From a virus: a stretch of DNA of 64,000 nucleotides. The DNA lies in IMG/VR virus record IMGVR_UViG_3300023174_000090, positions 32,001-96,000 of that record; one strand, given 5' to 3'. Of the stretch, positions 1 through 64,000 are shown one piece after another. The position numbers were made by a program, and so were the translations under genes. The notes beneath the pieces are model-generated. The model was not told the origin of the DNA. It saw only the letters and a list, made by a program, of their open reading frames with translations, and made no database searches. Position 1 is the stretch's first letter, and each line of letters opens with the position of its first letter.

Positions 1-635
1 GGAACGTAAATATCTGAAATTAAACTTTGATCTTCTTCATATGCTTTACCTTCTAAGGTTAGATACATTTCTGTAAGTTTAATTCTTTCTTCTCTATTTC
101 CAAATATTTCTATAATCGGAGGAGTGTCTTCTACAGGAAAAATTCTTCCATCTTGTTGTTGATATGATTTTAAAAATATTTTAAATATATTATCAATTTC
201 TTCTCTATAAATCAAATCATCATCCCGCATCTCGTCTTTTTGAAAATCTACGGGAGAAAATTTTGTTATAGGAAAAAAGAAAATAATATCAAAGGACTTT
301 AATGCTTCTCGTACTATAATCCTAGATTCATCCAAGTTTTTATCGGATATTTTACCATTTAAATTCAACCAACTAGAATATGCCAGATTATCTAAAATAC
401 ACCTATCGAATATTACGTTATCTGTCCTAGAATATTGCTGTGATTCGTCCAAAAGAGCATTTAAAATTTCTCTCTGAGACTCTTCTGTTCCGTTTTTTGA
501 GTGTGCGAGGTTTTTATCTTTAATAAAATCCCTATAAGTTTTTTCTGGAGTCTTATAATTTGTCCATTTTTTAAGGAAATCTTCAATGTATGTGCTTTTT
601 CCTTGGCAGTGTGTTCCTGATATTGCTATTTTCAT
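1..635 (-). CDS. P-loop nucleotide kinase-like protein (AAA_28 / thymidylate-kinase-like), 3' end runs off the window
   Basis: Not in the ORF track. Manual translation from ATG at 635: MKIAISGTHCQGKSTYIEDF (Walker A) ... NVIFDRCVLDNLAY (DR motif of NMP kinase-like proteins). Open to the window edge. Confidence 0.7.
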   Translation of the reverse strand, partial: MKIAISGTHCQGKSTYIEDFLKKWTNYKTPEKTYRDFIKDKNLAHSKNGTEESQREILNALLDESQQYSRTDNVIFDRCILDNLAYSSWLNLNGKISDKNLDESRIIVREALKSFDIIFFFPITKFSPVDFQKDEMRDDDLIYREEIDNIFKIFLKSYQQQDGRIFPVEDTPPIIEIFGNREERIKLTEMYLTLEGKAYEEDQSLISDIYV

Positions 636-637
636 AA

Positions 638-901
638 TTAAATTCTGGTTTGTAGTTCTGGAAAATATTGTAAAAATTCATCTTCACCTACGTTACAGGA
701 AGAATCCATTTCTACATTTTTACATAAAATGTTAGGATACGAAGATCTAAGTTTAATTGCTAAATTAGCAATTGTGTCATATTCTTCTTTATACCAATTG
801 CTTGTTATAGGATACAAAGAGGAATATAATAAAGACTCTAGTAAAATTCTGTATTCGTTTTCAGATAAATTTTCAATATTCATTGATTTGAATATTAACA
901 T
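638..901 (-). CDS. hypothetical protein
   Basis: 87-aa ORF tightly packed between co-oriented neighbours. Confidence 0.55.
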   Translation of the reverse strand: MLIFKSMNIENLSENEYRILLESLLYSSLYPITSNWYKEEYDTIANLAIKLRSSYPNILCKNVEMDSSCNVGEDEFLQYFPELQTRI

Positions 902-925
902 ACTTAAATTTAAAAATCAAATATT

Positions 926-1273
926 TTATTCAGTTTCCGGAATTGTTTCTATTTTTCCCAAAAAAGTCATTAATTTATTTTCAATTTTATTTAATAATTT
1001 TAAATCATCCGTATCTATAGTTATATTTGATAATGCTCTTTGTTCTTCAAAATCAGAAGATAATGATTTGTATATAGCTTTTTTAAGTGCTTTTAACAAA
1101 GTTTTATATTTTATAACATCTAATGCAACGTCTTCTTCTTCTGGAAGTGCGCTATTGATTGTATCATCCATTTGCAATGGTGATATTTCAACGGGATTTT
1201 TTTCTTTTTTATCAGAGTTTATGTCATCTTGCTCTTTTAATACAGATTCTAAAAGTTTTAAAAATTTGCTCAT
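926..1273 (-). CDS. hypothetical protein, possible head-packaged internal protein
   Basis: N-terminus MSKFLKLLESVLKE resembles a T4 capsid-targeting leader; TAAATA 8 nt upstream. Confidence 0.6.
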   Translation of the reverse strand: MSKFLKLLESVLKEQDDINSDKKEKNPVEISPLQMDDTINSALPEEEDVALDVIKYKTLLKALKKAIYKSLSSDFEEQRALSNITIDTDDLKLLNKIENKLMTFLGKIETIPETE

Positions 1274-1281
1274 TTAAATAT

Positions 1282-1307
1282 TATTTACCCTAACCTTGAG
1301 GTAAATA
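1282..1307. promoter_or_regulatory. divergent pair of putative gp55-type late promoters (GGTAAATA on both strands)
   Basis: TATTTACC at 1282-1289 and GGTAAATA at 1300-1307 are perfect inverted copies, each pointing at an ATG. T4 late consensus is TATAAATA. Confidence 0.6.
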
Positions 1308-1320
1308 TAGATATTAATAT

Positions 1321-4300
1321 ATGGCTTCAAAGAAAATTAGTCAATTACCATTAAACACTTCAAGTTTACCAACAAGTGCTGTTATAATAACAAATATAGG
1401 AGGTGTTACGTACCAATCTCCTCTTTCTGCATTAGTAGATCCTTCCCCCTATAAATTTTCTAATACAAATAGTAATGCAATTATTCCAAAATTAGGAAAT
1501 AATACTTCTTCTGGATATTATTCAAATGTTTCTGGTGGTAGTTATAATATTGCTTCTGGAAATTGTTCAAATGTAAATGGTGGTAGTTTTAATACTGCTT
1601 GTAAGGGTTTTTCAAATGTAGCAGGAGGTTATTGCAATACTGCTTCTGGATATTATTCGAATGTAGCTGGTGGCATGAATAATACTGCGTCCGGAGATTA
1701 CTCTAGTGTTTCTAATGGTCTTGAAAATATTTCTTCTGCAAATTATTCAAATATAGTTGGTGGTGTTTTAAATACTGCTTCTGCATATGCTTCAAACATT
1801 GCTGGGGGTTGGGGGAATAACGCCTCAAACGATTATTCAAACGTTGCTGGTGGCAGGTCTAATACTGCTTCTGCATGTTATTCAAACGTAGCTGGGGGTT
1901 ATATTAATACTGCTTCTGGATGTTATTCAAACGTTGCTGGAGGACGTAATAATACTGCTTCTAATTATATTTCGAATGTTGCGGGTGGTGGTTATAATAC
2001 TGCTTCTGGATATTATTCAAATATTACTGGTGGTTATGGTAATACTGCTTCTGGATATTCTTCAACTATTGCGGGTGGTTTTTGTAATACTGCTTCTGGT
2101 CGTTATTCTTCAATTTTAGGCGGACGTAACAACAATACCAACAACCAATGCAATACGTTTATTTTAGGTTCTAATATAACAGCAAATGCACAAGATACTA
2201 CATATGTAAATAATTTATTTGCTACTAATAATATTGTAATTCAAGGTTCTTTGAGTGCTGCTGGAGGTGCGACATTTGCAGATACTGTTTTTACAACCAC
2301 TAGCGCATTAAGTGTTGTTAATTTAGGTGTTGGTCCTGCTTTATATGTATATCAAGCATCTGGTCCGTATGATGTTGCTTCATTTGTTGATGGAGACGGT
2401 ATAGAAGTTTTACACGTTGGTAATGCAAATTTTGGTCAAACCGGAAAAATTGGTATAAATCAAAGTTTTCCTAATAAAGAATTAACAGTTACTGGAGAAA
2501 TCAGTGCAACTGGAATTATTTATGCTTTAAGCGGAAATAGTTCTAGTTGGAATTCTGTTTATAATTCAGTTTTATCAAATTCTGCTAATAATGCTTCTAT
2601 AAATTATGTAAATTCCAATTATCTTCCATTAACCGGAGGAACTATAATAGGTGAGGTTAATGTTCTATCGGGATTGAACGCGGGTTATGGAAATTTAACA
2701 CTAGAAATAAATGAAAATAGTGTTTCTGTATATGGCCCGTTAAGTTCTAACAATACAATTTATGATTCTGTTGGAAATTCAACAGAATGGAATTCTGTTT
2801 ATACTACAGTATATAATACTTCGGCTGATTGGGATTCTACATATACAAATCAAACAAATTATTTACCATTAAGCGGTGGAACAATAACAGGTGACGTTAC
2901 TATTTTATCTGGTTTAGAAGTTGGGTATGGAAATTTAACACTAGAAATAAATGAAAATAGTGTTTCTGTATATGTACCGTTAAGTTCTAACAATGCAATT
3001 TACGATTCTGTTGGAAATTCAAATCAATGGAATTCTGTTTATACTTCTGTTCTAAATACGTCTGCTAGTAATGCTTCTATAAATTATGTTAATTCTAATT
3101 ATCTTCCATTAACCGGAGGAACAATAACAGGTCCGGTTGAAATAAATGCATCAGAGGTTGATAATGTATTAAAATTAAAAGGAAAGTATGGCGGTTATTT
3201 AGACATAGTATTAACCGATGAGTCTTTTACAGCTGGATATCCTGCTCCGGTTGGATCTATTGGATCATCCGGTGAGGGATTTTCTGTAAAATATGGAGTA
3301 GGAGATACTCAATGGGGTAAGGTTGTTTATAGTACTAATTTTGACGAGGGCGATGAAGCTACTATTAAAAATCTAAAACTAGAAAAATTAAAAGATGGTA
3401 ATAACAATTTTGTTTTAGATACGACTGGTGGGTTTAATGTTTATAATACTGCTAATTCAAATAAAGCTATAGAAATTGTTGATAATCAACTTTTATATAA
3501 TGTTTCTAATGAAGTAGTATTAGATTTTACAGATAAATTTTATATTAAAAAAAACACAAGAATAGATGCAGATGTTACTATTTTTGGAAACCTTACATCA
3601 ACTGGCACTCAAACATTTGCAAATACTATATTCTCGACAACAAGTTCATTAAGTGTTTATCATGTTGGAACCGGACCAGCATTATGGGTCGGTAACTATG
3701 GAACTGGTGATATTGCTTCCTTTTATGACTTAGATAAAAATATAGAAATTCTTCATGTCGGAGGAAATGATGGAATATTTCCTAATGTTGGTGTTAAAAC
3801 ATCTTATCCTAATAAAGATTTTACAGTTAACGGAGAAATTAGTGCTTCTGGTGATATATGGACATCTGGAAGAATTATTTCTGATATTATCGAAACAGGA
3901 TCAGGAAGTATTACACTCTTTGTTTCTTCTGGGCTTGTTGGTATTAATACAGAACTTCCAAATAAATCTCTTACAGTTAACGGAGAAATTAGTGCTTCTG
4001 GTGATATATGGACATCTGGAAGAATTATTTCTGATATTATCGAAACAGGATCAGGGAGTATTACACTCTTTGTTTCTTCTGGGCTTGTTGGTATTAATAC
4101 AGAACTTCCAAATAAATCTCTAACAGTTAACGGAGAAATTAGTGCTTCTGGAATTATTTATGCCTTAAGTGGAAATAGTTCTAATTGGAATTCTGTTTAT
4201 TCATCATGGGAAACTGCATCTGCAACTTCTATTGTTTCTTACAATGATACTAGATTTTCAAAACTTTCTAGCCAAGCATATAAATTAACATATCCTAGGC

Positions 4301-5310
4301 TTTCGATAAGTCCTATAAATGGAAATAATACTGCTTCTGGATATTATTCAAATGTAAATGGTGGTTATGGTAATAATGTACTTGGAGATTATTCAAGCAT
4401 AGGTGGCGGTATTTGTAATAATGCGTCTGGATATGTTTCGACAATTTCTGGTGGTAGAAGTAATACTGCTTCTGGATGCAAATCAACAGTAAGTGGTGGT
4501 TATTGTAATAGTTCTTGTGGATATAGTTCAACAGTTTCTGGTGGTTGTTGTAATACTGCTTTTGGATATGCTTCTAATGTTTCTGGTGGTATATCTAATA
4601 CTGCTTCTAACTATAATTCAAATGTTTCTGGTGGTAGAAGTAATACTGCTTCTGGATGTATATCAACAGTAAGTGGTGGTTGTGGTAATAGTTCTTGCGG
4701 ATATAGTTCAACAGTTTCCGGTGGTTGTTTCAATACTGCTTCTGGATGTGCTTCGAATGTTTCGGGTGGTATAGATAATACTGCTTGTGGCGATTATTCA
4801 AACGTTACTGGGGGTCGTTTCAATACGGTTTCTGGGGCGTATTCACACGTTGCTGGAGGTCGTGATAATATTGCTTCTGGAGATTATTCTGCGATATTGG
4901 GTGGTAGCTGTAATGATACCAACAATAAATCTAATACTTTTACTTTAGGTTCTAGTATAACAGCATCACAACCAAATTATACATACGTAAACAATTTATC
5001 TTCACAGAATAATATTAATGCTACTGTTATAAGCTCTATGGGTGGAAATTCAAATCAATGGAATTCTGCTTACTCAAACCAAACAAATTTTCTTCCATTG
5101 AGTGGTGGAATAATATCAGCAAACTCTTCTACAAACGCATTAACCGTTGTTGGTAATATATCTGCAACACAAAATTATTTTTCTGGAAGCAATAAATCAG
5201 TATTTACACCACAAACAAATACAGTCGGTATTAGTGCAATAAGTAATATTGTTGCTGTATCGGTTTTACCCGCAACACCAAATCCTTCAACACTATATAT
5301 TATTATATAA
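1321..5310 (+). CDS. long tail fibre / adhesin-like protein with YadA-head-like 15-aa repeats
   Basis: Two blocks of NTASGxxSxVxGGxx repeats, VGINTxxPNKxLTVxGEISA fibre motifs, MASKKISQLP N-terminus typical of phage fibres, late promoter motif upstream. Confidence 0.75.
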   Translation: MASKKISQLPLNTSSLPTSAVIITNIGGVTYQSPLSALVDPSPYKFSNTNSNAIIPKLGNNTSSGYYSNVSGGSYNIASGNCSNVNGGSFNTACKGFSNVAGGYCNTASGYYSNVAGGMNNTASGDYSSVSNGLENISSANYSNIVGGVLNTASAYASNIAGGWGNNASNDYSNVAGGRSNTASACYSNVAGGYINTASGCYSNVAGGRNNTASNYISNVAGGGYNTASGYYSNITGGYGNTASGYSSTIAGGFCNTASGRYSSILGGRNNNTNNQCNTFILGSNITANAQDTTYVNNLFATNNIVIQGSLSAAGGATFADTVFTTTSALSVVNLGVGPALYVYQASGPYDVASFVDGDGIEVLHVGNANFGQTGKIGINQSFPNKELTVTGEISATGIIYALSGNSSSWNSVYNSVLSNSANNASINYVNSNYLPLTGGTIIGEVNVLSGLNAGYGNLTLEINENSVSVYGPLSSNNTIYDSVGNSTEWNSVYTTVYNTSADWDSTYTNQTNYLPLSGGTITGDVTILSGLEVGYGNLTLEINENSVSVYVPLSSNNAIYDSVGNSNQWNSVYTSVLNTSASNASINYVNSNYLPLTGGTITGPVEINASEVDNVLKLKGKYGGYLDIVLTDESFTAGYPAPVGSIGSSGEGFSVKYGVGDTQWGKVVYSTNFDEGDEATIKNLKLEKLKDGNNNFVLDTTGGFNVYNTANSNKAIEIVDNQLLYNVSNEVVLDFTDKFYIKKNTRIDADVTIFGNLTSTGTQTFANTIFSTTSSLSVYHVGTGPALWVGNYGTGDIASFYDLDKNIEILHVGGNDGIFPNVGVKTSYPNKDFTVNGEISASGDIWTSGRIISDIIETGSGSITLFVSSGLVGINTELPNKSLTVNGEISASGDIWTSGRIISDIIETGSGSITLFVSSGLVGINTELPNKSLTVNGEISASGIIYALSGNSSNWNSVYSSWETASATSIVSYNDTRFSKLSSQAYKLTYPRLSISPINGNNTASGYYSNVNGGYGNNVLGDYSSIGGGICNNASGYVSTISGGRSNTASGCKSTVSGGYCNSSCGYSSTVSGGCCNTAFGYASNVSGGISNTASNYNSNVSGGRSNTASGCISTVSGGCGNSSCGYSSTVSGGCFNTASGCASNVSGGIDNTACGDYSNVTGGRFNTVSGAYSHVAGGRDNIASGDYSAILGGSCNDTNNKSNTFTLGSSITASQPNYTYVNNLSSQNNINATVISSMGGNSNQWNSAYSNQTNFLPLSGGIISANSSTNALTVVGNISATQNYFSGSNKSVFTPQTNTVGISAISNIVAVSVLPATPNPSTLYIII
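1501..2130 (+). repeat. 14 x 45-bp coding tandem repeat (NTASGYYSNVAGGxx)
   Basis: Units start at 1501, 1546, 1591 and so on. Confidence 0.9.
2551..3130 (+). repeat. 240-bp (80-aa) coding repeat, about 2.4 copies
   Basis: aattctgtttata at 2551, 2791, 3031; GYGNLTLEINENSVSVY and NASINYVNSNYLPLTGGTI each occur twice. Confidence 0.85.
3821..4151 (+). repeat. near-perfect 150-bp tandem duplication (2 copies plus a partial third)
   Basis: 3821-3970 and 3971-4120 differ at one synonymous site that I could see (tcaggaagt vs tcagggagt). Confidence 0.92.
4327..4911 (+). repeat. 13 x 45-bp coding tandem repeat with 180-bp higher-order period
   Basis: NTASGC(K/I)STVSGGxxNSSCGYSSTVSGGC recurs 180 bp apart. 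Confidence 0.85.
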
Positions 5311-5312
5311 AT

Positions 5313-5555
5313 ATGATTCTTAATAATATTCAAAATGGTTATATAGGAAATAAAGAAATTTCTAGAATTTATCTTGGAAATAATTTAATTTTTCCAGCCT
5401 TAAGTGGATTTTGGCAATTCACCGAAATAAATTCTACTATTACTGCATTCTCTGTTACCACAGTTCCTTCTGGTACAATAGATATTGATTGGGGAGATGA
5501 AAACGTAAGTACTATAAATTCTGGACAAACGATAAATAAAACATATACCATTTAA
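5313..5555 (+). CDS. small virion-associated protein with PKD-like motif
   Basis: YIGNKEISRIYLGNNLIF N-terminus typical of fibre-associated proteins; IDIDWGD PKD-like motif. Confidence 0.6.
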   Translation: MILNNIQNGYIGNKEISRIYLGNNLIFPALSGFWQFTEINSTITAFSVTTVPSGTIDIDWGDENVSTINSGQTINKTYTI

Positions 5556-5559
5556 TTTT

Positions 5560-6921
5560 ATGGCAAACACTTCCATTACAATTTATCCTCAATATAATAG
5601 CAATCAGGTAACAAATATTAATTGCGGAACTAGTTCTCCTAGAATTGGTGGAACAATTGATATTTCGTCTTTTCCAAATTTAAATAGTTTTACTTGTGAT
5701 TCTAATGATATAACTTCTTTTAAAGGATTTGCTAACTGCCCGAACTTAACAAACGTTAGTCTTACCCTAAATAAAATTACAGGAAATTTTAATGATATAT
5801 TTCCAAATTTTAACAATAGATTAAATATGGTGAGTTTTGGCGTACGGTCAAACCTAATGACAGGAACAATTCCAAGTTTAAGTGGATTGAGTAATTTGCG
5901 AGTTTTTAGTTGCAATGAAAATCAACTTACAGGACTCATTCCTAGCTTGAGTGGTTTGACTAATTTTCGAGTTTTTGGTTGCAACTCAAATCAACTCACA
6001 GGAACAATTCCAAGTTTAAGTGGATTAATTAATTTGCAAGAGTTTCGTTGCTACTCAAATCAACTCACAGGAACAATTCCAAGTTTAAGTGGTTTGACTA
6101 ATTTGCGAGAGTTTAGTTGCAATGAAAATCAACTCACAGGAACACTTCCAAGTTTAAGTGGCTTGACTAATTTGCGAGTTTTTAATTACAATGAAAATCA
6201 ACTCACAGGAACAATTCCAAGTTTAAGTGGTTTGACTAATTTGCGAGAGTTTCGTTGCTACTCAAATCAACTCACGGGACCCATCCCCAGCTTGAGTGGC
6301 TTGACTAATTTGCAATATTTTTATTGCAACTCAAATCAACTCACAGGAACAATTCCAAGTTTAAGTGGATTAATTAATTTGCAAGAGTTTCGTTGCAGCT
6401 CAAATCAACTTACAGGCTTTGCTGGTGGTTCAGTTTCTAATACTCTTAGCAATTTTCAGGCACAAAATAACCAACTAACCCAAAGTGCTGTTGATACCAT
6501 CTTATCAACATTTAATGCAACAACAAGAACCACGGGAACAAGAGTTTTAAATTTAGGTGGTGCAGGCAACAGTGCTCCAAGTTATACGGGAGGAGTTACT
6601 ACAACGTCTCTTGGATTTAATTTTTCTAGAACAGGAACTCTTGTAACAGCAAATGTAAATAATCATGGACATACAAATGGAAACCTTGTAACAATTACGG
6701 AAATACCACAAACAGATTTTCAAGGAACATTTACCATAACAGTAACTGGACCAAATCAATTCCGATACACAACGGTAACATCCGGATCTATTACAGGAAC
6801 AGGAACAGCCACTATGAGAAGAACGACCAATGCTAATGATGGATTTAGATCATATCAAAACCTTGCCCTCGTTACAAGACTAGGAGGATTTCCTTGGAAC
6901 GTAAATATTAACTTCCCATAA
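5560..6921 (+). CDS. leucine-rich repeat protein (plant-receptor-like 23-aa LRR) with C-terminal beta-rich domain; candidate receptor-binding protein
   Basis: 8 units of NQLTGxIPSLSGLxNLxxFxCxx; C-terminal HGHTNGNLVTIT...FQGTFTIT...FRY resembles the FCCH-like module seen in phage structural proteins. Confidence 0.8.
   Translation: MANTSITIYPQYNSNQVTNINCGTSSPRIGGTIDISSFPNLNSFTCDSNDITSFKGFANCPNLTNVSLTLNKITGNFNDIFPNFNNRLNMVSFGVRSNLMTGTIPSLSGLSNLRVFSCNENQLTGLIPSLSGLTNFRVFGCNSNQLTGTIPSLSGLINLQEFRCYSNQLTGTIPSLSGLTNLREFSCNENQLTGTLPSLSGLTNLRVFNYNENQLTGTIPSLSGLTNLREFRCYSNQLTGPIPSLSGLTNLQYFYCNSNQLTGTIPSLSGLINLQEFRCSSNQLTGFAGGSVSNTLSNFQAQNNQLTQSAVDTILSTFNATTRTTGTRVLNLGGAGNSAPSYTGGVTTTSLGFNFSRTGTLVTANVNNHGHTNGNLVTITEIPQTDFQGTFTITVTGPNQFRYTTVTSGSITGTGTATMRRTTNANDGFRSYQNLALVTRLGGFPWNVNINFP
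5851..6417 (+). repeat. 8 x 69-bp LRR-coding tandem repeat
   Basis: Units start at 5851, 5920, 5989, 6058, 6127, 6196, 6265, 6334; partial unit at 6403. Confidence 0.95.
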
Positions 6922-6922
6922 T

Positions 6923-7129
6923 ATGATAAATGTATACACAAAAGCAGTAATTGAAATAACAGAAAACCAGTGGGTTATGCTTTACGAAGAAGAATCTAAA
7001 AATATTCTCATAGAACCTCAACAATCTTCGGGGTTTTATACAGCAGTTGATATATTAGTAGTTGCTGATTCTAAAGAAGAATTGGACCAATATATCTTAG
7101 AAAATCAGCTGTTTAAATTAATTTTTTAA
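6923..7129 (+). CDS. small hypothetical protein (possible fibre-associated chaperone)
   Basis: 68-aa acidic ORF starting 1 nt after the LRR gene. Confidence 0.55.
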   Translation: MINVYTKAVIEITENQWVMLYEEESKNILIEPQQSSGFYTAVDILVVADSKEELDQYILENQLFKLIF

Positions 7130-7300
7130 ATTCTGCCAGTTCCACGACAATGTATTTGGAACTTTAAAGCCAAAAAATTTTAGTCAATTACTCTTGATTT
7201 TCCCATGTTTCTAATGTGTATTTAAAAAGCGAACCAATTACCGTCTTCAGCAGTGAATACAATTGTGGAAGGTTGCAATAACATTTCAACAATAATACAA

Positions 7301-8119
7301 TTAGCTAATATAACCAAAACGTTTTTGATAGTTATAATAAGTTTTATCAATCCAATTACAAATATCTTTACCTAAAACTTCCTTATAATCCGTATTTAAG
7401 GGAATCACTTCACTTCTAATAGTGTGAAGATCACTAGTAAGACCATATACAGAATCATCTTCTTTAATGGACTGCTCAACATTTTTAAAATCATGTTGAA
7501 ATGACTCTAGTCCAAGATAATTGTAAATTTTATTAAGTTCTTGTTGAGGATTATTTGTTAAATCTTCTGCTCTGACATATAAAACATTTTTATTAATGCC
7601 CTCTAGAAAACATTGCTCTAAACGCTCCAGTGCAAGTCCCACTGGTGGCGATGCAAACCAAGAATCCACTCTTTTTGCTGTGTTTGTACCAGACATTTCC
7701 GCATGATTTTGAATTGATTGATGGTTTTCTTGGTTTTTACGATAAATTTTTTCCATGGATGAAATAATACTTTTTAAGTTTCTTACCATGCATATCATTT
7801 TTGGTTTATATGGCATAAATGCCTCAAACCATTTATAATGAATAGTACCGCCTCTTGTTTTTATGCAAATATTAGATTTTTCTGAATATGAACTTGCATA
7901 TCCTTCTAAACCACCCCAACAAAATCCTCTCCATGCATTTATTGCTAAATTCTTATTAATAGCCTTAACTTCTGGAGAATTTGTAAAATTCATTCTAGCT
8001 CCATAGAGATATTCAAGAACTGGATCAGTAGGAGTTGCTGTTATTGTTGGATTTTGATTAAGAATACATTGAAGAAGCGTTGACATGCTTCTAGGCATTG
8101 AAGAATTAAAAAATATCAT
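7301..8119 (-). CDS. sulfotransferase family protein
   Basis: 5'-PSB-like loop SMPRSMSTLL, 3'-PB-like MVRNLKSIISS, VRAEDL..P...L.KIY.YLG. Confidence 0.8.
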   Translation of the reverse strand: MIFFNSSMPRSMSTLLQCILNQNPTITATPTDPVLEYLYGARMNFTNSPEVKAINKNLAINAWRGFCWGGLEGYASSYSEKSNICIKTRGGTIHYKWFEAFMPYKPKMICMVRNLKSIISSMEKIYRKNQENHQSIQNHAEMSGTNTAKRVDSWFASPPVGLALERLEQCFLEGINKNVLYVRAEDLTNNPQQELNKIYNYLGLESFQHDFKNVEQSIKEDDSVYGLTSDLHTIRSEVIPLNTDYKEVLGKDICNWIDKTYYNYQKRFGYIS

Positions 8120-8122
8120 ACA

Positions 8123-9052
8123 TTAAAACACTATAGTAGGATTCATATTAAAAAGCAACTCATTTTTTGAACCTAAAATTGATTCTATAAACCTATTTTT
8201 GTCAAATAGTTTATTAATATCTTTATACGGACATTCATGCAGTCTACCACCTGTCCAATCATCAGATTCTAAGTACGAATCTATTCTATGGCGAAATACT
8301 TCTTGTTTATCTACTACAATATTTGTATGAATTTCATGTCCAAATACTTTTGGAGAGTTTGAAATCCATCCAACGGTAGCATTTTTGTTTAAAGCTGCTG
8401 CTGCATGTTGAGCAAATGAATCTATACATAAAAATTTGTCTGATAATGCAATATAACAGAACAAATTTCTAAAATTATCTGTTACTGGAATGGTATTTTT
8501 AATATTTTGTTGATCTTCTCTCTTAATATGAAGTATTTTATCAAATTTATCTTTAATAGAATCAACAATTTCTGCGGTAAATGATATTGGAAGATCTCTG
8601 GACCAAGAATATGGTATTTTTTGATTTTCAGCACCTCCTGAAGATTGAATTGTGAGTATTGGACCTTGTTTATTTAAAATATTTTGAACAAACATCAACT
8701 CTCTTTCGGTTAGAAAGAGTTCTGGTTTAATAGAAATACATGGAATATTGAATATATCACACCAAATTTCTGCTAAATGTTTTTTTCTATATAAAAGATC
8801 TCCAGAATGATACGGTTCCATTCTGAATATTTTAGAATCTTTGTTTTTTATATAATCATCATAAAAATAAGAAATATTTCCAAATTTATATACCCTAAAA
8901 ACATTAGGATTATGTAAAAATACTTCTGGATAAGAAGTTACAACAATTAATTCATGTTCTGGATATGCAGATTTTATCGATTTTACAACTGATGTTCCTA
9001 CAATTGATTTTCCACAACCACCGTCAATATGATAAATTGCATATTTTTCCAT
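8123..9052 (-). CDS. GT9-like (heptosyltransferase-type, GT-B) glycosyltransferase
   Basis: N-terminal GGCGKSI...IKSAYP...VF.HNPNV and C-terminal FLCIDSFAQHAAAALN match the GT9 pattern. Confidence 0.75.
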   Translation of the reverse strand: MEKYAIYHIDGGCGKSIVGTSVVKSIKSAYPEHELIVVTSYPEVFLHNPNVFRVYKFGNISYFYDDYIKNKDSKIFRMEPYHSGDLLYRKKHLAEIWCDIFNIPCISIKPELFLTERELMFVQNILNKQGPILTIQSSGGAENQKIPYSWSRDLPISFTAEIVDSIKDKFDKILHIKREDQQNIKNTIPVTDNFRNLFCYIALSDKFLCIDSFAQHAAAALNKNATVGWISNSPKVFGHEIHTNIVVDKQEVFRHRIDSYLESDDWTGGRLHECPYKDINKLFDKNRFIESILGSKNELLFNMNPTIVF

Positions 9053-9053
9053 T

Positions 9054-9533
9054 TTATTTTATATATTTGTTAAAAAACTCTAAATCATCACCATTTGGTA
9101 TTCCTACTTTTATAGTTTTATAATATCCTAAAGTATTATTAAATAATAATTTATTATTATTAATATATTTAAAATATTTTGTTTTTTTCTTTAATATATT
9201 CTTAATATTATTACCAAATTTATTAATATCTTCAAAATATTCTGAATATTCTATAGATAGTGTATTATTTTTATATATTGTATATATTTTAATATTTAAA
9301 TCTCTAAAGAGTATTATAAATGATTCTAAAATTTTGTCAAGTTCTTTTTCTAGAAAAAATTTGAAATATTTTTCTCTTTGGGTGATCTTTTTATTCCCTA
9401 TCAATCCCCATTCATCCATGTCTCTAATAATATTATCCGCTATATGGGATAGATATTCATCTATTTTAAATATTATAACTCTTTGATTTAAATATATTAA
9501 TAGATGCTCTTTAATTTTTGATTTTTCCAGCAT
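9054..9533 (-). CDS. hypothetical protein
   Basis: 159-aa ORF in an operon-like run. Confidence 0.55.
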   Translation of the reverse strand: MLEKSKIKEHLLIYLNQRVIIFKIDEYLSHIADNIIRDMDEWGLIGNKKITQREKYFKFFLEKELDKILESFIILFRDLNIKIYTIYKNNTLSIEYSEYFEDINKFGNNIKNILKKKTKYFKYINNNKLLFNNTLGYYKTIKVGIPNGDDLEFFNKYIK

Positions 9534-10083
9534 TTACTGCCAGTATAGCATCTACAATTGCATTTTCAAGCAATTCTTTTGGAATTTTCATAGAACCCTC
9601 TTGTACTATTTTGTTCAAATCTTCCATGTTTTTGACTATTTTTCTTTTAAAATCTATGCATTCTATCATTTCATGTTTAGAAAGATTTGAATATGTTGGA
9701 CTTTCTCTTAAATTAAAAGCTTCCATTAAAGGTTCCGCAGCTAAAGATATGATTGAAGCAATTTTTTTATACAATCTATCTAATGGAGATGTATATACAC
9801 GGTTTTCTTCTATTAAACTACTTGCAACATTTAAAAAATAACTCATAAGAGCGGATTTTTCCGATTGAATAGCAGTTCTATTTAAAAATTCTGCACTTTT
9901 TATATGAACTTTTCCATATGGATTGTGAGGACACCCAGATCCCACCGATTCAGAACCACAATATATGCATTTTCTATCAATATTCATATGCACATGGGTT
10001 TCTGTGGGGGAATATGGACACCCCCTACCAAAACAAGCAGCTCCGCAATATATACATTCAGAATTCATAACTGTATTTATCAC
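9511..10083 (-). CDS. hypothetical protein with two Cys/His metal-binding repeats
   Basis: CIYCG..CFGRGCPYSP..THVH and CIYCG...VGSGCPHNP..KVH; start may be 10068. Confidence 0.65.
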   Translation of the reverse strand: MINTVMNSECIYCGAACFGRGCPYSPTETHVHMNIDRKCIYCGSESVGSGCPHNPYGKVHIKSAEFLNRTAIQSEKSALMSYFLNVASSLIEENRVYTSPLDRLYKKIASIISLAAEPLMEAFNLRESPTYSNLSKHEMIECIDFKRKIVKNMEDLNKIVQEGSMKIPKELLENAIVDAILAVNAGKIKN

Positions 10084-10498
10084 TTCTATTCAAAAATTCT
10101 TTCGGAGGACTTCCAATTCGTACGTTTATAATGCCGTTATAGTAATCGTCTCGAAGTAAAACATCACGTTCTATCTGTTCTTTAATCTCAAAATATGCTA
10201 ATTCCCATTTGGAATGGCATGTTTTTATAATTTTAAACGTAAAATTTTCCTTACCATGTTTTTGTATATCTTGATTCAATTTTTCGGATGAACTTGTGTA
10301 CGATTTCCAATCAGATTCTACAAAATCAATTCGTTTTCTTTTTTTACCCTTCAGTGGTTTTCTTGTTAATTTAGATTTACATTGTTTTTTGCCAATATAT
10401 TTTTTATTTTCAATGTTATTTGTAATTTCGTAAATTATTCCAAATGTATTTTCATTTAAAATTACATTTTCAGTTAAAATCCAATGACCCGTATCCAT
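10058..10498 (-). CDS. GIY-YIG endonuclease
   Basis: FGIIYEITN....KKYIGKK followed by WKSYTSSS and YYNG. Confidence 0.85.
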   Translation of the reverse strand: MDTGHWILTENVILNENTFGIIYEITNNIENKKYIGKKQCKSKLTRKPLKGKKRKRIDFVESDWKSYTSSSEKLNQDIQKHGKENFTFKIIKTCHSKWELAYFEIKEQIERDVLLRDDYYNGIINVRIGSPPKEFLNRSDKYSYEF

Positions 10499-10767
10499 TA
10501 TAGTTCTTTTCTATTCAAACTTCTTCTGATAATTAAAGGAGTTTTAGAATTTTTTTTATTTTTTTTCTTTGATTTTTTCTTTGATTTTGTAGCAGGAAAA
10601 ACACCACCATATATATTTCTAGAATCCCCTTTAGCTATTGAATCTGAAGAATTAATACTGTCCGGAGGTCCGTATACAGCTTGAGCAGGACTACCAAAAG
10701 CACCACCATCTCCCGCAGTATTATCTTCCATAATTAATTCAAATGCTTGTTGAAATTTGTTTAACAT
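10498..10767 (-). CDS. small basic hypothetical protein, possible internal head protein
   Basis: MLNKFQQAFELIME leader, Lys-rich tail, TAAGTA motif upstream. Confidence 0.6.
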   Translation of the reverse strand: MLNKFQQAFELIMEDNTAGDGGAFGSPAQAVYGPPDSINSSDSIAKGDSRNIYGGVFPATKSKKKSKKKNKKNSKTPLIIRRSLNRKEL

Positions 10768-10788
10768 ATGTTATTATAAGAAATACTT

Positions 10789-11187
10789 ATGATGGACTTA
10801 GATAAATTCAAAGAAGAAATAGTCGAAGATACAAAAATCGATGAAATGAATTTAATGGAAAAACAGATGATGCTTCCCGCCATAAAACACAAATGGGCAG
10901 CAAGATTGATAGAAAAAAAGAGACAACTTAATTCTTTAAATAAAAAGAAAGATGGATTAAAGGAAAGAGTTTTAGATTCACTAAAGGAGAAGGGAATGCC
11001 GCCCGGAATTCCCAAAACTGCATTAGACAAAAAAATAGAATCTTCTGAAACAATTTTAAAAATACAAGAAGAGATTGAAGACGTTAAATTACATATAGAA
11101 TATTTGGAAAAAATAGAAACCATTTGCAGAAGCATGACATATGATTTGAAAAATATCATAGAGCTTACGAAGCTCGAAACAACATAA
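10789..11187 (+). CDS. uvsY: recombination mediator UvsY
   Basis: 132-aa helical protein (KHKW, YDLKNII) directly upstream of UvsW, as in T4-like phages. Confidence 0.75.
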   Translation: MMDLDKFKEEIVEDTKIDEMNLMEKQMMLPAIKHKWAARLIEKKRQLNSLNKKKDGLKERVLDSLKEKGMPPGIPKTALDKKIESSETILKIQEEIEDVKLHIEYLEKIETICRSMTYDLKNIIELTKLETT

Positions 11188-11188
11188 T

Positions 11189-12601
11189 ATGATAGAATTG
11201 CTACTCGAAGGTAATCAGGGAAAAATTTCAACAGATTCTTTAACTTTGAATTTGATAAGAGATCATCTCTCTATGGCAAATCCCGCATATAGGAGGAATA
11301 TACCCTACATACAAAGTAGGTTATATGCAATTACTCCCAGCGGGAAGTTTGATGTCGGATTACTAGGAGAAATAATACAACTTTTAAATCAAAATAGCTA
11401 CAATTACAACATTCACGATGATTTAAAAATAAAATATTATTGCGGATTCAAAGATATTTTTATTTATAAATTAAAATATGATTATAGAGACTATCAAGAG
11501 GAATCTATAAAAAACGCCATAAAACAAGGAAGAGGAATCACTGTAATCCCAACCGCAGGAGGAAAAACATTAATATGTGCAGGACTAATTTCTTCATTGA
11601 GACAAACATTAAAAGATGAAAACGCATTAGCTATGGTAATGGTTCCATCAATTCAACTTGTAGAGCAAACCGCCTCCGATTTTATATCATATGGAATGAT
11701 GAATGTAACCAAATGGTCTGGAGATAACAAACCAACTGAAGATGCAGATGTGATAGTAGCAGGAACTCAATTACTTTTAAGCGAAAAAACAGATTTATCA
11801 ATTCTATCGAATGTTAAAATATTGATAATAGACGAGTGCCATCACCTAAAAGCAAAAAATAAAATAAATAAAATACTGAAATTTGTAAAATCTGATCATA
11901 AATTTGGTTTTACAGGAACCATGCCTGTTCCCAAGATAGATCAATGGAATATAATAGGAAAATTAGGCCCGATAACATACGAACAAAAGACCTTATCTTT
12001 AAAAAATCAAGAATATATATCAAATTTTAAAATTATTATATTAAATGTTCAGCATAATCAAAAACCAAAAACAATAAAATCTTCAAATCCTGCGGCATCA
12101 TATGAAAATGAATTGGATTTCATTATAAACAATCATTACAGAAATGAAATTATATGTAAATTAGCAAATAATTTAGAAAACAATACTTTAATAATGGTTG
12201 ATAGAATTAACCATGGAGAAATTATGGAAAATGTATTAAAAAATATTTTAAATTTATCTAAAACTGTATACTTTATCAGAGGATCGACCGAAATGGAAGA
12301 CAGAGAATATATAAGAAATTTAATGAATGAGAGATCTGATATTGTTATTATTGCAATATCCAAAATATTTAGCACAGGTATTAATATACCAAATTTACAT
12401 AACATTATTTTTGCATCCGCTGGAAAAGCAAAGATTAAAATAATGCAATCGATAGGGAGAGCACTTAGATTGCATCCTACAAAAACATTAGCAAAAATAT
12501 TTGATGTTTCAGATAACACCAAATATTCCAAATTGCATTTAGAAGAACGAAAACTATTATACCAATCAGAAAATTATGAATACATCGAAAAAACGATATA
12601 G
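11189..12601 (+). CDS. uvsW: SF2 DNA helicase UvsW
   Basis: RDYQ, PTAGGKT, DECH, GFTGT, FSTGINIPNLHNIIFA, QSIGRALR. Confidence 0.93.
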   Translation: MIELLLEGNQGKISTDSLTLNLIRDHLSMANPAYRRNIPYIQSRLYAITPSGKFDVGLLGEIIQLLNQNSYNYNIHDDLKIKYYCGFKDIFIYKLKYDYRDYQEESIKNAIKQGRGITVIPTAGGKTLICAGLISSLRQTLKDENALAMVMVPSIQLVEQTASDFISYGMMNVTKWSGDNKPTEDADVIVAGTQLLLSEKTDLSILSNVKILIIDECHHLKAKNKINKILKFVKSDHKFGFTGTMPVPKIDQWNIIGKLGPITYEQKTLSLKNQEYISNFKIIILNVQHNQKPKTIKSSNPAASYENELDFIINNHYRNEIICKLANNLENNTLIMVDRINHGEIMENVLKNILNLSKTVYFIRGSTEMEDREYIRNLMNERSDIVIIAISKIFSTGINIPNLHNIIFASAGKAKIKIMQSIGRALRLHPTKTLAKIFDVSDNTKYSKLHLEERKLLYQSENYEYIEKTI

Positions 12602-13226
12602 AAAAACAAAAGATGAAGATTTTGACAATCTTAAATACTCAGCCGAAGAATCCGAATTATTGGGAATACCATTTAAAAATTTAGATACAGAAAATGAAGA
12701 CACCGAAGACAATAATGAAAATATTGATGACGATGAAATTGTTTCGGAGGATTCTGTGGATGAGTTTGTAGAACACAAAATAGATTACGATAAAAAACCT
12801 AAAAATAAAAAGAAAGCAGATAAGGAAAAATTTTATGTAGATCCAAAAGAATTTGATTCTAAAATATTAGAATATTATGAAACAGGAGTATTATCAAATG
12901 AATTAGCGGAAATGGTTAGTAAAATAGCACATAAATTAAGTTATGCTTCTAATTTTATAAATTATTCATTCAGAGATGATATGATAGGAGATGGAATTAT
13001 TAGAATGTTAAAAGCTCTCATGTCAAAAAAATACAATCACAGCAAGGGAACCAATCCATTTTCATATTTCACACGAATAGCATTCAATGCATTTCGTAAT
13101 AGAATTAAAAAAGAAAAACACATGTATGAAACTCATGAAAAATATCAAAATGAATTCTTGATGTTTTCCGAGGGATATAATAATATGATCAAGAAAAATA
13201 ATAAAAATATACAAAAATACGAATGA
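12576..13226 (+). CDS. gp55: late-transcription sigma factor gp55, with acidic N-terminal extension
   Basis: NFINYSFRDDMIGDG and NPFSYFTRIAFNAF.NRIKKEK are gp55 signatures; lies next to gp47. Confidence 0.9.
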   Translation: MNTSKKRYRKTKDEDFDNLKYSAEESELLGIPFKNLDTENEDTEDNNENIDDDEIVSEDSVDEFVEHKIDYDKKPKNKKKADKEKFYVDPKEFDSKILEYYETGVLSNELAEMVSKIAHKLSYASNFINYSFRDDMIGDGIIRMLKALMSKKYNHSKGTNPFSYFTRIAFNAFRNRIKKEKHMYETHEKYQNEFLMFSEGYNNMIKKNNKNIQKYE

Positions 13227-14272
13227 CAATTAAACAAGGTAAAATTGGAATTTTTTCAGATATTCACTTAGGATTGTGCCAAGACTCTAAAACATGGCAT
13301 GACATTTCATTGAATTTTGCAAAATGGGCGAGTGAAGAATTATATTCTAGGGGAATACAAACAATCATAATACCCGGAGATGTATTTCACAATAGAACTG
13401 AAATAGGAGTCGATACCCTATCTGTTTCTAAGAAATTTTTTGATTATTTCAAGAATTTTGAATTGATAATTTCCTCCGGAAATCATGATTGTTTTTTAAA
13501 ACAAGAAAGCTCTATCAATTCCATATCAATTTTAAATGGGTGGGAAAACATAACAGTTGTAGATGGAGACCCCTTGATATTAAAAAGAAATAAAAAAATA
13601 ATTTCAGTAATTCCGTGGGGAGTTGACATCAAAGATATTCCAAATACAGATATATGCTTTGGTCATTTTGAAATAAACACCTTTTATATGAATACATACA
13701 AGGTATGTGAGCATGGAATGGATTCCAAAAACATATTAGAGAAGGCTCCTATCGTATTTTCCGGACACTTTCATGGAAAAGAGCACAGAAGATACGATAA
13801 GGGAGAAATTATATATGTTGGAAGTCCACATCAACATAATTTCGGAGACGAAAATCAGCAGAGAGGGATATATGTGTATGATATAGATACAAATGATTTA
13901 GAATTTATTGAAAATACAGTATCTCCTAAACATATTAAAATATTTTTGAATAAAATTCAAAAAGAAGAGCAAAGTGTCGAATTTTTACAAAAAAACGTTC
14001 CGGACAATCTAATATGTTTCATAGTTAATACTGAAATATCAGAAAGTGATCTGGAATCTTTAATTTCTAAGATCAAAAGCTTAAACCCGAAAACATTTAG
14101 GCTTGATTACGAATCTAAATCGGAAAAATTAATTGAAAATTCGGATAAACATGATTATAATATGGTAAACATAGAACAAAATATTGCAGATTTTGTAGGA
14201 TCTACTAATTTTACACACAAAGATAGCGTTGTAAAGTATTTAACAGATTTATACAATCAAATTAGAAAGTAA
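13223..14272 (+). CDS. gp47: recombination endonuclease subunit gp47 (Mre11/SbcD-like)
   Basis: SDIHLG, GDVFH, GNHD, GHFE, SGHFH metallophosphoesterase motifs. Confidence 0.92.
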   Translation: MTIKQGKIGIFSDIHLGLCQDSKTWHDISLNFAKWASEELYSRGIQTIIIPGDVFHNRTEIGVDTLSVSKKFFDYFKNFELIISSGNHDCFLKQESSINSISILNGWENITVVDGDPLILKRNKKIISVIPWGVDIKDIPNTDICFGHFEINTFYMNTYKVCEHGMDSKNILEKAPIVFSGHFHGKEHRRYDKGEIIYVGSPHQHNFGDENQQRGIYVYDIDTNDLEFIENTVSPKHIKIFLNKIQKEEQSVEFLQKNVPDNLICFIVNTEISESDLESLISKIKSLNPKTFRLDYESKSEKLIENSDKHDYNMVNIEQNIADFVGSTNFTHKDSVVKYLTDLYNQIRK

Positions 14273-14275
14273 TTT

Positions 14276-15031
14276 ATGAAAGAACACATAGGAATTGGAA
14301 TATTGGATATATATGATCAAGAAGATTTGGAATCTTGTTATTCATCGATACCGGAAGAGTATAGAGATAATGTTTTAATCGCTTCGGCAACCAACAACTC
14401 GATTGCTTCCAATATAGCACATAAAAAATTTAACGAAGTTTCCATGGCAACTCTTAGAAATTGGATAATTTCAAAATTCAGAATAGACGGATTAAAATAT
14501 ATTTTTATTATTAGTTCGAATCAAATTATAGATGATCCGAAAATATTCGAAAAGACAATTAAACTCGGAGAAACCTTTGGTACATGGTTTATATTGGGAG
14601 ATGGAAAGAATTCACTACCAATGGAAGATGAATCCACCGGAAATACTATTTATGCTACTCCAGAAATGAATAGTGACTTCATGTTTATTCTCTCTGGAAT
14701 AGTTTCAAATACCGGATACTTCGATGAAAGATTTTACAACACTAAAGATTTAGATGTTTTGGATTATATAATGAAATTAAGAAAAAAGGGAATATATCCA
14801 CCCGCAAATTATAATTTAAGCATTGGAAATGGAGTCAAAGGACTTAATAAGCCAATCAAGAAAATAAAATATGCAGATGTGAATAATCCCGATAGAAGCG
14901 TTGGTATTTCGTATGGATATTTTAAACATATTCATAATTATTTGCCGGGAGTTAATGACCCTTCCGGAATAACACAAGAAAAATTGATTGAATTTATGCA
15001 AGAACTTCAAAAAAATTATGCAAAAAGATAA
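14276..15031 (+). CDS. GT2-like protein lacking the DxD motif (probably inactive paralog)
   Basis: Aligns by eye with the next two GTs (IGIG.., GYFDERFYN, K.G.YP) but has IFIISSN where they have FL.EDD. Confidence 0.6.
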   Translation: MKEHIGIGILDIYDQEDLESCYSSIPEEYRDNVLIASATNNSIASNIAHKKFNEVSMATLRNWIISKFRIDGLKYIFIISSNQIIDDPKIFEKTIKLGETFGTWFILGDGKNSLPMEDESTGNTIYATPEMNSDFMFILSGIVSNTGYFDERFYNTKDLDVLDYIMKLRKKGIYPPANYNLSIGNGVKGLNKPIKKIKYADVNNPDRSVGISYGYFKHIHNYLPGVNDPSGITQEKLIEFMQELQKNYAKR

Positions 15032-15875
15032 AATAGGACTCGGACTGATAACATGTGACCGATATAACTTTTTGGAAAAAAGTTTACTATCAGTATTTAA
15101 AGCCACTAGTGGACTAGATGATAATTTTTTCAAATTCATATTGATAGATGATACGTCATCTCCTATACCGGAAGGCTCGTATGATTTTGCAAATGAGTTT
15201 AACCTTGAAAAGATTCACACTACAGGAGAGGAAGGGGTGGGAATAGCCAAGAACAAGGCACTAAAAGCATTAATAGATGCAGATTGTGAACATATTTTCT
15301 TAATGGAAGATGATGTTGAAATGCTAGATGCTTCTATTTTTGAAAAATACATCAACGCTTCTAGAATAACTGGAATCAAACATCTCAATTTTGCTCTTCA
15401 TGGCAATCATAACAGAGATTTTAATAGTAACCCAACACCAAGAAGAACTATAAATTATCCAGATAATGAAACACGAATAGTTTTATATCCAAATATTCTA
15501 GGAGCATTTAGCTATTATCATATAGATGTTTTAAATGAAGTGGGATTGATAGATGAACAGTTTTACAATGCCTTGGAACACGTAGATCATACATATCAAA
15601 TAATAAAGGCAGGATATCACCCATATTTTAGATGGTTTGCTGATATAGAAGGATCGGAAAAATATTTAAAAGACATTGTACCCGATCATATGAACAGTAA
15701 AATACGATCTGAACAGGATTTTGTTGAAAATTTTATGAAAAATCATGACAGATTTGTATCCAAAAACAATTTTGCAGTTGTATACGGAAAGGGTCCAATA
15801 GAAAACACTTATACCGAAGAAGAAGTTGTCAAAAATTTACAAGAAATATGGAAAAAACACCACTACAAGGAATAG
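15018..15875 (+). CDS. GT2 family glycosyltransferase
   Basis: IGLGLITCDR, GVGIAKNKAL, HIFLMEDD, GLIDEQFYNALEHVD; ATG at 15018 preferred over 14988. Confidence 0.82.
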   Translation: MQKDKIGLGLITCDRYNFLEKSLLSVFKATSGLDDNFFKFILIDDTSSPIPEGSYDFANEFNLEKIHTTGEEGVGIAKNKALKALIDADCEHIFLMEDDVEMLDASIFEKYINASRITGIKHLNFALHGNHNRDFNSNPTPRRTINYPDNETRIVLYPNILGAFSYYHIDVLNEVGLIDEQFYNALEHVDHTYQIIKAGYHPYFRWFADIEGSEKYLKDIVPDHMNSKIRSEQDFVENFMKNHDRFVSKNNFAVVYGKGPIENTYTEEEVVKNLQEIWKKHHYKE

Positions 15876-17329
15876 GAGTGGCGATTATTACATACAATCG
15901 ACCAGAATATTATAAAAAAGTATTAAAAACCATACCCAGACATAGGATAAAATCCCTATTAGTGGTAAATGACGGAGAAAACTCGTATGTTGAGGAAACA
16001 GATGCAGATTTTGTTATAAAACATAACGCAAAATTGGGTGTTGCGGTATCAAAAAATCATGCACTTCATTTTTTAATAGAAAAAATGAAGTGCGAACATT
16101 TGTTTTTGATTGAAGATGACATATTGGTATTGGACGAAAATGTATTTGACGAGTATATCAAGGCCGCAAATTCTACCGGAATACATCATTTATGTTATGA
16201 AAAGGTAAATGGCAATGAAAAAACTTTAAAATTTACACAAGAGCAACCTGATGGAGTAAAAATTGGTTTTTATCATAATCCCCAAGGAGCATTTATGTAT
16301 ATGAATGCAAATTTAATTAAAAAACTTGGATACTTTGATGAAAATTATATAAATGCATTTGAACATGTGGATTTTGAATATAATTTGGTAAAAAATGGAG
16401 TAGCCCCATCATTTTGGTATTTCCCCGATTTACTGGAAAGCAATAAATTTTTAAAAGAAATTGAAGGAAGCTCTGAAAACTCTTCAATAACAAATAAAGA
16501 AGGATATAAAGAAAATGTAGAAAAATCTGCTCATTATTTTACAAAAAAATGGGGACATTTTACAAATGCTATAAAAGATGAAGGACAAATTCCATTATTA
16601 CATTCTTTAATACACCTACAGGCAAATTATTCCAGAAAAAAACTCATAAACAAAGACAAACGATTGGCAATTATAATTCCATATAGAGATAGGAGAACTT
16701 CTTTGGAGAATTTATTGCCAAATTTAAGAAAATATGTAGAAAAACAAGTAAAGCATTTTGATATCTACGTTGTAGAACAAAATGACACTAAATTATTTAA
16801 TAAAGGATTACTAAACAACATAGGATATATTTTAAATTCCAATTATGACTATTACTGTTTTCATGACGTTGATTTAATCCCAGAAATGTCGGATTATTCA
16901 TATCCAACAAGACCAATACACCTTAGTTCACATTGTAGTCAATTTAATTATATTAATATACCAGATAAAATAATGGGAGGCGTTATTCTCTTTACAAAAG
17001 AACATTTTAAATTGACTAATGGATATCCAAATGACTATATAGGCTGGGGAGGAGAAGATAACAACTTGTATGCTAGATGTGAAAAGGTGAATATTCCCCC
17101 TCTAAAACATTCTTTCGGAAAATATTTCTCTATACCACATGAGCACAGATTATTCAACCCCGAAGAAAAGAAAAAGCATTTGGAGAATGGAAAAAAAACA
17201 GATGATTTTATCGCTGGAATTACAAATTTACAAGATAATGGATTATCTACCATAAATTTAAATGATTTTGAAATTCAAAAAGCAAATTTAAATGATTTTT
17301 TTCACATAAAAATAAAACCCAAAATTTGA
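15848..17329 (+). CDS. two-domain glycosyltransferase: GT2 fused to GT7 (beta-1,4-galactosyltransferase-like)
   Basis: N-half IITYNR...LFLIEDD; C-half AIIIPYRDR, FNKGLLNNIG, FHDVDL, NGYPNDYIGWGGEDN (GT7 WGGEDD motif). Confidence 0.88.
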   Translation: MEKTPLQGIGVAIITYNRPEYYKKVLKTIPRHRIKSLLVVNDGENSYVEETDADFVIKHNAKLGVAVSKNHALHFLIEKMKCEHLFLIEDDILVLDENVFDEYIKAANSTGIHHLCYEKVNGNEKTLKFTQEQPDGVKIGFYHNPQGAFMYMNANLIKKLGYFDENYINAFEHVDFEYNLVKNGVAPSFWYFPDLLESNKFLKEIEGSSENSSITNKEGYKENVEKSAHYFTKKWGHFTNAIKDEGQIPLLHSLIHLQANYSRKKLINKDKRLAIIIPYRDRRTSLENLLPNLRKYVEKQVKHFDIYVVEQNDTKLFNKGLLNNIGYILNSNYDYYCFHDVDLIPEMSDYSYPTRPIHLSSHCSQFNYINIPDKIMGGVILFTKEHFKLTNGYPNDYIGWGGEDNNLYARCEKVNIPPLKHSFGKYFSIPHEHRLFNPEEKKKHLENGKKTDDFIAGITNLQDNGLSTINLNDFEIQKANLNDFFHIKIKPKI

Positions 17330-17345
17330 AAAATACAATAAAACA

Positions 17346-17353
17346 TATAAATA
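17346..17353 (+). promoter_or_regulatory. exact T4 late promoter TATAAATA upstream of the distal GT genes
   Basis: TATAAATA ends 10 nt before ATG 17364. Confidence 0.5.
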
Positions 17354-17363
17354 ATTTATTAAA

Positions 17364-17906
17364 ATGAGTAAAAGACTTTCTATATTAACGCCTACATTAA
17401 ACAGTAGAAAACAATTGTTTCAGAATTTAGCAAAAGTATTAAAGGCCCAATCAAACTCCCAAGTGGAAATGCTGGCACTTTGCGATGATGGAGAACAATC
17501 TATAGGCAAGAAAAGAAATGAGCTTGTAGAAGCAGCCAAGGGAGATTATGTCGTGTTTATAGACGATGATGACATGATTTCTCCGTTTTATGTATTTGGA
17601 ATTTTAGAGGCAATAAAAAACAATCCGGACTGCTGTGGAATCGAAGGTATAATAACAGAAAGACGATCCGGTCCCAAAAAATTTGTTCATTCGTTAAAAT
17701 ATACAGATTGGTTTGAAAAAGATGATGTTTATTACAGATGTCCAAACCATTTAAACCCGATTAAAAGAGAGATAGCAATGGATGTAAAATTTCCAGAATT
17801 ATACTTCGGAGAAGATAAAGACTTTTCACACAAACTTATTGGAAAATTAAAAACTGAAGTTTTTATAAATGGTCCAATTTATTATTACTATCCATCAATT
17901 AGCTAA
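17364..17906 (+). CDS. GT2 family glycosyltransferase
   Basis: LSILTPT, SIGKKRN, YVVFIDDDD, GED. Confidence 0.85.
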   Translation: MSKRLSILTPTLNSRKQLFQNLAKVLKAQSNSQVEMLALCDDGEQSIGKKRNELVEAAKGDYVVFIDDDDMISPFYVFGILEAIKNNPDCCGIEGIITERRSGPKKFVHSLKYTDWFEKDDVYYRCPNHLNPIKREIAMDVKFPELYFGEDKDFSHKLIGKLKTEVFINGPIYYYYPSIS

Positions 17907-17908
17907 AC

Positions 17909-19168
17909 ATGAAAAACAATCTAAAATTATTAATTAAATTTCCGACAAGAGGAAGACCCGAAAAATTTTTCAATGTATTGAACAAATATATTGAAATGGC
18001 GCATGAACACAATTCAATTGCATTTTTAATATCTATGGATGCAGATGATAAATCCATGAATAATGATATTATTAAAAATAAATTAAATGATATTCAAAAA
18101 ACAGTTAAATTGGTATATTTTTATGGAAATAGTAAGACTAAAATAGAAGCTATCAATGCTGACATGGGAAACGTATCCGGATGGGACATAGTTTTACTCG
18201 CATCTGATGATATGATTCCAATAGTACATGGATATGATTGTATTATAAGAGATCATATGAAAGAATTTTTTAGAAATACTGATGGGTGTTTATGGTATTC
18301 GGATGGAGGTCAAAATAATATCTGTACGTTGAGTATTTTAGGAAAAAAATATTATGATCGATTTGAATATATTTACAATCCAGAATATAAAAGCTTGTGG
18401 TGCGATAATGAGCATACAGATGTAATGACACAATTGGGAAAGGTTTATAAATCCGATCAAGTTATTATAGAACATCAACATCCCGTTTATCAAAAAACAA
18501 ATTATGATGAATTATATGTTAGAAATGAATCATATTTTAACATTGATAGAGAAATTTATGAAAAAAGAAAAGTTAAAAATTTTGATTTGAATTTAAACTA
18601 TCCACTTTTATCAATATTAACGCCATCAATTACAAGCAGAATGGACTCGCATTTAAAAAAATTGATTGAAAAATTGAAAAAACAAATTGGAAATAGTAAT
18701 GTCGAACATTTAATATTAACGGATAATAGAAAAAGAAGCATAGGAGAAAAAAGACAGTCATTGTTAGATGTTTCTAATGGAAAATATGTAACATTTATTG
18801 ATGATGATGATGATATTTCAGATGATTACATAGAATGTGTATTGAATGCAATTGAAGAAAATGCAGACGTTATAACATTTAAACAAAAATGTTTAATAAA
18901 TAACAATCCACCATCTATTATAAATTTTTCTCTACAAAATAAAGAAAACGAACCCTATCTTCCGGGAATGCTTATAAACAGAATGCCATTTCATGTGTGT
19001 ATATGGAAGTCTAAAATTGCTAAAAAATATAAATTTCCAAGTACAAGTTACTCAGAAGATTGGTTTTGGGTGGAACAGTTATTGAAAGAAGTTAAAACCG
19101 AATTTCATATAGATAAAGCGATACATAGCTATATCTACGATGAAAATGTAACAACAACTCCTTTATGA
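17909..19168 (+). CDS. tandem two-domain GT-A glycosyltransferase
   Basis: N-domain FPTRGRP...LASDDM...WCDNE; C-domain LSILTPS...SIGEKRQ...FIDDDDD...SED, paralogous to 17364..17906. Confidence 0.82.
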   Translation: MKNNLKLLIKFPTRGRPEKFFNVLNKYIEMAHEHNSIAFLISMDADDKSMNNDIIKNKLNDIQKTVKLVYFYGNSKTKIEAINADMGNVSGWDIVLLASDDMIPIVHGYDCIIRDHMKEFFRNTDGCLWYSDGGQNNICTLSILGKKYYDRFEYIYNPEYKSLWCDNEHTDVMTQLGKVYKSDQVIIEHQHPVYQKTNYDELYVRNESYFNIDREIYEKRKVKNFDLNLNYPLLSILTPSITSRMDSHLKKLIEKLKKQIGNSNVEHLILTDNRKRSIGEKRQSLLDVSNGKYVTFIDDDDDISDDYIECVLNAIEENADVITFKQKCLINNNPPSIINFSLQNKENEPYLPGMLINRMPFHVCIWKSKIAKKYKFPSTSYSEDWFWVEQLLKEVKTEFHIDKAIHSYIYDENVTTTPL

Positions 19169-19842
19169 AATCTTGTATTATTAATTTTGCAAATGGTTAT
19201 TGGTATGAAAATGGAAAGAATAGATTATTAAACTCTATCAATGCTTTTAAAAAAGAAACATCAACATATGATTTTTTATCATTTAAAGATTATAGTGATA
19301 TCGGTTCTCCGCATCATAAAGATTTGAATTATGCTTTTAAATTTTATAGTTTCAAAAAGGCATTGGAAATGGGATATCAAAATATCCTATGGCTGGACTG
19401 TTCCATGTATGCAATAAAAAATATTGATGAATGTTTTGAGCACATTAACAACTGTGGATATGCAGTTACATGGTCAGAATATAATAATGCACAATGGACA
19501 AATGATAGAACACTAGAAGCATTTAATATGACCAGAGATGAGGCGGAAAAAACTAGACATATCTATAGCGGATGCTTTGGAATTAGTACAAATTATACAA
19601 AATTTCAAGAATTTTATACAATGTATGAAACCCATCTTCCATATTTAAATGGGGCTTGGAATAACAACAATAAAACAGAATCTTTAGATGAAAGATGTAA
19701 GGGACATAGACATGATCAAACCATATTAAGTTTAATATTAAATAAATTAGAAATGGACGACACTAATGGAACTTTTTTTGAATATTGGAATTCTTCGGAA
19801 AATTATAAACAAAAAACTTGCTTTATAGCGAGAGGTATGTGA
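19165..19842 (+). CDS. nucleotide-diphospho-sugar transferase-like protein (GT-A)
   Basis: YAFK, ILWLDCS, GHRHDQTILS motifs. Confidence 0.7.
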   Translation: MKSCIINFANGYWYENGKNRLLNSINAFKKETSTYDFLSFKDYSDIGSPHHKDLNYAFKFYSFKKALEMGYQNILWLDCSMYAIKNIDECFEHINNCGYAVTWSEYNNAQWTNDRTLEAFNMTRDEAEKTRHIYSGCFGISTNYTKFQEFYTMYETHLPYLNGAWNNNNKTESLDERCKGHRHDQTILSLILNKLEMDDTNGTFFEYWNSSENYKQKTCFIARGM

Positions 19843-19859
19843 TAATAAATATCTAAATT

Positions 19860-20474
19860 ATGTATAGTCAAAACAACGAAGATAAAATTTTCCTAGAATA
19901 TTTTAAAGATAAACCCGAAGGAACACTCCTAGAAATAGGAGCATATGATACCACAACATTTTCAAACTCAAGAGCCTTGATAGAAAAAAATTGGACTGCG
20001 TATTTGGTGGATGCATCTCCTTTTTGTATAACCAAATTATTTGAATCGTATAAGCAAAATAAAAAGGTAAACTTAATACAATCTCTTATCATGACAGAGA
20101 AAAGCGAATCCTTACATTGTTTTTATGACTGTCCATTTTCAGCAGTTTCATCTATTTCAAAAGAGCATACTAAAAAATATCATAAAAATGACCCTGACAT
20201 AGAAAATAAAATTAAAGAAATTTACTTAAAAAGTTTAACTTTGAATGAATTGTTGAGTTTTGTTTTACAACAACAAAATGGTTTAGATTTTCTATCAATA
20301 GACGTCGAGGGATTTTCGGCAGATTTGGCAGTATCTATGGATTTGGACATTGTGAAACCCGATTGCATCTGCATTGAACATGATTCCAAGCAAAATATTT
20401 TAATTGATAAATTTGGTGCTTTTTATAACGTAGTTCATAAAAACGGAGAAAATATTATTTTTACTAAAAAATAA
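19860..20474 (+). CDS. FkbM-family SAM methyltransferase
   Basis: YSQNNED, LEIGAYD...SNS, DFLSIDVEG, ICIEH. Confidence 0.85.
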   Translation: MYSQNNEDKIFLEYFKDKPEGTLLEIGAYDTTTFSNSRALIEKNWTAYLVDASPFCITKLFESYKQNKKVNLIQSLIMTEKSESLHCFYDCPFSAVSSISKEHTKKYHKNDPDIENKIKEIYLKSLTLNELLSFVLQQQNGLDFLSIDVEGFSADLAVSMDLDIVKPDCICIEHDSKQNILIDKFGAFYNVVHKNGENIIFTKK

Positions 20475-22273
20475 TGAAAGATATTTTATTTGAAAAAATA
20501 AAAATCAAAAATTTTCTATCAATAAAGGATGAAGTTGTTTTTGATATCAAGTCTGGATTAAATCTCATAACAGGAGAAAACAGAGATTCTGAAAGTAGAA
20601 ACGGAGTTGGAAAGAGTTCTCTTATAGAATCGCTCTACTGGTGTTTATTCGGAAACACCATTAGAGACATTAAAAATGATAAAATAATACACAATCAATC
20701 TGATAAGAATTGTTGCGTTACCTTAGATTTTTCTATTAAAAATTTGGATATTAATAAAAAATATTCAATAAAAAGAACATTAGAACCTTCTAAAATTCAA
20801 ATTTTAGAAGATGAAAAGGACATAACACTTTCAACTATTCCTAAGAATGATGAATTTATAAAGCAACTTTTAGGAGCCAATGAAGAAGTGTTTCAAAATG
20901 CTGTTATAATGACAGCAAACAACACTATTCCATTCATGGCACAGAAGAAGATAGACAAAAGAAAGTTTATCGAGGGAATATTGAACATGGAAGTATTTGG
21001 GGAAATGTTATTAAAGGTTCGTTCGGATTTTAATGACTTAAAAAAGAAAAATGATATTACTTCCACTATTTTAAACGAAAAGAATAAAAATATAATTCTT
21101 TATAATAATCAAATTCAAAAAAATAAAGAATTAAATAATACAAAAATACAAAATTTAAATCTAAAAATAGAAGAAAACAATAAAAAAATTAAAATATATT
21201 CTGATATTGATTCTATCAACGATAGAATAACAAAAAATAAAGAATCTATAGATAAATTATTCGAAACAAATAATAAATCAGATGCGGGAATTGATAAAAT
21301 TGAGGATATTTTATCCAAAAAAAATAAAAATAAAATAGAAATAGATTTTGAAATAAAGGAATTAAATTCTAAATTAAAATCTATAGACAAAACACCAGAT
21401 GTTTGCCCTACTTGTAAACGAAAATACGACAAACAAGAAAATTCTCCGTGTATAGATGTCGATTCGATTAAAAATGAATTAGATTCTAAAAAAATAATAT
21501 CAAAACAATATGAAAGTGAATTGTTTGAATTGAATGATAAAAAAAGAAAACTAAAAGAAATTATAACATCAAATTTGAATAAGATTAACGCATTGAAAGA
21601 TGAAATTAATAAATTAAACTTAAATTTGAGTGACGTTAAAAATTTGGAGGATAAAAACGAGGAAATCTTAGTTCAAATTAAAGAAATTGAGAACATAGAA
21701 GATCCTTTATTGGAAAATATTCAAAAAACGGAAGAAGAAATACAAAATATATCCGAAGAATTGGAACAAATTCAAAAAAATTTACTGATTTTGGATAATT
21801 GCAAGTTTGTTCTCTCGGAAGAAGGGGTAAAATCATTTATAGTTAAAAAAATGATTTCAGTATTAAATTCTCAGTTGAATTTTTATCTTAAAACATTAAA
21901 TGCACCATGTATTTGCACGTTTGATGAATCTTTCGAAGAAACCATAACAAACAATCAAGGAAAAGAGTGTTCATATTTCAATTTCAGTGGTGGGGAGAGA
22001 AAAAGAATCGATATTGCAGTTCTTTTTATGTTCCAAGATATCTTAAAATTACAAACAGGAATCCATTTTAATCTCAGTATGTATGATGAGCTATTAGACT
22101 CTGCTTTAGATTCTAGCGGAACATCAAAAATAATGGAAATTTTGAAAGAAAGAAGTAATAATTCTTCAGAATCTATATACATCGTATCTCATAATAAATC
22201 CACGCAGGTAAATGGATTTGATAATATCATTATGTTAGAAAAGAAAGATGGCAAAACAACTATAGCTTCTTGA
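20474..22273 (+). CDS. gp46: recombination ATPase gp46 (Rad50/SbcC-like)
   Basis: KNFLS, NGVGKS, coiled coil with CPTC zinc hook, FSGGE, DE, SH. Confidence 0.93.
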   Translation: MKDILFEKIKIKNFLSIKDEVVFDIKSGLNLITGENRDSESRNGVGKSSLIESLYWCLFGNTIRDIKNDKIIHNQSDKNCCVTLDFSIKNLDINKKYSIKRTLEPSKIQILEDEKDITLSTIPKNDEFIKQLLGANEEVFQNAVIMTANNTIPFMAQKKIDKRKFIEGILNMEVFGEMLLKVRSDFNDLKKKNDITSTILNEKNKNIILYNNQIQKNKELNNTKIQNLNLKIEENNKKIKIYSDIDSINDRITKNKESIDKLFETNNKSDAGIDKIEDILSKKNKNKIEIDFEIKELNSKLKSIDKTPDVCPTCKRKYDKQENSPCIDVDSIKNELDSKKIISKQYESELFELNDKKRKLKEIITSNLNKINALKDEINKLNLNLSDVKNLEDKNEEILVQIKEIENIEDPLLENIQKTEEEIQNISEELEQIQKNLLILDNCKFVLSEEGVKSFIVKKMISVLNSQLNFYLKTLNAPCICTFDESFEETITNNQGKECSYFNFSGGERKRIDIAVLFMFQDILKLQTGIHFNLSMYDELLDSALDSSGTSKIMEILKERSNNSSESIYIVSHNKSTQVNGFDNIIMLEKKDGKTTIAS

Positions 22274-22298
22274 TTTTTAACATAAAGAGTGTTAATAT
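22270..22298 (+). promoter_or_regulatory. sigma70-like promoter (TTGATT-N17-TAATAT, TGn extension)
   Basis: -10 element ends 7 nt before ATG 22306. Confidence 0.6.
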
Positions 22299-22305
22299 AT
22301 AGTAT

Positions 22306-23607
22306 ATGGTAAAACTGAAGTCTGAAAATATTCAAAATTCATCTGGAATTGTTTTTGAATATGAAACACATCAATTAGGAATTCCCAATCCCCCATCAAA
22401 CATGCCTGTTGGCATGCCCAAATACTCATATGTGGGGGTAAAACCCGTACAAGTCCCCACAATACCTCCAGTAGAGATGCCAGAAGCATCTCTTCCTAGA
22501 GCAATAAATTATTATGCCGACTATGGTGGATGTGGGTTCTGGCGAATGATATGGCCAGAAATGTGTTTAAACGCCTATCAGAAGGCAGTTATTTCCGGTT
22601 TGACCTGCATGGTATTAGATTTGAGATTTTATCAGAATATTAAAACTATTAGAATGCAAAGACAGGCAACACCTGTTCAAAATGCATTTATCAAACAATT
22701 ACACGGCGCAAAATCAAAATATAATTACAGATTGCTATATGAGGTCGATGATATTGTCTTTAAAGACGATATTCCTGACTATAACAGATGTAAAGAGGCA
22801 TTTTGTGATGAAAATATTGTAAAAAGCATAACCGAAATCATGTCCATGATGGATGAAATCACTGTTACATGTGATTTCATGAAACAATATTATATTAATA
22901 AGACTGGAAATAAAAAAATAACAGTTATTCCCAACTATGCTCCGAAATTTTGGCTTGATAGGTTCTATGATAAGAAAAGACTCATGGAATCTTTCGAGAA
23001 AAACAAAAAACAACCGAGAATCTTGTATGCAGGATCTGGAACACATATCGACGTTGCAAATAAAACGGGAATGAAAGATGACTTTCATCATGTTGTTGAA
23101 GAAATCATCAAAGCCAGAAAAAAATTTAAATTTGTATGGAAGGGATGCTATCCACTAGCAATAAAACCATTCATTCAAAATGGAGAAATGGAATACCTAG
23201 ATTGGTCTGCTCTCATGGATTTACCAGAAGCAATTTTCAATGCAAATTGTAACGCAACTTTCGCTCCTCTTATGAACAATACTTTTAATAAATCAAAAAG
23301 TGACATTAAAATTATCGAGTCTGGAGCGTTTGGAATGCCCGGAACGTATCAAGACCTATGTACATACGCAGAAGCCGAATTTAAATTTGAAAGTGGAAAG
23401 GATTTGATATCTCAACTCGAATATATAACATCGGATTATGACAGATATGCAAAATTATCCGAAAATTCCAGAAACTTTACAGAAACGAGATGGTTGGAAA
23501 ATCATTTAGACAAGTACATGGGATTGTATACTACAGAATGGGGTTCCGCTGAAAGAAATAGACTCTATCCGGATATAATTAGACTCAATCCTGATCAAAA
23601 GATTTGA
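22306..23607 (+). CDS. GT-B fold glycosyltransferase (GT4-like)
   Basis: GCGFWRM..P, YEVDD, ITVT, VIPN, ILYAGS.TH, APL..N.FN.SKSDIKIIE; lies between gp46 and DNA polymerase. Confidence 0.78.
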   Translation: MVKLKSENIQNSSGIVFEYETHQLGIPNPPSNMPVGMPKYSYVGVKPVQVPTIPPVEMPEASLPRAINYYADYGGCGFWRMIWPEMCLNAYQKAVISGLTCMVLDLRFYQNIKTIRMQRQATPVQNAFIKQLHGAKSKYNYRLLYEVDDIVFKDDIPDYNRCKEAFCDENIVKSITEIMSMMDEITVTCDFMKQYYINKTGNKKITVIPNYAPKFWLDRFYDKKRLMESFEKNKKQPRILYAGSGTHIDVANKTGMKDDFHHVVEEIIKARKKFKFVWKGCYPLAIKPFIQNGEMEYLDWSALMDLPEAIFNANCNATFAPLMNNTFNKSKSDIKIIESGAFGMPGTYQDLCTYAEAEFKFESGKDLISQLEYITSDYDRYAKLSENSRNFTETRWLENHLDKYMGLYTTEWGSAERNRLYPDIIRLNPDQKI

Positions 23608-23631
23608 CACTTTTCCTGCAAGTGCTAATAT
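23604..23631 (+). promoter_or_regulatory. sigma70-like promoter (TTGACA-N16-TAATAT, TGn extension)
   Basis: -10 element ends 6 nt before the polymerase ATG at 23638. Confidence 0.65.
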
Positions 23632-23637
23632 AGGGGC

Positions 23638-26202
23638 ATGGGATGGAGAAATATTTTTTATGATGGTAAAGAAGAATGCATACATTTGTGGACTTGGAAT
23701 GAATTTGGAAAAAGAATTAAAGTAAAATCCAGTTACAATCCCTATTTGTATGTAGAAACTCAAAATGCGGATGACGCTACCTCTATTTTTAATACAAAAC
23801 TTAAAAAACTTACATTTAAAAATCAATTTGAGAGAAGCAAGTATGTAAACGAAACGCCAATTAAGCGTTTATTTCATAATATATCCTGTGAACAGGATTT
23901 TTTATTAACTTATTATAAAGATTCCTCGAATGATCCCGATTTTGGTAATTTTCCATTAAAAATTTATCTGTTTGACATCGAAACAGACTCTCGAGGAGCA
24001 TTTCCTGTCCCAGAAAAGGCGGAAGATCCTATAAATTTGATCACCATTTATGATACGATAGAAAAGGTATTTCACACTTGGGGATTGAAACCATATAACC
24101 CCAAAGATTCTAATGTCTATTATCATTATTGCACAAGTGAAATTCAACTTATAGAAGAATTTTTAAAATTTTGGGAGGACGATCCTCCTGATATGTTTGT
24201 GGGATGGAATTCAAATGATTTTGATATTCCATATATCATGAATAGAATAATAAATCTACTCGGAGAAGAAGATGCTCGACGATTATCACCTGTTAAAAAA
24301 ATTTATTTTAGAGAGAACATAGGAGTAAACAAGTTCGGAAAACAGGTTAACAAGTGGTATATTAGAGGAATTAGCCTGATCGACTACATGGAGGTATATA
24401 AAACCTTTTCTAGAAATGAAAAAGAATCCTATTCTCTGAATTACATATCACAACATGAATTAGGGGAAACAAAAACCAATATTGGAACTACAACACTCGC
24501 ACAGCTGGCAGACAGTGATTGGGATTTATTTGTAGATTACAATATTCAAGATGTTAGACTTCTCGTTAAACTCGAAGAAACCTTAAAGTTCCTTAAATTG
24601 GTTAAAATTCTATCATATAAGGGATTTATTCCATTCGAACAATCGCTTGGAAAGGTTTCAATGATTACAGGCGCAATTTCAAATCAAGCTTCCAGAGAAA
24701 ACCTTATTATTCCAACATTTAAAAATGATAATCTGGAAACAGATTATATAGGAGGGTATGTACACGATCCAGAACGAGGACTTAGCGTTGATGTTATTAG
24801 TTATGACGCAAATAGTCTATATCCCAATACAATTATTACATTAAATGTTTCTCCGGAAACAAAAATTGGAAAAGTAATTTCCAAAGAAAATTCTGAATAT
24901 GTATTAAAATTAACAACTGGAAAAACAGTTTCATTAAAAGAGGAAGTTTTTAATAAACTTTTGATAAAAGAACAATTATCCCTATCCAAACATAACATTT
25001 TATATAGTCAAAAATTTAAAGGAGTCATTCCCAAATTTATTGATACTCTATATTCAGAGCGAGTTGATGCCAAGGATAGAATGTTGGAACTTTCTAAAAA
25101 ACTCCATACCTTTAAGAATAAGGAAGAAATACAAGAGCAAATTTCCGATTTGGATACCATTCAATACACTTATAAAATTTTATTGAATTCAATTTATGGA
25201 GTTTTCGGACAGAAATACTCTCCATTTTATGATGTGGATCATGCCGCTAGTATTACACTAACCGGACAGGCTGTTGTTAAGCAAGCTGCTGAAATTATCT
25301 CCAAATACGCAATAGATATTGGAGTGGAGTGTACAAAAGAAGATATATATAGATATGGCGATACGGATAGTATTTATATATCTATAAATAAAATTCTTAA
25401 AAATAATAGAATTGATTTGATTTGTGATAATAAAATTACAGATGGTGCAAAAAAATTAATAAATGATATTGGTCAATTGTTAAACACCAATATTAAGGAT
25501 TGGGCCGAGGAAGAATTGAAATCAACAGATCCTCGATTCATCTTTAAACAAGAATCTACGTGCGATGTTGCAGTTTTCATGGAAAAGAAGAGATATATTT
25601 TACATATTATCGAATCAGAAGGATTAGCTCCTAAAAATCCATTTAAATATGTGGGTGTCGAAGTTGTGCGTTCTTCGTTCTCAGAACCTACCAAGAAGCT
25701 AATTAAAGATGTTATTGAATCCGCTATTCTTTCCAAAGATAAACAACAGTCTGATAAAATTCTTAAAAACGCATACGAAAAATTTTGCAAAATGCCTATA
25801 GAAGATATTTCTTTTAGAACTAAAATTACAGACATTAAAAAACAAATTAATAAAATTAGGGATGGAAAAATTGGCTTAGGAACTCCGGTTCACGCAAAAG
25901 GTGCTATTTATTTCAATCAAATGCTTGCACATTTGAATTTGGAAGCCAAATATGAATCAATATCAAATGGAATAAAAATTAAATGGTTTTATCCCTCAAA
26001 AAACACATTCAACTATAATGCAATGTCCTTTATAGATGAATTTCCTACAGAATTTACCGATTTGTTTAAAATAAATTTTGAAAAAATGTTCGATAAAAGC
26101 GTAACCCCTCCTGTTGAGAGATTATATGATTGTTTGGGGTGGCAACTTCCACAAGTTACGCAAGAAACAGTAACCGATTTGATTGACTTATTTGGAAATT
26201 AA
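23638..26202 (+). CDS. gp43: family B DNA polymerase gp43
   Basis: ExoI DIET, FDIPY, YNIQDV, DANSLYP, KILLNSIYG, YGDTDS, KKRY. Confidence 0.97.
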   Translation: MGWRNIFYDGKEECIHLWTWNEFGKRIKVKSSYNPYLYVETQNADDATSIFNTKLKKLTFKNQFERSKYVNETPIKRLFHNISCEQDFLLTYYKDSSNDPDFGNFPLKIYLFDIETDSRGAFPVPEKAEDPINLITIYDTIEKVFHTWGLKPYNPKDSNVYYHYCTSEIQLIEEFLKFWEDDPPDMFVGWNSNDFDIPYIMNRIINLLGEEDARRLSPVKKIYFRENIGVNKFGKQVNKWYIRGISLIDYMEVYKTFSRNEKESYSLNYISQHELGETKTNIGTTTLAQLADSDWDLFVDYNIQDVRLLVKLEETLKFLKLVKILSYKGFIPFEQSLGKVSMITGAISNQASRENLIIPTFKNDNLETDYIGGYVHDPERGLSVDVISYDANSLYPNTIITLNVSPETKIGKVISKENSEYVLKLTTGKTVSLKEEVFNKLLIKEQLSLSKHNILYSQKFKGVIPKFIDTLYSERVDAKDRMLELSKKLHTFKNKEEIQEQISDLDTIQYTYKILLNSIYGVFGQKYSPFYDVDHAASITLTGQAVVKQAAEIISKYAIDIGVECTKEDIYRYGDTDSIYISINKILKNNRIDLICDNKITDGAKKLINDIGQLLNTNIKDWAEEELKSTDPRFIFKQESTCDVAVFMEKKRYILHIIESEGLAPKNPFKYVGVEVVRSSFSEPTKKLIKDVIESAILSKDKQQSDKILKNAYEKFCKMPIEDISFRTKITDIKKQINKIRDGKIGLGTPVHAKGAIYFNQMLAHLNLEAKYESISNGIKIKWFYPSKNTFNYNAMSFIDEFPTEFTDLFKINFEKMFDKSVTPPVERLYDCLGWQLPQVTQETVTDLIDLFGN

Positions 26203-26217
26203 TTTAAAATATTAAAT

Positions 26218-26871
26218 ATGGAAGTAAAACTAACAAGCATAACACAACCACTAATCGAGGGTTTGGTAAGTCCGGAAGATTTGATAAGCTATACAGCAAG
26301 AGTATCAAATCCTTCGAATCAATTAAATACTGAAACTGCTCCTAAATTATTGAAATATTTGATACAACATAAACATTGGTCTCCATTTGAGCACGTATCA
26401 TTGACATTTCAGATTGTAACTTCTAGAGCCATAGCCGCACAGATTCTTCGACATAGGAGCTTTTGTTTTCAGGAATTCAGTCAAAGATATTCAACTAATA
26501 CTGAACTGGAATCATTTGATGTAAGACAACAGGCGTTAAAAAATAGACAATCTAGTTCTGAACAATTAGAACTCTCCGAAGATAATATTACGCTTCTTAA
26601 AGATTATTTGACAACAGGTGTTAAACTCTATGAAGATCTTATAGAAAAGGGAGCAGCTAAAGAGTGCGCTAGAATGTTCTTGCCACTGTGTACACAAACA
26701 ACCTTATTTATGACAGGAACCCTCAGAAGTTGGATACATTACGTGGAAGTTAGAACAGATGAAACAACACAGTTAGAACATAGAGAGATTGCCTTGGCTA
26801 TTAAAGAGGGATTGATTTCTATATTTCCAAATGTTACAGAAGCCTTAGAGTGGACAGTTGACAAAAACTAA
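26218..26871 (+). CDS. thyX: FAD-dependent thymidylate synthase
   Basis: HWSPFEH, QILRHRSF.FQEFSQRY, ECARMFLP. Confidence 0.95.
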   Translation: MEVKLTSITQPLIEGLVSPEDLISYTARVSNPSNQLNTETAPKLLKYLIQHKHWSPFEHVSLTFQIVTSRAIAAQILRHRSFCFQEFSQRYSTNTELESFDVRQQALKNRQSSSEQLELSEDNITLLKDYLTTGVKLYEDLIEKGAAKECARMFLPLCTQTTLFMTGTLRSWIHYVEVRTDETTQLEHREIALAIKEGLISIFPNVTEALEWTVDKN

Positions 26872-26895
26872 TTGTGTGTTAAATTATATACGAAT

Positions 26896-27282
26896 ATGGA
26901 AACACAAAATCTCATAACAATCCTAGACAATGTCGGCAGAACAATTTTAGGCGAAGTAAACGCAGAACTTACAAATGATAGCGTTCTAGTTATCAAAAAT
27001 GCAGTTGTTTTGCATGTAAAAGAACATGATGGTGGAAGAGTATCGATTCAACTACTTCCTATCTTCTTTAGAGAATTCTTTGCAGACAAAACATCTGATT
27101 ACAATATTTTCTACAAAAAGACTAATATTTCAGAAACAGATATTACAGCATATGATTTTAGATTGTTGGGTCAATACGGTCAAATGTTTAATAAGTCCAA
27201 TACGTTTGTTGCACCAACTCCACAAGCAAATCAAGGAGAAGCTCAAAATAAACCATCTGTGATCAATTTATTTGACGAATAA
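26896..27282 (+). CDS. hypothetical protein
   Basis: ATG 26896 lies downstream of TTGACA(26858)-N16-TAAATT; followed by a terminator. Confidence 0.65.
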   Translation: METQNLITILDNVGRTILGEVNAELTNDSVLVIKNAVVLHVKEHDGGRVSIQLLPIFFREFFADKTSDYNIFYKKTNISETDITAYDFRLLGQYGQMFNKSNTFVAPTPQANQGEAQNKPSVINLFDE

Positions 27283-27304
27283 GGAAAAAAGACACAGTAA
27301 AAAC

Positions 27305-27342
27305 AAAAAATCCCGAAAGTTGTTTGACTTTTGGGATTTTTT
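27305..27342. terminator. intrinsic terminator hairpin (A/T tails on both sides)
   Basis: AAAAAATCCCGAAAGT-tgtttg-ACTTTTGGGATTTTTT, one G-U pair. Confidence 0.8.
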
Positions 27343-27352
27343 ATTGTATTAT
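27324..27352 (+). promoter_or_regulatory. sigma70-like promoter of uvsX (TTGACT-N17-TATTAT), overlapping the terminator
   Basis: -35 at 27324-27329, -10 at 27347-27352. Confidence 0.65.
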
Positions 27353-27364
27353 TAAATTCTAATT

Positions 27365-28456
27365 ATGGCTAAGAAAAAAACAGAAGACGAACAACTAAAA
27401 TCCGGTGATATTTCAGATGCTTTTAAAATTTTGGATGATTTAAATCCAGATGCACAGTTTTTGGACGAAAACACATTATCCACGGTAAATGAATGGGTAG
27501 ACACGGGATCGATGGCATTGAATGCTATTATTTCCGGATCTTTATATGGCGGAATCCCCATGGGAAGAATTATCGGCTTCGCAGGACCAACTTCTTGCGG
27601 AAAAACCTTAATGGTAAATAAAATTATGGCAAATGCACAAAAAAAGGGAATGCATGTTGTCTATTTTGACACTGAAAATGCACTTGATAAAGATACCGCA
27701 CAATCTTTAGGATGTGATCCATCAAAAATCAAACACTGTCCGATAGAAATCATCGAAGAATGTAGAAATCAAATTGTTAAATTTTTAAAATCTGTTGTAG
27801 ATAATGGATTGCAGGGTAAAATTCTACTTGCAATTGATTCTTTGGGCAACCTGATCTCTTCAAGAGAAGCCAAAATAATCGAGGATGGAAAGGATTCTGC
27901 CGACATGGGAGCAAGAGCAGTCAGCTTAAAAAGCATGCTTAGGGCAATCACCCACGCAGCCGCAAAAGCAAACTGTCCTGTAATTTTTACCAATCACACT
28001 TATGATAATCCCGGAGCATTGTATCCAACGCTTGTTAAAAGCCAATCTGGAGGCTCTGGACCGCTCTATATGTCGTCTGTACTCGTTCAGATGGCAACAA
28101 AGCAGGAGAGAGTTGGTAAATCGGATAACAAAAACGCATCCGATGAAACAACACCACTTTCTAAAGACGTAAATGGACTTACAATGCGAGCACTCACAAC
28201 AAAAAATCGATTCGTACCACCATTTTTGGAAGTCGAAATGTATTTAAATTTCAGAACCGGACTTTCTAAATATTCTGGACTCTTGGAAATGGCAGAAGGA
28301 TATGGAGTAATTTCAAAACAAGGACATCGCTATGTTTTAGGTGAAGAGGTTTTGGGATTTTACAAAGATTTCAAAGATAATAACGAAATTTGGGCTAGAA
28401 TTCTACCTCTATTGGAAGAAAAATTAAAATCTGAGCTTAAATTTAAAAAAGAATAA
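27365..28456 (+). CDS. uvsX: RecA-like recombinase UvsX
   Basis: DTGSMALN.IISGS..GG, GPTSCGKT, FDTE, IDSLGNL, DMGARA, SGGSG. Confidence 0.95.
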   Translation: MAKKKTEDEQLKSGDISDAFKILDDLNPDAQFLDENTLSTVNEWVDTGSMALNAIISGSLYGGIPMGRIIGFAGPTSCGKTLMVNKIMANAQKKGMHVVYFDTENALDKDTAQSLGCDPSKIKHCPIEIIEECRNQIVKFLKSVVDNGLQGKILLAIDSLGNLISSREAKIIEDGKDSADMGARAVSLKSMLRAITHAAAKANCPVIFTNHTYDNPGALYPTLVKSQSGGSGPLYMSSVLVQMATKQERVGKSDNKNASDETTPLSKDVNGLTMRALTTKNRFVPPFLEVEMYLNFRTGLSKYSGLLEMAEGYGVISKQGHRYVLGEEVLGFYKDFKDNNEIWARILPLLEEKLKSELKFKKE

Positions 28457-28463
28457 AAAAGTA

Positions 28464-28492
28464 TTGATCTATTCTTCTGGACCATGTATAGT
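28464..28492 (+). promoter_or_regulatory. sigma70-like promoter (TTGATC-N17-TATAGT)
   Basis: -10 element ends 6 nt before the in-frame ATG at 28499. Confidence 0.6.
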
Positions 28493-28498
28493 CCTTAT

Positions 28499-29881
28499 AT
28501 GAATAATACAATATCTATGGATTTTGATCTCTTTGAGAGAGTCTTAATATACAACTCTCTCATTGATCAAAACTATTTAGAAACTATTGTAGAACATATC
28601 AAGCCTTCATATTTCAAAAATAAAGAAATACGAACTGTTGTCGAGTGTTTATTAAAATTTTACCATAATTTTGGTAAAATTCCTAATAATACTGAGTTAA
28701 AAACTCATATGACCGTCGATGAAGAGCGACAAGCACTTAAATCAGTAGCATTGGGGTTCAATCAAATTGATAAAACATATGATAAGGAAGTTTTATTAAA
28801 AAATACTGAAAGATTTATTAGGGAAAAGGCGGTTTTAAATACCGTTGTCAAAACATCCGTTGATGTAAACTCCGGAACATTCAATACTGCTCAGATTTTG
28901 GCAGATTTTGAAAAGGCTTGTAATATTTCTTTGGTTGAAAGTTTGGGATTGGATTATTTCAATTCTATCGATAAACATTGCGATGACCTTTTAAAGGTTT
29001 CTAAGACTCTTTCAACTGGATGGAAGTGGTTGGATGATAAAATTGGAGGAGGTTTTCTAGCAGAGGGCAAGGCTCTTTATGTTTTTTATGGAGTTACCAA
29101 TGTAGGCAAATCCATATTTTTAGGAAACGTTGCATCCAATATTTTAAACCAAGACAAAACGGTGCTTCTAATCTCATTGGAGATGTCTGAGCAGGTATAT
29201 GCTACTCGAATGAGTTCAAACTTGTCACAAATTGCAATGGCAGATTTGTCTACTAATATTAACCCCCTCAAAAAAGAGTTGGGAATATATAAAACAAATC
29301 ATAAAAATTCTAAATTAATTATTAAAGAATTTCCCCCACAATCAATCACGCCAAATCAGATTAAAGTATATATTGAAAGATTGGTTAGAAAGGGAATATC
29401 TCCAGATGTTATAGTGATTGACTATTTAAATCTAATTGCGGCTCCTGAAAGGGGAAAGAATTCATATGAATCTATTAAAGCAGTCACAGAACAAATTAGA
29501 GCATTGTCATATCATTTTAATTGTCCAGTAGTCAGCGCAACTCAAACAAACAGAAGTGCGTATGGAGAAGCTAACCCCGGACTGGAAACAATGAGCGAAT
29601 CTATGGGATTGGCGCATACAGCAGATGCACAATTTTCAATCTGGAGCGAGGAGGGCGACATTGAATTAGGACAAATACATCTGGGAGTGAATAAAAATAG
29701 ATTTGGTCCTATTGGAGCACATACTACCTTGGAAATTGACTACCCAACATTAACCCTTCGAGATTCTAGCAACGCTACAGTCGAATTGACGAATAAATTA
29801 AACAATAAAATATCATCCTCTATAACTTCTTCTAGTCTATCCGATACGTTTGATCTAATAGAGGGGTTGGATATTGATTGA
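28499..29881 (+). CDS. gp41: replicative DnaB-like helicase gp41
   Basis: GVTNVGKS, ISLEMSE, IKEFP, IDYLNL, SATQTNR, SESMG, KNRFG. Start moved from 28484 to 28499 because the promoter overlaps 28484. Confidence 0.93.
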   Translation: MNNTISMDFDLFERVLIYNSLIDQNYLETIVEHIKPSYFKNKEIRTVVECLLKFYHNFGKIPNNTELKTHMTVDEERQALKSVALGFNQIDKTYDKEVLLKNTERFIREKAVLNTVVKTSVDVNSGTFNTAQILADFEKACNISLVESLGLDYFNSIDKHCDDLLKVSKTLSTGWKWLDDKIGGGFLAEGKALYVFYGVTNVGKSIFLGNVASNILNQDKTVLLISLEMSEQVYATRMSSNLSQIAMADLSTNINPLKKELGIYKTNHKNSKLIIKEFPPQSITPNQIKVYIERLVRKGISPDVIVIDYLNLIAAPERGKNSYESIKAVTEQIRALSYHFNCPVVSATQTNRSAYGEANPGLETMSESMGLAHTADAQFSIWSEEGDIELGQIHLGVNKNRFGPIGAHTTLEIDYPTLTLRDSSNATVELTNKLNNKISSSITSSSLSDTFDLIEGLDID

Positions 29882-30228
29882 TTTTTAAGTTATTACAAAT
29901 AAATATGCTTTTATATAGTATATTTATGATAATAACTTCAACTCAACAAATAGAGGAAATGATAAATCCTTCAAATGCATTAGATATGACAGAATTTGAA
30001 GATACAACTTTAAAACTTGGTTCTTTTGTATGCATTGCAAAGAAAAAAAAGTTTAATTTTTTAAATTTTTTAAAATTAATACTAGAAGATGAAAAAACAC
30101 AAAAAATATATTTTAATTTATTGGGAGAAACCAATATTCAACTTATTATTAGAGCATATTTAAATAGTACGCCAAACGTATATAAAAAGATTTTTAGATC
30201 AAAATTTAACCATAAAAATAAAAATTGA
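29878..30228 (+). CDS. hypothetical protein
   Basis: ORF between gp41 and the gp59-like gene; true start uncertain. Confidence 0.55.
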   Translation: MIFKLLQINMLLYSIFMIITSTQQIEEMINPSNALDMTEFEDTTLKLGSFVCIAKKKKFNFLNFLKLILEDEKTQKIYFNLLGETNIQLIIRAYLNSTPNVYKKIFRSKFNHKNKN

Positions 30229-30884
30229 ATACAAAATTAACTGAAACAGAAAAAAAAATTTACAATACACATTTGAAATATTCCAGAAATGGACAGGCAT
30301 ACACGCCTAGAAAAGATTTCTCCGGTCTGGATGCTTCTACTATACTGTTTTTAAAAAAAATAAATATATTCTTCGGGAAATTTGAACATATTTCTTGCGA
30401 AGATTACTTTAAAGCCCCTCTATTGCTTCATCCGGATGAAAAATATCCACATTTGGGATATTTTATAACAAGACCCGCAATTAAAACATACTCATTGGCA
30501 ATGAAAAAGCTTGAAGATGAGTCGCCTGAAAATCAAATAGAAAAAATAAAAGAAAGTATTAGATTTATAACAATGTTCTGCCTTCAAAATAGGATCAATA
30601 TAGATCAGTATTTGGATCATAGAACATTCAACATGCCCACTTGGATGCAACACTACAGAGAACATACCGTAAATCCATATGCACTGATAGGAGTTGGAAG
30701 TTTAGATAGATTTTTAATGCTACAAGAAGATGAGAAGGCATTATGGGCTGGAAATTTTTTTGAAAAATATGATACTTTTCGTATAAGGTTTTACAATTCA
30801 AAGAAAACAAAAGAACTTGTAACTGAAGCCTACTCCCGAATGAAAATTTTTTTAAAAAAAGAGTTGCAATTTAAAACTACTTGA
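30225..30884 (+). CDS. possible helicase loader (gp59-like)
   Basis: 219 aa, basic, immediately upstream of gp32 as gp59 is in T4; inferred from synteny and size only. Confidence 0.4.
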   Translation: MNTKLTETEKKIYNTHLKYSRNGQAYTPRKDFSGLDASTILFLKKINIFFGKFEHISCEDYFKAPLLLHPDEKYPHLGYFITRPAIKTYSLAMKKLEDESPENQIEKIKESIRFITMFCLQNRINIDQYLDHRTFNMPTWMQHYREHTVNPYALIGVGSLDRFLMLQEDEKALWAGNFFEKYDTFRIRFYNSKKTKELVTEAYSRMKIFLKKELQFKTT

Positions 30885-30892
30885 TGTAATAT
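30864..30892 (+). promoter_or_regulatory. sigma70-like promoter of gp32 (TTGCAA-N17-TAATAT)
   Basis: Spacing and consensus match. Confidence 0.55.
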
Positions 30893-30912
30893 TATAGCCT
30901 AATCTAACAAAT

Positions 30913-31761
30913 ATGAAATATTCAAACAATCTATTCGAATCTATTAAAGATGCGTTCAACAAAAAAACAAATGGAGAAAATGCAGCTTATAAGGATTTTT
31001 TGAAGCTTGAAGCAGGAAATACCTATGTGGTTCGCCTTGTTCCAAACATCAAGAACCCTGATAGAACTATTTTCCATTATTTTCACCACATTTGGAAGAG
31101 CATTCATAATGGACAATACGTTTCCGTATTGTGTCCTAACACTTACGGGGAAAGCTGCCCGATTGATGAGTATCGTTCCAAAATCTACGCAACCAAAAAC
31201 GAATCTTTGATTGAAAAGACAAAGCCCCTGAAGAGAAACGAGAATTGGCTTTGCAATGCTTACGTCATCAAAGACCCCACAAACCCTGAAAACCAAGGAG
31301 CACTGAAGGTTCTGCGCTTTGGAAAACAACTTTTCGAAGTTATCTCCTCTGCAATTAGCGGCGACGATTCTGAAGAGTTTGGTGCAAAGATTTTTGACCT
31401 CTCTGAAAACGGTTGCAGCCTTAGAATCAAGGTAGAAACCAATGAAGGCGGTTATCCTAAGTACACCGCATCTCGATTTATGACTCCGTGCGCTGTTGAG
31501 GGATTGGAGAACTTGGAAGAAGTGTACGAGGCGGCAAAAGAACTTGACGCCGTTTTCGAGAGCAAGTCGAAAAAGGAAATCCAAGATCTTCTTAACCTGC
31601 ATTTCTTGGGCAAAGATCGAGAAGAAGAAAAGAACACTGTAGTTGAGAAGGAAGAGGAAATCGATGTTCCGATTACATCTCAAACAGAGACATATATCGA
31701 GCGAGATGCCACTATTTCAGATAGTGACGATAAAATTCAAGATATTTTGAAGGATCTGTAA
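30913..31761 (+). CDS. gp32: single-stranded DNA-binding protein gp32
   Basis: VRLVP, H...C......CP zinc ligands, YVIKDP.NPEN.G.....FGK, acidic tail; codon usage of a highly expressed gene. Confidence 0.9.
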   Translation: MKYSNNLFESIKDAFNKKTNGENAAYKDFLKLEAGNTYVVRLVPNIKNPDRTIFHYFHHIWKSIHNGQYVSVLCPNTYGESCPIDEYRSKIYATKNESLIEKTKPLKRNENWLCNAYVIKDPTNPENQGALKVLRFGKQLFEVISSAISGDDSEEFGAKIFDLSENGCSLRIKVETNEGGYPKYTASRFMTPCAVEGLENLEEVYEAAKELDAVFESKSKKEIQDLLNLHFLGKDREEEKNTVVEKEEEIDVPITSQTETYIERDATISDSDDKIQDILKDL

Positions 31762-31765
31762 TTAA

Positions 31766-32248
31766 ATGAATAAAGAAGACGCATATGAAGCAGCACTGTT
31801 GGCGAAAATGGTCGGTTCACACCTTATGGGTGTGGATCGACTAACTTCAGAGAGAACCAGTAATCCTGCAAATAAAATTAATATAGAAAATTTTATCGCT
31901 CCTCTCATTGGGAAACAATCACAACCTTCTAATTTTATTGACCCTAATAGTGTATCTCCTGATATGCTGAAGGCATATGAAAATGTAAACCAGATTGCAC
32001 TTCAAACTATTCCAGACCCTATTCAAAATTTTACAAGTGCTCCTGCAAATTTTGAAATTCCAAAAATTGAAAACATTTCAAATCAAAATATGGGTTCAAA
32101 TGTTAAAATTTCTTCAAAAAATAAAGAAAATACTAAGGAATTTTTTGTAGATAAAAAAGATATAACACAGATGAAAACTTCATTAAAAAATATTGAAAAA
32201 ATTCTTTCCAATATGTATAATTTAATGAAAACCAATGCTGATGTATAA
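31766..32248 (+). CDS. hypothetical protein
   Basis: 160-aa ORF in the operon. Confidence 0.6.
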   Translation: MNKEDAYEAALLAKMVGSHLMGVDRLTSERTSNPANKINIENFIAPLIGKQSQPSNFIDPNSVSPDMLKAYENVNQIALQTIPDPIQNFTSAPANFEIPKIENISNQNMGSNVKISSKNKENTKEFFVDKKDITQMKTSLKNIEKILSNMYNLMKTNADV

Positions 32249-32990
32249 ATCTTTAAAAATTTCTAAAAACAACTTAGAACGGATATTAAAACCTGTCAAT
32301 AAAATGGCAGAATCTTGTGTCCTTAAAACAGATTCTAGTGGAATCTTTACGATATGTTCTTCTGCTGATAATACTGTCATTCTATATGCACGAATGAAAG
32401 TTGATAGCATTGATACCCAAGAAAGAATCAATGTTATCAATATAAAACGACTGCTTACAGGACTTCAGTGTTTGGATGATGATAATTTTTTATTGGAAAA
32501 ATGTGAAAACAATATTAAATGTTCCTCCGAAAGCAGCGATGGAGATAAAACACATTTTAAATATCATTTGGTCGATGATTCTGTAATCAGAGAATCTGTT
32601 TTTAATATTAAAAAAATTGCAAGTTTAGATTTTGATTCTGAATTTGTAATACCCGCTAATAAAATTAGACAAATTATGTCTGGATATGCATTTACTTCTG
32701 ATACTCAAAAAATATACTTTTATTCCAACGAACAACAGGAAGTTTTTGCGGATATTAATGATGCAACTAATCAAAACATAGACAACATAACTTTTAAAGT
32801 TAGCGCGGATTTGAAGGGCAATCATATTAAAGATGCCACTCCAATTAATATAGAAATTTTCAAGAATTTAGCAGGGTGTAGGAATGATATAAAAGTAAAA
32901 ATAAACAACCAATTCAAAGTATTTGTTTTTCAAAATAACGACGATGATAATGTTGAACTTAAATATATCGTATCTGCTCTTGTAAAATAA
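32235..32990 (+). CDS. gp45: probable sliding clamp (gp45/PCNA-like)
   Basis: 251 aa, clamp-like alternating alpha/beta pattern, C-terminal LKYIVSAL, replication context. Confidence 0.6.
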   Translation: MLMYKSLKISKNNLERILKPVNKMAESCVLKTDSSGIFTICSSADNTVILYARMKVDSIDTQERINVINIKRLLTGLQCLDDDNFLLEKCENNIKCSSESSDGDKTHFKYHLVDDSVIRESVFNIKKIASLDFDSEFVIPANKIRQIMSGYAFTSDTQKIYFYSNEQQEVFADINDATNQNIDNITFKVSADLKGNHIKDATPINIEIFKNLAGCRNDIKVKINNQFKVFVFQNNDDDNVELKYIVSALVK

Positions 32991-33018
32991 AAAAAACCAA
33001 TAAATAAAAATAAAATAT

Positions 33019-33342
33019 ATGTCAAAAAATAAAGTAACAACCTGTAGCTACTTCATTAAACGTCTTCGTGATAGTGGATATGTAGCAGATAAACTATTCA
33101 GCGATTATTCACACGCAGATCCTAGAAGCTGGACCGCAATTATCGATCCCTTGTATTCTTCTATTTTTGTAACCTGTTACAATAATCACAATGATTTGGG
33201 TGAAGAGTATTTTGAAATTTATGATGGAGGACAGTATATTCCCGATGGATTCAAAATAAAAACAAGTTCAATCGAGGTAATTGTTGAGTATCTTGTAAAA
33301 TTCAATATTAATCACAAAGCCTCAACATATGTCGGAGCCTAA
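33019..33342 (+). CDS. hypothetical protein
   Basis: 107-aa ORF with TAAATA upstream. Confidence 0.6.
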   Translation: MSKNKVTTCSYFIKRLRDSGYVADKLFSDYSHADPRSWTAIIDPLYSSIFVTCYNNHNDLGEEYFEIYDGGQYIPDGFKIKTSSIEVIVEYLVKFNINHKASTYVGA

Positions 33343-33733
33343 GAAAAGAACAAGAAAGAAGAAAGAGAAGGAGCTTATAGTTCCTTCTCTTTCTTGCGTA
33401 CCAGTAAATCAACACGCATTGGATGATGTTAGGAAAGTTGTTTTTGATTCTATTAATAATTCTGAATTGCAAAAGGCATTGGATAATTTCCTTAAAAAAG
33501 GAATTCGAGAAAACAATATAGTTGTAAGGGATTTGACAATACTCAAAAATGCTATTACAGAGTATTTAAATTCTTTTATTCTTCTGGGGTATAATTTGGA
33601 AGATCAGAGAGTCATAATTCAACATTTCGGAAACGCAAAAGATCGAGATGCTATTATGGAATTTTTGAAAACAGTTTTTATAAAACAGCAGCAAGAGAAT
33701 TTTTTAGATTTTGAAGGAGAAGATTATGAGTAG
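33329..33733 (+). CDS. hypothetical protein
   Basis: 134-aa overlapping ORF. Confidence 0.6.
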   Translation: MSEPKKRTRKKKEKELIVPSLSCVPVNQHALDDVRKVVFDSINNSELQKALDNFLKKGIRENNIVVRDLTILKNAITEYLNSFILLGYNLEDQRVIIQHFGNAKDRDAIMEFLKTVFIKQQQENFLDFEGEDYE

Positions 33734-34463
33734 TTTTATTAATACCAGTTTATTCCCATCCATAACAGCAACCAGTGGATTTAGAGATTGGTTGGAAGAG
33801 GTTGTTAAATATGCCGATGTTGAAGATTTCGATCCGATACTAAAACCTCATAAAACACCAAATGGATATGTAAATGACGATGGAACACCATATCAAGAAT
33901 TTGATTATAATCAATTACTTCCAGATTTCGAAACATTAAGCGGAATAGGAGATGCTAGATTTTCTTTGGGTCATATAGTTTCTAGTGTTTTTGATAAGTT
34001 TCAAGCTAAAATTGAATTATACACAGAAATTGCACAAGCGGGAGGCTGTCAAATAATTGATGAGTTTATATGTGACGAGACTGGTATTCCAATTAAGAAA
34101 AGTTCATATAATTGTCCAGAAAATATAATAGTATCACCAATAGAACCGATTGAAGTTGTAAATTTTGTAACTTCAATATATGCACAAAAAGTAGAAGAGG
34201 ACATTGTAGCCTTTCATGCATTTATAACACAATCATATGCGAATATAGGATATGCTGTGGATTTAGTATATGTTTCGGAACTTCCATATTTTATTTTTGT
34301 TAAAGTGACTAAGGGAAGTAGTAGAGAATATATACGATATTATTATAATGACAGGGAAAGATTATCACAGATTTTTAATAAACCATTAACAGCCGAACCT
34401 ATTAACACCGATATTGTAGCCGCAACCACAAACCAAATTCCGGTGTATAATAAAAATATTTAA
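33726..34463 (+). CDS. hypothetical protein
   Basis: Start 33726 preferred; converges on the gp5C-like gene. Confidence 0.6.
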   Translation: MSSFINTSLFPSITATSGFRDWLEEVVKYADVEDFDPILKPHKTPNGYVNDDGTPYQEFDYNQLLPDFETLSGIGDARFSLGHIVSSVFDKFQAKIELYTEIAQAGGCQIIDEFICDETGIPIKKSSYNCPENIIVSPIEPIEVVNFVTSIYAQKVEEDIVAFHAFITQSYANIGYAVDLVYVSELPYFIFVKVTKGSSREYIRYYYNDRERLSQIFNKPLTAEPINTDIVAATTNQIPVYNKNI

Positions 34464-36481
34464 GGCGGACATTCTTCTGTAGGCAATGCAGAAAGTGAGA
34501 TGTTTGTGTTTGGTATAGTGTTTGGTATAGTGTTTGTACCTGTAATTCCATACATAACGCTAAACACCGGAGCGGGATTTAGCGTTCCATCCGGACTTCT
34601 TGTTATAGGATATTTTATATAATTACCTCCATTAAAAGGATCTAATGGATTTAATTTATAATTTTCATTTCTTTTTTTAGTGTAAAGACTTCCGCCACCA
34701 CAGCCTCCGGGTTTTGATCTAGGACCGGGAGACAACCCATCTCCCATTGCAGGATTCGGTGTTGGTATGGGACTTCCAGCGGTTCTTTCTTGTCCCCACG
34801 CCTTTCTATTATGCCAATAACTACCCTTCGGTAGTGTCACTTCATGTGAATGATCGCCGCCTACCGTCATATGAGTGTGCTTCCAGTTAAAAATCCATCC
34901 ACTACACGGACCTGTTGTACCCCAACCAGCAAAAACTCCCGTTGGATATGGTTCAACAACCATAGATTGCATTATCGCATCAACAATTTCAACAGTTAAA
35001 GAAAATATTCCTGTCATAGAAGTAGCATAACCGGGTTTTAAATATCTCAACGCAATATCTTTTGCTAAGTTTTTATTTGATAAAACCGCCGCTGGTGTGT
35101 TCCAAACCGCTCCTTCCGCTTTCATTTTAGATGAACATGAAACAGTGGACTCGGAACGCATAGAAGGAACAATTAAAAATGGAGTAGATACTGCACCGTC
35201 TGTTGTTACTTGTCCTTTAAAAGCGGCATCCCCCCTAACATTAAATGAACCATTAACTAAAGTATTTTGTGATTGAATAGACAGTCCACTATCTCCACTT
35301 TGATCGTCTGCATCTATAATAATATTTTTTCCTTTTATTGTTGTAACATTTCCGGAACCAAAAACCGCTTCACCTTGATTTGCATTAAGTATTAAATCTC
35401 CGGACATTATATTAAATCTTCCGGTAGTTTGCATATCAATTCCGGGAGATCCTGCATTTACTGTAAAGTTATTTGATACATCAAACATCACGCTTCCATG
35501 GGTTCTTTGCGGAGGTGTAAAAGTTATTTTCGGAGCACTACCTCTACTCCCAAGTGCCAGAGTACTTCCATTTCCATTTTTTCCGGGTTCAAAATAAAAT
35601 GCAAATACATGATGTCCATTCTCCGAATATGCAGGGGCATTATTTTTTTTCAATCCAAATCTAAAAAGAACGTCTCCTTTATATACCTTACCTTCATTGC
35701 CTCCTGTTCCTAATTGTTCTGAATATTTTGATATATCTTTTTCGTTTTGTTTTATAGCATCTGTTACCGCTTTATCAGCAGCCTTCATGGCAGTTACGGG
35801 AGATTCTACCATTCCAGATTTACAAGCAGGACTACCACATCCAGCACTTCCAGTTAATGCAATATTCTTTTTTTGACTTAGAATCGGAGATACCAATGTT
35901 CCAACCAATCGATGAATCGTATCAAAAGGAAAGCAAAAAAACGGACCTAATATTTTTCTTATAAAATCAAAAAAACTATCAACCAAAGCACTCTTATTAT
36001 CAACCAAGTGAGTAACATTACACACCGGACATTGTGTGGGCTGTCCTTTTTGTTTTAAAGCTCGAAGTCTTGCTTCTTGAATTTTTTCCGTAATCTCTTG
36101 AAGCTTCTTTGCAGCTTCCATTTCCTTATCATCCTGATTCCCTTTTGATATTTTATAATTCCCCTTAACTATCAAAGTTTTATTACCCGCAACAACCTCT
36201 TGACTATCCCCCTTAACGCTAACATTCATGTGCTTGGAAGCACCTAATGTTAAATTTTCAGCAGCATTTACTAAAATATGTCCTCCGGAAGATATTCTTA
36301 TTTTAGATTGAGCGGTTTCATTATTGGATAATTCTATATAAGAGTTATCTTGTACCAAATTTGATTTATTAGGATTAAAACTGTTTAAAACAGCAAAAAC
36401 AAGTCCTCCTATTGCTGTAAATAGACCATGATTTTCTAGTTTATATCCTTTATCTAATCTTGGATTCGGTAAATTAGCCAT
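34460..36481 (-). CDS. baseplate central spike, gp5 C-terminal-like (beta-helix plus HxH tip)
   Basis: VSVKGDSQEVVAGNKTLIVKGN beta-helix repeats, VNGSFNVRGD, HTH...HSH motif; directly downstream of the gp5 N-domain gene. Confidence 0.65.
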   Translation of the reverse strand: MANLPNPRLDKGYKLENHGLFTAIGGLVFAVLNSFNPNKSNLVQDNSYIELSNNETAQSKIRISSGGHILVNAAENLTLGASKHMNVSVKGDSQEVVAGNKTLIVKGNYKISKGNQDDKEMEAAKKLQEITEKIQEARLRALKQKGQPTQCPVCNVTHLVDNKSALVDSFFDFIRKILGPFFCFPFDTIHRLVGTLVSPILSQKKNIALTGSAGCGSPACKSGMVESPVTAMKAADKAVTDAIKQNEKDISKYSEQLGTGGNEGKVYKGDVLFRFGLKKNNAPAYSENGHHVFAFYFEPGKNGNGSTLALGSRGSAPKITFTPPQRTHGSVMFDVSNNFTVNAGSPGIDMQTTGRFNIMSGDLILNANQGEAVFGSGNVTTIKGKNIIIDADDQSGDSGLSIQSQNTLVNGSFNVRGDAAFKGQVTTDGAVSTPFLIVPSMRSESTVSCSSKMKAEGAVWNTPAAVLSNKNLAKDIALRYLKPGYATSMTGIFSLTVEIVDAIMQSMVVEPYPTGVFAGWGTTGPCSGWIFNWKHTHMTVGGDHSHEVTLPKGSYWHNRKAWGQERTAGSPIPTPNPAMGDGLSPGPRSKPGGCGGGSLYTKKRNENYKLNPLDPFNGGNYIKYPITRSPDGTLNPAPVFSVMYGITGTNTIPNTIPNTNISLSALPTEECPP

Positions 36482-36499
36482 ATGTTTATTTATTAGATA

Positions 36500-37750
36500 T
36501 CAAGCAGATTCAACTATGGATGCAAAATATACTGGACGCTGTATATCGCCTCCATGAAAAAACACCCACACCTTTGCAGATTCATTTGGAATGGAAAATA
36601 TACCATTCGGAGATCCCCTTGCAGAGGTAAATACATCTTTACCAATTGAAAGTGCTAAGATTGCACTTAAATCATCATTTTTTACTATTTTGGGAGCAGC
36701 TTGGGAGTCTTCTGATTGATCCGTAGATGCCACAGTTGTATTAGCACCGGAAAGATAATCTTCATAAGAATAAGATTCCGTGGAAGCCATTTTTTTTGCT
36801 AATAATTGTTGTTGATTTCTTGATAAATCTTTTTCTTGCTTCTTACCCTGAACTACTTCTGTAATGTTTGCTATAGGACCGAATCCCGCACTTAATCTAG
36901 CGATTCCAGAACCATATTTATTTGCAGAGGGATATTTATTAGTAAAAATAAGATTCTCCGCATATTTTATTGCAACCTTAGTGTTAACTTCGGGATCTGC
37001 CCATGCTCCTGAACTAAGATCTTTTGCTGTTAATGTGCTGTTTTCCTTTCCTAATTGATAGAGTCCTACTGATGTTGCACTATCAAAGGAAACTGCTTTA
37101 CCTTCCCTATTAGAGGTGTTAGAGGGATTGAGAGTAGTTTCCACAACCGCCAATCTGGCTAAAAAATGTGCAACCTCCTCCCTCGAACTACTATAAATTC
37201 CATATGTTTCTCTCTCTTTAGCGGAAAGAGGCATTCCGACGAGTTTACTTCCCTCCAATAATCTATACACCCTTTCATATTGAGCTTTAAATACGGGATT
37301 CATATTAGAAGTATTAATAGTTCCTCCATAAGAAAGTGAAAGTGGTTGTTCTGCATTTCCATCACTCGTTAACAAAGCTGTAGAATTTGCAATAGTATCG
37401 GATTCTGTTGAACTTACCGTTCCTCCACCCGAGAATCCAGTAAATGTGGGATTTGTATTATTTACAGCAATATTTCCACTGCTAGAATTTGATGTTACAG
37501 ACGTTGCTCCTCCGAATATGGGAACAGCAGCCTCTGCCCACGGTAAAATTTGTTTTAATTTATTCAATACACCCAAACTAGCCAATTCTGTAGTATTTCT
37601 AAATTGAATATCGGATAAATTTTCTCTATTATTCCAATCTTTAAATAAAGTAGTTGATAAATGAGGAATAAACACCTGAACTCTTCCCCTGTTCTCTGGA
37701 TCATTTGTATTAACGACCATTCCTAAGTGATTTCCTACTACTAATTCCAT
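36500..37750 (-). CDS. gp5 N-terminal OB-fold protein with internal lytic transglycosylase-like domain
   Basis: GMVVNTNDPENRGRVQV...LPWA at the N-terminus, FSIPNESAKVWVFFHGGD..RPVYFA at the C-terminus, central VET...GLYQL...DPEVN. Confidence 0.75.
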   Translation of the reverse strand: MELVVGNHLGMVVNTNDPENRGRVQVFIPHLSTTLFKDWNNRENLSDIQFRNTTELASLGVLNKLKQILPWAEAAVPIFGGATSVTSNSSSGNIAVNNTNPTFTGFSGGGTVSSTESDTIANSTALLTSDGNAEQPLSLSYGGTINTSNMNPVFKAQYERVYRLLEGSKLVGMPLSAKERETYGIYSSSREEVAHFLARLAVVETTLNPSNTSNREGKAVSFDSATSVGLYQLGKENSTLTAKDLSSGAWADPEVNTKVAIKYAENLIFTNKYPSANKYGSGIARLSAGFGPIANITEVVQGKKQEKDLSRNQQQLLAKKMASTESYSYEDYLSGANTTVASTDQSEDSQAAPKIVKNDDLSAILALSIGKDVFTSARGSPNGIFSIPNESAKVWVFFHGGDIQRPVYFASIVESA

Positions 37751-37759
37751 AATTTATTA

Positions 37760-39127
37760 TTATTCGGGCTTTTGATATACGGAAAATTTTTCTATAGTAG
37801 TTCCAACCCACCCAAAAGGATTTAAACTGATATTTAATGGGGGTAAATTTCCCGATATTCCTGAAATACTATACGGATATGGATTTATTGTGTCATTTAT
37901 ATTAATTCCATATCCTCCGTTTCTGTACCATTCACTTCTATTGCCAACAGTTCCTGCTGTTGCTAATACATCCCCTATCGGTCCTAATGATGCACCCAAT
38001 CCATATCGTTGAACAATAGTATTTGCAATTGCAAGAGCCTCATTATTAGAAGAAACTCCAAATCCTATGTGTTGCACCAACTTTCCAAGCAATGCTTGGG
38101 GTAAATTTCCGACATATCTTATAAAATCTGTAACTTGTTTTGCTTCATTTGGAAAAAGAGTAGCCAAACCATTCAAAGGATCATATGCAAAATTAACCCC
38201 AAACGATGCATAATTCACAACAGTTTGAATAGCATTCAAAGTTTGAAAAAGATTATCAGATCCCTTGAATAATTGTGCAAAAAATCCAACATCATCCAAT
38301 ATTGTTTGAACTGCTTCTAAAATTAAACATATAAGACTCAAGGGTATGATACTTTCAATAACGCTTATCAAATATTGTTGAACCATTCTGTATATATTAT
38401 TCAACCATACGTATAATTGTTTTATTGCTAACACCATTCCTTGATATATTTCCACAATTGCTTGATAAAATGCTGTAACTGCTCCCGTAATAAACCACAT
38501 TGCTTGTGATAACCCCCCAAAAGAATCAGAAGGAAGAGACAAATATGATCTAGTGCGTATAACATTACATATATTTTCAATTTCATCAACCATTCCGGGG
38601 TGTATCGAATTTAACAAGTCTGCACCCAAACAAGGAGCATTAACACCGGGACCTGTCATAATATTAAAATTATTATGTGCAGAAAATCTTGTAAAAGATC
38701 CATTAGAACCAATATCTTTCAATTCATCTTTACGTCCTGCGGGAGTATTTTTTAAAAGTTCTTCAAATTTATTCGATTTAATATAAGTTATAAATTCTTT
38801 ATATAAATCTGGAGTTATTGTAACCGAATCTGATCCAATATAATCAAATTTTGTGTAAATCGCATCATATCCTTCAATCAATATGTATAAATAAGCAGCA
38901 TATTTGTTTTCATTGGGCATTACACTATGTTTTATCTTGTAAAGAACTCCATTAAAATCAAAAGCAAGTCCCGTTTTAACTTCCATAGTAGCTATTGATA
39001 TAGATTCTGCACTATTTTGTAAAACATTGTTGACAGAAACTCTAATAGCAGATAAACCACCCGTCACAGAAGATGCGGTTTTCTTTATACTGGCTGCTAA
39101 CGGATTTTTTGGTATTGCTTTTTCCAT
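37760..39127 (-). CDS. hypothetical virion/baseplate-associated protein
   Basis: 455 aa with amphipathic helical C-half, co-oriented with the gp5 genes. Confidence 0.55.
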   Translation of the reverse strand: MEKAIPKNPLAASIKKTASSVTGGLSAIRVSVNNVLQNSAESISIATMEVKTGLAFDFNGVLYKIKHSVMPNENKYAAYLYILIEGYDAIYTKFDYIGSDSVTITPDLYKEFITYIKSNKFEELLKNTPAGRKDELKDIGSNGSFTRFSAHNNFNIMTGPGVNAPCLGADLLNSIHPGMVDEIENICNVIRTRSYLSLPSDSFGGLSQAMWFITGAVTAFYQAIVEIYQGMVLAIKQLYVWLNNIYRMVQQYLISVIESIIPLSLICLILEAVQTILDDVGFFAQLFKGSDNLFQTLNAIQTVVNYASFGVNFAYDPLNGLATLFPNEAKQVTDFIRYVGNLPQALLGKLVQHIGFGVSSNNEALAIANTIVQRYGLGASLGPIGDVLATAGTVGNRSEWYRNGGYGININDTINPYPYSISGISGNLPPLNISLNPFGWVGTTIEKFSVYQKPE

Positions 39128-39143
39128 AATTAAATGATATAAT
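39115..39143 (+). promoter_or_regulatory. sigma70-like promoter (TTGCTT-N17-TATAAT, TGn extension)
   Basis: Perfect -10 element ending 9 nt before ATG 39153. Confidence 0.6.
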
Positions 39144-39152
39144 CTGTATTCG

Positions 39153-39767
39153 ATGTCTAAATCTATAATCTATCCTCCAATTGGAATTTCAGGCTCCGCT
39201 TTATCAGGAAAAGATTCTTTATGTACATATATTATTTATATTCTCGATCTATATTACAATATAAAGGCTAAAAGATGTTCAATTGCAGGAGATAAAATAA
39301 AAAACGACCTGAAGGAGATGTTATTTTCAAAAATAGGAGCAGAAATTGACCTAAACGACCCGATACAGAAGGAAAAAGTTCGTCCATTGATGGTTGAATA
39401 TGGAAGATATATGAGAAATCGCACAATGGGTAGATATTTTATAGAAAATATAGACAATTCCCTCTTCGGAAAGGGATATATTCCCATAATTCCCGACATT
39501 CGATATGCAGAATTCGAAAAAGATGAAATTTTTTGGCTTAAAACTGAAAAAAAAGGACTTTTAATCTTTATTGATAGGGAAAATAACCCACCCGCAAACG
39601 AATTTGAAGAAAAAAACAATATTATTTTAAAAAAAGAGGCAAATATTGTAATAAATGCTCCAAATCTCTTTTCAACTGAAAAATATTTAGATTTTATGGA
39701 AGATTATGTATATGATATTATCACCACTTACCTACGGGACATCTCTCCGCTTTTAGATAAGTCTTAA
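39153..39767 (+). CDS. deoxynucleoside monophosphate kinase (gp1-like)
   Basis: IGISGSALSGKDS, KEKVRPLMVEYG...R, IIPDIRY...E. Confidence 0.75.
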   Translation: MSKSIIYPPIGISGSALSGKDSLCTYIIYILDLYYNIKAKRCSIAGDKIKNDLKEMLFSKIGAEIDLNDPIQKEKVRPLMVEYGRYMRNRTMGRYFIENIDNSLFGKGYIPIIPDIRYAEFEKDEIFWLKTEKKGLLIFIDRENNPPANEFEEKNNIILKKEANIVINAPNLFSTEKYLDFMEDYVYDIITTYLRDISPLLDKS

Positions 39768-40032
39768 TTGCCATATTACATCCACATTTTGAGCATCTTT
39801 GACTCTCTTTAATAAAGAATTCACATCCATTACATATGGATAATCTGCGATTTGCTTCTTCCTGAGAGATGTTTAAAGAATTTCCACTCGCTACGCTTGC
39901 AACATTTCTAACAACACTACCTGCCAAGTTCTTAGCCATTGTAAAATTTGATGGAAGTTGTTGTTTTGTGCTCGATTGTAACTTTTTGATACGATCACTT
40001 TGTAAGCTTTTTATTAAAGAATTTCTATCCAT
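39721..40032 (-). CDS. small Cys-rich zinc-binding protein (DUF6171-like)
   Basis: RLSICNGCEFF...RCSKCGC....KT.....CPVGKW. Confidence 0.65.
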   Translation of the reverse strand: MDRNSLIKSLQSDRIKKLQSSTKQQLPSNFTMAKNLAGSVVRNVASVASGNSLNISQEEANRRLSICNGCEFFIKESQRCSKCGCNMAIKTYLKAERCPVGKW

Positions 40033-40034
40033 AC

Positions 40035-41750
40035 TTAATATTTATCTGTTTTGACGTCCCAATGTTTGTTAAATGTATCTAATTTAGAACAAATAACATC
40101 TGTCGTATATGTTTCTCTTGTAAATCGATGCTTTACATTTAAAATCATCCATTGTCCTAAAAATCTATCATCAAATACATTATTATTTCCACTAGAAGAA
40201 TCTTTATCTACAAACAAAAACCTTCCGGGACTTCTATTTGTAAGTCCCAAAGTCCTAAAATAAAGAGCTTGTCCCAATAAACACAACGATCTTAACATGT
40301 GAATTTGAGAATTTCTTGTAGAAAAGAATTTTCTAACATTATGAATGTTATTTGTTAATAATCCACTACTTTTTGTTTTATTAATATTCATTAATATTTC
40401 CGCATTATTATTTTTAGATTTAAAACTATACAAACCTTCTTTAGCAAACTCTTTTATCTTATTGTAAGCATCTTCTATTGTATTTTCTTTAAAAAATATG
40501 TTAAATTGATTGGATTCGAAATCATAATTATGAGAAGGAGTATTAGCAAGATTCAAATCATCAACAGGTAACATTGGAACAAATTTATAATCAAGTATTT
40601 TAGATGCAATTCCGGAACTAAAGTTTTTGATAGTCCCTTCCTGTGTCAAATCTGCCCTTGGAAAATATGGAGGTAAATCAGAATTGCCCATCGTATCTGT
40701 AACACTTATATGTTCAACTTGTTGTTTGCTCGAATCTTGTATTAATGTCTTTAGAGAAGTTAAATAAAATTTTTTCCCACCCTCAACATCATGCCTATCC
40801 AATTCTAAAAATACCGGACCTCCGTTTTCTGATTCAAAATCATTCATTACATAATTTAAATCGCCAATTGCCGATTCATTTGTGGGCGATGTATATAATA
40901 TCATACCATCATTTCCAGCTACACCCTTATCCCAACGGTCATTATCAAAATTATCAAAGCGAGTTTTTTCATAAATAATCGAGGATTTTTCATTAAAAGA
41001 AGAACCATTTAAAATAGCAGCTTGAGTTCGTTCTACCCCAACTTCTATATAAGGTTTTTCTGATTTCGGAGAATCAAATTGTTTAGAACTGAAGTTAGGA
41101 TCCGAATCATTAGATGCTGCTGCTTTTATGATAGATTGTATAGCATCGCTTATTGGCATGGACCTTTGAGTATCTGATGCATCTATATTTCCCTGATTAG
41201 GACCGTATAATGCAGTGGACCATTCTAATTTACGCTCACTCATTATTTGGTATCGTTCTTCTTGAAAATAAAATTTACGTCTTTTTATTTCAGAATTATC
41301 AGTTTTTAAATCCTCTATATCATATATAATCAATTCAAAAGACATTTCCCAATATTCTTTAGGAAGTTCTATATCTTTTACAATAGGAAATATTTTTAAA
41401 TAAACTTTGTTTCTGCCATCACTTCTAAATGCAAAAGGGGAATCTATTTTATAAGTTGGATTTTTTTTATTCGTGGATAATGGATACGACCCTCTTTCAA
41501 AAAACTCAAAATCATTAACTAAAACTACGTATCCCTTAGTGTTCCAACTTTCTAATGTTTCTTCGATAACCAATTCCTCTATAAAAAAGAACGGAATTTT
41601 TATAGGTTTAAAATTATCTAATTGATTATCCATCCAAGTTTCAATATAAAACAATTGATTTCCAATCTGAACGGTAAATGCTTCATCTGTTATTGCTATA
41701 ATATCTGAAGGAGCCTCCCTGTTTATATTGGATACTTGTGTAAGATTCAT
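40035..41750 (-). CDS. putative baseplate hub protein (gp27-like)
   Basis: Late-control-D/hub-like ends (IEETL...KGYV at N-terminus; GLTNRSPG...LGQWMILNVKHRF at C-terminus); tail module context. Confidence 0.6.
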   Translation of the reverse strand: MNLTQVSNINREAPSDIIAITDEAFTVQIGNQLFYIETWMDNQLDNFKPIKIPFFFIEELVIEETLESWNTKGYVVLVNDFEFFERGSYPLSTNKKNPTYKIDSPFAFRSDGRNKVYLKIFPIVKDIELPKEYWEMSFELIIYDIEDLKTDNSEIKRRKFYFQEERYQIMSERKLEWSTALYGPNQGNIDASDTQRSMPISDAIQSIIKAAASNDSDPNFSSKQFDSPKSEKPYIEVGVERTQAAILNGSSFNEKSSIIYEKTRFDNFDNDRWDKGVAGNDGMILYTSPTNESAIGDLNYVMNDFESENGGPVFLELDRHDVEGGKKFYLTSLKTLIQDSSKQQVEHISVTDTMGNSDLPPYFPRADLTQEGTIKNFSSGIASKILDYKFVPMLPVDDLNLANTPSHNYDFESNQFNIFFKENTIEDAYNKIKEFAKEGLYSFKSKNNNAEILMNINKTKSSGLLTNNIHNVRKFFSTRNSQIHMLRSLCLLGQALYFRTLGLTNRSPGRFLFVDKDSSSGNNNVFDDRFLGQWMILNVKHRFTRETYTTDVICSKLDTFNKHWDVKTDKY

Positions 41751-41755
41751 ATACG

Positions 41756-42355
41756 TTAACAATTAGTCGAATTTACATCAGATAATAAATCTACACTTAA
41801 TCTACTAAAAATAAAAGTTGCAGTACATATAATTTCTGAACCGGATTGGAAAGAAAAATCTATAGGACTGAGACTTGTTATAAATGCATTTTCATATTTA
41901 AATTCAATTACTTTATTATTAAATTCATCCAATCCAAAAACACTAAATGTTGCCATATAATCTGACATTGGATTTTTTAATATTAATTCTTTTTGGGTAA
42001 CAACTGCCGCTGCCGCAACATCGCTTGTACTATTTTGGTTATCATTGAATAGATTCAACCATTTCCATAATATCCAATAATTTTGATATCCATTATCTAT
42101 TAAAAATTTTAAAGACAATGCTTCATATGCAGGTCTCGAAAAACTAGAGGTATTATAAACCTGACCCCCAAAAGAAATGGCTTTTTCTGGTATTTTTATA
42201 TTCGGAACAGGAGAACCAAATGTAGTGAATTGTATTTTATTTGCACTATAAGAATCCTGCATTACCAAATCTGAGGTTTTTTTTAAATTTTTAGGCAAGT
42301 CCATGACAAATAAAAATTTATCATTTCTAGATCTGTTTAAAATTGTTTGATTCAT
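41756..42355 (-). CDS. tail completion / tube terminator (gp3-like)
   Basis: VPNIKIP, YEALSLKFLIDNGYQNY..LWKW, AFITSLSPI.F tube-fold motifs. Confidence 0.65.
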   Translation of the reverse strand: MNQTILNRSRNDKFLFVMDLPKNLKKTSDLVMQDSYSANKIQFTTFGSPVPNIKIPEKAISFGGQVYNTSSFSRPAYEALSLKFLIDNGYQNYWILWKWLNLFNDNQNSTSDVAAAAVVTQKELILKNPMSDYMATFSVFGLDEFNNKVIEFKYENAFITSLSPIDFSFQSGSEIICTATFIFSRLSVDLLSDVNSTNC

Positions 42356-42358
42356 ATA

Positions 42359-44212
42359 TTAAAATAATACAATTGGCTTATATTCTTCTGTAGGAGCTGT
42401 TGATTTGGATTTGTCGAAAGCATCTTTCTCATTTGTATGTGCCTGTAGAAGCCACATATATAACTTATCTCTGTCTTCCGAATATAAATCAAATCCCGTT
42501 TCAATATCCATACCACCAACATGTGAATACGGAGTATTTATAGAAGGCTTTCTTACAATAGTAGATCCTCCTCCTATTAACAACTTACTATTTTTAATTA
42601 ATTCACTATTATCAGTTATTGGTAAAATTTTTAACGGTCTTCCTTGATCATCTAAATCTTGAACTATAAAATATTTTCCAACCAAAGTTGGATCGAGTAT
42701 AAATAATGCCCATATGAGACCAAAAACTCTATCATCTAAATCCTTTTCAGATTTTTTTGAAAAAGTATAATTCGGAAGTTTAATAAAATTATCAATTTCT
42801 AATACGGTATCAATATCATTTAATTTTACACATTTTAAACTATTAATCCAATATCTAAAATTTGTTATACCTTTATATCTGGTATTTGTGTGATTGTGAA
42901 TTCCAAATCTGTGAGTGTTGTTATAGTGTTTACTAAATCCTTCAAAATGATAAGATACAACATTTTCATAATTATGCGTTTGGCATAAAACATCTAAAAT
43001 TTGCTGTCCATTGTTATTATTTTCAACAAGAATAGGAGGTCTTCCCCAATCTTCTAAAACGCCCATTAGACGAGTTCCAAAATGAAAAGGATTTATATTA
43101 TTAGAAGCAAAAATAGCTACTTGTTGTATGTTCTGTAAATCAGAAACATCAAGTATCTGAGCAACTGAATTTGTTCTTCCGATTCCTTCTCCCACATCAA
43201 CACCTATTACATAATAACTTTTAGGATCTGGAAATTTAAAAATTTTATATGCACCTTCATCCAAAACTAAAACAGGTTCTGGACAATTTTGTTTTAACTG
43301 ATTTAAATATTCCTCATCAACAACACTTTTATTCGGATCGTGAAATTTATTACCATATTCTTGATCAAAATCTTCTTTCGATCCCATTAATGAAATGGTA
43401 TCCTCTTTCCATTTATCGTCTCTTCCGGGGACATCCCACCAATTTACAACTTCTAAATTCCAACCACTATTAGGTTTTTGGGCATCTTCATATAGTTCAT
43501 AGAATTTATTATCCTTTCCGTTTGGAGTGGATATAACAACTATCTGAGATTTTTTCATAGAAGAAATAATTGGAATTGCAGATCTCCAAAGCTCCTTCAT
43601 CAAGTCATTAGGACAATGTGCCATTTCATCTATGATTAGAAGATTACTTGTAGTTCCTCTAGGACCGGATGTTGAGGTTGTACTAATAGTTATTGCAGAG
43701 TCATTTCCAAGTATAAAACCATCCTTTCTCCAAGATTTTATAGGAGGTTTTAAATATATAGGAAGTTGCTCATACGACATCTTAATTCTAGCAAATATTT
43801 CTTTGGCAGTTGCCTCTTTATTAGCAACTATTGTTATTCTTTTATCTGATTGAAAACATACCAACCATAAAGCATATATGGTTATGGTAGTGGTTTTGCC
43901 CGATTGACGTGAACTTAAAATAACGTTAAATCGTTCATTTTTAAATGATTTTAAAAGACGTTTTTGATATTTATATAATTCTATTTTTTTCTTCCCATCT
44001 TCTGTTATTATATAAAAATAATTTTCCGCAAAATGTAAAATACTTTTAACACATGTTTTCAATTCGGACTTCATATCTTCAGTCCATTTGAAAAGTGCAT
44101 CTTTTCTTAAAATATTTTCATTCCCTTGGTAGAATTTTCCATCGACTAATATTTCATCAATATCTATATCATCTACAGAATTTTCTTCTTTTTTTACTTT
44201 TTTTCTGGGCAT
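42359..44212 (-). CDS. gp17: terminase large subunit gp17
   Basis: YQ motif, SRQSGKTT, LLIIDE, ISTPNG, F.QEY, GVDVGEG, DDRV. Confidence 0.95.
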   Translation of the reverse strand: MPRKKVKKEENSVDDIDIDEILVDGKFYQGNENILRKDALFKWTEDMKSELKTCVKSILHFAENYFYIITEDGKKKIELYKYQKRLLKSFKNERFNVILSSRQSGKTTTITIYALWLVCFQSDKRITIVANKEATAKEIFARIKMSYEQLPIYLKPPIKSWRKDGFILGNDSAITISTTSTSGPRGTTSNLLIIDEMAHCPNDLMKELWRSAIPIISSMKKSQIVVISTPNGKDNKFYELYEDAQKPNSGWNLEVVNWWDVPGRDDKWKEDTISLMGSKEDFDQEYGNKFHDPNKSVVDEEYLNQLKQNCPEPVLVLDEGAYKIFKFPDPKSYYVIGVDVGEGIGRTNSVAQILDVSDLQNIQQVAIFASNNINPFHFGTRLMGVLEDWGRPPILVENNNNGQQILDVLCQTHNYENVVSYHFEGFSKHYNNTHRFGIHNHTNTRYKGITNFRYWINSLKCVKLNDIDTVLEIDNFIKLPNYTFSKKSEKDLDDRVFGLIWALFILDPTLVGKYFIVQDLDDQGRPLKILPITDNSELIKNSKLLIGGGSTIVRKPSINTPYSHVGGMDIETGFDLYSEDRDKLYMWLLQAHTNEKDAFDKSKSTAPTEEYKPIVLF

Positions 44213-44214
44213 AC

Positions 44215-44571
44215 CTATCTATTTAGTTGGTTTTTTAATTCCGAAAGTACATAAGAAACCAATTGAGATTTTAATATTTTCAATTCTTTACCCGCCTCTG
44301 GCATTATTACAGGATTTTTAATATTATTATATGTACAAATTAACCACCAAAGTTCCATTGTGTTATAATTTTTAAAAGATATTAGAGGCCATGTATCATT
44401 TTCCTTAACATAATATGAGATTTCTGCATTTGAATTATTAGACGGAAAAACATTTATAGATCTTAATAAATTATAAAATCTAAAATTATTATCATCTTCA
44501 TAGACATTTAAAAAATTTTCATATCTATATAAAGATAAGTTAGGGAGATCTGTAATCGAGTTTTGTTTCAT
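44215..44571 (-). CDS. baseplate wedge gp53-like (LysM-like)
   Basis: YYVKENDTWPLISFKNYNTMELWWLI..YNNI.NP. Confidence 0.75.
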   Translation of the reverse strand: MKQNSITDLPNLSLYRYENFLNVYEDDNNFRFYNLLRSINVFPSNNSNAEISYYVKENDTWPLISFKNYNTMELWWLICTYNNIKNPVIMPEAGKELKILKSQLVSYVLSELKNQLNR

Positions 44572-44575
44572 AACA

Positions 44576-45517
44576 TTATTCAGGAGTTGGAGGTATAATT
44601 ACCTTTACTTTATTTGAATCTGAAAAAGAACCCGATAAAATATTTACACTATCCTCCATTAACGATTCTAATGTAATTTCTATTTTATATGCTTCCGGTA
44701 TTAAACACGCTTTTCCGTCTCCAATATCTACGGATCGAGTAGTTCCTATCGACTTTACATCAAGAGATGACATATATGCAGCAGGCATGTATAGTCCTTT
44801 AAAATTAAGACCTTCTGCAAGATAAAGACTCGGAGCGATATGAGTCAAAAAACTAGTTTTAGTTTTTACGTTTTGAAGTTGTAACAGTTGACATAAATAA
44901 AAATTATCTTTAGTGTTTTTTAAGCTAACAGTATTGTATAGTGGAAATGATATTGATATGGACCTTTTACTAGTGTTTCCGAAAAAACTAGGAGGCTCAA
45001 ATCCAAATCCGGTAGAAAACATAGATGCAACATCCTTTCCCTTTTCGATATATCCCCCGAAAAAGGGTATGTTAGAAAGCTCAACGGGTTTCCAAGTGTT
45101 TTTTATATTTCCAGTAACACTGGCAGCATTTCCCACAAAATATGGAAAGTTATATATAAAGCCAGTTTCCATACCCGTATATAACTGTTGATATGGATCC
45201 ATACCCGCAGTGCTATCGGTAATAGGAGCATCATATATGCTACCAACACTTGAAACATTTTTTAAATATTCCCAAACGTTACTAAGATTTTGCAGCCATT
45301 TTCCTTTGGTAAGTTTATATTCTGTCAATTGTATTGATGGAACTTCACTATTAATTTCAGTATTATTTGATTGTATATTTCTCCACGAAAAATTATTCAC
45401 AACATCAATAGGATTACTACCCACTCCGATAGTATTAACAACAGGATATTTATACGACAAACTTCCTGATGTTGAATCTGCATCATTTAAAATAAACAAA
45501 GGACTTGTATATGCCAT
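44576..45517 (-). CDS. baseplate tail-tube cap (gp48-like)
   Basis: RSISISFPL, AYMSSLDVK, IPEAYKIEITL tube-fold motifs; lies between tape measure and gp53. Confidence 0.55.
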   Translation of the reverse strand: MAYTSPLFILNDADSTSGSLSYKYPVVNTIGVGSNPIDVVNNFSWRNIQSNNTEINSEVPSIQLTEYKLTKGKWLQNLSNVWEYLKNVSSVGSIYDAPITDSTAGMDPYQQLYTGMETGFIYNFPYFVGNAASVTGNIKNTWKPVELSNIPFFGGYIEKGKDVASMFSTGFGFEPPSFFGNTSKRSISISFPLYNTVSLKNTKDNFYLCQLLQLQNVKTKTSFLTHIAPSLYLAEGLNFKGLYMPAAYMSSLDVKSIGTTRSVDIGDGKACLIPEAYKIEITLESLMEDSVNILSGSFSDSNKVKVIIPPTPE

Positions 45518-45525
45518 ATATATAT

Positions 45526-47721
45526 TTATGGTTTATATGGCTGTCTAGCCATATTTCCAGTTTGAATTTTTCGATACGATTCTATCGGATCTCCTCCCCC
45601 ACCACCGGAAGACCCCCCGACAATAACTGATGACGCTCCTCTAGACTCTTGTAATTTAAATATAGAATCAGCCGAAAGGTCCACAACTGGAGGCGTAGAA
45701 GCAGGAGTTGCCCTCGGAGCAACAATTACAGGAACAGGAGGAGGAGTTGGTGCAGCGGTAGGTTGGAGCGGAATAAATCTCCTCTGAGGAGCATCGGACG
45801 CAGGAGACGAGGACGGAGCAGGTATAACTGAAGCAGTAGCTGATTTTCCACCAACAGAAGGCGTAGCAGGCGGCTGTGGAGTGACAGACGGCTGTGGCGT
45901 AGCAGACGGCATAGCCGATTGCGGAGAAGAACTTGAACTACTTTGCAGGGGAGAGTTATTATTTTCCGAAGCAATTCTCTGAGATTCCGCCGCATTCTTA
46001 TCTCGCATGAATTGTTCATGTCTCTTTGCTTCATAATTTTCCAACCAGACACTACCCGCCAGCCCCACTCCAGTACCAATCGCAGTTCCGACTGGACCTC
46101 CTATAAGGGTTCCCACTATGCCACCAATCCAAGGCAAAATAGCAGAAACAAACCTCAGAAACGCTCCTAATATATCTCCTTCGATTATTCTAGCAATTGC
46201 TTGATATGCACCATATGCAAATTGCAAGGGAACCGCTATTCTACCCAACCAACCAGCAATACGCATACCAAATTGTCCCAAAGCAGTAGATCCTTTTGTT
46301 AAAAAACCGCCAATCAATGGAAGTTTAGTTAAAAAACTACCAATCGATCCAAAAAATCCTTTAATTTTTCCAAAAATTGTTCCAATAGATCCCGATACTG
46401 ATTTTGCAGCATTCAATAATTTCGGTGGTATAATTTTATTTAAAAACGAACGTACCTTATTTGCGTTTGCTAATGCGGCCTTATTAATTTTTAAAACGTC
46501 TCTATATACTTTTCCCAAGGGACGTTTAATTGTTAAAAGAGATACCATAAATACATTTTTTATCAAGTCTTGCATCTTTGGACTATCAAGTCCCGTCATT
46601 ATTTGCAATCCTTTAGCCGCCTTTTCAACCTCCGTCTTATATCCAAAAAAACCAGCCATCTTATCAATCGCCCACCCCAGTTTATCTCCAAATAATGCGA
46701 ATGCTAATGTAGCTCCCGATATCATCGGAAGATAACGCATTAAAGTAGGTAGTCCACTTCTCGCCAGCCATCCCGCTAACAATCCCACACCTGCCAATTC
46801 CGCGCCAGAAGCCTGTGTAGGTTTTTTTCGTATTCTTTCTAAACTATCTCTACTCTCTTCGTTTGTTAATAAAATTTTTCGTAATAAAATACTTTGATCT
46901 TTACTATCTAAATTTAAAGATTTTAATATTTTAACAGCAGAAGTTTCATCTAAAGTTATCGATCTTTCTCCAGATTTTCGTAATAATTCTATACTATTTG
47001 GACTCAATTCTTGTTTTTTATCTACAAATTTCTGAAATATTTCATTCAATTGTTCTTTTTTTATTCCAGTAATTTTAGATAATGACTCGATTTTCTCCTC
47101 ATCAAATTTAAATTTTGATTCGTTTGATCGTATTAAAGAATCAAGTTTATCTAAAATATTGGGACCGAAATAATCCAATCCAACAGGAGATGTTGTAGTT
47201 AATTTATTTGGTATGTTTTGTATCTTTTCTTTTAATTTACTAACAATATCAGACAATCCCGTATTTTCCAAACTTACAGAAATTTTATCTGCCATTTGCT
47301 GTGGATTCGTAGTCGAATTTGTAGTCGAATTTGTATTAATATTATTTGAAATTTCGGATAGTTTAGAATTTGTTTCCTCTTCTATTTTTGAAAAATTTTC
47401 CTTAATATTATTAGAAATCTCTATAGCCTTTTCTAAAATTTCTTTTCTTAATACTCCAAGGGGGGATCCCTCAACAGTTTCTCGGGGAATTCCTAAAACA
47501 TCAGATACTATTTTAGAATAATCTACTTCAGATAATGATTGTTTCATCTTATCTGATGATTTTTTAGCAGAATCTTCAATATCCTGCTGAATCGCTTTGA
47601 TGTTTTGTTTATGTTCCGGATTTAATCCCAAAAAAACTTCTAAAAGTTTATTTGAATCTAATGAACCTATTACAGGTATTCCATTTTCTTTTAAAAATCG
47701 ATTTAAATCATCAAATGACAT
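45526..47721 (-). CDS. putative tape measure protein (gp29-like)
   Basis: Helical N-half, Gly-rich hydrophobic middle, Pro/Ser-rich tail, position in the tail module. Confidence 0.6.
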   Translation of the reverse strand: MSFDDLNRFLKENGIPVIGSLDSNKLLEVFLGLNPEHKQNIKAIQQDIEDSAKKSSDKMKQSLSEVDYSKIVSDVLGIPRETVEGSPLGVLRKEILEKAIEISNNIKENFSKIEEETNSKLSEISNNINTNSTTNSTTNPQQMADKISVSLENTGLSDIVSKLKEKIQNIPNKLTTTSPVGLDYFGPNILDKLDSLIRSNESKFKFDEEKIESLSKITGIKKEQLNEIFQKFVDKKQELSPNSIELLRKSGERSITLDETSAVKILKSLNLDSKDQSILLRKILLTNEESRDSLERIRKKPTQASGAELAGVGLLAGWLARSGLPTLMRYLPMISGATLAFALFGDKLGWAIDKMAGFFGYKTEVEKAAKGLQIMTGLDSPKMQDLIKNVFMVSLLTIKRPLGKVYRDVLKINKAALANANKVRSFLNKIIPPKLLNAAKSVSGSIGTIFGKIKGFFGSIGSFLTKLPLIGGFLTKGSTALGQFGMRIAGWLGRIAVPLQFAYGAYQAIARIIEGDILGAFLRFVSAILPWIGGIVGTLIGGPVGTAIGTGVGLAGSVWLENYEAKRHEQFMRDKNAAESQRIASENNNSPLQSSSSSSPQSAMPSATPQPSVTPQPPATPSVGGKSATASVIPAPSSSPASDAPQRRFIPLQPTAAPTPPPVPVIVAPRATPASTPPVVDLSADSIFKLQESRGASSVIVGGSSGGGGGDPIESYRKIQTGNMARQPYKP

Positions 47722-47764
47722 ATATAATACTTAATATATATGTCATTTTTTTATATTTATGAAA

Positions 47765-48571
47765 TTAATTTGATATAAAAATCAAACTATCTGCTTCTAA
47801 AATTTTAGTATATTCTAAATAAGAAACTTCCGACACCGCATTTATTTCGTTTTTAATATTCATTATACTTTGCAATATATTTTGTATTAAAGTTGCAGGA
47901 AGTTTTTCCACAATTTGAATCTTCTGTGGAATATGTAATGAATCGTAATTAATATCATTATCATTTATATGTATGGATTTAATATATTTTGCAGTTTCTC
48001 CTATAAATGCATCTGTTATAAGATTTTTTATATCATCTACATTATTTTCTTTTCTTTCTTTATTATAAATATAGGAATCAAAATCGCCCTCCGCATAAAA
48101 TTTTGGTATACTTAAAATAACATTGACTGAAATTTCATTTTTAGCATACGTAACATTTTTATTTTCAGGATGTTTAAATGATTTATATTTATCTAAAATA
48201 GAAAGTATGTTAATATCAGATTGAATTTTAGGATCTTCAGAAAAAATAACATTTATTGTTTCTGAAATTTGACTCCTTATGTGAAAAGCTATAGAATTTT
48301 TATCTATAATAGTAAGAGTTTTAAGCACTTCCGCATCCTCTTCACAATTAGAGGATAAAATTTCATAAAATATTTTAGAAAATGTTGATTTGGAAACAGA
48401 AGAGTCAATTGCAGACTCTATAATAGTTTTTTGTTGTTTGGCGTTTATTTCTTGAAATCGAATAGTACGCTCCAAAGAAGGAACCCATGCATCCACATAA
48501 AAATTTTCTTTTGCTATTTTATTTAATTTATTTAAAGCGTCTGTAAAATTTAAAATATTATTTTCGTTCAT
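47765..48571 (-). CDS. baseplate hub assembly protein (gp26-like)
   Basis: WVPSL..TIRFQEINAKQQK, LTIIDK...AFHIR..I; start 48571 preferred. Confidence 0.6.
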   Translation of the reverse strand: MNENNILNFTDALNKLNKIAKENFYVDAWVPSLERTIRFQEINAKQQKTIIESAIDSSVSKSTFSKIFYEILSSNCEEDAEVLKTLTIIDKNSIAFHIRSQISETINVIFSEDPKIQSDINILSILDKYKSFKHPENKNVTYAKNEISVNVILSIPKFYAEGDFDSYIYNKERKENNVDDIKNLITDAFIGETAKYIKSIHINDNDINYDSLHIPQKIQIVEKLPATLIQNILQSIMNIKNEINAVSEVSYLEYTKILEADSLIFISN

Positions 48572-48587
48572 GCAATAATTTATACAA

Positions 48588-49511
48588 TTATCCACCATAT
48601 TCAAGCATTAAATCTTGTAAATTCGTTGATTGAGAAGTTGACTCTTGAGCATTTTGATTTCTATATTCCATTTCTTCTTCTATGAATGAAAAGAAAACCC
48701 TTCTATCGGATATTGATAAATTATCTACATATTGGGGATTTATATTTTTAGATGCCAACATATAATATTCTTGATATATATTTCTCAAATCGCCAAAACT
48801 AAATAATAATCGCAAAAAATAAGGTATTGAACTATTAAAAAAATTTAATTTTAAAGAATCTAATCTAGATATTTTAAAAAAATTTATATCGCTTGTGGAT
48901 TTTAACATATCGTATATAGAAGCTTCTATTTTGGATTTCAAAGTTACTGGAAACTTTTCATACAAATTATTTTTTTCATTGGAATTTAATTGTGAAAATT
49001 CAATAAGAGAATTTTCAACATATAATTTACTTATAAACTCATAAAATGGATAATCATACAATTTTTTATCTGTATTAAAATAGAGTCCATCGGATTTAAA
49101 ATTTGGTATATCTAATTTACATTCAATGTTTTTATAAGATATTTTTTCTTTAAAAATTGAATTAAAATGTTGATATATTGATATCATAAGATTATTTAAA
49201 TTTAATGTTATTGTTATATTTTTATTATTTTCATTTAATATTAACTTTAATTCATCTCCAATACTAATATTACGTATTTTTATTGCATAAAGAAAAAACT
49301 CTATTAAATTTATATCTTTTAAATCTTCTTTATTTTCTGTGCAGTTTTCTAATATTTTTTTTAATATTCTATAAAATTCTGCATGATTTTCTTCATTTTC
49401 TGAAGGAAATATAATATTTGTTTTTGATAATATAAGCTGCTCTTTTGTATTAAATTCTCTATAATAGAGAACTTTTTTAGAAAATGGCATCTCCGAAGAA
49501 TAAACGTACAT
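48588..49511 (-). CDS. baseplate hub assembly protein (gp26-like with gp51-like C-terminus)
   Basis: MPFSKK..YREFNTKEQ.IL, IKIRNISIGD; C-terminal YVDNLSISDRRVF. Confidence 0.62.
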   Translation of the reverse strand: MYVYSSEMPFSKKVLYYREFNTKEQLILSKTNIIFPSENEENHAEFYRILKKILENCTENKEDLKDINLIEFFLYAIKIRNISIGDELKLILNENNKNITITLNLNNLMISIYQHFNSIFKEKISYKNIECKLDIPNFKSDGLYFNTDKKLYDYPFYEFISKLYVENSLIEFSQLNSNEKNNLYEKFPVTLKSKIEASIYDMLKSTSDINFFKISRLDSLKLNFFNSSIPYFLRLLFSFGDLRNIYQEYYMLASKNINPQYVDNLSISDRRVFFSFIEEEMEYRNQNAQESTSQSTNLQDLMLEYGG

Positions 49512-49520
49512 TATTTTTAT

Positions 49521-50480
49521 TTATGGTTTTAATTTAAATGGTAGTTTACTTATATTAAATTTTGATCTTGTAACCCCACCAATTGTCGTTTGTTCTAAAT
49601 TTCCATATTCAATATTCATAGTTGTCGTTACTTGACCATTATTTTTTTGTCTATTTTCATTAATAGAAAATCCTGTAACACCAACATCATTACTTGTTTT
49701 ATTTTGTAAAAAATTTGTATCAGCATTTAAAAAAGAAGAATCTCCGGATTTTTCGTTGGATTGTGCAGCTAATATACAATATGAATCATAAACAAAAGAG
49801 ACTCTATATTTCTGTACAGAAGTATCGATATTGTATGATAAAGAAGAACCCTCCACAGTAATAGGTGCTACATTAAAAAATCTTATTATTTTTCTATTTA
49901 TTTGATTAATTCCCGATCCGTTCTTACCATAAAAAAGAATATCTAATTTAGGCAATTTAATATTTTTTGTAGCATCTGATCGAGTTACAAATCCATAGTG
50001 TCCGGTCAAAATCATCCATTGTCTAATAAATAAATCAACAAACGAAAGATTTGTTTCTAAAAATGAAACAGTAAATTTTTGATAATTTCCTCTACCTTTT
50101 GAAGTTACTGGTGCTTGGAAAGCACCAAATTGTAATCCCTCATTAGAGGCGTCTATAGTATCACTAGGCAATGACACATCAGACGCAAATGCACAAAATG
50201 GATATATATCATGAGGGTTTGTATTTGATTTACTTGCGAATATTTCTATTATTTTTTTACTGACTTCCCACGAATCTGCACCACCTATCATTTCCAAATT
50301 CTTTAAAGTTGTTAAAAAATTAGATTTTAATAGCGGTAAATCATTTATCTCAATATATATACACCATTGAGTAGATGCGGGTATTGAGGTGGGCCATCTA
50401 CTCAATATATCGAGATACATTGGTATTGGACCATTTAGATTCTCATATCCAAAAGGAACCGCTTTTGCGTTTTCAGCCAT
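49521..50480 (-). CDS. tail tube initiator (gp54-like)
   Basis: VSLPS, FTVSFLET, FIRQW, FNVAPITV, VSFVYD tube-fold motifs; follows gp19. Confidence 0.6.
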   Translation of the reverse strand: MAENAKAVPFGYENLNGPIPMYLDILSRWPTSIPASTQWCIYIEINDLPLLKSNFLTTLKNLEMIGGADSWEVSKKIIEIFASKSNTNPHDIYPFCAFASDVSLPSDTIDASNEGLQFGAFQAPVTSKGRGNYQKFTVSFLETNLSFVDLFIRQWMILTGHYGFVTRSDATKNIKLPKLDILFYGKNGSGINQINRKIIRFFNVAPITVEGSSLSYNIDTSVQKYRVSFVYDSYCILAAQSNEKSGDSSFLNADTNFLQNKTSNDVGVTGFSINENRQKNNGQVTTTMNIEYGNLEQTTIGGVTRSKFNISKLPFKLKP

Positions 50481-50507
50481 ATCAAATACTTATTCGTTTG
50501 ATATGTT

Positions 50508-51077
50508 TTAAGGTTTTGCTATAAGAGGAGACGTTTCGGGTTGTACCCAGAATTGATACGCAAGAGTTACCTGTTGAGTAACAATTTCACCAGCAGCAGT
50601 TACATCTAAATTGTATGTTCCTACCTTAGTACAATAGGCTCCCATTAAGTTATAAACTCTTATAGGGGTTCCATCCTTACCCATTAAAGCAATGCCAATT
50701 TGACCCAAATCTCTTAAATTATACGCACCTGTAGATGTTGCATCATCAAACGTAGCTCTCGTCCATAATTCAAGTTTTTTTCTAATAGATAAATCTTGAG
50801 GCATTCTGAACGTAACGTTCCATGCATTACTTCCGGGATAACTTGCGGTTCCGGGGACATTAAACTGAAGACCCATAAAAGGAACTTGCACATTTTTAAT
50901 CTCTCTATCCGGAAGAGAAGTAGTTGTTATATAAACTAATTCTTCTCTATCAAATACTATATCCGAAGCTCCGGACGAAATATAGAGAACTCTGAAAAGA
51001 TTTGTTCTAGCAAAATCCTTTGACAAGGCAGCTTCGAAGAAGTTATTGATATCTTGATGTTGAAATAAGTTTGGCAT
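50508..51077 (-). CDS. gp19: tail tube protein gp19
   Basis: ARTNLFRV, LP.R....V.VPFMG, WNVTF, VTLAYQFW; adjacent to the sheath gene. Confidence 0.88.
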   Translation of the reverse strand: MPNLFQHQDINNFFEAALSKDFARTNLFRVLYISSGASDIVFDREELVYITTTSLPDREIKNVQVPFMGLQFNVPGTASYPGSNAWNVTFRMPQDLSIRKKLELWTRATFDDATSTGAYNLRDLGQIGIALMGKDGTPIRVYNLMGAYCTKVGTYNLDVTAAGEIVTQQVTLAYQFWVQPETSPLIAKP

Positions 51078-51091
51078 ATTAATATTTATCC

Positions 51092-53284
51092 TTAGCTAAT
51101 AAGTTCGTCGAAATTAACACCTGTTCTAGTGGCTATGAAATCTGCCAATATGAATTCAGCAGTTCTAACGGGCTGAATGTATACGGAAAGTCTCATTTCA
51201 TTATTGTCTATAACATCCGGTGTATTGTTTCTTTCGTCGCATACAATTCTATAATCATACAAACCATCATTATTTCTGGCCTGATTGAATACAGGGGCAA
51301 GAGCGTTAACTAATCGTGTTCTTGTTGTGAATGTATTTGGTTCAAATACAAAATACTTTAAAAGATTTTCTGTAGTTTTTTCTAATGTTAAGAACAATCT
51401 TCTAACATTAATTCTATCAAATGCGGATGGTTTTGTGAAAAGTGTCTTTTGTCCAAAGATTACGTATCCATCACCGGGGAAAAACGCTATAGGATTGACA
51501 TTAATTCTATATAGTAAATCACGTTGTTTTTGCGTTGGATTTATTGCAAGATCAGATACGTTTGTTAACACGCCTCTAGTAAATCCAGCAGGAGAAGTCC
51601 AAGGGAATGCAACGCGAGAAGTTTGCGCGAAAACAGCGGCAGCATATGCAGACGCAGGAATCCAGACTTGCTTATCGGAGCTTAAATCAGTAGTTTTTAC
51701 CCAATTTCCATATGTAGTCGAATAGCTGGAAACGTTAGATGCGAACAGGTTTTTGAGAGGCCAGTACACATCTTTAGCAAAAACATAATCACTATTTTTA
51801 GTAACTTTAGAATTCGATCCTTGAATGAAAATATACCTAAGAGGATCTGCAATGAAAACGTGATCCTTTCTAGTAATATCAGCAAATGATACAAATTGTG
51901 AAGCAATATCTTGATAGTCTGAAACAATTCCACCAATAGGATCATTTGTTTGCTCTTTTAAATCTGTAACTGAAACATTAAAGGTTTCATCAAATATTTT
52001 GGGCGTATATGTGCCCCCTTCTTCATGTTCCCATTTCTTTTTAGCACCCACCCAAATAGTTCCTAAACCAGCTTCGGCGGTAACATCCAAGTCAATATCT
52101 AAATTATTAATGTTATTGAGAATTCTCTGAAGTTTGAGAGGGACATTTCCAACATCACCAGCAATTGTATCGGTATCGGAAACATAAACTCCTTCTGAGA
52201 ATAGATTTTTGGATCCAGCATTTAATCTCACGGTTCTTGCGGGAAGTCCATTACTAGCCAACCAAGTTCCTCGTTGAGATACAAAAGGATTTGTTAAAAC
52301 TTTTACAGATGATGAATTTTTATCAACTATAGAATCCAAGAAGAAAGAGACAGGAGGACCGCCGTTTCTATCATTTTGAGTACGTTTTGCATATAAAGAT
52401 CCGGTATACCCTTCAGTTGGAATAGCATCTAATACTACAGTATCTTGAGCGTAAATGGATGTTCTAACTTTAAACACCATGAGAGTAAGACAATCATTAT
52501 AAAATGATGTTCCGAAATCAAAATCTCTCGGAAATTGCTCAACAATTTCCGAAATACTTGTACCAGCAGCCGAAAATGCTTGTGTTAATGAGAAATTAAA
52601 ACGAGATGAAGGAACAACACTAAATGTTTGATAATTTCCATTAACTATGTCAGAAGCTGCTTTAATTCCTGTTATGGATACAAAATCACTTGCAGGATTG
52701 TTTTCTGAATTATCAGCAATAGCAACATAATATCCTTCATACAAATTGTTAATAGTGGATTTTTTCGTATCAACAACCACTAAACCGCCTTTTGTTTGTA
52801 AATCCTCAAAGCTTAATATTTCATCATCTACGTAAGAACTTGCCCATGTAACATTATTTTCTGTTAAGTCGAGATATTCTTGATCGGTGAGCAATATAGA
52901 TTTAGGAGGTCTGATTTCAAATGCTGTAGAATCTCCATATTCAGTTTCGTTGCCACTAATTGGATACACTAATGCAGTATATTGATTTGAAAATCCTTCA
53001 CCCGCACCTGAACCATATGGCATTCTAGTAACCAAAAGATTTGTAGGAGATTGAGTTAAAAGTTGTCTAGCGGAGTGATAAAGATATCTTTCAGCTGAAT
53101 TGGTTGGACTTCCGAAAATGCTTTCAAATTCGGAAATACTTCCTACATTAATAATTTCATCAGTCGGACCCTCTGCTGCGAATCCTGTAATAAAAGTGTT
53201 CGTAACGCCAACGGGTCTTGCAATTAAGCTAAGATCTACTTCATTAATTTGTACACCGGGAGATGCTATTGTTCTAGTTGCCAT
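51092..53284 (-). CDS. gp18: tail sheath protein gp18
   Basis: SPGV...EVDLS, PW.SPAG..RG, GQKTL, AFDRINVRRLF, FEPN, CDE.NNTP..ID.NE, P.RTAEFI. Confidence 0.97.
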   Translation of the reverse strand: MATRTIASPGVQINEVDLSLIARPVGVTNTFITGFAAEGPTDEIINVGSISEFESIFGSPTNSAERYLYHSARQLLTQSPTNLLVTRMPYGSGAGEGFSNQYTALVYPISGNETEYGDSTAFEIRPPKSILLTDQEYLDLTENNVTWASSYVDDEILSFEDLQTKGGLVVVDTKKSTINNLYEGYYVAIADNSENNPASDFVSITGIKAASDIVNGNYQTFSVVPSSRFNFSLTQAFSAAGTSISEIVEQFPRDFDFGTSFYNDCLTLMVFKVRTSIYAQDTVVLDAIPTEGYTGSLYAKRTQNDRNGGPPVSFFLDSIVDKNSSSVKVLTNPFVSQRGTWLASNGLPARTVRLNAGSKNLFSEGVYVSDTDTIAGDVGNVPLKLQRILNNINNLDIDLDVTAEAGLGTIWVGAKKKWEHEEGGTYTPKIFDETFNVSVTDLKEQTNDPIGGIVSDYQDIASQFVSFADITRKDHVFIADPLRYIFIQGSNSKVTKNSDYVFAKDVYWPLKNLFASNVSSYSTTYGNWVKTTDLSSDKQVWIPASAYAAAVFAQTSRVAFPWTSPAGFTRGVLTNVSDLAINPTQKQRDLLYRINVNPIAFFPGDGYVIFGQKTLFTKPSAFDRINVRRLFLTLEKTTENLLKYFVFEPNTFTTRTRLVNALAPVFNQARNNDGLYDYRIVCDERNNTPDVIDNNEMRLSVYIQPVRTAEFILADFIATRTGVNFDELIS

Positions 53285-53297
53285 AATTTATAATAAC

Positions 53298-53305
53298 TAT
53301 TTACC
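53298..53305 (-). promoter_or_regulatory. putative late promoter GGTAAATA upstream of gp18
   Basis: Same octamer and same 13-nt spacing to ATG as upstream of the fibre gene. Confidence 0.6.
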
Positions 53306-53369
53306 TTTTCACGTTATCCATTTTAAATATTTTTATTATAAATTTCAAATTATATTGTAATTATATAGT

Positions 53370-53792
53370 ATGAACGTATTTGATTATATTATTAAAAAAT
53401 CCACAAATCACATAAAAGAAAACGCCACAAACACTTCCGTACAAAGAGCAGCAGACGCAATAGAGAAGGCATTGAAAACCAGCGCAAATGTAAAAGCAGA
53501 TCCGATTGCAAAGGATATATCCAAAACATTATTTAATACAGATGTGCAATCCGGTGAAAATCATTTGGGAAATGCTCTTAAAAAAATACAAGAGAATCCG
53601 GAAAATCCTAATTTATCAGATGTGGAATTAAAAAGCTTTTTAGATGTAGCTACAAAACTCAATCCAGAAAAAAAGGAAGAAACCAAACCGGAAGGATCCA
53701 CATATAAAACACAAACAACAACTACACAATCCGATCAAAAAACATCGCAACAACCAAATTCAACACAATATAACCCTTTAAATCAGCAGTAG
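53370..53792 (+). CDS. hypothetical protein
   Basis: 140 aa with Q/T-rich tail. Confidence 0.6.
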   Translation: MNVFDYIIKKSTNHIKENATNTSVQRAADAIEKALKTSANVKADPIAKDISKTLFNTDVQSGENHLGNALKKIQENPENPNLSDVELKSFLDVATKLNPEKKEETKPEGSTYKTQTTTTQSDQKTSQQPNSTQYNPLNQQ

Positions 53793-53813
53793 TGATTGTA
53801 AATAATTTAACAA

Positions 53814-53996
53814 ATGAATATTAATCCATCATATAATACTGTATCAAATAGACCAATTGCATGTACCTTTTGTGGTGCTCATGTAAACGGACAAGTAAAT
53901 CAAGTTAAAAATTCCAACACCCAAGAAGTCGAAAACATATGTAAATGGGTGTGCTCTCGGTGTGGAAACTTGGTAAAAGTCGGAAAAGTTTTATGA
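53814..53996 (+). CDS. small zinc-ribbon protein
   Basis: CTFCG ... CSRCG; GTAAATA upstream. Confidence 0.6.
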   Translation: MNINPSYNTVSNRPIACTFCGAHVNGQVNQVKNSNTQEVENICKWVCSRCGNLVKVGKVL

Positions 53997-54439
53997 ATTT
54001 TAAGGAAACAATAGAAGAATCCTTAGATGGAGTATGGAATAATAGACAATATGGAGGTGCTAGTGAACTTCCTAGAAAAGATTATCAACCATACAGTTCT
54101 AGCAATGGGTATTCATTTCCTTATCAAAATGGAGCACCTCCAATATTCCCCCCGACAACGCCACCACCAGATAATACACCATCACTTCCATGGCCTTTAG
54201 GAACGGTTACTGATGATTTAGCAGATGGTTTTGTATATACTTTAGCAGCATTTAATAAAATGAAAATGTGTTTAAATGAAAATCCTTCGCTAAACTTTAA
54301 ACAAAAAATTGCTATTAAAAAACTAATGAAGGCATGCGGAAAGGCTATTTATTTAACAAGAAAAGTGGGAGAAAACATAGTTGCAGTTGCGAATTTAGCA
54401 GAAAATCCACCATCTCAAGTAGAAAGTAAAATATTTTAA
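53993..54439 (+). CDS. hypothetical protein
   Basis: ATGA overlap with the previous stop supports start 53993. Confidence 0.6.
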   Translation: MNFKETIEESLDGVWNNRQYGGASELPRKDYQPYSSSNGYSFPYQNGAPPIFPPTTPPPDNTPSLPWPLGTVTDDLADGFVYTLAAFNKMKMCLNENPSLNFKQKIAIKKLMKACGKAIYLTRKVGENIVAVANLAENPPSQVESKIF

Positions 54440-54485
54440 TTTTATACTTTACATTTAAAACAATATATACTATTATATATTGCGT

Positions 54486-54920
54486 ATGATAATTAATAAA
54501 AACACAAAATTGCTTTTAAAATCTACAGCAATTGTTATTGTAACATCTACTTTAGCTTCATTATCCATTTGGATGTTTGGGGGAAATTTTTTAGCCAGTT
54601 TACTACTGTTTGTTAGTATTCAATATATTCTTTTCGGATTTATCGGAACTATTATAAACAACTATTTTCAGAATGTTACGAAACAAAAAGAGATTGATAA
54701 GCTAGAACAATTGTCCAGTATTCTTGAATGTGCATATTGTAAAACTCACAATATAATAACTTTCCTTCCGGACGAAAATGAAAGAGTGGAATTTATTTGC
54801 GATGCTTGCAACAAGAAAAACTTTGTTAACATAAATTTCACCGTTGCCAGAATCACAGAACCCGTAATTCTAAACAATCCGAACGGACCTTCCCTTTTAA
54901 ATGCAAAAAATGAAAACTAA
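54486..54920 (+). CDS. membrane protein with C-terminal zinc ribbon
   Basis: Two hydrophobic helices then CAYC...CDAC; TTTACA-N17-TATTAT upstream. Confidence 0.65.
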   Translation: MIINKNTKLLLKSTAIVIVTSTLASLSIWMFGGNFLASLLLFVSIQYILFGFIGTIINNYFQNVTKQKEIDKLEQLSSILECAYCKTHNIITFLPDENERVEFICDACNKKNFVNINFTVARITEPVILNNPNGPSLLNAKNEN

Positions 54921-55185
54921 AAATACTATTGAATGGTGGGAAAAAACTCACAATGAAGCATCTATGTTATCTAAGTGGATGGCATTGTACGAGGCGGTTA
55001 ATATCATATCCGATAAAGCAGAAGAACGAGGAGTATCACCGGAAAAAATTGTTTATAAGCCAAAAGCTATAAAAGATTACATATCCTCCACAGAGGATAT
55101 CATTCTTAATAAAATCTTGAGAAGCGATTATGGAATAGATGTTTGTTATTCCGAAGATGATAATTTTGATGTGAATATTATTTAA
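54901..55185 (+). CDS. hypothetical protein
   Basis: 94-aa ORF. Confidence 0.55.
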   Translation: MQKMKTKNTIEWWEKTHNEASMLSKWMALYEAVNIISDKAEERGVSPEKIVYKPKAIKDYISSTEDIILNKILRSDYGIDVCYSEDDNFDVNII

Positions 55186-55811
55186 AAATTTCCATATACG
55201 GAAGTATTATCACAAGGATTATCTTCTTCGTAATTAAAATTGTTTAAACTTACTTCGTTGGCTTTATTGTTATCATTTAGAGGATTATTGCCAACTCCGG
55301 GTCCGGGGCTTCCAATTTCATTGCTATAATCATATCTCTTACCTTTGAAAAACCAAACATAGTGTCCTGCTATTGCATTCCCTTGAAATTCATCTATAAC
55401 TTCTGTTAATTGATAAACAGTCGGTCCTCTTTTGGGATAATTTAAACGATCTATTCCAAATTCAGTAAGCATCATAAGATCTCCCGCCTTCGGTTCTGAA
55501 GACAATCCATAAATTGTAGTAAAATGATCTGGATGTATAACACCAGACATATCAGAATCTGCTATTATGCCGAATTTAGAAAGTAATAGAGCATCGTTGT
55601 TTAAATTTAATAATACAACTAAAGGATTTCCGGTTGAAAATCCCGCAGTAGTTTCTTCTCCGTATAAGAAATTTGATGCAGATATCGTTGTTGTATTTGT
55701 ATAATACGTAACTTCTTGTCCGAAAATATTAATCTGTTCTTTCCACCAATATTTAAAGTTTAACCTCTCCGCATAATTGGTTTGTTTGTTTAAATATCTT
55801 AAAGATTCCAT
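55182..55811 (-). CDS. gp14: neck / head-closure protein gp14-like
   Basis: EQINIFGQEV.Y, LYGE, LSKFGI..D, EPKAGDL. Confidence 0.75.
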   Translation of the reverse strand: MESLRYLNKQTNYAERLNFKYWWKEQINIFGQEVTYYTNTTTISASNFLYGEETTAGFSTGNPLVVLLNLNNDALLLSKFGIIADSDMSGVIHPDHFTTIYGLSSEPKAGDLMMLTEFGIDRLNYPKRGPTVYQLTEVIDEFQGNAIAGHYVWFFKGKRYDYSNEIGSPGPGVGNNPLNDNNKANEVSLNNFNYEEDNPCDNTSVYGNF

Positions 55812-55813
55812 AA

Positions 55814-56158
55814 TTATTTTCTAGATAGCTTAAATTTTTTCGAATTGAAATCATATGATAATGATATACCAGTTCTATTTAAAGATTTTTTATAGTTTTT
55901 ATCTGGGGTGTGTTTTATTCTATAAGTTTTTGCTAACCTAATTCCATCCGCATTGCTTATATTCCAATTACCTTTTTTGTCGTTTTTTACTATTCTGTTA
56001 ACCAAAGGATCCTCTTTCATTCCATCCACACCATAGCATCTAGCTACTTGATTTTGATGTTTTCTATCTATAGATCTGATTGGATTTTGATGATGAGTTC
56101 TTGTATTAGGAGTGAATCTTTCCTTAGAAGCATCAAAAAATTTTTTAAAAGTTTCCAT
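55814..56158 (-). CDS. basic hypothetical protein, possible internal head protein
   Basis: METFKKFF leader, exact TATAAATA upstream (56168-56175, minus strand). Confidence 0.6.
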   Translation of the reverse strand: METFKKFFDASKERFTPNTRTHHQNPIRSIDRKHQNQVARCYGVDGMKEDPLVNRIVKNDKKGNWNISNADGIRLAKTYRIKHTPDKNYKKSLNRTGISLSYDFNSKKFKLSRK

Positions 56159-56184
56159 TGTTATTAATATTTATATCTAGAAAC

Positions 56185-56216
56185 GAAAAAATCCGGTATT
56201 TCCACCGGATTTTTTC
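56185..56216 (-). terminator. intrinsic terminator
   Basis: GAAAAAATCCGGT-atttcc-ACCGGATTTTTTC perfect hairpin downstream of 56245..57096. Confidence 0.85.
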
Positions 56217-56244
56217 TTGTTTTTTTGATTATCGATTTGTATGA

Positions 56245-57096
56245 TTACTGATCGAAAAGTCCCTTATTAACTTTAACGCCTCCAACATTTTGTTTGGATT
56301 TATTTGTAAGAGTATTTGGATCACACTTGAAGGGTTCTGGTTTACCAGAGAATTTCTTACCCTTTACAACTTGAGCCTTTTTCTTGGAAACAGGAACAGC
56401 ACCATTCACTTTATTTGACTTGCTATCCAATTTCTTTTTAAGCTTTTCTTGATCTACAATGGCATGACCTTCAATTTCAGCATCGACAGATTCTTTAGAA
56501 AGAGGAGTTTCATCATCTTCCTCGTCGTATATATCAGTTTCATCGCCAGAAAATTCATCGGTTTCCATGTCTTCATCAGAATCCATGTCCATATCTTCAG
56601 ATTCTTCCGAATCACTTCCTAAATATGTTTCTAATGCAGCAACAGCAGATTTGAGATGATCTAAAACAGCTTCCAAACCTTCAGGTTCTTCTGAAAGTTC
56701 GTCTTCCATATCATCTAATGAGTCGCCATCTTCATCAGATAGTTCAGCATCAAAATCCAAATCATCACCTTCGGAGTCTTCAATTTCACCGGAGAAATCC
56801 AAGGTGTCGCCCTCTTCATCACCGAAAGCTTCTTCAGCTACAATCTTGTTGAAAAGCAGATCGAATGGGTTTTTAGATTCGCTCTTAACAGATTTAGGAA
56901 GAGCGTCTGAATCAAATTCAGAATGTGGACCTTTAGTAGGTTTTTCTAAGTTTTTTATTGCTTCTGGACCAGAATCTTTAGAGAGTTTCTTGGCCTTTTC
57001 AGCACCATCAAGTTCTCCTGTGTTGTCAGCAGCAACAGAGGAATTTTTCTTCGTTTCTTCGTTTAATACCGATAGATATGATTTCATGAATGACAT
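56245..57096 (-). CDS. highly acidic protein, putative prohead core/scaffold component
   Basis: D/E-rich centre with basic ends, GTAAATA upstream, own terminator, highly-expressed codon style. Confidence 0.55.
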   Translation of the reverse strand: MSFMKSYLSVLNEETKKNSSVAADNTGELDGAEKAKKLSKDSGPEAIKNLEKPTKGPHSEFDSDALPKSVKSESKNPFDLLFNKIVAEEAFGDEEGDTLDFSGEIEDSEGDDLDFDAELSDEDGDSLDDMEDELSEEPEGLEAVLDHLKSAVAALETYLGSDSEESEDMDMDSDEDMETDEFSGDETDIYDEEDDETPLSKESVDAEIEGHAIVDQEKLKKKLDSKSNKVNGAVPVSKKKAQVVKGKKFSGKPEPFKCDPNTLTNKSKQNVGGVKVNKGLFDQ

Positions 57097-57147
57097 ATGT
57101 TTGTAAAAATATTTACTCCTTAGAAGTTACAATTCAATATATTTTTT

Positions 57148-57756
57148 TTACTCATAATGAGGTTTTTCTTTTAATTGTTGAGATCCACTTTCCTTTTCAA
57201 TAAAGATTTTTAATTTTCCATCTATTCCATTGATATGTTTATCATATAATCTGTTGGCAGCAGACTCTGCTTGTTCTTCATCATTAACTTGAATAGATTG
57301 TAATGGAGTATATTCAGTATACCACCAACCACCTTCTTCATGCCCTCCAAATTCCTTAACAATATCATATGCTGTTACGTATGCAGGAAAAGAAACCCCT
57401 TCATCTTCAGAATCTGCCATAAAGTCTATCATTATTACTTCTTGGCGTTCTGTATCACTTTCCTTAACATTTGGATATCCCTGTCCATGTGGCATATTAG
57501 TAGAGCCTCTGGATAAGTCTTCATCATATTCTTCGGTTGCGATAACTTTATCTGATGTTATTTTATTTCCAGATTTCTTGGCACTTTTTTTAACACCTTT
57601 TACAATCTCTTCCTCCTCTTTAGGTCCGAGGTGTTTTTTCTTTGCAACTGATTTTGCAACAGCCCAAGGATTGACCTTTTTTTTCGCTTCATTTATAGCG
57701 TTTTTATAAACTTCCTCATAAGCATTTTCTAGTAAAATTTGATCGTTCGTTCGCAT
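57148..57756 (-). CDS. hypothetical protein, possible internal head protein
   Basis: MRTNDQILLENAYE leader, VNPWAV motif, FGGHEEGGWWY motif; start 57756 preferred. Confidence 0.6.
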   Translation of the reverse strand: MRTNDQILLENAYEEVYKNAINEAKKKVNPWAVAKSVAKKKHLGPKEEEEIVKGVKKSAKKSGNKITSDKVIATEEYDEDLSRGSTNMPHGQGYPNVKESDTERQEVIMIDFMADSEDEGVSFPAYVTAYDIVKEFGGHEEGGWWYTEYTPLQSIQVNDEEQAESAANRLYDKHINGIDGKLKIFIEKESGSQQLKEKPHYE

Positions 57757-57757
57757 A

Positions 57758-58570
57758 TTAAATATATTTAGTGTCATTTAATATCAAATTACACTCCTTT
57801 TTAACATCAATACATTTTAAAATTTCATATGTAGAATTTATTTGATTAGGAAACCATACGATATAACAATCATCTACTTTAAAATTTGTATTTTTTTCAA
57901 AAAGAAGAGAATACATGTTTAATTGTAAACTATATTTGTTAAATTCACATTTATCCAAATGATCAACGGGGCGAAGCATTTTCTCTCCATAAGAATTTTT
58001 CTTATCTATTTTTTTATTTGTTTTATAATCAAATATTACAAATTTTTTTGTTTTTTTATTGTAAGAAATATTATCTATAGTCCCTCCGATCATGAATTCT
58101 TTGTCTCCTATAACAAATTCAGATTTTATGAGAATGTGGTCTTGTTTCCACCAATCATAAAAGTCTCTAAAACTTTTTATTATGATAGCCATTTCATTAT
58201 AATATTCATTAATATCATACCTAGTATGCTTTTTATTGAATTCTTCAAAAGAAGATTTGTCTATAGGCATTAATTTTCTTTCCAAGAAATTTTCAATATG
58301 TAAATGAAATTCAGAACCTTTATGACAAGAATATTCTTTCGCATCATTCCATTCATTTAATAGCTGATATACATCTATTCCTCTTTTTTTGGCTATATTA
58401 GGAGCAATTTTATCAGAATTGAAAGGTTTTTCATATTTCGAAAGCAATCCAGATACGGATATCTTAGCAGATTCTCCTGCAATTTTATATGAATGATCCT
58501 TATCAAAGAAGAAGACATCGGAAAATGCTTCTTGAATTTCTATTAATGTATCAAAATTGGGAGTTAACAT
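57758..58570 (-). CDS. PD-(D/E)XK exonuclease (Cas4/RecB-like)
   Basis: H.Y, KGSEFH, E...GGTID.....IFDYKT, YSLQLNMY. Confidence 0.85.
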   Translation of the reverse strand: MLTPNFDTLIEIQEAFSDVFFFDKDHSYKIAGESAKISVSGLLSKYEKPFNSDKIAPNIAKKRGIDVYQLLNEWNDAKEYSCHKGSEFHLHIENFLERKLMPIDKSSFEEFNKKHTRYDINEYYNEMAIIIKSFRDFYDWWKQDHILIKSEFVIGDKEFMIGGTIDNISYNKKTKKFVIFDYKTNKKIDKKNSYGEKMLRPVDHLDKCEFNKYSLQLNMYSLLFEKNTNFKVDDCYIVWFPNQINSTYEILKCIDVKKECNLILNDTKYI

Positions 58571-59805
58571 GATCCGAATCCTATTACTTTATTTTTTTTC
58601 ATTTTTTTATCGATAAAATCTACCTTTGTTTGAAGATTATATATATCTGCAAGAGACATATCAGATTTTATTTCATTTTCTATAAAATCTTCCGGATAAT
58701 TTAAGCTGTTTGCAAGTAATTTGGCGTTTTCTTGATTGAGATTTTTAAATTCGTAATCAATTTGAAGTCTTCCTTTTCGCATGAGAGCTTCATCAATATC
58801 ATGTTTTGAACAATTATATGTTAAAATTATAGAAGTCTTCATAATATCACTCATAATACCATCTGAGAGATTGAGAAGAGATGATACTGAAGAACTATTA
58901 CCACCATCTTCTCGTTTCAAGATGATTTTTTCCGCATCTTCCAAAATTAAAACAGAATTTGGCTTTCGCAACAAGTTTGAAAGACTGTTTGGATCCGTTG
59001 AAAAATATTCCAACATACTAGTTGGAATATAAATGAAATCCTTATCAATAGTATTTGCCAAATACTTAATATATGTAGTCTTACCAGTACCGGGAGAGCC
59101 ATGAAACATATATAACCCATTACTTTTAGTATTGAGTCTATCTATAATAGTATCATTAATATCCAAAAATTCCGAACCATAATTTAATTGCAGATCAATA
59201 TTGGTATTAACTTCCAAATTAATCGGTTCAAAATCATATTCTCCATAGGGATTTCTTATAAAAATATGAACTCTTCCTCGTTTTTTATTCAAAATAAATG
59301 GTTTAAAATCTTCAAATGGAAATTTTTGAACAAAAACAGGAGCAACAAATAATATCGAAAAGATTTTTTCAATATTTTTATTATATCCCTTTTCCTCCAA
59401 ATCTTCATCATCTGGTGTTTGATGCAATACCACAGGTGCTTGACTTAAACTGGTTGATGCAATATTTTCATTGTCATCTGGTTGATTTTTCATCGAAATT
59501 CTAATATAGATGTCCTTATATGAAAACCAAAAACTGCCACCACGAATCCCATCTATTGGGTTTTGAGTTATAAGATTTAATTTTCCAACGGATGTATATG
59601 AAATAAGTTGTGCATTCTTAAACAGAAACAGAAGAGCATCAATAGTAAATTCATCATCGGAATAAAAATAGCCACCCGCAGTTTTGTATTGCTTTTCTAT
59701 ATACTTCCTAATAGGAAATTCATTGTCTGTTATGCTATTATAGAAAGATTCTTTGAAATTGAAAATTTCTGAATTTTTTTGATTTAATGTTGGTATTTCA
59801 AACAT
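58564..59805 (-). CDS. AAA+ ATPase (BCS1-like)
   Basis: HGSPGTGKT, LILEDAE, LLNLSDG, IDEALMRKGR. Confidence 0.88.
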   Translation of the reverse strand: MFEIPTLNQKNSEIFNFKESFYNSITDNEFPIRKYIEKQYKTAGGYFYSDDEFTIDALLFLFKNAQLISYTSVGKLNLITQNPIDGIRGGSFWFSYKDIYIRISMKNQPDDNENIASTSLSQAPVVLHQTPDDEDLEEKGYNKNIEKIFSILFVAPVFVQKFPFEDFKPFILNKKRGRVHIFIRNPYGEYDFEPINLEVNTNIDLQLNYGSEFLDINDTIIDRLNTKSNGLYMFHGSPGTGKTTYIKYLANTIDKDFIYIPTSMLEYFSTDPNSLSNLLRKPNSVLILEDAEKIILKREDGGNSSSVSSLLNLSDGIMSDIMKTSIILTYNCSKHDIDEALMRKGRLQIDYEFKNLNQENAKLLANSLNYPEDFIENEIKSDMSLADIYNLQTKVDFIDKKMKKNKVIGFGSC

Positions 59806-59811
59806 AAAAAT

Positions 59812-59840
59812 AGTATATCCTACTAAAAATAGAATATCAA
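59812..59840 (-). promoter_or_regulatory. sigma70-like promoter (TTGATA-N17-TATACT)
   Basis: -10 element ends 6 nt before the ATG at 59805. Confidence 0.6.
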
Positions 59841-59864
59841 GATTTTTTTTATATAAGTATTATA

Positions 59865-60248
59865 GTGAAAAAACTTAATAAATCACAAATTCATGATTTA
59901 TATGAAAAGTGTATAAAACTTTTACAAAGAAAGCCTCCAGAGTTTTTAATTTTTCAAAAACTTGAAAACCTTTGTGGAGTATGTGTTTATGAAGATGATT
60001 TGATAATATTAGATCCGAGAAGAGATTTAATAAAAACAGCATATCATGAATGTGTACATTATATTCATCCAGAATGGAGCGAATCACAAGTATTATATGC
60101 AGAAAGTAGACTTATGAATGTAATTTCAAATTTAGAAACTGCAAGATTTTTAAAGATTCTTTCAAGTAAAATATATAAAGCAGAATTGATTAAAAATTTG
60201 GAGGACAGAAAAAACTTTGACGTATCCAAATTAAAAAACAATAAGTAA
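59865..60248 (+). CDS. small zincin-like metallopeptidase
   Basis: TAYHECVH (HExxH) followed by P.WSE. Confidence 0.6.
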   Translation: MKKLNKSQIHDLYEKCIKLLQRKPPEFLIFQKLENLCGVCVYEDDLIILDPRRDLIKTAYHECVHYIHPEWSESQVLYAESRLMNVISNLETARFLKILSSKIYKAELIKNLEDRKNFDVSKLKNNK

Positions 60249-60257
60249 TATAATATA

Positions 60258-62372
60258 ATGAGTTATAATTTAACCAATCAAATATCCACCGCTCCCCTAA
60301 ACTGCAACGTGGGATATAACAATTCGTGGATAAAAGTTGAAAACAATGCAGATAGAGAGCTATTTGCACAAGCATCCTATATAACTAACTTTTCCGATAT
60401 AAATATTAGCTTATCTGCTAGTGATTTAGATATAGGATCTGTACACATACAAGACCCTGATACAGGACTAAAAGCAGATGTTGTTCCAGTCGGCATCGGA
60501 GTTGGAGCATTGAGGGTAGTAGGTGAAGATTTGAAATCAATCAAAGATGATGTCACCATAGGTGATAAATTGGGAAATTTTACATCTGTTTATGCTCCCT
60601 TAAGCGCACTTAAAGTTTATAATACAAATCCAGTATCTTCTATAGAGGTAACAAATATTGTATCCGTAAACACATCTAATACCTTTCCGATATCCGGATC
60701 TATTACAGTTTTAAATCCTGTAACTGCTGTTAATATTTTAAATCCTGTTACATCAATGAATGTGACTGTTGTTAATCCTGCCTCTGCTACTGCTTTAACT
60801 TCTTATGCTGATGGTTATCAATTAGATCAATCAGGAAGACTTAGAGTGGCATCAATTGGTGAGCAATGGTGGTATACATCATCGGTTGATAAAGATGGTG
60901 ATTTAAGATTTCAAGAAGCATTTACTGGTAATGGGCAAAGTATTTTTGTACAAAATTATGCAGCAACTCTTATGACATCTGGTTCTGCTTCTAATGGAAG
61001 TGGTATTAGAATTAGTCGTAGAAGATTTCATGTTAGACCCGGTGTTGGATTGCAGTGGTTTAGTACGTGGAATTGGGATGGTAATGATGCAGGCGTTGTA
61101 AAAAGGTGTGGCTGGAACACAGCATTTAATGGAATGTTTTTTGAATTATCCGGTGGGGATATGAATGTTGTAGTTCGTAGAAGATTACCAGACGGGACAT
61201 TAAACGAATCCAGAGTCCCTCGCAGTCAATTCAATGGAGATAAATTAGATGGATTGGGAGTATCGGGAGAAAATTGGAATCTTCCAGCCCTCTCCGCTTA
61301 TACGACCAATACTTTAACACCAACGGTAACCGCAGTAGCAGTTCAAAATGCCTTATCAGCCTTTAATGTTAGATATAAAACCACAACATCAGCTTCCGCA
61401 AGTGCATTTCAGATAGGATCAAAAGTAACAGTTCAAGGATTATTACCGATTACATTTAATGGTTGTGCTGTGGTCAAGGCATATGACACAGTAAACAACA
61501 CTATAGATTTAACATATGCATTTAATCCGGGAACCTATATCTCCGGTGTAACAACTGGGTCTATTATTCAAAATGCTTTTCATGGAACTCATACATATTT
61601 CTTTGATATATTCGGGGGAAGAACAAACCGAGTAAGATTTGGTAAAGTAACAGATAATGGAGAAATCATACTTCATATATTTAAATTTGATGGTCAATTT
61701 GGAGGTCCGTTTTCAAGTGCTCCATCTATGCCAATGAGGAAAGAAATTTATAATACTCAAAATGTTAACCTTCAACCATCATTATCTCTCTTCGGTGCAG
61801 CTTTAAATATTGAAGCTGAAGCTGTTTTGAATCCTTGTTTTGCTACAGCGCATAATAATAACTATCTCTTATTAGATTATAATACACCATCGGGTGGCGA
61901 TCTTAAAGAATATCCTTTACTTGGTGTTGGATTAAGAGTGGGTGAACCGTATCAAAGAGGAGACTTACAAATTCAAAGCATTAATATGATTGACATTAGA
62001 AATATTGGCGGTTCAAATAATGGTGGTGCTATTTTCTGGAGATTGTTATTAAACCCCGTTTTATCAGGTTCGATACCAACACCTACTAATGTTGGCAAGT
62101 GTTCTAGGCACTGGGAATATACAGTAGCAGATCATACTACAAATGGTGTGAATTTATCAGCAGGGGCAGCATCTCAAGGTATTGAACTTATGGCTGGCTA
62201 TGTTGCATCAGTAGGAACTATAGATGTTAGAACGTCTTTAAATTTTTTAAATTTAGGTAGTAATATTGATTATTCAGATGCAGATAAAGTAGTATTAATG
62301 GTAAAACAATTATCTCCAGCAGCAAATGATGCTCAGGTAGTTGCGTCAATGAATATAATTGAAGCTATTTAG
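60258..62372 (+). CDS. putative virion structural protein with beta-sandwich/lectin-like domain
   Basis: GRLRV, NGMFFEL, VVVR, FNGDKLDG.G.SG, VRFG motifs seen in phage structural proteins; TAAGTA upstream. Confidence 0.55.
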   Translation: MSYNLTNQISTAPLNCNVGYNNSWIKVENNADRELFAQASYITNFSDINISLSASDLDIGSVHIQDPDTGLKADVVPVGIGVGALRVVGEDLKSIKDDVTIGDKLGNFTSVYAPLSALKVYNTNPVSSIEVTNIVSVNTSNTFPISGSITVLNPVTAVNILNPVTSMNVTVVNPASATALTSYADGYQLDQSGRLRVASIGEQWWYTSSVDKDGDLRFQEAFTGNGQSIFVQNYAATLMTSGSASNGSGIRISRRRFHVRPGVGLQWFSTWNWDGNDAGVVKRCGWNTAFNGMFFELSGGDMNVVVRRRLPDGTLNESRVPRSQFNGDKLDGLGVSGENWNLPALSAYTTNTLTPTVTAVAVQNALSAFNVRYKTTTSASASAFQIGSKVTVQGLLPITFNGCAVVKAYDTVNNTIDLTYAFNPGTYISGVTTGSIIQNAFHGTHTYFFDIFGGRTNRVRFGKVTDNGEIILHIFKFDGQFGGPFSSAPSMPMRKEIYNTQNVNLQPSLSLFGAALNIEAEAVLNPCFATAHNNNYLLLDYNTPSGGDLKEYPLLGVGLRVGEPYQRGDLQIQSINMIDIRNIGGSNNGGAIFWRLLLNPVLSGSIPTPTNVGKCSRHWEYTVADHTTNGVNLSAGAASQGIELMAGYVASVGTIDVRTSLNFLNLGSNIDYSDADKVVLMVKQLSPAANDAQVVASMNIIEAI

Positions 62373-62468
62373 AAATATAAAATTACAATTAAAAAGAAGT
62401 CAGCAGATAGAATAAAATAAGCAATAGCTATCGCGCAGATAAAAATATATTTTCGGTGTAAAAAAAGA

Positions 62469-62496
62469 TTGCCATACCATGGAAATATAGTATAAT
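62469..62496 (+). promoter_or_regulatory. sigma70-like promoter of nrdB (TTGCCA-N16-TATAAT)
   Basis: Consensus match in an intergenic region. Confidence 0.55.
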
Positions 62497-62524
62497 AGTT
62501 GACACTATTTATTAAATATATTGT

Positions 62525-63496
62525 ATGATATTCGAAGAACAAATCTCGCGCAAACCAAACAACTACCCTTGGACAGAAAAATTTATTGAAGCCATTTATG
62601 CTGGGTTTTGGACAGATAAAGAGTTTTCTTTTTCTTCTGATATTCAACAATTTAAAGTAAATTTAACCGATAAAGAACGCGAAATAATTATTAGAACATT
62701 GTCTGCTATCGGACAAATTGAGATCAGCGTCAAAACTTTTTGGGCAAAACTTGGGGAAAATCTACCGCATCCTTCTTTGTCAGACTTGGGTTATGCAATG
62801 GCAAATACAGAAGTAATCCATAATAATGCATATGAAAGACTGATTACTGTGTTAGGAATGGAAAATGTATTCGAAGAAAATCTAAAATTAGATTGGATTG
62901 AAGGAAGAGTAAAATATCTTAAAAAATATACACACAAATATTACAAAGATTCCAAGAAACAATATCTTTATGCTTTGATTCTTTTTACATTGTTTGTTGA
63001 AAACGTTTCATTGTTTTCTCAATTTTATGTTATCAACTGGTTCGCACGTTTTAAAAATGTTCTTAAAGACACTGATCAACAAGTAAAATATACAAGAAAC
63101 GAAGAACTTCTTCATGGTTTAATTGGTTCTAAAATCGTTAACACTATTAGAGAAGAATATCCAGAATTGTTCGATAAAGAATTAGAAGAAAAAATTCTTA
63201 ATGAGGCACAAGAAGCATTTAAAGCTGAATCTAAAATTGTGGACTGGATGATCAATGGTATAAAAGAAAATGGTTTAGATGCTGATACTGTAAAAGAATT
63301 TATTAAAAATCGAATCAATATTTCGTTGGAACAAATCGGATACCCAAAAGTTTTTGATATTGACAAAAATATTATTTCCTCTACAATGTGGTTCGAGGAA
63401 GAATTATTGGGTACTAACATGACAGATTTTTTCCATTCAAAACCAACTGGATATCAAAAGTTTACACAATCATTTTCAGAAGACGATTTATTTTAA
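62525..63496 (+). CDS. nrdB: ribonucleotide reductase class I beta subunit
   Basis: YPW, FW...E, EVIHNNAY, VENVSLFSQF, EELLH, DFF. Confidence 0.93.
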   Translation: MIFEEQISRKPNNYPWTEKFIEAIYAGFWTDKEFSFSSDIQQFKVNLTDKEREIIIRTLSAIGQIEISVKTFWAKLGENLPHPSLSDLGYAMANTEVIHNNAYERLITVLGMENVFEENLKLDWIEGRVKYLKKYTHKYYKDSKKQYLYALILFTLFVENVSLFSQFYVINWFARFKNVLKDTDQQVKYTRNEELLHGLIGSKIVNTIREEYPELFDKELEEKILNEAQEAFKAESKIVDWMINGIKENGLDADTVKEFIKNRINISLEQIGYPKVFDIDKNIISSTMWFEEELLGTNMTDFFHSKPTGYQKFTQSFSEDDLF

Positions 63497-63499
63497 GGT

Positions 63500-63964
63500 A
63501 TGAAATTTGATACATTAGTTAAAAATTTAATAGAATCAGTGGATACAGAACATAAGGTTGGTGGTGAACATTGGGCAAAAATGGGAGATGATGAAGGTAA
63601 TACCAACTATGTTTATGTTAAAGATATTTTAGATGCCGCAGACAAAACTATAAAAACTAAAATAGTTAAAACGGATAAATTTAATAAACCAGTAATAGCC
63701 AAACCGAAAAATGTTAAAAAATACGCAGATGATATGAAGAATGGTAATTGGGATTGGGAAAAATCTGGCCCGATTTATGGTGATTTGTGGGAAGGTAAAT
63801 ATGGGGCTTTTGACGGAAACCATAGATTAGCTGCTGCGATTGAAGCTGGTTTAGAAGAAGTTCCATTCAAAAACGTTGGAGATATAATAAGCAAGGCAAT
63901 TTCAAATAAAAAAAGAAACAAAGAAACAATTATCGGTGGTGTTAAAATAAGAGTTAAAATATAA
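63500..63964 (+). CDS. ParB/Srx-like N-terminal domain protein
   Basis: PI......Y...DGNHRLAAA...G..EVP. Confidence 0.7.
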   Translation: MKFDTLVKNLIESVDTEHKVGGEHWAKMGDDEGNTNYVYVKDILDAADKTIKTKIVKTDKFNKPVIAKPKNVKKYADDMKNGNWDWEKSGPIYGDLWEGKYGAFDGNHRLAAAIEAGLEEVPFKNVGDIISKAISNKKRNKETIIGGVKIRVKI

Positions 63965-63970
63965 AATTAT

Positions 63971-64000
63971 ATGACAAACAAATACGAATGGCTAAACAAA
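63971..64000 (+). CDS. start of a CDS, probably ribonucleotide reductase alpha subunit (truncated by the window)
   Basis: MTNKYEWLNK; only 10 codons visible, so the call rests on context. Confidence 0.35.
   Translation, partial: MTNKYEWLNK

Follow-up and report, generated by a model that had tools for sequence, protein, structure and literature searches.

The glycosyltransferase (GT) genes between gp47 and gp46 of an uncultured lake relative of phage T4 represent one allele of a glycan-assembly cassette that is hypervariable and occurs throughout the clade. We consider the chances about even that this cassette is a soluble cytoplasmic protein O-glycosylation pathway, which would decorate phage proteins, most likely those of the virion, with a strain-specific, partly methylated oligosaccharide.

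A variable gene island in a fixed slot

The features below are located in the window, the whole 64,000-nucleotide stretch of DNA that was analysed.

13223..14272, + strand: gp47, SbcD/Mre11-like nuclease subunit, left border (PF12850, 3e-7; phrog_100, SbcD-like, 2e-55)
14276-20474, + strand: the island, seven co-oriented, near-abutting ORFs between gp47/SbcD and gp46/SbcC
14276..15031, + strand: o1, GT-A-fold paralog of o2 and of the o3 N-domain (o3N) without the canonical DXD (AF2 and Foldseek)
14988..15875, + strand: o2, GT2 glycosyltransferase (PF00535, 24.9 bits, cut-off 23.3; phrog_2456, 1e-21)
15848..17329, + strand: o3, two-domain enzyme, GT2-like + GT7 (phrog_2456, 9e-25; PF13733, 1.4e-21; PF02709, 3.2e-17)
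17364..17906, + strand: o4, compact GT2 domain with a DDDD motif (PF00535, 1.2e-8; phrog_14775, 9e-34)
17909..19168, + strand: o5, N-domain of uncertain GT-A type and C-terminal GT2 (phrog_14945; PF00535; phrog_8858)
19165..19842, + strand: o6, GT-A-fold enzyme of a phage-specific DUF1647-like family (AF2, Foldseek, 18 homologs)
19860..20474, + strand: o7, FkbM-family SAM methyltransferase (PF05050, 28.5 bits, cut-off 22.7; TIGR01444, 2e-4)
20474..22273, + strand: gp46, SbcC/Rad50-like subunit, right border (AAA_23/SMC_N, AAA_23 1e-15; phrog_77, SbcC-like, 2e-94)
22306..23607, + strand: clade-core glycosyltransferase of a GT4-like GT-B family, directly after gp46 (phrog_7162, 1e-18)

The island carries eight GT-A-type domains and one FkbM methyltransferase in seven genes, spaced by a 3-nt gap, overlaps, 34-nt and 17-nt gaps, and a 1-nt overlap with gp46. 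It is inserted into the ancient synteny uvsW-gp55-gp47-gp46; in cyanophage Syn1, gp47 and gp46 are parted by just one 90-aa ORF. The phage gp47 is 47-63% identical to those of 18 related loci and gp46 is 46-56% identical to those of relatives, and the DNA polymerase is ~30% identical to those of cyanophages and pelagiphages. The ORF layout and the Pfam and phrog profile matches bore out the original prediction that the island separates gp47 from gp46. Its seven genes in 14276-20474 also stood, but it had left out the core glycosyltransferase after gp46 (22306-23607) and, while recognizing an insertion, had not seen that the whole clade has a hypervariable cassette here, of which this block is one allele.

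Conservation in related phages, a proposed check, gave a slot kept in each of the 15 related IMG/VR loci whose sequence extends beyond gp47, with variable content after o1 and o2. In these relatives, o1 follows gp47 directly (15/15), and o2 is present in most. The slot holds 9-13 genes and spans 6.2 to ~15.6 kb in 11 relatives. The inner part is constant, with o1 in 12/12 loci and o2 stand-alone in 10/12 and fused in the remaining ones. The outer part is a mosaic of 73 protein clusters, including GT2, GT6, GT7, GT10, GT11, GT25 and GT47 enzymes, O- and C-methyltransferases, and GDP-mannose dehydratase/GDP-sugar enzymes; FkbM genes account for 10 of the 122 island proteins of relatives.

Folds, families and solubility of the island enzymes

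The AF2 model of o1 (pLDDT 68) is confident in its N-terminal half and matches the GT-A enzymes GnT-I, POMGnT1 and B4GALNT1 in Foldseek; neither Pfam nor NCBIfam gave a match to o1, and metagenomes contain at least 253 clusters of it at a 90% identity threshold. In the alignment of 12 o1 orthologs, the EDD of o2 and o3N is replaced by S-N-Q or S/T-D-Q (SNQ/SDQ/TDQ) in every one, and a conserved E-D-D lies 35 aa downstream of this site (n = 12). Judging from these residues, it is plausible that o1 is catalytically dead. In o2, which probably starts at the ATG at 15018, E107-D108-D109 is invariant. The o3 N-terminal GT2-like domain (aa 1 to ~250; phrog_2456, 9e-25) retains the EDD motif, and its C-terminal domain (aa 268-432) resembles GT7 beta-1,4-galactosyltransferases, with DVD and WGGED motifs and PDB matches to beta4GalT7/beta4GalT1 (E 3e-25). 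The ESM Atlas clusters closest to o3 are 73-100% viral.

o4 is a paralog of the o5 C-terminal GT2 (aa 232-416; DDDDD motif; PF00535, 5.6e-6; phrog_8858, 1e-35). The o5 N-domain (aa 1 to ~225) has an SDD motif and phrog_14945 (3.6e-13) as its sole profile match; searches of Pfam, NCBIfam and PDB gave no match, and hhalign against the o2 family returned a probability of 0.6%. The o6 model (pLDDT 95) matches the GT6 enzymes BoGT6a/ABO/alpha3GalT in Foldseek (TM ~0.6, E 3e-7), a GT6-like, retaining-type architecture. D78-x-S80 and R182-H183-D184 are invariant among 18 o6 homologs, and its ESM Atlas clusters are 91-100% viral with a DUF1647 link. Profile search and structure prediction thus recovered the GT-A folds and families and an FkbM enzyme above its cut-off. 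Of the eight GT-A domains originally counted, seven are well supported and the o5 N-domain weakly so, and the domain calls agree with a multi-enzyme glycan-building block that includes a glycan-type methyltransferase. The block may build a defined chain capped by the methylase.

No hydrophobic span was found in the seven island proteins. In a scan of 141 proteins that joined gp47 and the island proteins from relatives with the window's own, two have a borderline hydrophobic window that is not TM-like. Profiles for Epimerase, NTP_transferase, Bac_transf, Glycos_transf_4, Polysacc_synt and Wzy_C had no match in the 111.6-kb record, and the record and four relatives, including records 92% and 99% complete, yielded no priming transferase, flippase or polymerase/ligase. 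These searches are in line with the earlier view that sugar synthesis, a flippase and membrane-anchored GTs are missing.

A core glycosyltransferase and its flagellin-island homologs

The glycosyltransferase after gp46 is probably a partner of the island. Members of its family show weak matches to Glyco_transf_4 and Glyco_trans_1_4. It is 64-68% identical and directly downstream of gp46 in G002 and G003, the loci with a gp46 position, and its position in G001 and G004 is consistent with this. This makes it the best-conserved protein of the neighbourhood, compared with 46-52% for gp47/gp46.

The protein is homologous to one domain of large flagellin-adjacent GTs of Pseudomonas and Tatumella, at 22-28% identity within a multidomain protein. 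Of the 81 Pseudomonas species genomes sampled, 54 contain a match, confined to one location in 49 of these, and every Pseudomonas match listed falls inside a 927-1885-aa frame. A flagellin gene lies within 10 kb of the homolog in 15 of 20 regions fetched, often 300-450 nt away. In P. fluorescens, P. arcuscaelestis and Tatumella, an o2 homolog (35-37%) is located 1-2 genes from the large GT. The large GTs that lie upstream of fliC in P. syringae glycosylate flagellin; Fgt1 adds rhamnose to serine, and the flagellin glycan bears methylated sugars (PMC3927599).

The islands of Pseudomonas, with fgt1/fgt2 ahead of fliC (PMC3927599), and of Tatumella thus resemble the proposed phage pathway in that soluble enzymes glycosylate Ser step by step in the cytoplasm and the glycans contain methylated sugars. 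There, homologs of two clade-core phage GTs (the post-gp46 domain and o2) adjoin one another, and GT-methyltransferase fusions are common to both kinds of island. However, the identities are low (22-28% for the GT-B domain and 35-37% for o2), and the bacterial enzymes are 1000-1900-aa multidomain proteins, whereas the phage lacks flagellin and its island has many more GT-A domains.

Chlorovirus PBCV-1 reportedly offers a further parallel: A064R is said to combine two GT domains with a methyltransferase in capsid glycosylation, and the virus is said to use soluble multidomain GT-A enzymes and a sugar O-methyltransferase of its own to build a strain-specific capsid glycan in the cytoplasm, like the proposed phage pathway. 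The likeness lies in the described enzymes and their product; PBCV-1 is a virus of eukaryotic algae with N-linked glycans. Among cultured phages, 547 of the 581 records with an o2 homolog are mycobacteriophages, and o4 (over 186 aa) and the o5 C-domain are each 33% identical to the N-domain of Che8 gp108. Che8 virions are glycosylated by phage GTs (PMC12363180, PMC11256854), of which gp110 is reported as essential for capsid glycosylation; no gp110 homolog was found. The mycobacteriophage genes (Che8 gp108-110, Corndog gp38 and Myrna; Freeman et al. 2023, via the same sources) encode soluble GTs outside the structural operon, as here, but belong to siphoviruses of actinobacteria rather than an aquatic T4-like myovirus. 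Che8 has three such genes, while the putative glycosylation genes of this clade number 7-13 plus the core GT and form a hypervariable cassette in a fixed gp47-gp46 slot.

The T4-like phages P-SSM2, S-SCSM1 and S-SCSM2R (PMC12801897) and the pelagimyophage host-recognition cluster (PMC7029224) also combine a T4-like core with GT2/GT10/GT11/GT25 clusters, which include nucleotide-sugar epimerases/dehydratases and vary between relatives. Those clusters lie in tail-fibre/host-recognition or other plastic regions, and these published accounts describe none between gp47 and gp46. The phage block differs from the aquatic-phage clusters in its placement, its constant inner part (o1, o2) and its core flanking GT.

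Candidate acceptors of the glycan

The original prediction favoured a cytoplasmic acceptor, virion proteins or DNA, over the host surface. All enzymes being soluble and no export or priming machinery being phage-encoded agree with this, but DNA is unlikely and the host surface keeps some probability. An oligosaccharide on a modified base could block restriction and CRISPR, as in T4, RB69/DLP3 and MT-TET-GT clusters. The block lies among replication/recombination genes, is probably expressed early, and recalls T4, in which the alpha-glucosyltransferase gene adjoins gene 47. As in those systems, phage GTs sit near replication genes and up to three sugars are possible (PMC13326640; bioRxiv 10.1101/2023.12.21.572611); phage GTs akin to those of LPS and teichoic acid can decorate 5hmC with chains of one to three sugars (bioRxiv 10.1101/2023.12.21.572611). 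However, the required precursor enzymes were not found: neither a PF00303 hydroxymethylase/5-hydroxylase, a C5 DNA methylase nor any hydroxymethyl-/hydroxy-pyrimidine route was detected in the record or in two relatives estimated 92% and 99% complete, and Tet_JBP was likewise absent from these in a search without a positive control. The thymidylate synthase matches phrog_85/phrog_10644 and not PF00303 (ThyA type), and is taken for a putative ThyX type. The tabulated Straboviridae DNA arabinosyl/glucosyltransferases all match GT-B-type structures and accompany a ThyA homolog, dCTPase and nucleotide kinases (PMC13326640), whereas the island enzymes are all GT-A. Since no ThyA-type hydroxymethylase/5-hydroxylase, C5-methylase or TET/JBP enzyme was found in the record or these two relatives, we consider DNA a very improbable acceptor.

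Soluble phage GTs may instead act at the cytoplasmic face on host undecaprenyl-linked O-antigen, EPS or capsule intermediates, and a host flippase or ABC transporter and ligase would export the altered, methyl-capped glycan. The surface would change during infection, for example excluding superinfecting phages or preventing progeny re-adsorption. The lack of membrane proteins is compatible with this, since soluble O-antigen/EPS transferases use undecaprenyl-linked acceptors at that face. The early-operon position suits an early-acting envelope function, hypervariability would follow host surface diversity, and envelope remodelling is the published reading of the pelagimyophage and cyanomyophage clusters (PMC7029224, PMC12801897). 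Whether the genes are close homologs of host LPS/EPS loci received a divided answer. For o3 and o6 the closest relatives belong to viral, not bacterial, families, and no NCBIfam LPS/EPS equivalog cut-off was reached by island proteins; o2 homologs (35-46% identity) occur in at least nine bacterial clusters, together with Wzy, Wzx, FkbM, GT2/GT4 and a priming enzyme (Bac_transf), and in one cluster the FkbM matches the V. cholerae RfbT model as well. Genes for Gtr-type or other membrane components are absent throughout, the post-gp46 GT had no match in two polysaccharide-cluster genomes tested but matched flagellin islands, and a strictly conserved inner part (o1, o2 and the post-gp46 GT at 64-68%) is unexpected if the acceptor varies by host. 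Since o2 homologs also occur in Wzx/Wzy clusters, envelope remodelling is retained as possible, if rather unlikely. Other cytoplasmic acceptors seem less probable still: host proteins, for example surface proteins such as flagellin or pilin that await export, phage proteins that are not part of the virion, or a methylated oligosaccharide made in free form or on a small molecule. The enzymes are soluble and not tied specifically to virion components, and the homology link is to glycosylation of flagellin, a host-type protein, but a phage-encoded target explains a highly conserved clade-wide core function more easily.

Some observations speak against glycosylation of phage proteins: virion proteins of the window lack Ser/Thr-rich tails, and the island belongs to an early/middle replication-recombination operon rather than to the late genes. 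Motifs resembling late promoters precede o4 and o7, but relatives do not share them. The o2 family is not protein-specific, since most of the bacterial homologs found (at least 9 of 24 loci) lie in Wzx/Wzy clusters.

For phage protein O-glycosylation, we infer the acceptor, the order of steps, the sugars and the role of the methyl group as follows. The post-gp46 GT and/or the conserved o1/o2 would start the glycan by attaching one or more sugars to Ser/Thr in a conserved protein of the phage, with host nucleotide sugars as donors, since this allele has no sugar-synthesis gene. o3 (GT2+GT7), o4, o5 and o6 would then lengthen the chain by one linkage each, and the FkbM enzyme would O-methylate a sugar; o1, having lost the canonical DXD, may catalyse in a non-canonical way or serve as a non-catalytic partner. 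That the acceptor-proximal part would be constant and the distal part variable is consistent with an acceptor that is conserved and encoded by the phage.

Genomic setting and allelic variation of the gp47–gp46 island

The window spans positions 32001–96000 of its source record, a 111.6-kb IMG/VR sequence assembled from a lake water metagenome and estimated by CheckV to be 53% complete, and the phage is uncultured. PHROG profiles on the record match a uvsW-type helicase, the gp55 late sigma factor, gp47, gp46 and the gp43 polymerase, together with UvsX, gp41, the large terminase, the tail sheath and thymidylate synthase (phrog_85/phrog_10644). The source phage is a deep-branching T4-like myovirus, with identities to the closest cultured phages of at most ~28% in gp46 and ~31% in gp43. 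Megablast with the island block matched none of 50,697 phage records. The window contains no tRNA genes, and tRNAs therefore give no clue to the host.

Features of the gp47–gp46 region (window positions)
10058–10498 (−), SegE-type GIY-YIG homing endonuclease (PF19835, 3.6e-29), just upstream of the helicase–gp55–gp47 operon
13223–14272, gp47, left border of the island
14276–20474 (+), seven island ORFs, o1–o7
20474–22273, gp46, right border of the island
22306–23607 (+), glycosyltransferase (GT) gene 3′ of gp46, hereafter post-gp46 GT

The seven island ORFs are co-oriented and overlap or are separated by at most 34 nt. Cyanophage Syn1 shares the uvsW–gp55–gp47–gp46 string and has a 90-aa ORF alone between the nuclease genes, so the island has been inserted into a block of ancient synteny. 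Its G+C content (0.28–0.31) is the same as that of the surroundings. The insertion lies in the replication–recombination module and not in a hypervariable region for tail fibres and host recognition, the location reported in pelagimyophages, whose host-recognition cluster is located between VrlC and gp14 (PMC7029224). Elsewhere in the window, two genes occupy 7301–9052 (−), one for a sulfotransferase (PF13469 2e-10, PF00685 6e-8) and, following it, one for a protein of 309 aa whose N-terminus faintly resembles a heptosyltransferase (TIGR02201, 4e-3). This pair is convergent with a repeat-rich, fibre-like gene (1321–5310, 1329 aa). The two genes may form a second modification module, distinct from the island.

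Searching IMG/VR with gp47 brought up 18 related loci (47–63% identity), all of which keep the helicase–gp55–gp47 order. o1 follows gp47 in all 15 loci with sequence at this position, and the gp47–gp46 slot holds 9–13 tightly packed plus-strand genes in the 11 loci with enough sequence. The island ranges in length from 6.2 kb in the window, the shortest, to ~15.6 kb among the relatives. Clustering the 122 island proteins of 11 relatives with the window's own gave 73 protein clusters, gp47 included, in which o1 was present in 12 of 12 loci and o2 stood alone in 10, being fused in the other two. The remaining clusters formed a mosaic, mostly of singletons, and o6 was found only in the window at the clustering threshold. 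Among the relatives' 122 island proteins, Pfam matches are to the GT2 (21), Methyltransf_24 (11), FkbM (10), GT7 (6), Epimerase (5), GT25 (5), O-methyltransferase (5), GT11 (4), CmcI-type (4), GDP-mannose dehydratase (3), GT6 (3), GT47 (3), GT1/4 (3) and GT10 (2) families. In the 99%-complete relative, the order is o1, GT2+MT, GT7C, GT11, SDR, GT6, FkbM, GT2 and MT. In public metagenomes, the o1 family forms 253 or more clusters at 90% identity, on contigs of up to 216 kb. The block in the window thus represents one of the alleles of a cassette present across the clade.

In one related locus (L018:16521–17753), a sugar C-methyltransferase (PF08484, 1e-44) lies beside a GDP-mannose 4,6-dehydratase (3e-130), a pair that points to some alleles making deoxy-sugars that are branched or C-methylated. 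A 5.6-kb contig from a Saprospiraceae bin (L026, CAYUZA010000177.1) carries helicase, gp55 and gp47 (44%), followed by GTs resembling o2, with o1 missing. This phage contig, whose binning is probably wrong, represents a more distant relative whose island begins with o2.

Domain architecture of the island proteins

The original prediction counted eight GT-A domains, and the domain-by-domain evidence gives seven that are well supported and one, the N-terminal half of o5, that is just probable. o2 is a GT2 enzyme (PF00535 above cut-off; phrog_2456, 1e-21), and a PDB profile search with its family returned only weak N-terminal matches (GalT1, 8e-6; SunS, 4e-3), which are uninformative on the acceptor. 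o3 has an o2-like GT2 domain at its N-terminus, followed by a GT7 domain (aa 268–432; PF13733, 76.9 bits; PF02709, 62.4 bits), in which the motifs DVD and WGGED can be read and which matches solved animal β4GalT7/T1 structures in the PDB with an E of 3e-25. Among the ESM Atlas neighbours of o3, several phage clusters, all labelled viral, have GT7 fused to the lectin-like Laminin_G_3, which might serve a phage galactosyltransferase as a module for binding carbohydrate or protein. The o3 coding sequence also contains a hairpin (16061–16093, +) with a perfect 14-bp stem and a 5-nt loop, which ties for the longest perfect hairpin within the 64-kb window and is missing from the o3 homologs of three related loci (L004, L010 and L020).

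o4 and the C-terminal half of o5 are both compact GT2 domains and are paralogs of each other. For the N-terminal half of o5, a match to phrog_14945 ('glycosyltransferase', 4e-13) and an SDD motif are the only indications of a GT; the domain has no Pfam, NCBIfam or PDB match, and hhalign against the o2 family returns a probability of 0.6%. On a Cytophagaceae MAG contig (L039:3775–5334), an o2 homolog is followed directly by a homolog of this domain (49% over 240 aa), and the domain thus accompanies o2-type GTs outside the phage clade too.

o6 has no Pfam match and belongs to a family of phage proteins of ~225 aa (18 homologs) with invariant D-x-S and R-H-D motifs; its ESM Atlas neighbours are 91–100% viral, with a link to DUF1647. 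Its AlphaFold2 model (pLDDT 95) resembles BoGT6a, ABO transferases and α3GalT of family GT6 (TM ~0.6, E 3e-7), and these matches identify o6 as a GT-A enzyme, whose modelled fold suggests a retaining type. o7, which scores above the PF05050 cut-off, belongs to the FkbM methyltransferases.

o1 matches no family, and tblastn against cultured phages gave no match. Its model (pLDDT 68) is confident in the N-terminal half only and matches GT-A enzymes, and o1 is a distant paralog of o2 and the N-terminal domain of o3. At the position of EDD in these two, all 12 aligned o1 orthologs have SNQ, SDQ or TDQ, and the alignment contains a second E-D-D 35 residues downstream. The earlier label of o1 as a dead GT2-like enzyme is thus reasonable for a putatively inactive protein.

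The transferase downstream of gp46 and bacterial flagellin islands

The post-gp46 GT is the best-conserved gene of the neighbourhood (64–68% identity in four relatives, above gp47 and gp46) and lies directly 3′ of gp46 in both relatives in which gp46 was located. Its family has 1349 representatives at 50% identity, whose members weakly match GT4-type GT-B models, and a PDB profile search with the family found nothing. In some relatives, the gene carries an intein (PF14528 + PF14890); a search for longer homologs gave intein-bearing forms only, with P0139–P0142 having 800–824 aa.

An o2 profile scan of 185,579 species genomes yielded 24 loci (27–54% identity), three of them in genomes of isolates, namely Tatumella morbirosei, Pseudomonas fluorescens and P. 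arcuscaelestis. In T. morbirosei and P. fluorescens, the locus is a flagellin glycosylation island that contains fliC, one or two GTs of ~1000–1300 aa, a FabH-like gene, FliA and the o2 homolog, which stands alone or carries a fused methyltransferase. In P. arcuscaelestis, both large GTs and the FabH-like gene are present, with no flagellin gene within the fetched stretch. The first large GT of these islands contains a domain homologous to the post-gp46 GT (21–24% over 227–342 residues, 50–70 bits by blastp), and this domain is the sole match to the post-gp46 GT in each of the three isolate genomes. No match was found in the two polysaccharide-cluster genomes examined. Among 81 Pseudomonas species genomes sampled, 54 have a match, in a single place in 49 of them, and every match listed lies within a 927–1885-aa frame. 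A flagellin gene is located within 10 kb of the match in 15 of the 20 Pseudomonas regions fetched, often at 300–450 nt, while the chance expectation for a random 20-kb window of a 6-Mb genome is well under 1%.

In P. syringae, the flagellin glycosyltransferases are encoded by the large genes fgt1 and fgt2 upstream of fliC; Fgt1 attaches rhamnose to serine, and methylated sugars occur in the flagellin glycans (PMC3927599). Like the Fgt1/Fgt2 islands, the phage has a GT homologous to the large GT beside fliC, namely the post-gp46 GT. Thus, both clade-constant elements bracketing the variable part of the phage cassette, o2 and the post-gp46 GT, have adjoining homologs in a proven cytoplasmic O-glycosylation system for protein. 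The methyltransferase domains of the phage and Pseudomonas GT–methyltransferase fusions are not homologous by BLAST, and the phage encodes no flagellin.

Candidate acceptors of the glycan

The seven island proteins reach a maximum 19-residue Kyte–Doolittle mean of 1.18. Among 141 proteins (the relatives' island proteins and gp47 plus the window's own), two reach 1.6 or more, within a charged Rossmann-like strand that is not TM-like. PF02397 (Bac_transf), PF00953 (Glycos_transf_4), PF01943 (Polysacc_synt) and PF04932 (Wzy_C) are absent from five phage records, the source record and four relatives (G000–G004), two of these relatives being estimated at 92% and 99% completeness. The source record also has no SDR epimerases or NTP-transferases, and the window allele must therefore draw on host nucleotide sugars. 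By these Pfam models, the lack of a flippase and of nucleotide-sugar synthesis noted for the window extends to the whole 111.6-kb record, and by hydropathy the island proteins have no membrane anchor. From this lack, the original prediction favoured a cytoplasmic acceptor over the host surface; the enzymes are indeed soluble, but the host may supply membrane components.

Remodelling of the host envelope thus remains compatible with the absence of phage membrane proteins. At least 9 of the 24 o2 loci, from Bacteroidota/Ignavibacteriota MAGs, are classical polysaccharide clusters with o2 homologs of 35–46% identity, and these clusters carry a priming enzyme (Bac_transf), Wzy, Wzx, FkbM, GT2/GT4 and UDP-GlcNAc 2-epimerase. 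Conversely, no island protein reaches the cut-off of an NCBIfam LPS/EPS equivalog, and the families closest to o3 and o6 are viral. O-antigen/EPS systems and phage seroconversion modules have a priming phosphoglycosyl transferase, Wzx, Wzy/WaaL or GtrA/B/C-type proteins, whereas the Pfam models searched in the five phage records and the hydropathy scan of the 141 proteins revealed no such membrane component. Glycosylation of phage DNA appears very improbable. The described phage DNA-glycan routes all begin with a ThyA homolog (hmC, hmU, 5hoC) or with a C5-methylase and TET-type dioxygenase together (PMC13326640; bioRxiv 10.1101/2023.12.21.572611), and PF00303, PF00145 and PF12851 were not found in the five records, the PF12851 search being one without a positive control. 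Moreover, the DNA transferases of RB69, DLP3 and RL38J1 all match GT-B-type structures (PMC13326640), whereas the island is all GT-A.

We give an even chance to a soluble O-glycosylation pathway acting on phage proteins, most likely virion proteins. Mycobacteriophages are known to have glycosylated virions, and in Che8 the responsible transferases are encoded by the phage (PMC12363180, PMC11256854). o4 and the C-terminal domain of o5 show 33% identity (93–94 bits) with the N-terminal domain of Che8 gp108, and mycobacteriophages account for 547 of the 581 records of cultured phages in which o2 has a homolog. Several observations weaken the case for this pathway. Che8 gp110, like gp109, has no match among the island proteins; the o2 family is active in lipid-linked pathways too; and the flagellin link is of low identity and involves one domain. 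The structural proteins in the window revealed no acceptor, and screening them for Ser/Thr-rich tails or tracts, as marks of candidate acceptors, gave nothing distinctive. The island is also placed in an early/middle operon. Late-promoter-like xATAAATA motifs lie 8–10 nt before the ATG of o4 and o7, as before structural genes, at the island's only two intergenic gaps (17339–17353 and 19843–19859), but this evidence is not conserved, since the motif occurs in 0 of 15 intergenic gaps of the relatives' islands. A sigma-70-like scan gave 91 matches, no better than shuffled sequences (87 ± 10), and a strong TTGAAA-17-TATAAT within the 3′ end of gp47 is retained in just the two closest relatives.

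From the observed gene content, folds, solubility, conservation pattern and homologies, we infer an acceptor, a step order and sugar identities for the virion-protein pathway. Priming and addition of the inner sugars would be performed by the conserved set, the post-gp46 GT and o2, with o1 as an atypical enzyme or partner. The swappable GT-A set would then extend the chain through o3 (two linkages, one probably of β-1,4-Gal/GalNAc type), o4, o5 (two linkages) and o6, and FkbM (o7) would methylate it. More tentatively, the cassette and the post-gp46 GT may be a captured Fgt-like O-glycosylation system of a widespread lake T4-like clade. The conserved set would act on a conserved virion protein, and the swapped outer set would produce a lineage-specific methylated, partly fucosylated 'glycan serotype'.

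Virion glycosylation occurs in chloroviruses, and, to our knowledge, has been established experimentally for phages in a few actinobacteriophages only. We know of no test of the host-surface role assigned to the GT genes of aquatic T4-like phages. The GT-rich variable regions of cyanomyophages and pelagimyophages are interpreted as host-surface genes (PMC12801897, PMC7029224). Glycan islands of aquatic T4-like myophages have in common with the window T4-like core genes, several GTs with sugar-modifying genes, and differences between relatives. The window differs from them in its fixed gp47–gp46 slot, its constant inner and variable outer layout, its all-soluble inventory, and its core transferase related to flagellin glycosyltransferases. 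In the literature, we found no description of an island between gp47 and gp46.

The layout of the clade, with a fixed slot, constant inner and swappable outer genes, soluble enzymes and a core related to flagellin GTs, makes the question of the target testable. The GT6, GT7, GT10 and GT11-like enzymes and the O- and C-methyltransferases would also provide a compact set of soluble catalysts for building glycans. If the particle is the target, glycan diversity would be a new axis of variation among lake phages, with a bearing on adsorption, stability, grazing and decay. If the Fgt-like reading is true, the cassette would be to phages what O-antigen diversity is to bacteria, and no earlier system of its kind would be known from Gram-negative-type aquatic myoviruses.
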